NCBI GenBank assembly: GCA_002633005.1
Contig: NMRA01000232.1
Span: forward strand, 62,001 to 126,000
Source of the DNA: Phoronis australis
Lineage: Eukaryota; Animalia; Phoronida
DNA: 64,000 bases
Direction: 5' to 3'
Part shown: one piece after another, positions 1 through 64,000 of the stretch
How positions within the stretch are numbered: the stretch's first letter is position 1
Layout of the letters: every line of letters starts with the position of its first letter
Notes under the pieces: generated by a model
Database searches by the model: none
What the model was told of the DNA's origin: nothing
The model's input: the letters and a program-made list of their open reading frames with translations, nothing else
Made by a program: the position numbers and the translations under genes

Positions 1-1594
1 CCTCATCATCTTTTTGGTATATTGGCTCTACGGAATAAAAACCCTTCAGAGTAAAGGCTTTTCAGATTCTAAAGCTACATAGATCCTCTGATTACAAATT
101 AACAGAAATCTTGCCTACACAATGGAAACCTTATGCTGTTTTACCTCGACTGTTACAAAACTGAGTCCATTGTCTTTTAAGTCAAGCTTAAGTTCTAGTG
201 TAGCTCAGACAAAACATAAAAGAACATACAGACAAATAGTTCACCACTGACAAATAAACATCACTACTTGGTCTTCTCATTTTTGGACACAAAAGTAAAA
301 CTTAATAACAAATAAGGCAATACTAAAAATCTAAGAAATATTTTCTCACACATGAAACCAAATTTGAAAGTGCATATTAAGGTTGAAAAACCTTTTAAAA
401 ACAAACCACCGGAAACATAACATTATAAAGCAAAATATTTTAGAACTACCGTGGACATGTCAATATCCTACCAAGGTCAGCATTCCTTTGAAGGCACAAA
501 AAAACAATCCCAGCCGCTTAAAACAGCAGAACCTGCTTAAATATAAACTAACTTTAAATATCAAAACATAGTTTTGATGACCTTATTCAATCACTCCTGA
601 CATTAGGATGTATTTAACTTGACAAATCTGGATGAGTAGCTAACAAAAAATAACAAGAATCTCATTTGTGGTGTGACAACAAAAACTACCAGGGAGAAAT
701 TTGAGAGCAAATTAATGTCCGACAAGCACTTGAGCACAGAAAGGGATTACTTTAAATAGCACAATTCTAGTAGTGTAAAGTGATTTCTAATACTAGCGAA
801 AACATCTCTACCAAGCAGTTCAACTTGGTAATAAGTTCACAGATCACATAACTTTGCGTGAGATATAAGTTTTTGTTGGACAAGTTTGAAATGTTGAGTA
901 GAAACACCCGCTAGAGTTGTTATCAAAACAGCTTTGTTAACTTGGCCTTTGCACTGCCTTTCAAAACAGTTTGTGACATCATTTCTAAAACATATTACTC
1001 TTCATACACCTATACAAACCTATTTATTATGGCAACAAGTTGGCCATTTCTCCTGTGGCTATCTCCAGGTTTTACAGTGTTCTTAAAAAAAAAACGAGCT
1101 AATAGGTAGGTGGGATGGTCAAGGTATCCAGTGATGACCACATTTTCAGAATTTGTCTCGTACATAGACTTGGGAGATGATACTACAAATAACATCAACA
1201 ACTTAAAACAGTCAAGTTGAACGTCTTGTTTAATGGACACTATTTAGTTAAATCTGACAAACCCTGACCTCTGTTTCATGACAGAAATTTGGTCTAACAC
1301 TCCAATTCTCCCAATTCATTATTGTTAAAAAATTTAGCCAAGTATTTATGAGTACACCACAGTCCAGACATTTTCTATAAAAGATATCTTAGTAACTAGT
1401 ACTATGTGTATAATCCCAGAGACTGCCCTTTTCTGAAGTGATGTTTAGCTGTGCGGAGCTTAAGACCACATTTCTGACTTATGTCCCAAGTCACTTTACA
1501 AGACACAGATCCTTGGTAAATAAAAAACTGTTTTACAAGACATCTGTGACACTTATCTCAGTTATCTGCATCAGTTTTAATTGTTTTATTTCAG

Positions 1595-2139
1595 TGAAGT
1601 CCTACGCAACTCAAGCCAGTTATCTTCAACAAGAAATAGACCAAATAAGGAGTTACCTTGTCAACATCCAAGCTCGTTACCGAGCGATGGTGCCATCAGG
1701 GGACAGTGAAATGTCAGCAAATGACGTGAGGACTTTTCCGAAACTCATGCGCAAAGTGAAAGAAATCAAACGCAAGTCAGAGAGCATGGGTCGGATTCTA
1801 AACAATGCACGCGGCCAAACATGGGCCATGCAGAAGAACTTGCGCTCTATTCAGACACACCAAGGAAAACTAAGGCGGGAGATAGGATCATTACGCCAGA
1901 TGACAAGAGACAATATGGACATTATAAAGAACCAATTTCTCAACATTCAGGCAAACATAGATAAAAAGATGGTGCAATTCAACAGGACAATTCAGGGACG
2001 ACTGAAGACCATGAAGGAAGAGATTTTTAATGAGGTGATGAGTACAACTGTTGAAATGTTGGTGCTTAAACCAGCTAAATACATTCTGGAACAGGGCTGG
2101 TACCCACAAGTGCACCACAAGAACTGGGATAAGGATTAA
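1595..2139 (+). CDS. Probable terminal coding exon of an uncharacterised coiled-coil protein, nested antisense in a TMTC3 intron
   Basis: About 180-codon open frame rich in Q/K/R/E/M with heptad-like pattern; strong acceptor ttgttttatttcag| at 1594/1595; stop TAA 2137-2139; AATAAA at 2813. Confidence 0.65.
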
Positions 2140-3953
2140 TGATCGATGGGGGTGGAGTTAGAGAAGAAAACCTTTTAACTTTTTATCGAGAACTTGACTG
2201 GTGCATCTGTAGTATTTATTTTTCACATCTTTTTCAAAAAATGTCTAATTGTTTAAAAACACAACAGACATAAGTTACTGTTTGAAGTGAAATACGTGTA
2301 CATTTTGAGTGAAAATTGGCAAAGTTTTCTTTCTATTATTAAAGCCCATAGTAGCATCGTCTTTGAATACCATTGCTTTAGTTCATGTTTTAGGGTGGAA
2401 CCCATTTTTCTTTTTACAAATCAACCTAGAGTTACTAATTTCGTATGATAACACCATGGATGCATATTTTCACAACATCAAATTTCCCCTCAGAGGTGAA
2501 AGTTCTCTGCGCACATGCAAACTTCAGCAATATGGCCAATCATTCTCCTCTGTGAAAGTAGCCATGACTTGCCAAATGACTTAAGTCACAGATAGCATTA
2601 ACCTCTAACAGGAAATCCGAAGCTACAAAAAGACGTAAAGTGTTGCCGATGATTGTATGGAATGAAGTTCGTTGGTTGCTGCAATGGGAAGTCTTACTTT
2701 TGCTAACTTGGTTTACTGAGAGCTTGAAGTTTGTGACTTTAGCTTGGCCTGGGACTTAACTTTATTTATTTTTTACAAAGTGATCTCTAGTACTTGTATG
2801 ATATGACAACTAAATAAATTAAACTGTACATAAGTATACTGAGCACTTGGTTCATCAAAAACCACAAAAGAATACAACATGTAAGCCACATGTATTATGT
2901 ATAACAGCTGAGTTACAGATTATCACAATTTAAAGTATTTACACAAACAGATTTGAACAGATGGGCAAGAATGAAAGGCAGAAAGATTATGCTAACTTAA
3001 GATACTCTCTGGTTCAATGCCCCAGGATATAAATGGAACCTTTCAAAAACAGAGGGTGGAAAATTCAACAGCATAGCTGTGGTATGGACATCCCTACTTC
3101 TTAAATTTCACTCAATGATTTGTCATTTAACTCTTTATATAACAGAGTGTAAGCCACTTAGGTCAGTCTATGATTAATTGACATCTTTTAGTTGGAATGC
3201 TTTGTGAAAACAAATAAATCTAGCCCAAAGGAGTTCAAGTCAAGACCAATTGACTTTTTCTCAAGTTCACTAATAATAGCAAATCTACAGTTCAAAGTCC
3301 ACGAAAAACAGTTTCATGTTTTCCTCAGTTCAGTTGAGAGAACACAGTGCTTATATGAAGATGATGGACACTTAGTCAAGCAGCCTATCTGAACCATACA
3401 CCAGTGTCTAGCCAGGGGACTCTCAACATTTGGTAGTCAGCTACACTGTTCTAACAGAGATTAGACATATGGGTTTTCACGACTATGACCCATCAGTTCA
3501 GATGAAAAACAGAGACCATACAAAAATAGAGCTACCCTGATAATTTGGTGCCTGTGTGGTTGTTCATTTGTAACATGACAGACATAAGAACAAGCGCCAA
3601 AGACGTTTTGATGGCATTACATACTGTGTATAGGTGCCTTGATAACATCAGTGCAAGTAAAAACAGATCAAAACGAAAATGTGGCAGACGTAGAATTGAC
3701 ATGAAGTGCCAGCCAATGAGAGAGAGGGCCTAGAAGAACACTTGAATGTCCCACCACATGTCACATAATAAATGATTTTGGTACTAACACTTATTACAAG
3801 CAGTCAAAAAACAATTCTTAATATTAACCAATATAAAATGTTGGCCTTGAACAATCTTGATTACACCCCAGTAACAGTAGCAGGAAAATGGGATAGTGCT
3901 TGAATTACATCAAACACGATGCATTCACAAACAACCACATGACGTGTACTGAC

Positions 3954-4074
3954 CTCTATTGCCTTTTTAAACCAGATTTCGGCCTCGTCAAACCTTTTAT
4001 CATCTGTACATAACATGCCCAGGTTAAAAAAGACCTTCTCATTCTTGGAGTCCAGTTCAGTCAGCTGGGACAGC
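3954..4074 (-). CDS. TMTC3: TMTC3 exon 16
   Basis: [26 protein letters not shown]; GTCAGT donor. Confidence 0.9.
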
Positions 4075-7000
4075 CTATATAAGAAAAAAGAGTAAAGAAA
4101 AAAATAAACGAAAACGTGGACTACCGTATTCGTCCTAAAAGGCGCCCATGACTGTTGGAGCTTATTGATAAATTGATGACGTTACTGTAGAATTTTAGAA
4201 CTGTAGGTAAGGCATTTTGCGCATGTACACATTCATGGACTGGGCGCTTATTTTAGAGAAGTCTGAAAACGTGTGGGGGGCACTTATAGGGGCATGGGCG
4301 CCTATTAGGGCGAATACGATATTTAAAATAATAAACCCGTTTCAATGACTTCACACAAAAATGGTTTTGACACCTGCAATTACATGTTCATTTTAGTCTT
4401 TGTAATAAAGGCTTTCAGCTCGCAATATATGCGATAAAAAGTAATACACGCAGGCGATTTGAACAATGAAAACAAGAACTATACTATAACAGGCCTAATA
4501 ACAGAAACAATAATAACATAACAGTTACAAAATAAAGTTCTTGAGAAATCCTTTAAGGCACCTGTCTGCAGGAACAATAAATTCTAATATTTCCTCAAAG
4601 TGGGGACGTTCATTGAGTAGAGCAACTTTTTTGAAAGTCCACTCTCTATAGGGCAGACATGGCCATGTTTTGCATGCGAATTCCTTCCCACAATTCAACA
4701 CTCTAACATTGCTTACCAATCACTAGTGGTGGCTATTTTGCTAGGAGGTGGCTGAACATTCTCACGAAGCACTCGTCATACACTCGCGTGGTTCTATGAG
4801 GTTTTTGTGATCTCACTTCTCTTGCCACAAATTTGCTCAACAGAATGTGGCCCTAGCTACTCTGATGATTGTCCAATACCACACAACCAAGTAGCTTACA
4901 TTACGAAATACACTATGACTATTTAGAGCCAGTAACTCATCTAAGCTATGACCAATATGTATAGCAGGTTCAATGTAAGAGCACAATGAAACTACAATAC
5001 TGTATTCAGCTTCCACTGCAAAACTTTCACTAGGCTGATTTGACAGCAGTAATATTCCTTTTGTACACAACATTGTCTCAAAAGATAAGTTTTGTCAATT
5101 TGCATTTTTAAAGAACACTTTCTCGAACGTCTGGCATATTGTAGTATCGAAAAATATACAAATAGATTGAGAAAATGTCTATTAAAATCATAAACGGAAC
5201 ACTTTCGTGTCTGCTGGAGTAAAACTCTAATTGCAACTAAAAGATAGCATTGGGCTTCTGGGACAGTTGTGTAACCTAGTGGTGGGAGCCACATGCTAAT
5301 GCATACTCTTACATTTCATACGCCCGTGGTCTCAGCTTTGCATTGCCTGACTCCTGTATAAGTATGGCCATGTTGAACAGCGTATGACGGTGGGTTGGGT
5401 CAATCTTTAGCGCCTTGTCAAAATTAACAAAGGCATCCTGATGTCTCTTCAGTTCAATGTTGACAACACCTAACTGAAAACACAGGGATATAAATATCTT
5501 AATTTCACAAAACCACCTGTTAAAGAAAGAATAATTAATTCTGGTAGTTTTTTTTTTAAATCAAACCAGTGATGTGTTAATTCTGTTCAGTTGCTAACCT
5601 TTAGAAACAAGAAAATCCACCAGAGATGAGAAAAAATTATGTGGGGTTTGATTTCTTTCTTTCTTATATCACTTGACAAATTATCAAGTTTACATGCCTT
5701 TGTGCAGCTTTTTCAAAAACCAAGATAACTTGGCTGAAATATTTTATTACTGGCCAACCTCAGTGTCTATACATTGGCTGAAATATGTCAATACTGGCCA
5801 ACCTCAGTGTCTATACCTTGGCTGAAACATTTCATTACTGGCCAACCTCAGTGTCTATACCTTGGCTGAAATATTTCATTACTGGCCAACCTCAGTGTCT
5901 ATACCTTGGCTGAAATTGATGGGGGTGGATGTTTTTATAGTTCGGCGAGCGCAGGTCTCAAAATGAATTGGGTAAGAGGGCAGGAGTGAACCAATTTTTT
6001 TGGCCTTATCGTATTTTACAAATAACTTAAAACAATCAAATCCGAAATTTGTTTGGACTCTGCTGAAAGGCCACAAAATGTAATCAGCAAATGGCGTAGG
6101 AAAATAATAAGCTATTAATTACCAAACCATTCTCCTTAGTCAGAAGAGAACATTTAAACTTGAACTGAATTTTGAAATAAAGATTCTGTCAAATCTATCA
6201 AAAACTTTGGTGTAAATATGTAAGTAACATTAGTCTTCCTACACGCCATCTGTTGGTCACTTGACGTGACAAATAGTTAAGTCTGAAACAATCTCTGTAC
6301 TGTCTGGGGCTCGAACCAGAGACTTTCTGCTAACCGTGAAGACGCTCCAGTCAACTGAGCTATCAGGACCATCAGTCGATTACAGAAATCCAATCAGATT
6401 TATAGGAGGCATCTTACCCAAACTGTCACATGATGTGACCATAACATGATGGCGTGATAGAAGACTAACAAGTCTTATGTATACCATATCACCACGCTGT
6501 TTACAACAGCAAGAACTTTGCAGTAAATGTAACAAGAAAACTGGAATATAACTAGCTCATACAAAAAGCTGAGTTAACAAGAGGCTTGACTTCCTTTGCA
6601 AGTACACTGGCTCACACCCGATTCATCGCGTGGTAAATATCATGACGTGTACTTACATTGTAGTATAAATCAGCATTGTCACGTTCATATCTGAGTGCTG
6701 TTTCGTACTGCTCCTGGGCCTCTTTGGTCCTGTGGTTAAGAATGAGAGGAGATATTTTGAACGGCACTCAAGGCAAGACATAATAACAGTAACTTATACT
6801 GATGGAGACTGTCTTTGATTAGCATGTAAAATATAGTGACAACAAAACTATTAACATTTACTGGACTGGCATGAGAAATTGGAGCAACCTTATGTCGGCC
6901 ACTCCTGACTTCTCAAACTTTGGCGGTGCGACATCAGGGTCCATGATCACCAAACCTAACTCATTTCATTTCATTACTAGAAACTTAAAGAATTTACTAA

Positions 7001-10000
7001 AGACTAAGTGATTTCTCATGTTTTGTAGACCACCAAAATGTATTCACACAAAAGTACCAAACATTTTAAGTAATTCTAAGTTTCCGAGTAGTATTCAGGA
7101 AGGTGTGACCATCACTTAAAATTCTTGAGTAAAATTTCATGCAAATTTGGGAAAAATTACTCAAAAATTCTAAAACTGCTACATAGCATTCTTGAAAAAT
7201 ACCTTATCATTCACTGCCATTATATTTCCTAAAATTGTATGAATGAATAAAATTGGATTTACAAAGTACATACCAGGCACTTTTTCAATCAAAAAATCTA
7301 CTAACAATTATCATTTTCACACCTCCTTAACTGGAAAACTTGAAATTCGTTGACTGGCCTATACAGTGTACCAGGTTTGAAAATGTGCTTCAAGTTAATT
7401 TTCCTTGTTTTCCCACACCAAAGAATTCCTCAGAAATGCAAGAACAGTTCTCGAGTCTGAGTTAAGGTTTTAAGTAAAGTTTGGTGCTGGCCATTTCAGA
7501 GTACTTCTTCAGTGATAACAAGCTGGTTGAAGTAAAAGTCTGTGAGTAACTAAAGGTATTGGAAAGCTTTGGTAGTCACAGGCACTAGTGGTGTGTCTCA
7601 CTTAAGGTAGATACCGTAAAACTTTGAACAAGACATAACCGAGACCGAGCATTACATTATTTTCACAACACAAGGCCTAAAAGTAGAGTGTACAAAATCT
7701 AGGCTTGAAGAGAAAAAATTTCACTGATCAACAACTTCTGACACTGGGGGGGGGGGACAATTTTGTGTGACAATTTGTATCCTGCCATTGCTATCAATTT
7801 CACTCTGCTCTAGGTTGCAAAATCCCCAATTCCTAGTTCAACATCTCTGACTGTCAGAAGCTAACTGGACACGCCCCCTTCTTCCACTTAAGTAGAAGAC
7901 ACCATCTTACCTGTTCAACTTCATCAAAACATCCCCCCTGTTCATATAGGCTCGAGTGTAGTCTGGTCTCATACTTATAGCCGTCTTATATAACTATTGG
8001 TACAAGCAAAACAAACGTGTTAGACAATTAATATCTTTGAACAAATGATCATATTCACGAATAACTTTCATAAAACCCAACCACAGATAGCACAGCCTGT
8101 ATTGTGTCTATTTTAAAATTAGTTTCCAGATTAATTCATAAAGTTGGTGATGGAATTATAACATATGACGACAAGCTGTCACTCACTCACTCACTGACCC
8201 AACAGACTTCAGTCTTGCTTGAATATGATTCAAATACAGAGGAAGTGACAATTTGCTATGACGGTGATTATTCACCACCTCTGTCTCCATAAGGCTTTTA
8301 GCACTTCTTGGACACCATGATCATGTATCATGAAAATTGTTTAAAAAAGCTTGTGAGATAACATCAGATCTAGATTGTAAAAACTGCTCAATAACTCAGT
8401 TAAATCAAGTGCGACAAATAATTCAGTTTTGATCCTGTAACACACCTATAAGATTCTGAAGTTGGAATTTATGTTCTTAATAGTTAAATCAAGATCACTA
8501 GTCCTAGATTACACCAAAATACACCCATTTAGTCTACCGGGGATAATATGTTATCACGAGAGCCATCAATCACTTACCGACTCTGCCTCCAGCAGCCTGC
8601 TTTGGTCCTTAGCTATCAGGTTACCCAAATTGAGATACACATTCAGGTGACTGGGGGCAATGCGGGCAGTGTATGACTTTCCTGTAGACAACATAAGGAG
8701 TCTTAGATAGAGTTATATAGAGAGAGATGGTGTTAAGAGAACTGGATGTAACTTTTAATGCTGGATGCAAATTATAGATATATCATTTGCAGTATCACAC
8801 CTTATGGACATCTATCTTCAATGTTCAATTTCCAGAATTAGCCAAATTTAAAAGTCAAATTTCGTTTAACTATGCAAATTTAAACATGAGTCTAATTACT
8901 TTTACAATACACAATGGTTTGTGACATCAAAGACATCGAAACAAGACTACTCCCCACCCTAAAGTGGTCACAGAAGTGGTTTCATAAGCCTCCTGTGACC
9001 TATGACCCAAGGCCCATGTAGTGTAGTAACCTTGCAAGCTTACGAGTGACAAACCAGTAATGAGATCTTGTGCAGCACCAGAGCTATCTTGCTAAACACA
9101 CAAGACTAGCCATTCTGAATACAAAAACCCATGTTAAAATTAAAGCTTTACAAACAAAACACACACTGATGATTCTGTTGGCAAGTTGCTTGTAGTTTCA
9201 TAAACACAAACTTCCAGAATTTCCAACTCTTAAAGAGTGCACCATGGAAACCAACTGATTCTTTGTACAGATGGAAAATTTAGGAAATTATCACTATCCA
9301 AATTTAAGAAAACATTATCCATAACCTGGTATCACACAAAAACAGGACTCAATAACTCTTTTACACAATCTTGCAACAGATTTTGGGCATCCTTGAATGT
9401 GCATTCAAATTCTCTCTAAATTGCACGGGCAAAGTGTGTTGCCCGGAACTTTCGAGGTATTCTATTTTACTCTTATCAAGCCTATGAATCAAAATTTATT
9501 GACAACTCTAAAACGAGTGTTTTCGCAACAGCCAGTGTTGTTTGTTTTCGTTGCGGAATTTCTACCTGGTATAACAGGAGGCATTAGCTTCAACGCCTTC
9601 CTATAGGCCTGCTCAGCCTCACTTGATTTATTGAGATTGTTGTACGTCCTTCCAACGTTGATATGAGCACCAAGATCATCAGGCTGAATGCTGTAATGAG
9701 AAATGAAGAAAATAAGAATCTGTGATCAGGATAGATTGGGGTTTGAAAGTGATACGCCTTAAAACAAGAATGTCTGGTTGTATGGTGCAATGCACAGTGA
9801 AGACAATCACAAACCACAGTATGACTGTACAGTGTGTTTAATATGTGATGTATAGATGACACCATGTGGTTATAAACTGTAATGAAAAGTCAAGAATATG
9901 CCAAACTACGATATTGCGAGACTGGCTCACAAAAGTATGTGATGGGCTAACAGGACTGTCTGGCTGTACGCTGCCATGAAATGAAAAGCAATAAGCAAAC

Positions 10001-13000
10001 TGCAATCATGTAGAAGTGCACCATGATTGTTTACGTGGATGTCCCTTGTGTGCAGGCTGACGGGCAATTCAAGAGAAATATAACAGAATTCTTCCCTAAT
10101 TTGCAACACAAGGGGGGTCTCCAAGTGGCAAAGATGGAACAAGGCAGCAACGAACCAGATGCTCTTCTAAGAGTCCCTAAACCTACCGACCATCCAAAGA
10201 ACATAGTGGTGGCTTTGTCATGCAAGGAATCGTCCATGTTGACATAAAAAGAGCCTGAAAACTAGGACCCACCTGACAGCCTTTTCAAAATACCAGAGAG
10301 CTTTGTCGAACTTCTCCTTAGCCTCAAGCGCATGACCAACATTGTTGAACAGCTTTGCATTGTTCTGGTTGACTCTGAGAGCTGCCTGAAATATGGTATA
10401 TTCAGACCTCCAGTCGACGTTACGCCGCACTGTCTTGAGTGAATGGATAATCAGCAGGAAACCCATGGCAATCCACAATAGAGGGCGCAAGCTTCTGGAA
10501 AAAGGAATTACCACTTATTTTACAACACTGGGCTTTTAAAGGACACTCGAAATAAACAAGTGTGCAAGGAATTGCACGTGCATTCAGCAGGGCTTGGAAT
10601 GACCAATGACAAAAAACGCGGAAACTTTGAAACTTTTACGACCCAAATCATGCCCCCGATAACCAGTCTTGAAATGGTCAATGTGAACCTTTCCCCGACA
10701 AAAATCGGGAGGACTAAAAAAAAAAAACGTTACCACCATCGGTAGCATGCGTCTGCGTCCTTTTAGCTCGCCCGTCCACTCCCAACCCACACATTTTTGG
10801 CTGCAGAGCGGTAGTATTTGACGCCGCGTTTAACAATAACACGAGACGCCATTGAAAATCCCACCACGCTGTCCCAGATGCCCCGGCAATGTTGACAATT
10901 TACGTTCCTCCGAAACATAAAGAGCAACTTCCGCTTTTGGAGGTGAACGTCGTCTGCAACGCCGCGGTAAGAAAGGAATTTGCCGCGGAAATTTTATATC
11001 AAATCCGATTTTTTTACGCGGAAATATTATAAAAAAATCAGAAAGCACATTTGAAAAAAGCGGAAATCCGCGTTTCCGCGGAAAATTCCAAGCCCTGATT
11101 CAGGCCCATGTTTCTATATTCTAAATGCCTTGTTGAAACTGCAACTATTTTGCAAAAGGCATTCGCCAATAGATTTGTAAATTGGTTCAGCTCAACATAG
11201 GGTGCATGAAATCTAAGCATTTGTATGCATGTTGCGTGGCTAGTCAGGTATAAACCAGTGTGTTCTAGTACGTGCACAATGTTTTATTGTAAAAGCAGTG
11301 ACCACACGACTGTGAGCTCATAGGTTCAAACCCTCATAGTGACAAGCTACTGTTACGAAAACCCGGACTGAGATACTGTTCAGTTTTCTATTACGACTAG
11401 TCTTCCCTCAATGACTCGTCTTACGAAAAAAATATGAGAGCTTCAACCATTCAATCCTAATAAAAATGATGTAATAAATATCAATAATGTAAATTTGTAA
11501 ATTTTAAACTGGCGTGGAAATATAGATCGCAAAATTTTTAATTCTGGTCTGCACACCACCAATTGGTGGAGCAGGAATCTTTTCAGACTTATGTTCATTA
11601 GGTCATGTGATGTGGCCAACAGGTGGCGCGCAGACCAGACTTAAAATGTTTGTGACATATCCATGATGATAACAACCATAATAATGAATTAAAAAATATC
11701 AGCTCTACCTGGACAGGTCACTTATCATACGAGATCATACTTGACAACAGACATGCTGAATCTCACAATCCTTTGTCTAGAAAGTTTTTACAAACCTTAG
11801 TACGAACTTATGGCCAGGTAGAAAATCTTGAACAACTCCTAAGCACATACATTTTTGCCCTAAAGTAGAAAATACTTGCTTCTTATGATCCAGAAGAAGC
11901 TGAAAGCCCAGAGCGATGATCATACAGAAGCCCATACTAGGGGCGTATAGGATCCTCTCTGCGACAACGAACCCCACAGGGAAGAAGAGATTAGATGCAG
12001 GAATGAACGGTAACACCAAAAAAGCCAAGCACTGAAAAAAAGGGACAAAACTCAGAACAATGCAAATAACAACAGACCATTACATTGGCATGAATGGTGA
12101 AACGAATGCATCTCGGTGTCATTGGAATGCATAAGAACTTCTTATCAAGTAGACTGAGCTGAATGGTCAATTTTCCACCACTGTAGAGGATTATATTGGC
12201 TGTTGCGTTATGGTTGAAGTGCTCCCTGACAAACACTTTACGCGTTGGCAAGAAAGTGTACCGACTGTTACGTTTTTATTTCGACTACAGAACTCAGAAA
12301 TGTTTAGTAATCCCATACTGGACTCCAAGTGGGAAACACCATTTTTGTTTTACTTCACACACCATTTTCATGAACTACTAGATTTAGTTCAACTGTTCTA
12401 TGCTCAATCACAACTTAAAATCAATAGAAATGTTTGGAAACTATACACAGTTTATTATTTATCACAGAAAACTACCTAGAGACATCACTATGTCCTTGTC
12501 TCAAAGTAGGACATGGTCAGAAGTCACATGAAATGTTTCAACAGTGTTGTCGGGTAGGTTTTACTCACTAAAACAACGCATTTCATAACTATTCAACCAA
12601 GAGTTGTTTCTGGCTTCCTATTTTCTCCATTAATTCAGTACATATGATGGCCATTAGGTGGTACTTTTTGGAACCACAAAAAGAACAGCTCTGGATCACG
12701 TTTCTCAATTATTTTAGGTACCCACTGGAGCGCTAATAATTGCCCATTAGAATGTAACAAAATCCATACAATCTACTAACCAGTATGACAGACCGGGCTC
12801 TCTGTCCCCTTTCTTTCATTGCAAATTGCACGAACTTGAAGAACACTGTGTAGAACAAAACAGTTGCCAGGTTACGCGTGTCAAAAATGGATCGTATGAC
12901 AGGTATGGTGCCCATCGTCCAATCACAGCAAAGTTGTGACGGGGAAAGCAAAAGCCACGCATTGACAGGTAAAAGGTAGTTGAAAGTCAACTGCCTGGCA

Positions 13001-16000
13001 GGTGAGGGCGCTACCGATGCAGGGTTGTCAAAACTACAATAGAGAGAGACATGCTGTGAACGTACAAGAAGCTGCTTAAATTTGCCACACTCTCATACCT
13101 GACATCTTCACAAAAATAAATTTTAGTACAATTTTCCAAAACTACAACATGAAATTCTCCAACATGTCCAGTGGTTGCTATGTTGAACACTGTAAGTATC
13201 AATCAGAGGAACTACCATATTTGGTGAAAATTGAATCACAAAAGTGGCTACAAGAGCTAAAAATTTCATTTTCGCTTCATTTCCACTTTACTCACTCGGT
13301 AAATACTGGCAGTTGGGCACCCATTACTTTGATTCTGGCCAAGAGTAGCATTAGCGTGCTACCGATGAGGACAATTGACCTGAAGATGGCGCTCTTCAAA
13401 TGAGGCAGCAGAAAGGGCTTGCCACTGACCAGCCTCCTGAGCATGTTGACCAAGTCGGGCAAGGTCAGCTGAAACAACAATAAAACAAAAAAGAGGATGT
13501 TATCTTAGTTTGAAAAACAAATTCTTGTCTTTCAATCTCTTGAAGTTATTTTTTAATATGCTTTTGTGACAGTGGCATATTTTATTTTTCAAAATACATA
13601 AAATATACCACTATCACATTTTGATCAAGCAATCATTAAAATGGACTACCAGCAAAAACATTCTTTCAACGATTTCAGGCTACTTGGGAACCGCGCACCA
13701 TTACTGACACAAAACGCACTGTTCCTCACAGAACCATCTCTCCCCACAAAAAGTACAGTAAACTTCCATTCGGGACACAAGGCAGACAACTGAATTTTCT
13801 CCTCAAAACTAACCCTCGAGGAAATTTTACTTTACTTTTAATATTTAATATGGTTTGTACAGTAAAGCTTGCACTAAATAATATTTGTAAGCACCTGGAA
13901 ATAGAAAAATGGCAACTTTAGTAATTCTTTCTGTCCAAAATTGAAGTATTTTTACCACGCTTGAAAAAACATTGGTATTCTTTCCATTTTAGTGATTTTC
14001 AGACATTTTCTGAAATTTTTAATGAGTGTACACTAGCTGTTAAATCCCCTCACATAATGTGTTCTGTGTACTTTAGAAAAGGTTAGAAAGTGCTAACAAC
14101 CCCCAAACGGTGTGATATTAACTGTCTTCTTTGCAGACAATGTATCCTGCAATCAGTGTCATCAACAAGGAATTACCTTTTGCACAATGAAAACTTCATA
14201 CACACAACAGATACCAATAACTGTGATGCCTTGCTCTTTACAAAGCATAGCAACTGTTACTAAGGCAACCGTTGTCAACAGGTGATTCCAACCTACAACA
14301 GAATTCCAGCAAAACTATGTTTGAAATGAAGGTGAAATATGAGAGGATGTTGAAATTTTAATGAGTTTCCATTTTAATTAGTCAATAGGCGTTTGTTCAG
14401 TTTTAACTCAGTTTACAAACTTAAATCTTCAGAGATGGAAAATTGAGAAGTTTGTGTTTGGTGATTTGCTCTTCTTTTATTGCCATTACTTAGTCAAATT
14501 CAATGAAATGAATTAGTCCAAGAATCATAGCTTCAACTAAGAGAAAATTGATTACTGGTGCAAACATATAACGCCACAATGGACTTTCGAAACAGGTAAT
14601 TCCCAATTGGCAATTACGTAATTTTAACCAGAGTGTTAAGACTATCTATCATATGAAAGTCGTGGTGGTGGATGCTAATTTGAGCATGTTCCTTCGTGCT
14701 ACATTCAAAAGGTCCACAAAGTTTGCCTGACACAAAAGTTTGTTTAATGAACACTTTTCCACAAACTTACGAGTATTTTCCTTATAGCCAGTACATTTAG
14801 AGTATGACAGAAGAGCAGCAAGAAAGAATATAGAGGACAGTGTCTCAGCTCTGCCCACCACTCCAGTCACCTGCAATGAATGGAAAGAGAACAAGCCAAT
14901 CATAACCAAGAGCAGTATGATGTCATAGCTGTTCACTGAGACATAATCAGAAAGAAAATTTGGTTTCCTGAAATTTGAGATTGCGAATTTTAAATATGTA
15001 ACCTTTGCAGTCAAAATCAAATGTTCTGCTACTGGAGCTAAACACCACTCAATGATTGGTAATTAGTAATTTAAGGATGCCATGGGCAGAAATCTTATAT
15101 CCATTGGGTCACATGATGTGGCCTATACATGGCGTGCAGACTGGACTTGAAAATGTTTGTGATCTGTATTTCCACACCCGTTTAAAATTTACATAAACAC
15201 TCAAAATTTCGTGGGCAGAAAACCCACAGCTAAGACTGATTAGAATTCTGTGTTTGACCGGTGGTAATGACAGCTCAGTGGTTACACTAGAGCGTCTGCA
15301 TGGGTAGCAGCAGGGCCTGGGTTCAAGTCCCAGTCGGGAGCAGAAATCTTTTTGGACTTATGTTCATTGGGTCATGTGATGTGGCCAATAAGTGGTGTGC
15401 AGATCCGACTTAAAAATGTTTTTGGGAGTTTAAGCATACTTAACTGGTACAGTCACCAGCCATGAGTTCAGTGAATGTCTGCCAGACAATGACGAGAAGT
15501 TGAGACTTGTAATAAAATGACAAGAACAAAACAAGATTTTGTCGTTTTACAGCTCTGGTCAAAGCACATAAACTTCATAAGATATATCTTATCAAACAAT
15601 GATCCCATAACGTGTATTTTGGCCATCAAAACAAATATCCCTTAAGGGGGGGAGGTATAGTTAATGAATAATTCAGCCACATGTCTCAACAACTGAAAGC
15701 AAAGTATCATATAACACAACCAGTAAAATTCACTTTATATACAACAATTACACGGCAAAACACATCTCAAAGGTTGAAAATGACTTGTTGACACCAATCT
15801 TTCAAAAATACTAAATCTTGTTGAACTTGGCGTTAAATATTAAATTTTTCATTTATTTTTTAAAACTGTAAAACGCAAGATAGCTTACAGCCTCTGTGTG
15901 GATAGGATGAACAGCAAACAACATGGCCGCTAGAAAACTGACGGTCTTTGTGAAGAACATGCAACACATTCTGAAATAGAAAGAAAGCACAGCGTGTAAC

Positions 16001-19000
16001 TGATGGACTGTACTGTGTACAACGCTCTGTCCTGGATTGCAGAAAACACATGACAAGAAGTCCATTGTACACATCTGCCAAAGGTAAATGGACAAAATTC
16101 CGTTTCCCAGTTATGATGGCAATTCTACTTACAGTGAAAGTTACTGCTGATGTCCTATTATTCTGTTAAAATCTCAACTATAGAACAGTCGTATAACCAT
16201 AACTTCCGTACTGTAAACTACTCATCATTCTCAATAGCGACAGACTTGTACTAAGAACATCATTTTGCTTGTGCTCAGCCACCATGTCAAGGAATTCCAG
16301 ATCATTTTGTGAGATTTCTTGACAGATATTGTGGCTAACAAAATGCCACAAACACACGCACATACATTCACAGACTCAATGAATAGCAATGCCATATGAT
16401 TTTATTGATATCCAAAGTTACCCATCACTTCACAACATGAAATCTTTACAATCGTGCCAAAAAGAATACCTCGGCAGCAGCCCTTACAGAGACCTTGGTT
16501 TTTCATTTTCAAAAACAGATCAAGGACAAGGCAAAGCATTGAAATGAGCCCACTACTGTAGTATTAACCAATCATATGCTTCTAGGGGTGTTTAGTAGTG
16601 TCAGAAATAGCCACTAGGTGAGACAGAATATGTCTCGCATTATTGTCTCCCAAATAAAAACCTATTTGCCTAATTTCCTGAAGATGAGACAAAAGAAAAT
16701 AAAATTGCCGCTAGGTGGCACAGCGGTAGATGGATCAACCTGAAACTTGCAAAGGAATCATCTCTTGTCACATTCAAAGATACATTTGCCAAATTTCACA
16801 ATTATCCTGCAAAGGGGTAAAGAAGATATAGCCAAGGGGGTGCCAAAGTACTCCGCCTGGCCTTTTCTGCAAGAACACATCTACCACACATCTGAAGTTG
16901 GGTTGGTCTGAAATTAGTTGTCATCTGTCGTCAGCTTCTTTGAAACATATATGCCAAGTCTCATTATGATCCCAAGAAGGGATTAGGAGATACTGCAGCA
17001 GATGCGTACGCCAAGGCTGAGATGACACCAATGAAAATCAAACAAAATTTCACTTTCCATTTTTGTAAATTAGCAAATTCTGCTTTACTATTTCAAAACT
17101 GATAAAAACATAAAAATGAGCTTGGAATTGCATTTCATTTTTTCTGCTGAATCGTGTCACAGCTACATTATACAGACAACACAGAAAAAGACCAGTGCCA
17201 CCTTCAGACAGAATTAACAACTACTTGAAAATATCTACTGCAAATTGAGCATGGATTGCTTTGTTGATTTTTTTTAATGGTGGATTACACTTTTCGTAAT
17301 TAACGACCAAAAATAATAAAATTAAAGCATCTGCTATTGAATGGAACTTTACTCAGTAACGATAAATATTTTCTGAAAATACAAAGCAAGTGCAATTTAT
17401 TTTTGACTTAATTACAATTTTCCATAAATTGACTCTTGTGACTATGTGTTTTCACCGCAATTTAGCAAAAAGAAAGGTACATTCATAGCAAAAAATGGTA
17501 TCAACCCCATCCACCTACACCCCCCACAGGCCACCACCTCTCGTTGCCTCTGTCTCAAATAGCCAAAACTATTACTTTGTGCCAATTCAAATCACAGAAT
17601 AAAAAACGACAGAGAAATTGAATCAAATACCAGTAATTTGTTTACCTGACTTATCAACGTTGTATCCGTCTCTCATGGCCTTCAGCTTGACTGGTGATGT
17701 TTTTATTGTTCTGGCTAATAGGTGACATTTTAACCACTGCCTGTGTGACTTACAGGTGATTGCAACCTCAAGGGGATTTTTTAATCACCTGAAGGTAATT
17801 TTTCGACCTTACAAGGAAAATAACGTATTATTTTCAATTATGTTTTTCAGAAAGGAATAAAGCTAATATTTGGCCTTAAAACGAGGCACTGCAGGCCCTG
17901 TGTAAACACCAAACCAACATGGACATTTTCGCACATATTTCTATTTCAGATACCCTCCACCACCTGAAAGCACAGTGATCCGACTAGATCAGATCTACTT
18001 CTCTCCAATAGACTCACATACAACATTTTGCTTAGCTGACAAAAATGTTCCAAATGGTCAAATCTGATGTTAAAATGTGCATAAAACATATGCAGTAGTT
18101 TTGAAGTACCCCCCACTGACACCACATTCTTACAATAGAAAGTCTAAATTAGTTTTTTTCAAAAACAACCATCCTCAATGAAGCCTCCATCAACTCACCT
18201 GTAATACAAGATGCAGACAGTAGCGTGTAACAATACGTTCACCAAGTGATACCCGTACGGCTCCAACTCTCCCCACAAATAGTTCAGGCGAAATGTCAAC
18301 ACACACAGAGGTCGGTAAGACTTGTGACTTTTCTCCTAAAAATAATAGCAGACGTGAAAGCACTTAAAATTGGAAGCAAACTACCAGTAATGTTTTTTAT
18401 CAGAAGATAACTTTCAACCACCATGCAAACATTATTTTCAGGTATGGCTACGGATTCATGACAGGGCCTAGATAGCTTAATCTCAAGTTTTCAGAACATA
18501 CCAGTCGTATCATATGTCAGAAAGGGAATATCGTAACTTTGCATTCCGTATCAACAAAAACAATTTGGAGAAAGTCACTCTAGGGTCTCAATCTAGCTAC
18601 TGCATAAAGCACTGATCAATCATTAGCTACCCTGGGATTGGCTCCTATTGGTACCCAACCTTCAGTTGGAGGTAACAGGTCATACCATGATCCCAACTGA
18701 AGGTCAGAAAGGAGCCACTGCCAGAATAGCTAGCAATTGATGAGCATGCCAAGCCGCAATCAATGACTCGAATGAGAATCTGGCACAGTTATAACTGAGA
18801 TGGAGTGCAAAGTGGCGATATTCCCCGACTTACACGGATTACATGATATATGAGAGGTGCGTTTTAGATAAGCTGGGTCACCAAGACCAAGAAACGATTT
18901 TCCCAACTTGAGTCTCTGACAATGAAATGAGAGAAATATAACTCTAAGGCCTCATACACACCCTTTAGTTCATGCATCAAAAAATCCAAACAGAAGACAC

Positions 19001-21925
19001 CATACTAGTCTCCCAGGATCAAATGTCCACCCATCCAAAGGCCCACCCGTCCAAAGGCCCACCCGTCCAAAGGCCCACACGTCCAAAGGCCCACCCGTCC
19101 AAAGGCCCAGAATGGCTCTCTTCTTGCACTCACGAAAGAGTGTTGTATGGTTGACCTTGCCTTCAAAGTATAAGGACACCTATGAATTAAAGCAAGAAGC
19201 ACCTTTCGAGCAAAACATTTACATACCTTTGCCATGGGTGTGCCCCAAAAGTCGTTCCAGAACAGATTAGCTAGTGGTGTTGAGGGCCTCAAATCTTTGT
19301 TCTCCTTAATGGCTGACATGTCATCAAATACGAACTCACATTGTAGAGAGTTGTAGTAACACACCAGCACCACCACTAGGAGTGCTAGTGCATGCACCAC
19401 GGAACTCATGATGAAAGAGGTATGTAAACCATGACCACAAAATTCTGAAACATAAAAAGTTTAAATTGGATCACATAATCTGGTTACATGACAAGAGTTG
19501 ATTTAAATGGTCCCTAATATAAAACTTCTCTTCTTGCTCGAGAACGACATTATGAAATATGGTTATTAAGTTTATCAAATTGGACCGAAGTCCCATGGTG
19601 CACCATCTTTTACAACAATGAATGTTTTGGTTCATGTTTTTAGGCAGCAAGTTATCGTTCAAAAGAATAGCATTAATATTAAATTGGCTATTGATGATAT
19701 ATTAAAAAAGTCAAAATTTAGGGTCAGGTTAAAATTCTTCAATATGTTCGCTGTAAATTTTTGTAGGTAAATGTCAATCTTTGTGGATGTTTTAAAAGTC
19801 AACTTTCATGGACTTTTTCCAAAGAGCAACTATTTCAAGAAGGGACAACTCTCATATTCATTCAGTAGAAACCTAACCCGCACCACCTTGTACATCACCC
19901 ACAGATTCTTGTACTAAAACTGGTGATTTGGCTTCTGGAATTGCATTTCTCATAAGTTGGGATCATTTTGGCCTCATAAAGTTAAGTTTAACAGTGAGGA
20001 CCTAGGAGCATTTGAGGATTTAATCATGTTTACTGCAACTGTCTCGCATACAGGTCATCAATATCCCTTGGTACCTTTACTAGCACAACACAGGTGAACA
20101 CAAGGTTGTCTCTCATACAGGTTCTCGGCAGCAAATAAATGTTCTACGAAGAATTGGACACCACCTTACGATAAACGGCGGACTTGCCATTTTTCACTCT
20201 TTCATCCTTTCAAATTTCAACTACTGCACCCTCTCATGGCAGGTTTGCTTGAAAGAAATTACACTAAAACTAGAAAAACTTCAACACAGAGCCCTCTGTT
20301 TTGTTTACAATGACGACGTTAGCACGCACGAACAACTACTCTCATTAGCTAACAAGCCACCCCTTCATCTACACAGACTTGGACTTATTGCAATAGAAGT
20401 ATTTAAAATCTTTTATTGTGAATCACCCCCAGACACTTCTTTCACATTGAAAGCCTATCTTCAACCGTAACACCTGTAAATTTGGTTACAAGAGTATGTT
20501 AAGAGCATCGCTCTGAGCCCACTAGTGCCATAAATTGCCAAATGTAACGAAGTATTGGCTTGCTTTTGTCTACGTCACCACGAGAATCACCTTTTAATTC
20601 AAACAGCTCCAAATAACACCCGCACACAATGGTGTTCTAGTAAGACCCCTATTCAATACAACCTTTTGTTGTTTGCGCTGGGATCTCGTGGTGACGCAAT
20701 GTAGCACGAAAAGGCAGCTTCATTTGAAGGGTTTACATTTGCGTGATTGAATTCGCATTTTCTTATTTTACTGAGGCTTTGCTAGGACTATCTGGTTAGC
20801 CCAATACATCTAAAATAACAAAATTCCATTGAAGTTAGGCTTTAAAGAAGAAAGAAAATAATTATTCCTTTCTCTACAGCAATCTTTTAGATATTCCTCA
20901 AGTTAAATCTGTCAAATATGGTAAAAAATCTTTTTGCTTCGAGGCTGCTTGGGTCTGGAACAGTCTACCGAATGTGTTGCGCACAACAGAGTCTTTCACT
21001 ATTTTTCGTGGATTGTTTCGGACCTGGACCGGCCCCGAATGCAGCTGTTCTCTTTGCAAACACTCCAGGTTATGCTGTAATTAGTGTATACCATCGTTTC
21101 TTTTATGATTTATCTAGATTATAGCATTTACACGCGTATCAATTATCGTTTATGCTCATTAAACCCTAGTCAATACTTTAGAAATTACGACAACGTAACT
21201 TTTATTTACACTTATATCTCTATGTTATTCTCCACCTTTAGCTTAAGTTCCATTTTCTTCATGTTTCTGTTAAATTTAATGTCGTAAAAATAGCCCAACG
21301 GGCTAATGTTAATCTGTTCTCCGAATAATAAAGATTCTTGTTCTTGATTCCTGGAACTTTTATCATCCGCGTCCAAGGTCCAAGGGTACTAGTTGACGGG
21401 GCTTTATTGGTAGATCATCCATTTGTGACTACGCCATTTGAACGGAATCGCGACCCCCCATAAAACCGGCGAGCGTGCTAACCATTCAGCTAAGAGGCTC
21501 ATATGATTCACCGGAAGCACATCAACACTAGAATACTGTCACCTGGAAGGCAATCTGGGGCACTGGTCGGATATATAGTGATCCCTGATTTTGAGAACCA
21601 GTTTCGTCCACTGAATAACGGGCCCACAATGGCACTGGTTCTGGTTCTAGAATAAGTGCTAGACTGGACTCAGTAGATTGACAAGAGTAGAGGTCGGCAA
21701 TTACATTGAGCTAGATGCCACAGGCATACAGGGGCGATAGTACATCCCCACAAAAAGTTACGAATTTCAAAATACAGGAAATAAAATCTAATGAAATATG
21801 CATACATGCACATGGAGTTATAATTAACATGTACCATAAGTCTGGGGACGATCCAGTCAGGATAATTTGAACTAATCGATGAAAATCTGTTGCGGTTTGC
21901 TCGAGTTTATCTTACCGGGATCCAT
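3954..21925 (-). CDS. TMTC3: Protein O-mannosyl-transferase TMTC3 (transmembrane and TPR repeat protein 3); 16 coding exons, 3' end beyond window start
   Basis: Phase-consistent exons: 21916-21925, 19227-19444, 18199-18335, 15889-15970, 14771-14870, 14177-14292, 13296-13468, 12781-13033, 11880-12031, 10273-10494, 9566-9690, 8578-8681, 7911-7993, 6657-6729, 5313-5473, 3954-4074. TMTC motifs: [71 protein letters not shown]3-specific [14 protein letters not shown] and ISMRPD TPR region. Confidence 0.93.
4124..4319. mobile_element. Tc1/mariner(pogo)-type MITE
   Basis: TIRs CCGTATTCGTCCTAAAAGGCGCCCATG / CATGGGCGCCTATTAGGGCGAATACGA, flanked by TA. Confidence 0.7.
5313..5473 (-). CDS. TMTC3: TMTC3 exon 15
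   Basis: LGVVNIEL...[18 protein letters not shown]. Confidence 0.92.
5730..5916. repeat. Tandem repeat, 44-bp unit, about 4.2 copies
   Basis: TTGGCTGAAATATTT(T/C)ATTACTGGCCAACCTCAGTGTCTATAC(A/C) repeated. Confidence 0.9.
6240..6375 (-). repeat. tRNA-derived interspersed repeat (A/B-box-like head)
   Basis: Reverse strand has GCTCAGTTG...GGTTCGAGCC; similar to copies at 11500-11660 and 15105-15420. Confidence 0.5.
6657..6729 (-). CDS. TMTC3: TMTC3 exon 14
   Basis: [24 protein letters not shown]. Confidence 0.9.
7911..7993 (-). CDS. TMTC3: TMTC3 exon 13
   Basis: [27 protein letters not shown]. Confidence 0.92.
8578..8681 (-). CDS. TMTC3: TMTC3 exon 12
   Basis: [22 protein letters not shown]. 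Confidence 0.92.
9566..9690 (-). CDS. TMTC3: TMTC3 exon 11
   Basis: [18 protein letters not shown]...MPPVIPG. Confidence 0.92.
10273..10494 (-). CDS. TMTC3: TMTC3 exon 10
   Basis: [10 protein letters not shown]...[14 protein letters not shown] (first TPR). Confidence 0.92.
10588..11097. mobile_element. hAT-like MITE
   Basis: TIR CAGGGCTTGGAAT...ATTCCAAGCCCTG; ATTCAG present on both flanks. Confidence 0.7.
11880..12031 (-). CDS. TMTC3: TMTC3 exon 9 (probable GC donor)
   Basis: [28 protein letters not shown]; among nearby candidates only AA|GCAAGT gives the phase 2 needed by the next exon. Confidence 0.85.
12781..13033 (-). CDS. TMTC3: TMTC3 exon 8 (DUF1736 region)
   Basis: FDNPAS...[21 protein letters not shown]. 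Confidence 0.92.
13296..13468 (-). CDS. TMTC3: TMTC3 exon 7
   Basis: [16 protein letters not shown]; GTGAGT donor. Confidence 0.9.
14177..14292 (-). CDS. TMTC3: TMTC3 exon 6
   Basis: [21 protein letters not shown]. Confidence 0.92.
14771..14870 (-). CDS. TMTC3: TMTC3 exon 5
   Basis: [19 protein letters not shown]; GTAAGT donor. Confidence 0.92.
15105..15420 (+). repeat. Dispersed repeat with tRNA-like segment; related copy at 11496-11660
   Basis: AGCTCAGTGG...GGTTCAAGTCCC plus shared GGTCA(C/T)(A/G)TGATGTGGCC...GACTT(A/G)AAAATGTTT block in three copies. Confidence 0.6.
15889..15970 (-). CDS. TMTC3: TMTC3 exon 4
   Basis: [14 protein letters not shown]; GTAAG donor. Confidence 0.9.
16570..17030 (-). 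mobile_element. Degenerate copy of the HINE-like family at 47071-52187
   Basis: Shared GCCACTAGGTG, AAAATTGCCGCTAGGTGGCAC and AGGAGATA blocks. Confidence 0.55.
18199..18335 (-). CDS. TMTC3: TMTC3 exon 3
   Basis: [37 protein letters not shown]; AG/GTGAG boundaries. Confidence 0.92.
18500..18865. mobile_element. Foldback/MITE-like imperfect palindrome
   Basis: GGGAATATCGTAACTTTGCATTCC pairs with GGAGTGCAAAGTGGCGATATTCCC; inner arms CCTTCAGTTGG/CCAACTGAAGG. Confidence 0.6.
19027..19108. repeat. 16-bp minisatellite, about 5 copies
   Basis: CCCACCCGTCCAAAGG repeated. Confidence 0.9.
19227..19444 (-). CDS. TMTC3: TMTC3 exon 2 (TM1, FVFDD loop, NDFWG)
   Basis: tttcag acceptor, AAG|GTATGT donor. 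Confidence 0.9.
20120..21345 (+). mobile_element. 5'-truncated CR1/L2-type LINE (RT C-terminus + 3' UTR), interrupted at about 20460-20850
   Basis: [12 protein letters not shown]...[16 protein letters not shown]...IAIEVFK, then [23 protein letters not shown]...[11 protein letters not shown]; AATAAAG-(TTCTTG) tail. Confidence 0.8.
21916..21925 (-). CDS. TMTC3: TMTC3 putative first coding exon (MDP)
   Basis: AAAATGGATCCCG|GTAAG; phase 1 joins in frame to the 19444 acceptor ([20 protein letters not shown]). The Met at 19409 is an alternative start. Confidence 0.6.
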
Positions 21926-22100
21926 TTTGAGGAAGTAACGTGAAATCACGCATGTTGATGAATAAAAAGTCCAAGGGACACAAATCTTACAAATTTCACC
22001 AGATACCTTGCCATGCTATTATGCAAATGTCACGCGCCAGCGTCACGCACTTCGCTCAGTCTCGTGCTAGCCTAACTCACGTCAGTTGAAATACTTTGAG
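21926..22100 (-). promoter_or_regulatory. Putative TMTC3 promoter/5'UTR with CRE/UPRE-like TGACGTGA (22077-22084) and octamer ATGCAAAT (22021-22028)
   Basis: CpG-containing patch immediately upstream of putative exon 1; motif matches only. Confidence 0.35.
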
Positions 22101-23425
22101 GTTATTGCGTGCGTAGTGAAAAGTTAATGGGGACCAAAAAAGTGGAGTAGGAATTCTTCTTGTAATTAAGCTTCATCCAAAACATGTAGAAGTAGAAAGG
22201 ACCAATGAAGCTAAGCACTTTTTTAACTGAGTGACAGTTTTAAGTGTGGAATGTATTTTTGACGAGGTGAAAACTCAAAATCAGTTGCCGAATTTGGCCT
22301 ACCGCCCTTTTAAAATACATGGAACGAAATGCGTACAGAAAGCGATGGGAAGTATTGTAGCACCTAACAGGCCAACCGAGAGGTTACATGTTGCCTAGAG
22401 TAGAGCAGTGCCAGTACCAAGGCAGTAGACAAGACAAGAAGACATGCGAGATGAGCCGGAGGACAAGTTTTGCCAGACAAAATCACTGCGCACATAGAGA
22501 TAAGACATAAAATTTATTTGCCCTGAAAACTGTGCGACATTTTGCTTTACACTACCTCAAGCATCCACTAGATGATTATGGTGGCCCGTCAGATTACCAG
22601 ATTACAGATAAATGAACTCGCTTGAAAACCTGTTTGAAGCAGAACGCCGCCATCTTTAAAGCTTTATTACCTCTGAAATTAAAGAGCGTAAGCTTGGGCG
22701 CGCCCAGTCAGAAAATAGTAGTGTTCGTGCCGGCCCCCGCGGCACCGACGCAGTCAAAAATAATTTGCTTCCAATATTCAGTTTTCTGTAAAGCAAATTG
22801 AAACTATTGTAGGTGTAAAGTAGGTTACAACCGAATATGGCTGTGAAATGTAAACTTTGATTATTACATCCATTTGTTGTTATTTTACTCGGAGACTCGG
22901 ATAGCCCGAACTGCATGGCTTCAAGACAAGATTGGCAGTGTAATTAATTTTTAACGTTGGGGCAAGACGAACATGCTGTCTGAAAATACCAATGAGATAT
23001 GTCCTCGAGTCACATGCGAACTGTTAGTAGAGAACCTTAATTGTGAACCGGCGTTAACTAACGTGGCCCACTGCCGGAGTCACGGCTTCAGATTTTTTCA
23101 TTGAATGGTCGGTGCATGCCTTTTGAGAGTAATAAGACAACAGATGACACTCAGTAACGAAATGCAACGCATAGATATCACCGTCGGTTGTGTTCAACCG
23201 AGGATGCTCTGGTGTATATGTAGCCATGCCAGCCGCATAGTCTGGGCCTCCGCAGAGTCCAACATCTGCGGGATCGGACTTTCGTTAGTTTTTGAATTAA
23301 GAAACGACTTATTTCCATACAACGTAAACGCGAAAGTTCCAAAAAGAATTAAACCGGACATACACTCCGCTGATTTAAACCATAGCACTATGGTATTGGC
23401 CAGCTTGTTCCCAATTCGAACAACT

Positions 23426-23582
23426 GAAATACTCCCGTACTAAAACTTTTTCTTCAAAAACACATGCTTCCTTCGTTCAGTTGCCCAAATCGGCAAACTG
23501 GCAATTTTTGAACTGCTAGTGCTCCTGTTTTTACACTGAACGAAGGACTGTTCGGAGAAAAAGTTTGATTACGGGAGTATTT
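23426..23582. repeat. Inverted repeat (small foldback element)
   Basis: AAATACTCCCGTA...CCTTCGTTCAGT / ACTGAACGAAGG...TACGGGAGTATTT. Confidence 0.65.
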
Positions 23583-25707
23583 GTTCGAGTTTAAAGGAAT
23601 TTAGGTTGACCCTCTGAAAAGTTTAGTTTCGGGGAGACGATTTCAGAGGCCCGTCGCTTTTCACTTGGATTTGACGTACGGACGGGTTCATATCGTGTCT
23701 TCAAAACTCCATGCAGCAGCATCTTTGAAAATTATTGTTTGGTGATGAGACCCTTTTTTGATAATGTAATTACCACGCAGTATTAAAATACCCCGAGCTA
23801 AAATTCTTAATAAAAACCTGACACAATTATTAACCAAATGGAGTTCATTGATTACACTGACAGAAAATTGATCGCTATCTAATTTGGTTAATGCGAGTTT
23901 GAGTCTAATATCGTTCAAATTTAATCAACTCAAATCGCATTTCAAGGTACGTAATGCTAAGTTTTCCTTCAAAAATATACCAATTCCCAACCAAAAAGAA
24001 AACAATTAGCTGATAATACCATGTTTTACAAAGAAAATGAAATTTCATGACAGCATTATCTTACACAATTTTGAACGCTTTTCAACGGCAGTTGGTTCTG
24101 CATAAGTAAAAACATTTACAATATAAAAAATGTATTGCAGTTTAAAGGCACTCAAACAGACATTTTAAAAGAGCTCTGTAATTGCAATTACATAACGATA
24201 ACTAATCACAAAGTTGCATGTAATTAAAAATTTACAAAGCTGGTCTAAGTTTCATGAAAAGTACTAAGACAGCACAGTTGCTAAAAAGGTTTAGCTAAGT
24301 AATTATGAGCTCATCATAGTCTTGAATTAAGTTGTAGAAATTATTTTAGTGACCGACTGTTCTCTTTTGCTCAAGTGAGATTTAATTATTTTTCAGAAAT
24401 AATTGTGTGAAGGGTAAGACTAAATTTCTGACTTGAGTCATAAGTCACTTTTCATGAACAATACTACGTGAGAAATTTGGTTGAAAAAACATTGAGATCA
24501 CAAGAACGCATCGTTTTTGTTTTCATAACAGGACACTACATCAGCTAATGGCAACAACTAAAAACAGTTTACCAACGATGTCTGTGATAAACATTAAGTT
24601 CCAAAAAACTTAAAATATTCTATAAGTAAACCTTTTCAAGGTTTTGTTGACATGCACACTCATAATTTCTGATAACCTGTTCAAAACGGGAAATTTACAA
24701 CCTTGCGTATGCCTCGTACGTCGTAACGGCTCAGAAACCACTCTTCTAGATTGATACCGAGGAAAACACGTTCTTTCACATTGGGAGGTGAGAAAATAAG
24801 AACCGGCAACAGCCGCCCGGCTCACAATGGCTGGCACAATTCGTTGGAATGGGCAACAAACACATGGGTATCGCACCCGACATGGGAACTTTGCTGTCGG
24901 TGACTTAACCAACCACTGCATGCCTGCACCTGCATCGCCCCTAACAATAATTGCATGCTGGCATAAAAGGGCGAATATAAATAAATTTGAGTATAAACGA
25001 ATAGAAAAACCGTGTGTCCGAAAACGAATGTAGACGTATTTCGGGATGCGACTATTATTTGGATAAATGTCTGCGATTGCGAATGATTTCCAGTTCTGCT
25101 AGCAATCTGTTTCATTTCATCAACAATTCGTTTTTTTGGTGGCTCTTGATTCATAAGTAAGATTTACCTCAGCTTGTATATGGCGACTGAATCACCCTTT
25201 GATTAGTTCCAATTCTCCTAGCAACTGAGTGACGACACAAGCAGATTTTTATCAACATATGACCACGCAGCAAACAATGTATCGGGCGCTTTCAAAGTGA
25301 GTAGTGCTAATTGTCTGACGAAAGTGATAACAACGAAGTCGACATCATTGAAACGGAGAGAATACGAATATTGGTAAGGTTCCGTACTATGGAAAAACGT
25401 TTGAAGGCGTTTCAAAAACGTTTGAAGGCGTTTCATTCTAATAATTACCTACGCCATTGAAAAGCAGCACACGATTTCCCAATCACCCATTGCCGATTCA
25501 CTGCTTATGACGTCAAATGGTGGACAATAAATAAGGTGTGAGTCGCTGAGAGTTTAGAAAGGCGACTGAACCTCTTGGTATTAGAAATTAATAAACCCAC
25601 TAATGAAATACTTTTTGATTAGCATTGACCCCGGGATTTGTGTTTTGACATTTATTTAATATCTATTATCGACAATCGCCATTGACGATTTTCATGAACT
25701 GAATTAT

Positions 25708-28143
25708 TTATACACGGGTTTCCTTGGTCGTATGACACACACTGGTGCAAAAGTCATCCACAATTTGTATTCTTAATTGTTCCACATCACGTGATCCACT
25801 CTGTGGCCTTTTCCTCATGGGATATCCATTGACAAGTATGTGTCTAACTGCAAATTCTTCATTGGCACTGTTTTTCACTACTTCTCCCAACATCCTAGCT
25901 GAAAGATGAGGAAATAAATATTTCAACCTCGCTAATCCAGAGATATAGCCTCTACCCAGTGGTGTCTCGAAACTGAGCTGAGTAACGGTCTCAATTCTTT
26001 CCTCAACACCAGTGAACATTCGCCTCGCTTCAAACCATATGCTTCCCATGTTCCCTGTCTGAAATGCCATAGCATGAATATTTTCCGAAGTTTTTGCAAA
26101 ATAGATTTTGTAAATAACTATTGAAATAAGAAGTACAAGAATGAAAAAGGTTATAATGTACCAATGATTAGAAAACCACTCTCTAACGTGCGTTTGTCCT
26201 TCCGCAGAGAACATTTTGACGATACGCTTTGTTATCAAATCTTTATAAAGGCAAGTACCCTTGGCATTGCAAAATCCCGTGTCTTGCAGACACAACTGTC
26301 CGTTTTTTAAATGAATTTTATCACCATGTGACGTGATGTAAGGTTTGCAATGGCTATTAATATCAGAACAACACAGTACACAGTAATGTTCTTCCACGTC
26401 GGTGCATTGGCACTGGCTCTTGTTTTGGCCACATAGGGTCTCGTTACAGACACCTCCGCTGCACAGCTTGGTTCCAAATGCGCACGGCGACCCGTCTTGC
26501 AACGGTTTCGGCGCGGGACAATCTGCACTTAATCCGTCACAAACCGATTTATCTAAGCATGGTTGTTCACTTTCACATACGACCCTTCTCTCGGCAGGAA
26601 TAGGTTGACAGGTGTCACGATCGCAACAAAGTGACGTGCTACTACAAGTGAACCCTCTGTTTCGCTTTAGAGTGCACGGCGATCCCTCCTTTGAATCTTT
26701 AGGAATACAACACGGATCAATGAATTCGCAGTGTAATTCTTCACCACAGTCGCACACTTCTCCTACTTCCTTCACACCATTGCCACACGTAGCTACCGAG
26801 TCTTCTAGAAAACACAAAGGGGCTCTTCTCAGTAACACTGGTCTGATATTCATAATGCTGCATTGGGAAAAGATCATGTGGTTTGCCTTCTCGCCAGTTC
26901 CGGCGAAGGTGTGCATAAGATAATTCCCAGGATCTCCCCCTGGCGTACAGCCGTATGAGGAAGCACCTGTTGTTCCATCATGTGGACTTCCAAAGGCATG
27001 GCCAAGTTCATGAGCCACAGTTATTGAGGACATCAAACGCGTTATTCTTCGACCGATGTTTAAATTGGTCACAAAAACAGAATTCAAACTTTCCACCTCA
27101 CCACTTTTATGGGTGTAAGACTTCGAACAAATTCCCCCGAACTCAGCCGTGGGGTTGGCGCGGTAAGCTAAACCAATAACTGAATCGACCAAGTCTCGAT
27201 AAGTAAAACACAGGCCAACGCAATAAGCATCGAATTGATGGTTGGTGGCAAACGTTCTAAGAAATTCCTCAGGCGTAGGATTATCTTTTACGTGAAACGT
27301 ACTCGTTTCATATACGCTCATTTTGGCAATCTTGATCCCTATGTTGTCCTCGTCCGCATCACCATCGAAGTCGGTTGACCTAAAGATGGCGTCAGCAACC
27401 GCCACATTATGCACCATTTCATTAACCGTAATGGCAACACTTCGACGGCCCACATGCTCAAAAAACAGATGGTCTGCTATGGCATGGATGCTGCACGCCA
27501 TGTTACCTTTAAATGATAGTCTTTTGAATCTACCATCAGAAATACTCAAATTGGAAAATCTTGGCAGTAATTTAACTGCCTTGAAACCACACCTTGCTGG
27601 AAACGAAATGTCGTGGCGCAAGTCTTTGTCTCTATATATGATAGATTTGAAATGTCGAGAAAAGGTGGAATTGAGATATCTTCGGGAAGGTTCTATGTAA
27701 AAGTACGAGTTATCCGTAAGTATAACTCCATCAAATTCTGTCTGTGACTCGTCGTATGATCCATAAACGTATGAAGACGATTCCCCAACCATATATCCAC
27801 TATAGAAATAATTATGTGACAGCAGACTTGCAATAGTTTCCATTTTTTTACCGGAGTTACCAATTACCTCAACGGGTACTTTTTGGTCTGTCAACTTCGT
27901 GTCACGGGATAATTTCAGGCGGAAGTGCTTATCAAAAGCTACGAAGTCTAGCTCATACGAATCAGCGTACTCAGCTGATCTCCGTCCCCGACTTCGTGTT
28001 CTGATACGAAAGCTGAGGTCAAGAATAGGCTGAAAGCACATTAAATTAGAATGATTTACAGGCAAACAACCTTGTAGCAGTCCTACACTTGAAGATATTT
28101 CCCACAGCCACCAATACGTCATGAGAAGGTCTCTTTGAAACAT
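25708..28143 (-). CDS. Intronless ADAM10/ADAM17-family disintegrin metalloproteinase (M12B), type I membrane protein
   Basis: About 810-aa ORF (first ATG 28143): prodomain with Cys switch (ARCGF), furin site RFKR, HELGHAFGSPHD zinc motif, Met-turn NYLMH, disintegrin CGNGVKEVGEVCDCG, Cys-rich domain, TM WYIITFFILVLLISIVIY, cytoplasmic tail. Minus-strand AATAAA at 25651-25656. Confidence 0.93.
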   Translation of the reverse strand: MFQRDLLMTYWWLWEISSSVGLLQGCLPVNHSNLMCFQPILDLSFRIRTRSRGRRSAEYADSYELDFVAFDKHFRLKLSRDTKLTDQKVPVEVIGNSGKKMETIASLLSHNYFYSGYMVGESSSYVYGSYDESQTEFDGVILTDNSYFYIEPSRRYLNSTFSRHFKSIIYRDKDLRHDISFPARCGFKAVKLLPRFSNLSISDGRFKRLSFKGNMACSIHAIADHLFFEHVGRRSVAITVNEMVHNVAVADAIFRSTDFDGDADEDNIGIKIAKMSVYETSTFHVKDNPTPEEFLRTFATNHQFDAYCVGLCFTYRDLVDSVIGLAYRANPTAEFGGICSKSYTHKSGEVESLNSVFVTNLNIGRRITRLMSSITVAHELGHAFGSPHDGTTGASSYGCTPGGDPGNYLMHTFAGTGEKANHMIFSQCSIMNIRPVLLRRAPLCFLEDSVATCGNGVKEVGEVCDCGEELHCEFIDPCCIPKDSKEGSPCTLKRNRGFTCSSTSLCCDRDTCQPIPAERRVVCESEQPCLDKSVCDGLSADCPAPKPLQDGSPCAFGTKLCSGGVCNETLCGQNKSQCQCTDVEEHYCVLCCSDINSHCKPYITSHGDKIHLKNGQLCLQDTGFCNAKGTCLYKDLITKRIVKMFSAEGQTHVREWFSNHWYIITFFILVLLISIVIYKIYFAKTSENIHAMAFQTGNMGSIWFEARRMFTGVEERIETVTQLSFETPLGRGYISGLARLKYLFPHLSARMLGEVVKNSANEEFAVRHILVNGYPMRKRPQSGSRDVEQLRIQIVDDFCTSVCHTTKETRV

Positions 28144-30471
28144 GTTTGCGCGCAATGCAAGACTATGTTGATAAATTATTGATGTAAGTTTTTACGCTCG
28201 CGGCACGCGCGCGGTTTTGCAACGCTTCGTCTTGCAAAAAATATTCTCCACTCTATGTCCGCTCATACTGTTCGAGTAATGCAGGGTGTAGTATATATCA
28301 ACATGCTATCAAAACAGGTCCAGTCGCCTCCACCACAATCGCATTTGTGAGGTTTGAAACCAACTTATTTACAGAAAGGGAAAGCCGATAATTGGTATGT
28401 TATATGATTACATCTTCCACTTGGTAATCGATGGAACGAATCCATGTAAGACCATGTCAATGTTTCCGAAAATTCCGATGTAAAATGGAAGGCAAAATCT
28501 ACTTTGACGAACTTTGAAGTTTTGAATACTCATAATAAAGAACAGTAAAACAATAGTTTCTGAAAGCAGGCCCATTCTCATCGTGGGGTATGTGATTTGT
28601 TTCTTTTGGATGTTACTCGTAACCATAAAGACGTCTATCCTCATCTAATTGTGTTTAGCAGTCCAGGTTAAATCAAAGTACAAGATGTGAAACCATGAAA
28701 ACCCTGTGACGACGTCGACAGTAGGAGGGAGAGTTTTTAATTATATAAAATAAATGAATTGCTTGACTGGGTGGAGAGCAAAGGACACAGGGAGCTAGTA
28801 GGTGACTACTGGCGTGTTGAATAACTAGGGCAACAACTAGGAAAAAAACAATGTTGAACAAAACTGGCACATTGTTAATTCTAATTGAACCGGATTCGAA
28901 GCTTTTGAAGTTAAAAGGTTTTAGTTAAATATCTATTAGAAATCGCGAGTTTTCATCAATTTTGTTTGTTTCAACAAACATGTCTATTTTAGTTGGCAAA
29001 ATAAAATTTGACAAAAATAGATGTTCTAACGGCTACAGTTTTGCTGAAGACACCGATTACATGTGTCGTAAATGGAATTAGAGAATTCTATCTATTTGGA
29101 GATATTTTATAAACGGATCAACGATCGTGATTCATTTTGAAAAATCGTATACAAAATTTAATTTGAATATAGCCTAAACCTTCTCATTCGGTCAAAAATC
29201 TTTAACTGGACACTCGTCGTGTTTCACCTATTTGTTTCATATTGACGGCGTCCAGGGCATTCTCGTCTTCATTCTGTTGCATCGTAGTAAGAAACGTATT
29301 TCATGACCTCCCAAAATATAATCAAATGTCAACGTTTTCATTAATTGTTTCAGCGTGCGATGTATTGACGTAGTGACAGCAACTTACGTACTCAATACAT
29401 CTATGGTGAAATTGATTGAGCACGTTCAAATTAATGCACTTTTACATTGGTATCAAACTAACTGTACAGTTTTAAACGTTCAAAAAAATTTCAAGATCAA
29501 AAACACTGTTTTATGAGCATCAAGAACGCACATGGTCCCGATGCCAGGATTTTGGGGTTAATCTTGGCAACATTCTACTATGAAAAATATTTTTAAAAAA
29601 GTTACGTGAAATTCCCATCTTGAGGTTCTAAAAGTTCCACTCAACTGATTCAACTCCCCTGAGGTTAGAATCTCTTTTGCACACGGTGACGGCCAGAGAC
29701 AGGGGGTGCTACACTCTCCAAAGGCACCTTTCTGGCCTCTCAGATGAGCGAGAGCCCTGCTAAAATGTTGAACTGAACCAAAAGTTAGAAAGGCTCGTGA
29801 GTATTGATGAACGATGCTGTCAAAGACTTTAGAAAGATCCACAAAATGGCAATTGAGTTGTCTAAATATTTCGCTATTTGTATTAGGCACCAACTATTTC
29901 AAAAGAGAGTTTGGTTCATAAGCCATAGCGAGATTTATAGGAAAAGTTACAATGGAAAAATAAGTGTAAACTTGACCACATCCCCAAAACTCTGTCTTTC
30001 GTAGAATAGAAATGACTTTGTGGTGGAGGGTAGAAAGTTATAAGTTATAATTTAACTTAGCTTTAGTGTACGAGGATTATGTTGACATTTGGGCACAAAA
30101 ATGCAGAAACAGGTGCCAGCAAAAAGCAGTATATTTAACACCATGATAACAATAAAAACACGAAAATATCACAGCACACGAACTTTGAAAGTTCATATCG
30201 ATACAAAAGCAAGCACTTGTTGTAGAAAATGACATCAAAACTGAATTTCAACATTCGTGGACATGTGCCAGTAAAATTAAAGTATAAAATGAAATGTATA
30301 CACTGTTTTGAATTTTATAAGCTCACCATTGTCAAGAGTAGACAGGCACTGATTTACTTCTACAAGTTTTAATTAGCGGTTTCATTTTGTCAGTAGCATT
30401 TAGCACTTGATTAATACGACTTATGAGGTAAGGCACGTGATCATCTATATTACCATAGACTATTGAACAGG

Positions 30472-30766
30472 TGTTGTCTATAATCTATGATATCATTTAA
30501 TAACAGAAAACTTCTAGACATTAACATTTTGGTAGGTTCCATCATACCAGTAACTGCGACCATAGCTTGGAACATTCTAGAGCACATTGGCAGAACAATA
30601 GGGTAGATTCTAGAAGATTCTAACATGTGCCTGAACTAGTGAAAAGCTCCAGAACACGTATAAATAGTTAAGCAGGAACTGCAAAGTCAGCAGCTTCAGG
30701 ATCAGCGGCTATTTGTTACGTGAGGCAGTTATAGAGACAGCAAGTTACTGACACACAAGTCTAACA
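30472..30766 (+). mobile_element. Probable solo LTR
   Basis: TGTTG...TAACA termini, internal TATAAATA, repeated TTCTAGA motifs, near-identical flanks AACAGG/AGCAGG. Confidence 0.5.
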
Positions 30767-31892
30767 AGCAGGTTAACATTTCAAAACGAGTTATAACAGC
30801 AATCCATATAATTATAAAACGTTAGTATAACAAATAAATAAATAAATAAAATGAGCCCCCGCAATGATTAATACAGTACCTCTGACCACAAAGCTTTTTA
30901 ACTCGGACACGACCAAGCACAACCTTGCACTGGATATTCATGGAAAATTAGCTCAACTTAACTGCTTGCACTTAGGACCCAGATTCTAATCTGGGGCTGT
31001 GACTATCCTAAGCTCCAACATGACATGTTCGGTTCTACTTCAGTACAAACTTATCAAAGATATGGTGTATAATATCTCCGAACTTAAAGTGGCTGTCATT
31101 TTGAGCTCGGGTACTCTTTGGCTTATGTGGAATGTCAAATCCGCATTGATGGCCTTTAAAGCCACGAGTTCGAGATCAACATGTACATACTTGGACTAGC
31201 AACTTGCCTGTGCAAATTGCGCCACACACACTAATAGATAATCATCAACAGAAAATATCAAAAATGATTTGGAGTTCGAACTTGAGTTTGTAAATTATAA
31301 CCGAGCTCCGATTATGAAACAGAATAGCATAGCAGCGTAAATATAAATTGCATAGCTAAATAGCGTCATCCCTATCTTACTTTGGAAAAAAACAGGAATG
31401 AAAATGTCGCGGCCCACTTTAGTTCCCGAATCGCAGCAAATTTTTTATGAAAATTGTTGAACAGAATACGTTCCCAGAAAAGAGCTGTATTAAAGTTAAT
31501 ACATAAAAAGAGGAGTTCCATGCGCACAGGGAATGTTTCTGTAGCAACGGCTTGACAATGTGAAGTTCATGGAAATAATGTTTAAAAATACGAACATGTT
31601 ATATCGAGTAAAAATGTACCACAACTAATACAAAGATATGTAGACGGTTAGTCTAAAGCTCACTCACAAGTGAAAAAAAACAAAAGTTTCAGGATTACAC
31701 TTCATGTTTTCTTTTAACACTGCGAGTCAGTGTTCGTGAGTATACACGGCTACATGGCATTGGACCGACTGAAGTTCTTTTAACTCCGACAGCACGTTCT
31801 GCCACCGCGAACTCAGTAAATTCCTGTAGTTCGAGACAGCGCTCAGCTTGGTCCATGCTGTGGTGTTTCATGAGGACTAATCGTCGGAGAAA

Positions 31893-31950
31893 TCACATCA
31901 ACGTACACGTCTTCGATGACCGTTTCTGTTTTTGACTGGATTGGTCCTCC
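31893..31950 (-). CDS. NOS: NOS probable last coding exon ending in a CaaX box
   Basis: tttattttcag acceptor; phase 2 gives [21 protein letters not shown]. Confidence 0.7.
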
Positions 31951-34900
31951 CTGAAAATAAAAGTAAGTTTTCGCTCACGGAAAACACTTTACGAATCGTT
32001 GTGAATTCATTACAACGCATATACGAAACGTGCCTCGATATTTAGCTTCCAAAACAGGAAATGAATTAAAGTCCTTCTCTCACGCGTTGTTAACCCTTAC
32101 TACATGGTTAGAAGATGTTATAAGGATCCAACAAGTACCTACCCCATAACTAATACACGATCCCCGTACTCGAAAACAGTTTAAATGAACGCGCCACTCA
32201 CGATTCGCACCCGAAGAAACACCGCCATTTTGAACTTGCCGCGAACCCGGAAGTACAATTCATTCAGGAACCCAGGCCGAGAAAACGCCGTCAGTGCGAC
32301 TGGAGCAGTGCCTGTACTGTTACCAGCCAGCAAACGGGGATAAAAAAAAATCGACAGCGCGCCTTAATTTTGATAAAATCAAACTACGGACAATTTTATG
32401 GAATTTGCTGAAGAAATGTGGCGAATAAATTTTGACAGAAATTATTTTGCCAGACTCGGGACCGCAGCCTATCGGACCCGGTGCGGATCGAGACCAGACA
32501 CTGGCGAACGGTAAATGCATGCGGTTGCAAGCTGTTTTGTCGAAGTAAAATGGTCAAATGATAAATGCTGCATATATTCAAGGGTAGTTTCAGACACTTG
32601 CATGAAATTACGGGCTGGTTAGTCCTGTGTCACACTGCCGCGGCAGACCTTAGTTAGCCTCAGTCACCAGCTACCAGTGAAGACTATAGTCAAAATACAG
32701 CTTGTTAGTAGGCCTACACAGCTTTGCGCCAAGACTACCCTTAGGCCTAACTGGTCGCTGGCCACAAACACAAAAAACACGAAAATTGAACAAAGTTTCT
32801 TTTTTTGTAGCAACGTTTGTCAAAATGTATCAACGTTAAATCTTCACAAATTATAAAGTAGCCGATTGAACATGCCTTTCAGTTAAGCAAAACTCGACAT
32901 TGTAGGTGCCGCCAGAAATGAGACGAAGTCCAACGGGAATTGTGAGCACATTTTATCACTTAATGAGTAACAACTGCGATGCTGAAATTTGGTGAACACT
33001 GCTACTGAAATCGTGCAGAATAGTAAGTAAGATATGTCTAACTAAATTCCACCGTAATTTGTTGGCGAAAACAATTTACACAAAGTTTTAAACTTGTAAC
33101 TCATCCCGCTGTCCTCCAATACATATGGCCGACGCGATCCAAACAAAGTGACCCAAATTTCGCCACAAAACTTGCAATAACTTTACAGTACTTGCCCCGA
33201 TTTTGATACTTTTTCGATTTTTACTGAGTAGAATGTACTACCTTTCCGATCATAGCAAAGTACTTTTTCAAAACGAGGAAAAAAATAAAACCGAAAAAAA
33301 TTGGTTCGACCCATATTAGTTCCTAGGTTCGACCCGCCTACGTAAGGAACTAAACACCAATGCTATTTTAACATACTAAGTACGCGTAACATTCCACAAA
33401 AAAATCAACGACCACTAACTACAAACTATAAATACACTACATATGCAAACGAATCACGATATATTACTAATAAAACAAAATAATGAAGACTTTTCGAGCA
33501 AGCCATAGCACATTCAGTTACAAGGAAAAAATGGCGGCGTTCAGGACAAGTTCCTGAACTGATGAGCCGGAAATGTGGGTCTGGAAATAACCGATGATAA
33601 TCGGTAATCATACGCTCAGAGAGAAGGGTCAAATACTGTTAAAAATCGCTTTTGGCAAGAAAGGCGAAAAGAATGTAAAGATAGGGTGTCGAAAATAAGA
33701 ATTTATGTAGTAAGTATTTTCGGATACTGGAACCACATGGGCAGTTTGCAAGAAGGACTTTAAGCCACTGCGGCTCATACGATTGGTCTCATAATATGCA
33801 TGCCAGGACTTGGTTTCCATTACCAACAAGATTATCAAAACCATCAACAACTAAAAATGCTTCTTTGGAGGCTTGGCTAACCCTAAAATTGCGAATTCGA
33901 AAATAGCGCGTGCACGCATTTCGTGTATCACGGTATCATTCGGCAACATCCGAGGATCACAGGAGGGGGTAATACTTTTAAACATCAAAGTGCTTTTTGG
34001 TTTAGAATTCAGCATTGGCAAATAAGCATCAGGAAATGTTCCTATAAACTTCGAACGGCCTTAGGAAGGCTGGAATGGTAGCCGGTTAGGGTTTTGGATG
34101 AGTTCAGTAGCTGTCTAGCGGTTAGAAAAATCTAGCCAAAATCACGTATTCACATTTAAAATACACGGCGTAATTCTGCTTTTCTTGCGAAGTGCTAGCG
34201 TTATTGAACTCTACCTCAGTTATCGACTACAACACTCACGACCTGCATGCGTACACTTCTTCTCAAAGAGCTTTTATAACGTTGACTTCAAACGTTTTAG
34301 AATCATTTTTTATTTCGATTCTAAATGTTTATTGCGCATGCGTACAGCCCTGTCGGTGAGTTTACAGTTGCATGGCCTTGAAGTCCCAGTTAAGTCAAGA
34401 TTCGGCGTAAATATACTTACACCACCTTGTACTTGTTAGTCAGAACCCCGAACACGTCCTCGTGGTAGCGCTTGGTCGTCTAAAATACATAAACAGTGTA
34501 CACGCAATAAATTGGAAGAAATGGTACATCGCTGTAACCATGGTAAGTACATGCAAATATCAACATCACGTGTATGCCTAAGCCTACTGTCCAATCAAAG
34601 TGGTGTATTTAAAGTGACAATAAACCCATGCATTCCGACAAAAACAACTTTTGATTTTTTGCTTCAGACTAGGCCTATTGTGTTACTTGTCAGGGCGGGT
34701 TAGTAAGACAAGGCAATACGGCGGTCAGGAGAGTTCCAGGCTGTTTCAATTCCAACAAAGAATAAGAAAAAGTTGCTTTGAAAGAACAAGTACATCTGTG
34801 AACAAAGTATGAGGTTATTAACCTAAGAATATGGTTCATAGCGGATTTAAGAGCAATGTTGTCTTCAGTTTCTCAATATCAAAGGACTACAACTGGCGAA

Positions 34901-37900
34901 ACGTTTTTGGTACGCCTCTTGCAACACTAAGACAGAACCGAAAATGTATAGAATATGTTGCAGTCATCGATTTTAAATTGAAAGTTAGTCGAAAACTATC
35001 TTCTCATGACGCAGCAGTAACTGACAAGTAAAAATGATCAACGCTGTGAGGGACTCTCACATTAGAGGGGTTGAGAGAGGCGTGCCCGCGCTACCTTGGT
35101 TACAAATACGTTTCCCTTCTGCACAATTCATCACCTCAGGGTAAGAACATTTGTACTCTGAGAGATAATTTTTGTTTTGTGCCGGGCTATCAGTGTCATT
35201 GTCACGAGAGTCTAGCAAAAGAGGTTTTGTCTCGCGAGGTTCTTTTCGCCAGCCCAGCCTGTCCATCATGCAACAGAAAGTCCTTTGGCAGATCAAGACA
35301 GACATAGAACAATAAAACTTTCAACATTACGACAGACATACTTTCATGACGTCGATGTATGTCTCCGCTTTCTGCGTCGTAAATCCTTTGTGTGTCCGCA
35401 AGATCTCAACAATTGAGATGTGCACATCTTCAGCAAGCTGAACACCTCCACACACATAGACGTGGCCTTTCCGCTCAACAATTTTTTCAGCAACATTTTT
35501 TCCATCTTCTTCCAAGATTTGCTGTACGTATTTCTTAAATCAAATAATATACAAGTTACAAATAACTCGGTGAACTTTAAAAGTCGGAAACATTTCAGGA
35601 CAAAAAAAATAATGAGTAAGTTAGGATTCACATTTAATGGCCAAGACAAGATTTTCAGTGTCACAGGTAAGTATCAGTTGTCACAGCTTTCTGTTGCTTT
35701 TTCCATGTATAAGTCAAATCAATTTTGCTTTTGTCACATATGCATGACATAATGTTTGTCAGCGATAACGGTTGAATGCAATGATTTTACTCTTTAGGAA
35801 AAAGGATCTACCACTTGATGCGGCATAAAATAACCGTAAACACAACAACACAAACTACTAACAGATTACATTCATGTGTGATGAGTATTGTCTCAGGATG
35901 ATCAACGAAAATTAGTTTTACACGGAGTTGAGTACATCAGTTACTTTTAAGCACATTATTGTAAAGCAGGCTATGATTCCGACATTTATGTTTGATCAAC
36001 AGTATCCTATAGGCTGTATTTAAATTACTGAGGTGTTAACTTCATCCAGCCACTTTAAGTTATTCAATTGCTTGACTCCTCGTCATCACCATCTCCATCT
36101 TCTTTTTTCACCTTTTTAAACAAATCTCCCATTTCTCATCGACAAACAAAAAATAACATGACAGACTAGATTTTGAAAACTCACAAAATGTTACAGAATC
36201 TCAGGCAAGCAAGTTTTGTCACAGATTGTCAACATGTCACAGGGTATCAATAAGAGTGCCAGCAGTCTTAATGTGGATTAAATATGCTTGAAACAATCTA
36301 GTCATGCATCAAATTTTACTTCGAACAAGTAGGTGAGAATCACACTGAATACATCTTATTACCGTGTTTCATCTTTAATTTCAACAATTGCTTTTTTGTC
36401 TGACGAGATATTATACGGATTGTATTGACGACCGCGGATAGGCCACGCCTACCATAACTATCGTTGCGAGGCCTCACAAGCCCAATATGGTGGAAGTCGT
36501 ATAGCGTACTACAGCATCAAGTTCTCTGCATTTCTGTTTTATAACATTTCACTGAAACTGATTCCACATATGGAGCGTGAGCAGCAAACTAGGTTAATAA
36601 CGTTCTGTGTGCCATCAACACCCACAGTACCTCGTTTAATTGTCAATAGACATTATGTACTATTAAATATTTTTTAAACGCCATGAAGATGAATTTCTTT
36701 CACATTGTGCTTGATCATCACCGATGCACGATAACACTCCATGCTTATCCAGGCGTATATTTATCTAACCACCGTTGAAGTCTACTTCGTGTTTTTATCG
36801 GCGACAGGCACTTTTCCTTTTTTGTTCTCTAAATATCGTTGGCGTACATTACACGTGCCCCAAGCGCACAATAAAGCCACCTTTACGCTTTCGCTCACAA
36901 CCAATCATTGTGGGACAAAGATGACAGACAACATGCTGCCGCGAGATGATTGGCTGGAATTCAGCTTGATTGGCATGTCGGCACCATACGTTCTCTTGTG
37001 TTTAATATGCTATGTTTATTGCTCTTCTACCAGAAAGTTGAGCGCTAATAATAAGCCCAATTATCATACTGGAAATGAAATTTGCAGTAAATGTACTAAC
37101 TATCAAAATAATGAAGAAAGTAGTAATTTAACAATGTTAACGATAAGGCACGATGAAGGCGACAACGACAACGGAAACCATGGTGACAGCAATCGTGAAA
37201 ATGATATTCGAACAATACTGCTATCATTCACAATATAATAATACCAATAGCCATAAAATATGTAAAAATTATAACGATGAACACCTTTTTGATACCAGGC
37301 TCTCTTGAGTAGGCCACGTGAACATTTTGTAAAGCTCCTGCATTTTTTGCATTCTCCATCTCTTCTTCGTATAAATGAGTTTCCTTGGTGCGGCATCCAA
37401 ATATTAGAGTCGTGTCATATATCTCGTTGCCAATTCGACCTTATGAAAACAAGTGTACAAATAAGAGAAGCAGAACATAGATTGCATACATAAAAACATC
37501 TTGGTGAACGTAACTTTAGAGCGTTCTCAAACTTAAATTTGAATGCATATCGTATTTATAAAATTCCAAAGTAATTCAATGAATGAGGTTGATGTTGCTT
37601 GTGACGTTAATCGTCGGCGTTTGACTTGTGCGCCCGTGCGCAAAAGGCAAAAAAATTCAGAAAAGTCAAAAGTTCTGTCAAAACACCCCAATTTTTCACA
37701 AAAGACATGGTGTCGACTTCGTGTACAAGTATTCAAAGTGTGTAGACGGATCTTTAGAAGCCAAATCTGTGCCGAAACTCGCTGCCGATCAAAACAAACA
37801 TTCCAGCAAATTTAAGAAAGTGACGAAATGCTCTGTGACTACACAATGTCCATGCTTTCTTAGCGTTGTGAAAATTTGTCTTCTGAGATCGCACATTTGT

Positions 37901-40900
37901 TGTATCCTTTACATGTTGTTCTCTCTTGTTATTATTTGTCAGAGTATACAAAACTGGCAGTATTTATGCTACGGTTCCACACCAAGACGAATGACAAGAT
38001 AGAAGAATGTGGCTATCATTTCCAAGGTTATGAAAGACGTTCTCGACTAATTTGTGCATTTAGTCAAATATCTACAAAAATATAGATTTTAACCATTAGT
38101 AAAAGTATATTTTATCTAAAAGTAGAAAGCCTGTAGAGATAGACGTTTGACCATATACTAGTCATCCATTATTTGGCCATGTAACTATGTCTTTTAGTAA
38201 AACTTACCAAAAAGAAAGGTACATAAACAGCAAAAATGACGAAATTTTCTTTATTATAAATGCTCAAGTTGAAATCTCGAAAACGCTGTTACAGTTTTCT
38301 AAATTACCGTTTCATGAATACCATAAAAGCACTATTTTTCGTAGCCATTCATGAGAAAGTGAAACGTTTTTAAAAACCTTACCTAACAACGTTTTAAAAA
38401 GCAGTGCATAAATCATGAAATCTGAAAATTTCATATGGGTCCAATCAACATTTTTGAGATACGATGCTCCGAAGTTTGAGGAGACAGTGTGGCGTGATGG
38501 TTTCAAACTCAAACTCCCGTTTGCGAGGCCGTGGTTCAAATCTTGGCTTTATTTGTAAACAACCAAGTATTGCATAAAGGCCTCTCCTGCTCCACTGAGC
38601 TCGGTCTCAAAGATTATATGCGAAGGAGTGGATGAGAACCTGGATATATTTCAAAGGTGATTTCTGGAGATGCGCTAAAAAGTTTTCTAGATTTAAAGAT
38701 TTCTCTAAGGTGTTACAGTGTATAACCTTCAATTAAAATAACCAGGTTACCTTTCAAGTTGTGAGCAAGGTGCTGCCAAAATCCCCTGATAGGTGCTATA
38801 CCAGAACCAACAGCTAAGAAGATGATTGGAACTGTTAATTCCGAGGGCATATTGAAGTCAGGTGAGCTGAAAACAGGGAAGGATGATGAAAATAGGGAGT
38901 AAACAACATGCGGTAGTAGTATGATTAAACTAAACATTTTTGATAAAAATATTGCCTCAAACCTGAAAAGGTCTGCAAAACACTCTTAGTGGATATTTTT
39001 TCTTTTTCATTACTACACAGCTTACCTCCATCTCTCGTTTCTGCACGATATCACTTTTTAGTAAAGTCAACTTCGGAGAGTATATTTAATTCAACTAGTG
39101 CACAAAGTTATACGTGGTCAAATGATTACAAATTACATAACCCGCTTTGTATTCACAGACAATCCATTTTTAAATTAAACTTACAACACAGTTTTCTTTC
39201 TTCCTGCAAAAATAACAGCTTTTGCTGAAAGAAAGTACTTACGGTTTAACGAAGATGGGTATTTTCTCGCCAATGGACACTTTTTTAAGAAAGTTTGTGG
39301 CGACGCCCTGTCGATGAGGCCTTGGCGAATCTATGATGGAGAAATTGATGGATGTATTCCAGCCTTTGGTGACAAAATTAAGTGAACAAGAACTAGCTTG
39401 TCCTCCCAGCACTTTAAATATCTTCAGATTTATCGTTCTAGTACTGAATTTTGAATGTTTACATTTGGTTTTTCTTGTCCAGATTTTGATTCTTTTCCTT
39501 TAGTACGTTTAACAAGTGCTTTCATTGTTAGTGAAAGTCAATGTTTAACTTATTTTCTCGTAAATATTGTACTATTTCAAACCAGGATGACTTCTGTATT
39601 GACTTGCTTTTCAAGAGGACTTTCGCAAGAAACACGATACAATACAAGGTAATACAATACAATACAATACACTGAAACATAATACACTACAATACAATAC
39701 AATACAATGCAATACAATACAATACAATACAATAAAAAAGAATACACAGTTGATATTAAAACACCATCCTCAGCTGAAAAAAAACACTGGCTATCTTGCT
39801 AAGCCCAACAACAAGTAAAGATACACAGTCAGCTACAGGAGAGTTACAATAGACTAGACTAACAATGACAACCTGTGGTGTGCCAGTGGCCTATTGAGAC
39901 TGGGCTTACACCAATTAATATCTGGGGCCTCACGACTTTTCAGCTTCCTTGTTGTTTCTGCTTGGTCTGTTATAGCAAAGTCACTGAAACAACTTTGTTA
40001 ATAACAATGTTTGGAGCTCTGTAGATGAATATTAATATGTGAACTTCTGTCAAAATTTAGATATTCCCTGGTCCAAGTTTTCAAATGGTGAATAGTTTCA
40101 CCAATGTAACTGGAGTCACATCCAGCACAGATAAACGTGTATACTACCCTGGACAGTAGACCCATAGGAATTTTGTCCTTGGTAATAATTCACCAATTTG
40201 TTGAGTTTTCGTTGAGCAATCTTTGCGTAAAAACCAGCATTGGGTGTTTTAAAATACCAATTTATGTGTGTTGGGTGTGGCTGCACTTTCAACTAATTTG
40301 AAAACCCAGAGCAGGGAAGTTCTAAATTCTGACAAAATTTCACATATTAAAACTCATGTGCAGAGCTCCAATCATTGTTACGAGCAATGCTCTTTCAATG
40401 ACTTTGCTATAATAGACCAAGCAGAAGCAACAAGGGAGCTGAAAATTCGTTAGGCTCTACATATCAACTGGAGTAAGCCCAGTCCCAATAGACACTTTAG
40501 GTTGTCATTGTTAGTCTAGTCTACTGTTACTCCCTGTAACTGACCGTGTCTGTATATCATCATTTGTTGATGGACCTATATTTAGTACTGTGGCCACTGT
40601 TTTTGCTTCTGGGGTTGTTGTTCTAATAAACATGTCAAGCCGATTTAAATCCATCAATGTTCTTAACATCATATACTACTACTTGCTATCATGGAAAACA
40701 ATACAATGCAATGCAATTCAATAAAATTCAAATCAAAATAAACAAGTCTTGGAAATAAATGATAATGATAATAACATACAAGACAAGTTATAAATAAGGG
40801 CATTTCAATATTGAATTACATAATAATTAGAGTAGCAGAGTGCTACGATTGGATTTGCATGTGAAGAAGCATGACAAAGGGCTTGACACATGCGTTGCAT

Positions 40901-43900
40901 TGTGGGTAAATACATGTACCTTCGAATGAGAGTGGTTGTGTGCTATTTCAGGACCGACATATTGTAGTTGAGCATTCCATGCGTTATGCGACAGAAAAAT
41001 GTTGATGCCTGTAAATATTATATGGTGAAAACTTCATACATTTATTTATGTCTCATTTAATTATTCAACGTACTTGGAACGTCGTAGCTGACTACGGAGA
41101 ATGTCAGTGTCATTTCATTTGGCGTGACTCTCGGAGACGAGCTGACAGAATACAGTCGAGGCTGAAGGACGGGTAACTGGGTGAGGAGAAGTGTAGGGTC
41201 AAGGATGAGGGACGGGAATTCGACCAACACATCGACAACTGATGACGCTTTTTGTTGTCTCCATCGCGTGAACTGGGATTTACCCTGCAACAAACCACGT
41301 AAATTTTATAAACCCTATTCTACACAACGTGTACATTTGGAAGTCAGTGAAATCTCGGAATTGGCAGTTTGAAGATTTTGCAAATGTGATCTTACTAAAA
41401 GTTATACCGTGTTACGCGCCTTTAGGCCCCTAGGCGGGGTTATATCAAAATAACGCTTTTGTTCGCGACCTCTTTTACCCAAGTGGTTCGCATATAAGCC
41501 CAGGTAATGTCCCCTGCATAGGCTCAAACATTGATTTGCATGTAGGCGCACCCATTTTGACTACCGCTGTGCCTACTAATGGAAATTTTTTACGTCTGAT
41601 AGGTAGCTTTGGCGTATTTTCAAGAAATTTGGTTGGGGAATAGTTTTGTATTACCGTAGTGCCGCGCAGACGTCCATGGGCACTTCTGTAACATAGTCTT
41701 TGAAGAGTAGTTTAATATACCAGTTTTTATTGCACTGCCTATTTGGCAGTTGTGCTTGTGTTTCATGTTTAAATTTTACGGACTGGGAAGTAGAAAAGGA
41801 GAACAAGAATGCGATGACGAATCTCTGGGAAATGCTGATAATACGTGAGAGTGTGAACTGAATTATACCCTAACGATATGCTCTTCACCGAGCGGAAAAG
41901 GCAATTCACTACAAACTGGAAAGATTGCAACAGGATTCCATGTACATACCTCGAAACAGATATGACAACGTATTAGGTTGCTTTCACTTGACTTTCTTTG
42001 CTCTTACCTTGGACAACACCTTTAGTTTCGATTTCTCTGAGGAATTTCTCGTCAACAGAGCAAGGCAGCCTAAGAACTCCGGTGTAGGAGGAGTAGTGAT
42101 GTCGAGATACTGAGTCAAGGCAGTGCGTAAACTGCAGGCCGGCAGCCTAGTGCTTTCTAGAATTAAATGATAAATTACGTGCGTCTTTCAGAAAGTTCCT
42201 AAAATTACGATTTTGCGAAGTCAGCATGTTCATTTTTTCAAGCAGGTCGTTCAGTGTGTCGCATCCTCGTGAAAAACATGCGACGGCCTAATGAATGCGA
42301 CGTAAGCAGTTCCTCAACAGAATTAACGGGAGACAGTTCCAAGACATCACAGTGGCGGATCTAGGATATCACAAAGGGGGGGCAACATTTTGTCTGGCTG
42401 TAAGCATTTGCGCAAATCACGATTGTAGATGCGCATAGCACCGAATGGGGGGAGGTCGGCAGGGGACAAACCCCCTCCCGCCCAGGAAATTTTCCTGTTC
42501 TTTCCTCTAAAAATCAAGCATTTTCCTTGATTCCTGAAGTACTATACAAAAAGGGCAAGAAAAAAAAAAAAAAAAAAAACACGAAGAACAACGTGTCAAG
42601 CAGGAAAAACTGCAAATTAATACCAGCGACTCGAACTCACCAACTGGCGGATAGAGCGCGCGTGCTTTACCACTACACCACCACGACTTAACTACAAATC
42701 TTACTACAAAGAGACCTACTTGTTTATAGTCCACAGCGTTTGGGCGCGAAACCTACTTCTTTTTGCAATGCACGTTTTATATTTTGTGCAATCGATTCTT
42801 AACAAACTTGTTGTATTTTTAATGCCCAAAAGACCAAATCCGTTTTTCGTTTTGGCAATAATGACGGGATTGCTTTGGAAATCGTCTCAAGTTAAGGTTT
42901 GACAAAGAGAGAATTATGAGTTTCTGAGTGATGATCAGTAAGGCTTCGATTAAAATGCACATCTTACCAGCAGCTTCTGTTTTTTCATCGTCACTACATT
43001 TTCTTTAAAAAATGAAGTAAAATTTCTTCCTTGCACAGTGGAGCAGACGACGGAAACGGAGTCGTAGTGCGCAGCGCCACTACCGGTCGCCTGGGATATC
43101 GCGGGAGAGCCTATACTTAGCCATAGTTCCGTTACGAATGCGCCGTGTTCCGAATTTGACACTTGAAATTGGATCTGAGCCCCCCCCCAAACACTAAAAC
43201 TGCACACATTTAAATCTTGTTTCATCCGTATAATTTTAATTACCGAGGTAAATTAATAAACTCAACATTTCCCAACGCTCTTGCTGTTTTATTTTTTTTC
43301 GGCAGCCAAGGGGGGGGGGGGCGGGCCCCCTGCCCCCCCTAAATCCGCCAATGGGTCATAAGGGCCTTTCATACTAACGTTGACGCGTCGATGGTTTGGG
43401 GAGTTGCGGTCAGTATGAACGTTTAACTCCGGTCCTGGATCGAAGTTAACAGCTCCAGTTAACGTCGCAGTTGACAGGTGGATTTAACAGTGCAGCGTCG
43501 ACGCTGCGGTGCAGAATGAACGATTAACTTCGGTCCAATCGAAGTTATCACCAGATGCCACAGTTACCGTCAACAATTACAGGGAAGTGCTGTCACTAAT
43601 AGCTGCATTTGCTCTAATAGCAACCAATCGATTTAAAAATAAGTTTAATGTCAATTAGCACAACCAATCGATTTAAAAATAAGTTTAATGTCAATAAGCA
43701 CATGTAAATGTTCCCAAATTGTCACATTGAAAAAATCTTAGCGGGCAGCGCTACCTTGCGATAACTGTGATAACGACAGCGTCACGTCCCATTTACTTCG
43801 ATGTTCATTAGCTACCAAAGCCAATATGAACGGTCCAGTTAAAGGAAAAGTCAACCTTTTTCATGTCATTTTTAACAAAAATAAGGTTCTTTGATTGCAA

Positions 43901-46900
43901 TTTTTCGTAATTTAATTAATTATTCGTCCTTTACTCCGGAAGTGACGTTTTGGGAGGCAAGAATTTCGCGCCAATTGTTTTCCTATAGTGTAACTGTGAC
44001 TATAGAGCTGTCAAGTCAGTCATTGTTATACCTCGGCAGTGACAAGTTCGGTCGTCGTTTGCTTTTGCTTTCGAGTCAGTCAACGTGCCACTGACACTGT
44101 TGCTGCGTACCAGGATGTACTCATTATCGCCCAGAGCATGTAAGCAGCCCTGCAGCGATGTTGAGTAGAGGGAGTGAATACAGGGCCCGTTCGACACCAA
44201 GACAGTTCGTCGTCCAATGAATAGATCGGTGAGCTAAACTTTGATAAGTTTATTGAGGACTTGTTTACAGTATTGGAGTTATTTAGAAGGTGCCTGGTGT
44301 GTGGCAAGGGAGTCACACGGCGGGATGTAAACAGTTTGTGTGCTCAAGTCACCATCCAGTGTGAGTATGTCGCGGGACACTCGGGCAAGTGGGGCAATTG
44401 TTCCTCTGTCGGTGAGACGACAATGAGTGCAGTTCGGTACACAGCAACAGTGTGGCATGTTGACTGACTCGTAAACAAACTACTACCGAACTAATCACAA
44501 CAGAGGTAGAACAATGACTGACTCGGCAGCTCTCACAGTCAGACTATATGAAAAGAAATTGGCGCGAAATACTTGCCTCCCAAAACGTCACTTCCTGAGT
44601 AAAGGACGAGTAATTGTTTAAATTACAAAAAGCTGTAATTAAATAAAAAACATGTCTGTGATAATCAACGAACCTTATTTTTGCAAAAAGGTTGCCTTCG
44701 CCTTTAACTGCGCTGTATACGTCGACGCTCCGCTCAGACCGGAGTTGAGTCAATATGAAAGGGCCTATACTGGTAGTTTGGTTGGATGAACATTCAGTGA
44801 GTATGGATTATAGAAAAATACAGGCTTTAACTCCAAGAAATGTTTTAAATGATATTACTCATTGATTGAGAAAACTCACTTGAAGAAGAACGCAGAACAG
44901 GCAAAAGTAAAACATATGATACTTACGAAAAGTCTTTTGGGTGGCTTGGTTGTCGTTTATGTCAATTTGTGGCAACTCAACTATAACCGGTATATCACTA
45001 TCAGCATCAGCGGCCAACCGTTTCAGGATCTCGGCCACCATCTCCGGGTCATTTTTTGGAAATATCGCTACATGGTCTCCCGGCTGGTAGGATACATGGT
45101 CGTCCAGTTTCAAACAAATGGACATCTTCATATCACTAAGTTAAAATGGAAAAAGAAAATTGGAAATTTTTGAGTATTTTCATTAAATTTTAGGTTGCAA
45201 ATTAGAGATGATAAACTCAAAATCATGCTACTGTGTTAGAAATATCAAGGTCTGCCATGGAAAAAGTAGGTAGTTTTTCAAGTCATCATCTCAGGCCTCA
45301 GACTGTAGGCTCTTTGACAATAATAATTTCACAGTTGGGGAACTACATCCACAAAAAGTAAAAATTTACCTTTGGCTTTGCGGTGGGTGCAAATCCAACT
45401 TGTTTACCACTTTTGCTTCAGAGATGCGGTGTTGATAATGGTGAACAGTTTCCAGTCCTAAAATTTGTAAAAAATGTGCTGCTAAAAGGTGTGAGTATGT
45501 TAGGTTAGAGTGGACACAATTCCGATTTTATATTCCGGAATTTATTACCAGGACGTTGATTCGATTTCATACCCTTGAATTATTTTGTTGTTGCGCCGAA
45601 AATACCGAGTCTAGCCCAGAGAGGACAATTTCGAATTCATCTACACATATATCCCGAATATCTCTAACAAATTTATGGGATGACACAGAAATATGTTCAC
45701 AAATACTTTGAAATATGGATACCAGAAAATGATTTACTGTATTCCAGGAGTCCCAAAGTTTTGCCTGTAAGACACAGAAGGCCAAATCAAACACAATTAA
45801 AATTTTCTACAGGCATAAAATACAAAACCAGTTCTTTTAAATGCTTTTCACCATGACCAATCACATATGTTGAAAATCTTCGATAACTGCACAAATGATG
45901 CGAAAACTCGAAAATTTTTGTTCCCTATACACTAAGAGTGGTACTGTTTCTAACTTCCACATACTCAAAACAAAATTTGGGATTCTTGAAAACATAATCA
46001 GTTTCAGTAAAACCGTATCTTGGGATTCATACATGTATTTAAGACTATTTTTGTTAAAGCTTTGTGCCAGAAGTTGACTGTGTGTTTGTTTAAAAGGTAG
46101 CTATGCTTTGTGATTGTACGTGGATGGAGAAAGAATGGCTAAATCTCTGACACTTTGGAGCACCCTGCATTCCAAATTTGCACTCTAAAAAATAACATAC
46201 ATGGGATATTAAATACATTCTATACTCATTAATTATTATGTCAGTGCCCCGACAATTGATCCACACAAGAGATGTAACAGCGGAATAAAATCAAATTAAT
46301 TTTCCCCATTAAAATTCAATTCTAATTTGTCAATACTATTGGGGCACCAATTCCAAAATAAATGGGGATAAAAATTCCGTAATTGTGTCTGCTCTAATCC
46401 ACCATAAACGTGCGTAGTAGATTCACTAATCAAAAAGTTCCGAGATCCCTCCATCAAAGATTAGTTGGTCCCAATTGAGGATCTATATTTTTGAAAGCCT
46501 CGAACATGATCACCTGAGGGCCGATGAGGTGGGTGGGGGGTGGGGGGCAATTGTCACTCCATGTGCCACGCGATTACATTTACGTTATTCAATTATAAAA
46601 GGATCAAATCGATAGAATGTGTAACCGCGTACATGTACGCCTTTCTGCTCATCTCTCGAGGTGTCTATTTTTTCTCAAACATTTTCGGAAGCTTAAGTAC
46701 TTCCGCGTTCAACAATGCCAAAATACAAAACAAAGCACGGGACTAATGATATAACGAACCTTTGACGACCATTTCTTCGTTTTTTGCCGTAATTAAATGA
46801 TATTTGCCCAGAGTCCACGTGTCTGTTGCAGAGTTACTGTTAATGACGTCATTTATTTCACGTTTCGTCTGAATATTGAACACTTTGCATGATGTCTGGA

Positions 46901-49900
46901 AATGAATTAAACAAAGAGCTAAGTGTTGCGTCTCATCTAACCACATGTACTGATGCACTGAACATAACTAGGAGAACACATAGGAGAGGTACATGGAAAA
47001 TCACTGGTTGAGAAAGGAAATTATGTCAGTCACAGAAATACATTTTCTCATAGTTGGAATTAAGCATCATTAACGAGAGCAACGCAGAACGTTGAAATGC
47101 GCCCACGAATGCATCACAAATGGTGTGCTTTTAGGGTTGCTTATTTGTGCCATAAAAATGGCCACTAGATGGTGCAAAAACATACAATCCATCCAAAAAC
47201 GAAAACATGTAATTGCTTCTTTAATAGAAAGCTATACACCAAATTTCATAGAAATCCGAGAAACAAAGGAAAACATAATAAAATGAAATTGCCACTAGGG
47301 GCACAGTGTTCATTGGATCCGCCTGAAAGTCGTCATTGTCTGTTGTTATCTTCACACAAATACACTTACAAAATTTAATAAAGATCCTGCAGTGGGTTTA
47401 GGAGATACATCTATGGGCACAAAGCTACCACTAGGAGGCGCCAGAGAAGTCAAAGTCGCTATCATCAACGGCCGTCCTCTTCACACAAAACATTTACGCC
47501 AATTTTCTACACCATCCTTTGAATGATTTGGTTGATAGAGAGGTAGAAGCCAAAAAACAGACTCGAAAACAGTAACAATGGCCACTAGGTGGCGCAAGGT
47601 ACTTTGATTCCATCCGAAAACGGGAGTATATCAAATAAACACAGAAAAATCAGGAACCCCAACTGGGAATCGAACCACAGGTCTCTAGATTGCCGGTCTA
47701 GTGCTCTTACCACTGAGCTACTGAGGACTCGACATGTGCGCAATTACTGTTTACAGCCAACTGTTATGTCATACATCCCATGAGCGGCGTTTCGCCTTTT
47801 TCGCACGGGATTTGGACAAATATGTAATATACAATCAGCAAATTACCAGTATGTGTTAATTAGATATAGTAAATATATAGACGCTGAGGTTGGCCAGTAG
47901 TGAAATATATCAAATAAACACAGAAAAATCAGGAACCCCAACTGGGAATCGAACCACAGGTCTGTAGATTGCCGGTCTAGTGCTCTTACCACTGTCCAAA
48001 TCCCGTGCGAAAAAGGCAAAACGCCGCTCATGGGATGTGTGACATAACAGTTGGCTGTAAACAGTAATTGCGCAGATATCGGGTCCTCAATAGTGTCCGT
48101 TCGATCCGCCTGAAAGTCGTCGTCTGTTATCTTCATATAAATTCACTTACTAAATTTAATAAAGATCCTGCAGTGGGTTTTGGATATACGGCAATGGGCG
48201 AAAAACAAAACAAAACTACCACTAGGAGGCGCCACAGTAGCCAGTCACCATCATCAAACGTCCCCTTCACACTGAAAACATATACGCCAATTATCAAAAC
48301 CATCCCTAGAATGATTTGATTGATCGAGGGGTGGACGCCAAAAACAAGATTCGAAAACAGCAAAAATGGCCACTAGGTGGCGCAAAATACCTCGATTCCA
48401 TCCAAAAACAGGATGATAGCGTCATCTCACTAATAGATGCCTATAATTCAAATTTTTATGAAAATTTATTGAGGACCTTTGAAGATACAGACTGGTAAAG
48501 GTAAAAATTGCCCCTAGGGGACACACCAGTTGTCAGATCCGTTGTCAACATCATATCAATACACTTAAGTAAAGATCCTGCAAACGGTTTAGGAGATACA
48601 GCCATGGGCGCAAATAAAAAACAAAACAGCCACTAGGAGGCGCCACAGTAGTCGAACTAGTCGGAAAATCATCGTCAGCTGTCCACTTCCTATTAAAAAC
48701 ACATATGCCAATTTTCACACTTATCCTGAAAGCGGTTTGCTTGATAGACGAGTGGACACCAAAAACATACTTTAAAACAGTAAAAATGGCCAATAGATGG
48801 CGCAAACTAGGTCGAATCCATCTGAAAAGTCACCTCATTAAAAGATGCCACAAAAATGAAATTAAGTTGAGGACCTTTGAACGTACAAGGGTAAACGTAA
48901 AAAAAATAAAATTGCCACTAGGTGTCAGATCCGTCCGAAAGTCATCGTCGTCTGTTGTCAACATTATATAAATACACTTACTAAATTTAGTAAAGATCCT
49001 TCGAACGGTTTAGGAGATACAGCCATAGGCGTAAAAAAACTGCCACTAGGAGGCGCCACAGTAGTCGCAATCATCGAAAAATCATCGTCAGCCGTCCACG
49101 TTATAGTAAGAACATACGTGCCAATTTTCACAATCATCCTTTGAGCGGTTTCGTTAATTGAGGAGTGGACGCAAAAAACAGACTCGAAAACAGTAAAAAT
49201 GGCCACTAGGTGGCGCAAACTACGTTGAATCCATCCGAAAACGGCAGGACAGCGTTATCTCACTAATAGGTGCCTATATACCAAATTTTACGAAAATCCG
49301 TTAAGGACTTTTGAACATACAGAGGTAAACGTAAAAAATTAAAATTGCCACTAGGGGGCACACCGGTAGTTGGATCCGTCCGAAAGTTCGTTCATGCCGT
49401 CCCATCCACAGAAGGAACACATGTGCAAAATTTCATGAACATACGTCAAGGCGTTTTGGAGATAGAGCAGCGGACGCCGGACGCCGGACACCGGACGCCG
49501 AAAGCCGGTCGCCGGACGGTCGGACTGACGGACGGAGATGACGGCATAATGCGTTCACATATAAATATGTGGGCGCATAATAAATGCACTTACAAAATTT
49601 TGTAAAGATGCTGCAAACGGTTTAGGAGATATAGCCATAGGTGCAAAAAAAAACAAAACTGCCACTAGGAGGCGCCACAGTAGTTGAAGTCGGAAAATAA
49701 TCGTCAACCGTCCTCTTCATAGACCCTATTCACGCCGACAGGAGGTGCGTTCCAAAACGAGGCTCGCTACGATAGCTCTGGTGGCTTATCCGCGTAATTG
49801 TACTCCGCGTTGCTCGAACAGCTAGAAAAAATATGGACACTCTGTTTTACAATCCCTAAGGACGTTGGGATCCGGAAGCGTTGGGTCCTTGCCATACGCC

Positions 49901-52900
49901 GCGACGAAGAAAAATATGTCCGTGTAAAATTTATAACTGTTTTCGAATCATAATTTGTCGCATCTCGGACTGGATGCCGCCATCAACGAGAACCGGATAA
50001 TCTTCGGCCAGCCAGGCTGTATTTTCATGACTATATGGGTTGAAGAGCGATGCATTTTTCTTTACAAAAAGGACAGGGCCCTCAATCCCTCAATTTTGGG
50101 GCCAAATATCGGCTCTATTCCCCTCTCAAAAATATTGAAAAATCACGCGAAATTTCCGGCCACGAGGCCTAAAAATCCCCTTTGTGATTGAAAATTTCGC
50201 TCCAACGGTTCAAATCACCTGTGATCACAGAGGTGACAATTTGAAAAAGTAAAAAATCATAGACGGATTTAGGGGGGCGGGGGGCAGGGGCGCGGCCCCC
50301 CCTTGACTGCCGCAAGCAAAATAAACCAGCAAAACGTGAAGCGGGAGCCGTGAGGAGACTTGTACTGAGTTCGAGCTAGGACCGGTAGCGGACAAGAGGG
50401 GGAAACACGTTCCGTTTTATTTTTTTAGTCCAACGACAGATTTCCTGAGCAGAAAGTATACATCCTCGGCGCCCGCAACTTCCGGGCCGCCTGCGTGCAT
50501 ACTGACAATCGCGCTTTGCCCGCTTGTCCGAGGATGTCGGGCCCCGGCTCCCTCACTAGGCTTATATGGTATCCTAGATCAGCCACTGAAAATGCTACTT
50601 GAGACAGAGCTATTAGAGCTTGCAAAAGGACGGGGTGCTATTGATGGTGATCGGTAGGTCAGTAGAGTTTTCACTGACCGGTCACTCGGTGAACAAACGT
50701 TCCCTTCTCAGAGGGCCGCACACACATGAGGCACCTTTCCCATCGGATATGAACGAGGCCTCTGAAGAAACATGATAACTATGCTTGTTCCAGGGGGATC
50801 CAGGACTTTGAGTTGGGGGGGGGGNNNNNNNNNNNNNNNNNNNNNNNNNNGGGGGGGGGGGCTGGGGCATAGCCCCTTGGCTCCCCTCTAAATCCACCAC
50901 TGTGTTCTATCCAGTTAACTCAAATTGAGCTCTAAAACGAGGTTATGCTTTGGACGAAAGAATTACATAGGTGTTTTAATTTTAAAATTCAACTTGGTCG
51001 AGATTGATATTTGAAAAATATAACACATGGAATAGACGTAATTATTAAAACCAAGAAAGCTGAATTGGTGGTCATATAATTTTTATTTTCAATTGCGAGC
51101 CTAGTTTTTTATCGTAATCAAAATATATATTTAATAACATCAAGTATTATTTCAGATCAATGACAACTCAACTGTTAGTCCCGGTAGTGCCTACCTCACC
51201 AGGACCTAGGCTATGCTTGAATCTACTGTAATAGGCCTACTCTTGATCAACAAATTAAACCAGATGAGACTAATTGCACATGACAGCAAAATGCTATGAG
51301 CCACCACTGTCGAATATGTCTTCAACTCGTCAACAATAGGACCAGATGACCTGGTTCGTGTAGAAAGCATTTTTATCAAAAATTTATTGGATGAAACGTA
51401 ACCCTGCATTCAGCATGATACCTAATCCGTAACACTACGATCGCAGCAATTTGGTCATGTTTACTTTTCATGTTTCGAACCTAGTTTTCCTGAAAAAACC
51501 TATATCCTTTCGTCAGACAACTCTTTGGTGCATTGACTTGTTCTTTAACTGTATATTTCTACGTCTCTGGGGTTAATTATTGACATTTTTAAGATTTAAT
51601 ATTCAGGTTGGTCTCCAAAGACCGGCCATTTAACTCACGCAATGTAAATTTCCGCTTTGTTTATCGCAGTGGGCCTCGCTTTGGATTTTAATGTCCGCCG
51701 CGTGAATAGAGTCTATAGCAAGAACATACATGCCAATTTTCACAATAATGCTTAGAGCGGTTTGGTTGACATAGGGGTGCACGTAAAAAAAGACTCGAAA
51801 ACAGTAAAATTGGCCACTAGGTGGCGCAAACTATGTCGAATCCATCCGAAAACGGGAGGATACTGGCACTAATAGATACCTATATCCCAAATTTTATGAA
51901 AATACGTTGAGGACCTTTAAAGATACATAGGTAAACGTAAAAAACTAATATGGCCACTAAGGGGCACACCGGTAGACGGATCCGTCTGAAAGTTCACTCA
52001 TGCCGTCCCATCCAAGCAAGGAACACATGTGCAAAATTTCATGAACATACGTTAATCGGTTTTGGAGATGGAGCAGCGGACGCCGGACACCGGACGGACG
52101 CCGCCCGGACGGACGGACGGACGGACCGGGACGGACGGACACAGATGACAGCATAATGCGTCCACATATAAATATGTGGGCGCATAAAAACGGAAAATCA
52201 CATTCTGGCATATTCAGGATGCCATTTTCCATAAAAAAAGAATCCGTCGCTTTTGATTTGACAAGGATGAGAAAGAGAATTATGCGTCGAACCAGGAAGT
52301 CACTGTAATGACTCCCTGGTCGACCTGTTATGAACACCAGTATTTACAGTGTTCAAAGACCAGAAATCACGTTTCAGACATACTGCACGTTCCCTCGCTC
52401 TCTGTCCAACCCTTCCTCCTTTCCTCTCTCCCTCAATCCCCCCTCCCTCTCTCCCTCAATCCCCCATCCCTCTTTCCCTCCCTTCCCTCTCATCACGTGC
52501 ACTGTTTAAGAACGCCCCCTACCGTGAATACGCTGCCGAGCCATTTCTTGAACATTTCAGCCTCAGCGTGAAGTTCGTCTCCGGTAGCTAGTGGCAATAT
52601 CTGCTGAGCATTTACAGCTTTGAATGTTTTGTCCACGTTTTTGCCAAACTTGCAAAAGTTTAGGTAAGCACTTGATCCCAAGGCAAAGATGGCATACTTG
52701 GTCTTTGGAAGACGCTTACTGAAAAAGAGGCGCATTAAATTGATAAATTGCAATTAAAAGAAATCTAAAACACAACAGGCGTGAGTTGAATTTTAGTTGA
52801 ACTCAGGTCGAGACTAGACGTCCACGTTGCACGCGTAAGGTAGAAGACTGGACACAATTCCATACATTTCAGAATTGATGCTCCCATAACATTAACCACT

Positions 52901-55900
52901 ACGTATATGTGTTTATACCCTCATAATTCGTATATTGACGTGTTGTAAAGTGCCAGCTTATATTATCCCACAGTGGTGAACTTGTGTTCCTTTACAAATG
53001 AACCAACAGGATTAGATTTTTATATAGTGGTAATAACTTTATTACTTCAGCCGATCAATCGATAATTTAATGGGAGTACAAAATCGAATTTAACAGCCCC
53101 ATATAAAATGAATTCGTATTGGAAAAGGCGATGGGGCATAAATTCCGGAATATATGGGGCATCAAAATTCTAGAACTATGTCCACTCCGACCTACCATAC
53201 TCCAGCACTGCTAAAAAAGCTCTGCGATTTACATACCCTTCCTTGGCAAGCTCCTGAATGTCAGAGTAAAATTTGGCGCCGTTGGTGGGCGGGTCACCGT
53301 TACCAAACGTACTGGCGATGATAAGAACGAGTCCCTCCTCTGGCAAATTGGACACGTCGTAGTCGTCCATACATTTCACCTGAATGTGTGTGAAAACTTT
53401 AGAGTAGTAATTTTAGCCAATTTGTATGAGTGCGACATCAGTTTATTCATTTTAATAAAAGTAACAATAAGGGGACCATGGGGGGGAATCGCCACGTACA
53501 AAGAATGCAGTACAGTGTAGGCCTACATGTATGTTAAGGCATTGAAGTAACATCTATGGGCTCCATTCCGACCATAATATAACCATAGAAAAGCAAGAGG
53601 CCTTGTTCAGGGAGTGGCAACGATTCCTTTAACCACAATACCGGATCAGCAAACACGATATTCGCGGTACAAATCCCATGGCATACCCGCCCCCTTAAGC
53701 TCCAAACACAAGGTGACTAAACTCTAGTCCAGTTGACCAATTCGATGAAACCAAATTACCAATGGATTAAAACAGGATTGGAAAACGTTGCCTGTCTGTC
53801 GAGCGTAGCGCTCAGATTTTCCTGTCTCAGTCGCGTACAGAACAAGAACTCTTGGTTGGTTTGTCCGTAGTTTTACCGTCAAGGATGAACAGAACAAGAC
53901 GACACTAAAAATGCAAAAAAGAACCGTATTCCAGAAACACATAGTACCAGTATTGTTATTGTCACGGTAGTTCATACGATCGTATGGCATTTGATCATCC
54001 ATATTATTCATATACAAAAGAGGGCGCTGCATCAGTTAAATAGCTACAAACTGACGCTTAAACAAATTTCAACGGGCCATCTACAATAATGACTGAAAAG
54101 AATTCATAGAAAGCCTAATACCAATCACATTTATAGACTTTAGTTCACTCAGAATAATAGAACCGTTTGTAAACTCAGAAACTCTTCCCTGGAGTTTGGC
54201 GTTAATTTTACTTGGTTATCACGCTCCACGTCAAAAGAGAATAATGAGCTTGTTCAAAGTTTCATCTACACAAAATTGATTAATGTCAATCACAAAATTT
54301 ATCAACATCAAATAGTTAAAAGAAAATTGGTATGTTAACGTACGAAGCTGCACTTTTGAATGAATGGAGTTTTCGCGAACCAGTGGCCATCTTGAATTTC
54401 ATCTCCATGTGGCAGCTATTCCATACGTGTGTCAGCCAAGCGTCGCTGATGTATTCGTACGACGGACGCAGATGGTAATTCAACATCTCCTGGTGCCAGA
54501 CTTTACATAAGCTGCCACCTATCGGCGGCACCACCCATACCCAGTCGGCGGGACATCCCCTGCGCAACTTCTGCTCGTTAGTCATGTGAGCCATGAACGA
54601 ATCAGAAGCAGAATGATGATCAATAACTGTGGCACCAGCTTCCTGTAAAATATTTTGATTGACGTTTTTAACCGATCCCATAGTCGCTCCAAGGGACCTC
54701 TTCTAACTAATAAAGCCAGCCATGTTCATCAGTTCCAAAACACAATTGCTCAATTTTTAGTAACTGAAAAAGTTGCATGTGTCAAACGCCGAGGGAAAGA
54801 TTTTTTTGGTAAACGAAAAGAGCCATTGGTGCGAATTCACCCAGATCGATGTTCAATGAAAAACATTACGTTTCACACATACGAAAACACCCTTTTATAA
54901 AAGGGCGTCAGCCGAAAATTTAAGCAACACCAAGTCCATGTCACACACATGATTTACTAAATTCAACGAAATTAGAACACAAACCTTGTAACTGTATAGT
55001 ATAGCTTTGTTGACCTCCACAAAGGCTTCGTCTTTCCATAGTGAGTAGTTAGACCTAGTGTCTAAACCCATCATTTTGGCAATAGTCTGTGAATAAATGA
55101 ACGGCAGTCACAGGCCTCGCATAGTTACTGTTTCGACGGTCTCACAAGAGCAAAGCCAATTTGGCGTTATTCATTCACAAGCATTACTACAGAAACAGCT
55201 TTTCACGATGTTTTTTCAGTAACATTTCACAGAAAATGTTACTATGTAGAGTCCCATTGTCTAAATAGACCCTACGAAAGTAAAGTAAAGTTGCAGTGCC
55301 TGAATATTCTTAGGTAATTCTGGTCTTTACCCTGACTCACTGCGACCTGCGCTGATACGCCGTAAAATGTAAAGTTATGTCATTGTTACATTTTACGTTG
55401 CTACATTTTATGTAATTGTTACAATTTATGTCGAATGCACCTGCGAGAAATTTATCATTGTTACATTTTACGAAAGCGACATCATATTTCATGAGTTTGT
55501 ATGGTATTTGTCACACGGAGGAAAACCGTTGACACACTAAACGCCTTCTTTCTCGGATAGTGTGAATGAAATTCTATCAAATGAGCCAGGTCGACTTGAT
55601 AGATGTGTCCCTATGCACTTTCCATGTTTTTTAACATGAGTAGTTTTATAGTATTGTCAAAAATGTTCAGAGAACAGTTTCAACTCCACACGAAAGGAGT
55701 TTTACAGGATCAGGTACCAAGTTTTTTATTGTTAAAGCGTTCTTGCAAATCTTTTGTTGGCGCTCATAAACCAACTGTGTATCCCACATCAGTAAACACG
55801 CTTCCCTTGGTATGAAAAATAATGACATCATATTTGGTTAGTATTTATCGTATTTCTTCGGGAACGAACGACAAAAACATTTTTTTTCATGGAGAATTCA

Positions 55901-58900
55901 ATTTCGGAAGCCAATTTGATAGACAATTGACCAGTTTTAGTCCACGATAGTTTATTTCGGCCATTGTTTTAATTGCCACAATGACTTTCTAAAACCGCTC
56001 TGAGGAGGTGGCTTATTACAACTATTATTAAAATCTCTTGGTCTATTTACACCGACCTCTAGTCTATTTACACTGTCACGACGCTTTGGTCGGTCTATTC
56101 TCCGGCCATCGTCAGGTGTTCCTGCGTTCTTAGAAGAACGAGCACTGATATGTGGTACACTCATGGTGTGTGTGATTTTTTTGTCCTAGGCAGGATTTGA
56201 ACCCACGCCTTCTAAAACTACTGATAATTCGAGTCCAGCACCTTAACCACTCTCCGTAGTGTAGTAACAGTTGTTACATTTTACGGCGTATCACTGCGCT
56301 CACCGACAAAAAATCATCGACCCTCATCAACTCCAACCAAGGTCTCGTGTTTATGTTTTTCTGAAAATCTGCACAAATGCACACAGCTAAGGGTGAATGA
56401 AGCTTGAAACGCCGTGATTTACCAAGCGATGACTAAGAAAAGACAGATCCCGTTTTAGTTTGGCTCTTCTCCGGTGGCTATTCTAAGAAAATTGGGCATC
56501 AAAAAGATCGCATCACTGATTGGATTTTCAAAATAACATGGACCGGAACCAACTGTTTTTACCTCATCACGACTTCGATCCCATTCACATATTACAACAG
56601 CTCATTCATTTATGTCTAGCAGTAGTTTTTTCGAATTGTACTTTTATGGTGGGTGACAAGACTAGGTGATCCGGTAAGCTATTTACACGCTGGTAGTCCA
56701 GTGTTAGGAAAAAGGTCTTGGGTTGACGAAGAGACCGCGTTTTGGTAAGTCACAAGCGCTGTCACCCACATATGTTCTACATGCCGTGCTTAATTGTTAA
56801 TTTACATTTGACACTATCGATTAAAACAAATAACACAATGTAAAAAATGTGGAGTTTGATGAGGGTTAACTTCGTTCACTTTGCGTTTGCTAATCCTATC
56901 CCGACGTGTAACCATGCAGCTGACCGTGAAGTCTGCTACAATTTTTATCGGGAACAGGAATTTGTAAGTGCGCCAAACGCTTTTGTTTGCAGCCAATGTT
57001 AGTGGAACAAAGATGGGGGATTATAGGGGCCTTTACATGTTTCCACGACTTGAGTAGTTGGAATTATAATTAGCATGATTGGCAAGTCCGAACTATCCAG
57101 TAAGTGTAAGCATAAATTGTATTCATTCTGATAAATCTTTGACATCACAAGCACGCGGGAGTTCATTTACTAGCCATCACTAACGTGCATTGTCTTTGCA
57201 GTCACCAGACGGTGAGATTGTCTCACCTAGAACTGTCAAACAACATGTAACTCGACTACATATCTTGAATCAGCTCGAAAACAGTTCGGTGAAAAGATAA
57301 TTTGCGAGAAAGGGAAAATGAAGGAATGAAGCCTAGATATCATTAAAAGCAGAAGATAATGTCGTGCTTTGTTCGTCTGAAATGCTGCATGTGGAGACAT
57401 TTTGACAGAAAATATCAGGTGTGTGCTAGGGAGGGTCATTGGCGGATTTTCTTAAACTTATATAAATATGAACACGGATACCTGAGATCGTCAGGTCGGA
57501 TCATTTTATTTATCTTATTCTAACAAACATGAGGTTGTCTCTAAGCATTATTCTATTTTTGCCTTATCCTATTTGCTTTGAATAATTGATTTATAGACTT
57601 ACTGGCAAGATGTTGTACCGGTTCGAATCACAAAAGTTTCTAGCTATTTCCGTCTGCATGTACCAACCGTTGAAAGGAGCCGCGGGAAACTGTATTCCTC
57701 CAACGTCGAGCATCATACAGGATATGGCCGGGACAGTGTACCACTTATACCCCAACCCGGCGAACCATTTGAACCTAAAATGCAATTGAAGAACAATGAC
57801 TGGAAGAGGAAATGAGATGAAATAAAATAAACCCAAAACACCAATTTATTTATTTATTTACTATGTCCCTTATAACACGCAAAAGTGATTCAATCACCAT
57901 TAACCACAATCAAGTTTCCAGTCAAATGATTAAGGCTGCGGTGAACCTGGCAACATTTTCGCAGACACCAAGCCACGAGCCTCTTCCAAGCACACTTGCT
58001 CACGAAAACAACAATATTGTGGAATGCTAATTAATTTTAATATTTTCAGATATGCAATATTGTTCGAGTACAAAATTCTTTTTAATTTGTTAATCTGGCT
58101 TTAATATTCATGTTTGCTAAATTTGTGTGTGTTTGTGTGTTTGACATGGCCTCGATAAGCGTCTAATGTGCTTGTTTCATTACTTGTACCCCTAAATTAG
58201 GTCATGGTTATACAAACATATAAATAAAATAAAATAGTCAAATAATGTCATGCGACATCATATAGTACGCGTCAATCTGTCGTGGTTTAGGTCCCCACGT
58301 TGCATCATGCTTGCATGGCTTCAAGTCAAAGTTAATTTGGGAATACACTTGATGCTTGACAGGCTGCGCCATTCATTGTTTTAGCAAGACACGCTGCGAG
58401 AGTGAAATGCTTTTACGATGAACGTCATCCAACGGAGAGATCAGCGCATGCCCAATTAGACCGATGAAAGAATGCAATAGATAACAAATGAACTTGTATT
58501 ATTTTGATTGGTATACTCTTACTTAGGATGCTTCATTGGTACTTCGCCGATTAAGTGTTTGGGAATTTCAAACCACTTGGGGTCTTCGCCGCTAGCTTGT
58601 ATGACAAGAGGGAGTACATCGAATTGTCCCCCTTTACCCTTCCAACCCAGCGTTTCGCACACCTGAAAATTCAAATGGTGAGTATTGAGGTATTCAGCCC
58701 TGGACGATAAAAAAGTCCGGCTTGTTGAGATTGAATACTGAAACACGTCGATGTTTGATAAATACATTGTGATGTTTTCTAAACGAGCCATAGATTAGCG
58801 CTAAGGCGAAACCTGAATTCCCATGAGACATCGACTTTTTACCAGTGTTTATATTCTTGCAAACTATGAGAAAAATCGTCACAATTGAGATCAACTGACA

Positions 58901-61900
58901 CCCTTCTCGGTTTTTCAATTTCCATATCATTTTGTATGGGGGCGGGGCGTAACAGAGGAGGCTGATGAGAAAAATAATTGTCGGTTTGACCTTGTTTTGC
59001 CCGCTTTACCCCTTCCCTGTGAATCCGGCACTGGTTACGTGACATACACCGTTCACTACAATGATTCTTACGTGCTCGAATAAGATTTTTGTTTCTGTGC
59101 ATCCATTAGCTGGGGCGTTTTTCTTTTTCACAACTTATTATTCCAGGAAACGAAAAACAACAGCATGTAATCAAAAACTAAACAAAGGTAGTTATTTTTC
59201 TATACGATGCGCTAGCCAGGTTTGCACAAAACAACAAAAATTACCCACTTGATGAGTTTGGTCATTAATATGTGTTATTGAAGAATACCGAGCGTTCGAT
59301 AGTGTGACCTCATCGTCCATATCAAACGAAGGTGGATAACTTTGAACCAACCGGGGCTGAGTTGCGTACTGAAACGCAAGAATCTCTAGAAGCATGCTAG
59401 TGTGATTACGTTCTTCACTTGTAATACATAGCGAAAACTCGCGAAGTGTTGGGTATAATCTGCATTTTCGCGAGATTTTCACGTCTACGGAATGAGAGCG
59501 AGAAAATGTGATAACTGGAACTAGTTATGCATTCCATCTTTCACTGTCCAGTGATGTTTTATCATACAGACAGAGAGATCAACCAATTGTAAAACTTCAT
59601 ACACCTAGATAAGCCCACCTTGGTAAACTCCACTTCGGCCGGATCTCCCATCACACTCCCATCCGGCTGCCTGTAACCAGCATAGCGGATCAATTGGTGG
59701 TTCCATACCCGAATGTCCTTTTCCGGTGATCCCACACGTTGTTTGAAAACAGTTATGGTAGACCTAGACGTTACAGAAATAAGCCAAAACTAAACATTTT
59801 CGAAAAGCACTTTTATGAAACTTGTTTATACGGTATGCTAGAACTTACTGAGAAAAGTCGGTGTCGACCACTAGCACAGTCCCACATGTTTTCAACACAT
59901 CTTAGCCTTACATTGTTCAATATAACAAACCCAATACAACATCTTAAACACAAATAACAAAAGGAATTTTGTTTATGTGACAAAGCTACAAATTTCAGAA
60001 AAAAAGTTAGCCCAGATTTCCCATTTCACATTAGCGATACATTTTGCAGTAACACACGAGTCCCCGGTTTCGTCCACCAGCTTGAATATGTATCAAGCGT
60101 TTCCCCTATAGTGTGAGTGGATGTGAGAGCAACTGCTGCCTATCTTCTGAAGGATGATAGTTGGATCATCAAAACGTTGCTATTTTGTTATTCCCAAAAT
60201 ACTCAGCATAATCACAAAACCTCTTTTCTTTCTCAGAACCACATGTGCTCGATTTCGGGGCACATCAATGCCGATGATTTTAGTAGGCCTACTACTCCGG
60301 CTAGCCAGGTTTTCACAGTCAACCGCAGACTGTCAGAGGTCATACTGTCAATTAGCCCTCGATACAAAAAAGTCTTCACGTAATTGCAATCAATGCCTTA
60401 CTCCCATTACAAGTGCAAATTGTTGCTATATGCGATCACGCCGGCATCGGCTGAACAGCGAATTCAAGAGGCTGGGGGATAAAACTACTAGACTTCATGA
60501 ATAATCTGTACACTTTTGTACGGTCCAAACAACGCCGCAATTTTCACGGACTTCTGGCATAAATTTACTATCAAGGTATGTATTCCCATAGAGCACAATG
60601 TAAAACTCGTCGCTACTACCTAGTTATCCACTACGCTACTGCGCAGGCGCATGCTCAACTAGTATATCCAGATTTTCTAAAAATGTTAAGTTCGTAAAAC
60701 CGGAGTTTACCACACTGGTTGACGTTACAATTTTGCATGTTTTTGGTTTCGGGTTTGTGTATCAAAATTTGTGTTACATGCAGTCTTCAAATACATTCTA
60801 TGTCGGGCTAATAACCTCCATTTTGAGAGTAACACTAGACTTGCCGTATGACTGAAGTTCATAATTGCAACGTCTCCGAGTGTAAGTCTGAGGTTACGAA
60901 AATACCCGATTTTTTTCCGTATGACGCTACCAAAGCCAACATGCGAGGTGTTTCCCTACGGACATAAATGCACACATGCTGACAAAGATAGTCCCAAACT
61001 CGGCCTACTGACAACATGCGCCGACAGTGGTGCTCTCATGTGGTGAGGGTGTGGGTACGCTAACGTCAGGTTTTGAGCAAAAAATTTACGCTAGGTTGCG
61101 ATCTACTGTTCATGTAGCAAGTGCAACGTGTGGCCACAAAATTCTCAAAGTACGACAAATTTAAGTGCTACCTAGTTGAATTAAAACTGGTGAAAGAGGA
61201 AGTTTTGTGAAGAGACTACGACAAGAACTGATATCGCCAGCGAAAACACGTCAGGAAAAACTTTAGTGGGGCATTGTGGAGGCCCAGTTGTCGCAAGGGT
61301 CCAAAGTTTCACAACGGCTGGATTGTTAATATTTAAATCACCATTCACAAACCAGCTTTTCATAATTTGTTGAAATGCGGTCCCAACGCTTTCACCTAAC
61401 GTCACCTCTTCAGTATGTTTTGAGCAGTTTTTGTCAAAAACTAGTCACATCTTATCATATCCTGTAAAAAGACATTATTTTATGGTACTTCACTTCAGTC
61501 GGGTATTCGTTTTGTCTTCACGAACTCATCAGACACCGACACCTTTGGCCAATTTTTCTAATGACTAGAACTTTTAATTAAAAACTGTTCTGAACATGGA
61601 CAGCGTGTTCCACACGTCTTTTGACTCTGCATAACTTTTACGTCAGATGAAGTCAAATTAACATACCATCGTATTCAAGCTTTTGAACATATGCTGTGTT
61701 TACAACTAGCTGCGCCTTTTTAAGTTTGCCTAAACAAATCTAACATACAGTAGTTTGCACGTTACCACACAGAGACTCAGAAATTGCGTCTATCATGATT
61801 CAATTATTCGTTACCTCAGGACTGTCATTTACAATCTACAACGCATACTATGTTCTCTGCAATCATGGTGAAACTTTTCAAGGAGAATGTCTTCCACTCG

Positions 61901-63952
61901 TAGTTCCTTACCTTATGTTTCCGTCGTTTTCAGCGTATTCAAGATGATGACACAAAGCTTCAAACAATTCTTCAGCTGTTTTACAGCCTCGCTTATCGAG
62001 AATCTGTAAATTTCCATATTGATATCATCGAAGATAAGGGAAAGAACGATAACGGAGACGATGGCGATTATGACGGAAGCTGATGGTGAAGATGATGATA
62101 ACGATAATGTTGATGACGGCGACGATGCCGAGGCTTCACTTCTCATAGCTCTTTAAAGCCATTTGAACGATTGATAGGAAATTCGCTATTTCATAGAAAG
62201 ATTTGAGTGCCACTATATGCACATAAAACACAAAAAGAATTGTATGTTTTTCTAAAGATAAAAATAGAAGTGAAAACTCTAGCTACTAAGCCAACAAAAT
62301 CATCGTCTGCACTTCTGATCTTTTCCAGAATCATTCTCAATTTAAACCAGGACCTCGTTATACAAAGAAAAATAGCCCCTCCGCGTCACGTTTAGTGAAG
62401 GTCTTCTTGAAAGCTGCAGAAACTTATCTAAAGGTAATTTTAAAGAAAATTGCGTGGGCACTTAGAGACAATTCCCCTTTTAATGACGTTAAAGGAGAAT
62501 GCCACATAAAAAACAACGTGTTTTGTATCAATTTAGATCGAGTAGTTCCATTCGATAACAGCAAGTTCAGTTTTTTTACCTGACACCAGGCGGCAGACGG
62601 AGGTGTTGCAATTCACCAATTTCGTCACAGGTAAAGACAACAGTTCACAAGACGCTAACTGGTGTCAGCTTATCGCTTGAATTCATAATTTCACACCAAT
62701 AAATCATCAAAATCGTATGTAAAACTCTTTCAAATATATTGAGTTTTTAAGCAAATGAGTTGTTTTATTTCGCTGTTAAGGATTTATAGAAAATTTGAAC
62801 GTAGTGTAGCCTACAAAGTTCGGTAGGCTAACTTACCGAGGTCGGTCGCGGGAAGTTTGGAGTCTGTTTGGTGGTAAATTAGGGTTATTCTTCCGCGAAA
62901 TACGGACAGGAGAGCTCAGCCGTGTGTTGTAATTTTAGACTTGCGATTTTTTCAGTTCTCATGCAATGCGCTCGTTATAACCCTGTAGCTTGGAATCCTA
63001 ACAGGCCCATCGCGGCCGTACTGGAGACATTACGAAAATAAACTAAATAAAGACTCCCCTAACACCTGTCCACACAACAGCTTTCTGTCAGCAAACACTG
63101 AATAAGCATGCGCTCACAAGGGCGATTGCCCGGTCCGAATTAGTTTTATTGCATCTGTAGCCAGCAACGCAGTATGATTTACTGATTGTTGATTTCTCAA
63201 AACATTTGCATTCACGAACACTCCTAGGGCATTACAAATTACTTTGACACTTTGCTTCAGATTTATATAAACATTGCTTAGGGAGAGAATAATTTATTTT
63301 GAAACAGAACAATGCAGGCCACAGACACGGAGATATTTCACGCCCTCGTACTTGGTATAAACGATGTACTTTCGTTCTTTACTGCCGGGAACCACTTCCA
63401 AAGAATTTCGGATTCTCAAGGAAATCGGAAAACCATAACGGTATCCGCTTTAATCACAACTTCATGGTTAGCACAAGCGGGAACGATACTCCACACCATA
63501 GCAGCACATACTCAACTGAAGAACCACTGACGTCGATGCGTCATGTACTCACCTTCGTCACAGGTTAACGCGACACCTTTAGGCGAGGTAAGATCGATTG
63601 TATACGAGGTGATGTGGATATAGACTGATTAAGACGGTAACAAAAACTAATTAAATTGGGTGGCATTCTCCTTTAATTGACTAAAAACAGCTTCCAAACC
63701 GCAAGTGGTACCGCTTTGGATTACTGCCAGTCCCCCGATCACAAACCAGTAAATAACAGCCAATATGCAACAGAACAACAGAAAAATACCTCTAAGTTGG
63801 CCCACTGGATCCTCCCAATGCATCGGCTGGAATTACGCCATGCAGTCCTGGCGCCAAATACCAGTTCATCCGTCAGCAACTCGTATGTGGCGTGTTCTTC
63901 AATGGAGCTCTTCACCTCATGCCATCGTCTCATGTGTTGTTCTGAGTTAACT
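31893..63952 (-). CDS. NOS: Nitric oxide synthase (oxygenase + CaM-binding + FMN/FAD/NADPH reductase), 21 exons, 5' part beyond window end
   Basis: Heme motif [103 protein letters not shown]. Exon sizes 163/92/140/102/145/211/88 match conserved NOS architecture as I recall it; all phases consistent. Confidence 0.97.
34421..34479 (-). CDS. NOS: NOS penultimate exon
   Basis: [19 protein letters not shown]; ttttag acceptor, GT|GTAAGT donor (phase 2). Confidence 0.9.
35342..35533 (-). CDS. NOS: NOS exon (NADPH adenine motif)
   Basis: KYVQQIL...[15 protein letters not shown]. Confidence 0.93.
37285..37439 (-). CDS. NOS: NOS exon
   Basis: [18 protein letters not shown]...[11 protein letters not shown]. 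Confidence 0.92.
38751..38866 (-). CDS. NOS: NOS exon (NADPH ribose motif)
   Basis: SPDFNMP...[19 protein letters not shown]. Confidence 0.92.
39243..39330 (-). CDS. NOS: NOS exon
   Basis: [11 protein letters not shown]...IPIFVK, 88 nt. Confidence 0.9.
39635..39735. repeat. (AATAC)n microsatellite
   Basis: Direct inspection. Confidence 0.9.
39780..40560. mobile_element. Penelope-like retroelement relic (GIY-YIG fragment) in two inverted copies
   Basis: Minus strand [18 protein letters not shown]...SHINIHLQ...FAITDQAE...REA..INW.KPSLN; plus-strand copy 40290-40560 SHIKTHVQ...[14 protein letters not shown]. Confidence 0.8.
41074..41284 (-). CDS. NOS: NOS exon (FAD isoalloxazine motif)
   Basis: EFPSL...[20 protein letters not shown], 211 nt. 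Confidence 0.94.
42008..42156 (-). CDS. NOS: NOS exon
   Basis: [23 protein letters not shown]. Confidence 0.93.
42350..43353. mobile_element. hAT-like non-autonomous element (CAGTGGCGGAT termini), containing a tRNA-like segment at 42625-42688
   Basis: CAGTGGCGGATCTAG ... CTAAATCCGCCAATG; related copy at 50258-50902. Confidence 0.65.
43361..44766. mobile_element. Harbinger-like non-autonomous element hosting a nested Kolobok-like element
   Basis: TIR AGGGCCTTTCATACTAAC / GTCAATATGAAAGGGCCT. Confidence 0.55.
43843..44703 (+). mobile_element. Kolobok-like non-autonomous DNA transposon with transposase remnant
   Basis: TTAA on both flanks, AGG...CCT termini, about 150-bp imperfect inverted arms; internal [10 protein letters not shown]...VTIQC...GHSGKW motif. 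Confidence 0.7.
44927..45135 (-). CDS. NOS: NOS exon
   Basis: [19 protein letters not shown]. Confidence 0.9.
45370..45457 (-). CDS. NOS: NOS exon
   Basis: GLETVHH...[14 protein letters not shown]; phases fit. Confidence 0.8.
46760..46895 (-). CDS. NOS: NOS exon (FMN-FAD hinge)
   Basis: TSCKVFNI...TWTLGKYHL; phases fit neighbours. Confidence 0.82.
47627..48093 (-). mobile_element. tRNA-derived SINE-like insertion, duplicated with an internal inversion
   Basis: Reverse strand AGTAGCTCAGTGGTAAGAGCACTAGACCGGCAATCTAG...GGTTCGATTCCC; second copy from 47906. Confidence 0.7.
50258..50902. mobile_element. hAT-like MITE (same family as 42350-43353) nested in the ISL2EU-like element
   Basis: CATAGACGGATTTAGGGG ... 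CCTCTAAATCCACCACTG. Confidence 0.6.
50825..50850. other. Assembly gap (26 N) within a poly-G run
   Basis: N bases in sequence. Confidence 0.99.
52400..52492. repeat. CT-rich polypyrimidine low-complexity tract
   Basis: Direct inspection. Confidence 0.8.
52523..52718 (-). CDS. NOS: NOS exon
   Basis: [19 protein letters not shown]...GDEL...FKKW. Confidence 0.93.
53237..53379 (-). CDS. NOS: NOS exon
   Basis: CMDDYD...[15 protein letters not shown]. Confidence 0.93.
53760..53904 (-). CDS. NOS: NOS exon (FMN domain start)
   Basis: [16 protein letters not shown], 145 nt. Confidence 0.94.
54344..54642 (-). CDS. NOS: NOS exon (BH4-binding end of oxygenase domain + start of CaM-binding helix)
   Basis: [11 protein letters not shown]...[12 protein letters not shown]...HQEMLNY...[10 protein letters not shown]. 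Confidence 0.94.
54985..55086 (-). CDS. NOS: NOS exon
   Basis: [28 protein letters not shown], 102 nt. Confidence 0.94.
55353..56293. mobile_element. Non-autonomous DNA transposon with perfect 20-bp TIRs and 6-bp TSD
   Basis: TGATACGCCGTAAAATGTAA ... TTACATTTTACGGCGTATCA; CTGCGC duplicated on both flanks. Confidence 0.85.
56183..56254 (-). pseudogene. Degenerate tRNA-Ser(CGA)-like sequence inside the transposon
   Basis: GAGTGGTTAAGGTGCTGGACTCGAA...GGTTCAAATCCTGC; 5' acceptor strand missing and anticodon stem broken. Confidence 0.5.
57603..57774 (-). CDS. NOS: NOS exon (substrate-binding Glu)
   Basis: [40 protein letters not shown]. Confidence 0.95.
58523..58662 (-). CDS. NOS: NOS exon
   Basis: [23 protein letters not shown], 140 nt. 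Confidence 0.95.
59619..59763 (-). CDS. NOS: NOS exon
   Basis: STITVF...[25 protein letters not shown]. Confidence 0.95.
61912..62003 (-). CDS. NOS: NOS exon
   Basis: [31 protein letters not shown], 92 nt. Confidence 0.93.
63790..63952 (-). CDS. NOS: NOS exon (heme-thiolate Cys)
   Basis: [32 protein letters not shown], 163 nt. Confidence 0.96.
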
Positions 63953-64000
63953 CTGGAAATAAATGATGATGATAATTGATTGAAAGGCCAGAGAGGACGT

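Follow-up and report, generated by a model that had tools for sequence, protein, structure and literature searches.

A candidate C-terminal prenyl anchor on an expressed, iNOS-like nitric oxide synthase of Phoronis australis

Nitric oxide (NO) acts at short range, and the location of the NO synthase (NOS) is a main control of NO signaling. In the 64,000-nucleotide stretch of Phoronis australis DNA analyzed here (the window), a NOS gene on the reverse strand appeared to end in a basic stretch followed by a CaaX box, and an earlier note on the sequence had put it forward as a candidate prenylated, membrane-anchored enzyme. Do transcripts use this ending, would farnesyltransferase accept such a box, and do comparable tails occur in other NOS? 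The reading favored here, with a probability of about 0.7, is that of an expressed, iNOS-like NOS with a predicted C-terminal farnesyl membrane anchor.

The NOS gene and its catalytic anatomy

The gene was modeled by tblastn with four NOS and by splice-site fitting. The model comprises 21 exons, from 63952 to 31893, with a single open frame of 1,018 codons and all 20 introns bounded by GT..AG; its 5′ end is beyond the window and, with it, the NOS N-terminus, where a PDZ domain or a myristoylation site may lie (Table 1). Pfam searches with single exons returned NO_synthase, Flavodoxin_1, and FAD_binding_1, and NAD_binding_1 just below the cut-off. As judged from the translated sequence, the oxygenase, FMN, FAD, and NADPH domains are thus joined in one frame, as is characteristic of metazoan NOS.

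Table 1. Features of the NOS locus, in positions of the window.
Feature	Position	Strand	Basis
NOS coding exons 1-20 (oxygenase, beginning shortly upstream of the heme Cys; calmodulin site; FMN, FAD, NADPH)	34421..63952	-	tblastn, splice fitting
Penultimate exon, RYHEDVFG (catalytic Asp, FAD-shielding Phe)	34421..34479	-	sequence; RNA reads across the joints on either side
In-frame TAA overlapping the splice donor (34419-34417), with AATAAA at 34333 and 34314; possible unspliced or ancestral end	34314..34419	-	sequence
Last intron, 2,470 nt, phase 2, GTAAGT..TTTCAG	31951..34420	-	joint read 3, 5, 2 times in X1-X3
Kolobok-like non-autonomous DNA transposon, ~1.7 kb, in the last NOS intron	32066..33763		TTAA-AG...CT-TTAA ends
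Alternative first exon in the transposon	32143..32260	-	spliced to 31950; extent upstream of the joint approximate
Coding portion of the last exon (18 residues plus stop)	31893..31950	-	joined frame; TGA at 31895-31893
Basic stretch KQKRSSK	31911..31931	-	4 K/R; D/E absent from the 12 positions preceding Cys
CaaX box CTLM	31896..31907	-	sequence; tetrapeptide identical to that of yeast Ste18
3′ UTR, ~1.8 kb, 3′ end approximate	30100..31892	-	continuous same-strand depth, no joints

The heme-ligand Cys (RCIGRIQW), the substrate Glu (WYMxTEI), and the pterin Arg are all conserved, as are the FMN and FAD motifs, the shielding Phe, and the residues in YSVSS, VCGG, and RYHEDVF that we take to be the Ser-Cys-Asp triad of the reductase. 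The shielding Phe corresponds to Phe1395 (PMC6451115). One residue (Gly) is deleted after the substrate Glu (EI), as it is in P0015, a homologue from the gastropod Gigantopelta aegis, and both NADPH motifs deviate (AVGSG for GPGTG and VCGG for VCGD). These deviations might suggest that the flavo-heme enzyme has diverged and is partly uncoupled, acting, for example, as a membrane source of superoxide, and that it is prenylated without being a normal NO synthase. The CaaX-bearing Gigantopelta paralogues described below deviate at the same places, and the Phoronis NOS forms the longest branch in the tree; yet fish iNOS carry similar changes (GTGSG/GAGSG and VCGG/VCGS), the CaaX-bearing NOS of the hemichordate Ptychodera flava has canonical NADPH motifs, and the Phoronis enzyme retains heme Cys, substrate Glu, pterin Arg, triad, and Phe in a frame that is open over its entire modeled length. 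An uncoupled enzyme is, therefore, considered very improbable. As an observation in its own right, the loss of Gly (57650-57630) and both NADPH-motif changes (38850-38800 and 35460, all on the reverse strand) parallel those of the Gigantopelta CaaX paralogues, despite the separation of the two in the tree.

The regulatory elements of constitutive NOS are absent from the model. The region of the FMN insert has 29 residues; vertebrate iNOS has 26 there, and most other, constitutive types have 60-104. No autoinhibitory insert is present in the FMN domain, and a sequence scan of intron 9, which is outside the pair of introns checked with RNA, yielded just two weak cryptic-exon candidates. The tail after the shielding Phe has 28 residues. 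It contains no RxRxxS/T phosphorylation site of the kind present in the tails of constitutive nNOS and eNOS, as the earlier note had stated, and Asn occupies the position of nNOS Arg1400 (Phe+5). The roles of Arg1400-type tail residues, and of the C-terminal tail in flavin electron flow, have been described (PMC6451115). By predicted anatomy, the enzyme is iNOS-like, and because it lacks the autoinhibitory insert, Arg1400, and an Akt site, it would be expected to work independently of calcium.

Several other features were recorded in the window. An ADAM10/17-like metalloprotease frame of 827 codons (28191-25711, reverse strand; HELGHAFGSPHD; Pfam Reprolysin and ADAM17_MPD) is intron-free throughout, has no obvious signal peptide in frame, and is expressed at a low level in RNA runs X1 and X2. 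A multi-exon gene for a TMTC-like O-mannosyltransferase (19460-3864, reverse strand) contains DUF1736 and TPR exons. On the forward strand, an open frame of 241 codons (1414-2136) is coiled-coil-like without a Pfam match above the cut-off, and 20084-21121 looks by eye like the terminal part of a LINE reverse transcriptase, again without a Pfam match. A cluster of related repeats occupies 47000-52300 in NOS intron 10, with 26 N at 50825-50850.

Splicing to the terminal exon

The RNA basis consisted of three raw-read runs (X1, X2, and X3) with the same species label, all from one study and each sampled to 18-19%. A further run, X4, is made of contigs, contains neither of the NOS joints considered here, and was not counted as evidence. 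The joint 31949/34420 (2,470 letters skipped, CT..AC) was read three, five, and two times in X1, X2, and X3, from three, four, and two distinct read starts and with shorter-side overhangs of 44-60 letters. One intron upstream, the NOS joint 34479/35342 was covered by exactly the same numbers of reads; together, the two represent the last two of the 20 introns of the model, to which the RNA check applies. The junction predicted from the sequence was thus found in all three raw-read runs (10 reads), and coordinates, phase, and translation of the last two exons, as given previously, agree with both sequence and model. Transcripts use exon 31950 and the predicted frame rather than another last exon, which confirms that the last-exon splice is real and expressed.

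The exon that starts at 31950 is terminal, ∼1.8 kb long, and on the NOS strand; the interval 30039-28408, which precedes the next gene, has zero depth. No variant was listed in the reads over the tail codons (mean depth 4.6, 3.6, and 18.6 in the three runs). The acceptor, TTTCAG before 31950, had been called strong, and it scored highest (13.7) of the 218 AG sites between 34360 and 30000 with a matrix from the gene's own acceptors. The same description of the donor stands in part. Exon 34479-34421 ends in phase 2 with GT, followed by GTAAGT, which is perfect on the intron side; once the exon side was scored, with a matrix built from the other 19 donors of the gene, it was the weakest of all 20 (0.9 vs 5.3-10.7), the weakness residing in the exon side.

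An ending at KYKVV-stop is suggested on paper by the in-frame TAA and AATAAA that follow the donor and by a promoter-like stretch, with its own donor, upstream of acceptor 31950. A gene that ends there, with exon 31950 assigned instead to one of the genes downstream (ADAM10/17-like or TMTC-like), is ruled out by the joint reads and the depth of the terminal exon. A different matter is whether both endings exist side by side, as in K-Ras4A/4B, with the CaaX isoform accompanied by an unspliced, soluble KYKVV form in other tissues or stages. The stop codon is intact, two AATAAA lie 85-105 nt downstream of it, the exon side of the donor is weak, and the RNA depth is low and from a single study. 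Against this, none of the 10 informative reads was unspliced, depth at 34220-34370 was zero in all three samples (X1-X3), and no read extended over the KYKVV-stop ending, so that we regard a second ending as quite unlikely; by our arithmetic, 0 of 10 would accommodate a minor share of up to about a quarter. The stop codon inside GTAAGT and the two AATAAA downstream give the impression that a new donor has superseded a former gene end.

The last intron also harbors an element that, by its terminal sequence, resembles Kolobok transposons, which are marked by TTAA target duplication, RR..YY termini, and short inverted repeats (PMC9587614). Its inverted ends are perfect over 13 nt (counting TTAA), and its repeat status is apparent from deep two-strand reads, 90-95% likeness, and loose read ends at its two edges (32066 and 33763). 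Elsewhere in this intron, another short repeat (34070-34200) likewise showed deep two-strand reads, with strand-switch joints. The transposon contains a promoter-like stretch, CAAAATGGCGG, at 32232-32222, with a facing copy near 33530, and a transcript starting within it is joined to the terminal exon: joint 31949/32142 was read 2, 0, and 15 times in X1, X2, and X3, and the consensus of loose-end reads at the alternative exon is the sequence of the NOS locus. In X3, these 15 reads compare with two for the NOS joint, and because the transposon-started transcript uses exon 31950, most of the terminal-exon depth in this run does not derive from NOS. An ATG at 32147, preceded by a 15-codon upstream ORF, shares the frame of the CaaX exon and opens a 20-residue ORF (Met-Gly plus all 18 residues that the terminal exon encodes). 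Most likely, this transcript is noise from the transposon promoter, and the 20-residue peptide is a prediction from the sequence.

The CaaX box and similar tails in other NOS

RNA and model together place a Cys four residues from the C-terminus encoded by the expressed, spliced transcript. That Cys-x-aliphatic-Met is a farnesyltransferase pattern, as the earlier note had stated, can be made more specific: CTLM is the box of the yeast G-gamma subunit Ste18 and, on a Ydj1 reporter, was fully farnesylated and behaved as cleaved by Rce1 (PMC5014548), and human farnesyltransferase also modifies it (PMC11152559). By analogy with the identical tetrapeptide on the yeast reporter, the enzyme would be expected to accept the aaX of the Phoronis NOS. 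The parallel drawn to the basic residues of K-Ras4B is partial: a stretch with four K/R and no acidic residue is present, but its signal is weaker. It amounts to +4, and after processing the final 16 residues would carry a net charge of +2, compared with +8 for the polybasic region of K-Ras4B and at least four basic residues in non-vertebrate Ras. Because of this difference, the plasma membrane as the specific target is a less secure prediction than attachment to membranes at large.

To what extent tails of this kind recur was examined among 131 NOS proteins of more than 900 residues, one search contributing the best 120 of 344 matches to a gastropod NOS query; the survey is weighted to molluscs and vertebrates, and the matches named include no cnidarian, tunicate, or bryozoan NOS. 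A Cys at position −4 was found in four of the 131, namely, P0015, P0133, P0170, and one bird iNOS, the last of which ends in CTSP and was excluded from the CaaX count. Among the matches listed, 128 of 131 had no usable box, and a basic stretch combined with a CaaX box ended 3 of the 56 NOS classed as non-vertebrate animal, in two lineages. These are the two Gigantopelta aegis proteins (XP_041348761.1 and XP_041349355.1), P0015 with the tail KRKNKKTSSRCSII and P0133 with KRKKTSSPCVII, and P0170 of Ptychodera flava (XP_070568864.1) with KTKTGRSSSLCLVM. All three tails belong to database models (RefSeq predictions) in one-member clusters, and Pfam found no PDZ domain in any of the three proteins. 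In the predicted fold of P0170, the last 20 residues form a low-confidence coil (pLDDT under 50) after a helix, which suggests that its tail may be reachable.

Additional searches added no further cases. Among 106 further cluster members, of which 70 reach the RxH motif, no new CaaX isoform was found (0/70 with a usable box). A homologue search with the 62-residue exon gave no matches, and a search of representatives gave 114, mostly exon fragments, in which three short ones with a Cys at −4 in a read-through intron were left uncounted. The alignment in the supplement to the placozoan NOS paper has no CaaX in the three human and five placozoan NOS it covers (PMC7400543). As a separate observation, P0013, an iNOS-like protein of Eleutherodactylus, ends in MYCCHELV, a Cys pair that is not a CaaX box and may be a palmitoylation site or a five-residue variant.

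Trees were built from 54 and 29 chosen rows with tails and N-termini removed, the second lacking the fungal outgroup. The Gigantopelta pair fell inside the gastropods beside a paralogue devoid of CaaX (100/100), Ptychodera grouped with echinoderms (99/98), and the Phoronis NOS, on the longest branch, stayed unplaced; its highest identity to any NOS found was 47%, and no close orthologue was found among them. A single ancient clade of all four CaaX NOS was rejected (AU test, p 9.2e-6), which argues for at least two gains. Uniting the Phoronis NOS with the Gigantopelta pair gave p 0.03, and uniting it with Ptychodera gave p 0.148, which is not rejected. As far as these alignments allow, the CaaX tail was gained independently at least twice, probably three times.

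Could the tail nevertheless be neutral, a downstream exon gained through a new donor over an old stop, with a CaaX box that is accidental and functionless, lipidated or not? NOS tails are poorly conserved and range from 9 to 153 residues; in the six frames of the window, a CaaX box by itself ends 16 of 2,726 stop-ended peptides; an older ending is suggested by the stop that the donor overlaps and by the two AATAAA; and oddities of this kind were selected by a scan out of many windows. On the other hand, CaaX and a basic stretch together end just 1 of the 2,726 peptides, presumably the NOS tail itself, and the same design is present in two other lineages, in one of which it was kept in two diverged paralogues. 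The Gigantopelta pair shares its last ∼12 residues, the tails of 123 and 88 residues being otherwise diverged, and their sister P0134 lacks the box; this conservation of the last dozen is the sole apparent sign of selection in the data. The chance of at least two CaaX events was calculated as 0.0002-0.0005 when a basic stretch was required and as 0.004-0.04 when it was not (two unshuffled backgrounds; both ranges with CaaX and basic criteria fixed post hoc, after the tails had been seen), and it was lower still on shuffled tails. A neutral tail is, thus, considered unlikely.

A predicted membrane anchor and known systems

The candidacy of this protein as a membrane-anchored NOS is, accordingly, upheld by the frame of the transcript, the literature on CTLM as a substrate, and the similar tails in two lineages. 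Splice, terminal exon, open frame, and conserved catalytic motifs are all observed. In the favored reading, farnesyltransferase would add a C15 lipid to the Cys of CTLM, Rce1 would remove TLM, and the Cys would then be methylated. Lipid and four basic residues together would bind acidic membranes, endomembrane or plasma membrane, at their cytosolic face, and the three Ser/Thr beside the Cys might provide a phospho-switch by analogy with K-Ras4B. The output of such a presumably calcium-independent enzyme would be set by place and amount, not by calcium, and NOS duplicates devoid of PDZ in a gastropod and in a hemichordate would have reached the same solution on their own. What speaks against an anchor is that its benefit for NO output is not obvious on an iNOS-like enzyme: in calcium-insensitive eNOS, location made no difference to NO output (PMC3260459), which, by analogy, disfavors a large effect. 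Proximity to targets, or a defense facing the membrane, would be the likelier benefit. A bolder proposal, that PDZ-less NOS acquired prenyl tails two or three times, that their docking to membranes gates FAD-to-FMN electron flow, with membrane binding itself acting as the switch of the enzyme, and that a farnesylated 20-residue micropeptide made from the transposon promoter competes with the enzyme, is, taken as a whole, considered unlikely.

If true, a natural C-terminal prenyl anchor would constitute a third targeting route of NOS beside PDZ and myristoyl/palmitoyl. It would bring a NOS under control of the mevalonate pathway and of prenyltransferases, and the lipid would sit on the very tail by which electron flow is regulated. 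As it recurs in unrelated lineages, such an anchor would offer a testable case of convergent evolution.

Among known NOS, vertebrate iNOS (NOS2) has the same domain order, and it too has no insert, no Arg1400 or Akt site, and a short tail. The Phoronis NOS is not a NOS2 orthologue in the tree, and the vertebrate iNOS examined all lack a usable CaaX box at their ends. Its insert-less anatomy is shared by other loop-less metazoan NOS, which include amphioxus NosB and NOS of ctenophores, sponges, and corals (PMC10342570, PMC7400543). Like eNOS and nNOS, it would be a membrane-directed NOS, but their signal is N-terminal, whereas here it is at the C-terminus, on the element that regulates electron flow. 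The statement that vertebrate NOS are targeted through the N-terminus agrees with published accounts of myristoyl/palmitoyl or PDZ targeting (PMC10342570, PMC2064233), and the placozoan NOS paper likewise names PDZ and N-terminal motifs (PMC7400543). The available text of the 2023 review of chordate NOS contains neither "prenyl" nor "farnesyl" (PMC10342570), and a literature search that covered titles and the starts of abstracts, with few subscription journals, returned no natural CaaX or prenylated NOS, although a prior remark may exist.

The closest counterparts in overall design are the predicted NOS of Gigantopelta and Ptychodera, which are PDZ-less and, like the Phoronis NOS, combine a basic stretch with a CaaX box that their database names leave unmentioned. 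They are 45-47% identical to the Phoronis NOS, have insert regions of 37, 54, and 65 residues, and do not form one clade with it. Their boxes include CSII and CVII, which presumably point to geranylgeranyl or mixed prenylation. The tail of K-Ras4B has in common with that of the Phoronis NOS the basic stretch, a Ser/Thr spacer, and a CaaX box ending in Met, and that of Ste18 has the identical tetrapeptide; in contrast to these two, the Phoronis NOS has no adjacent Cys suitable for palmitoylation, and the anchor would sit on an enzyme of ∼130 kD. A NOS with a CAAX signal also exists as an artificial protein, CAAX-eNOS, in which a K-Ras tail was reportedly fused to the C-terminus. This engineered enzyme (Zhang et al, 2006) is targeted to the plasma membrane and makes NO (PMC3260459), which indicates that NOS tolerates a CaaX signal. 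The NOS of P. australis is a genuine metazoan NOS whose tail is of a new kind, for which the literature searched gave the engineered CAAX-eNOS as the sole precedent, and would be a natural counterpart to that construct, which has been used to study effects of location.
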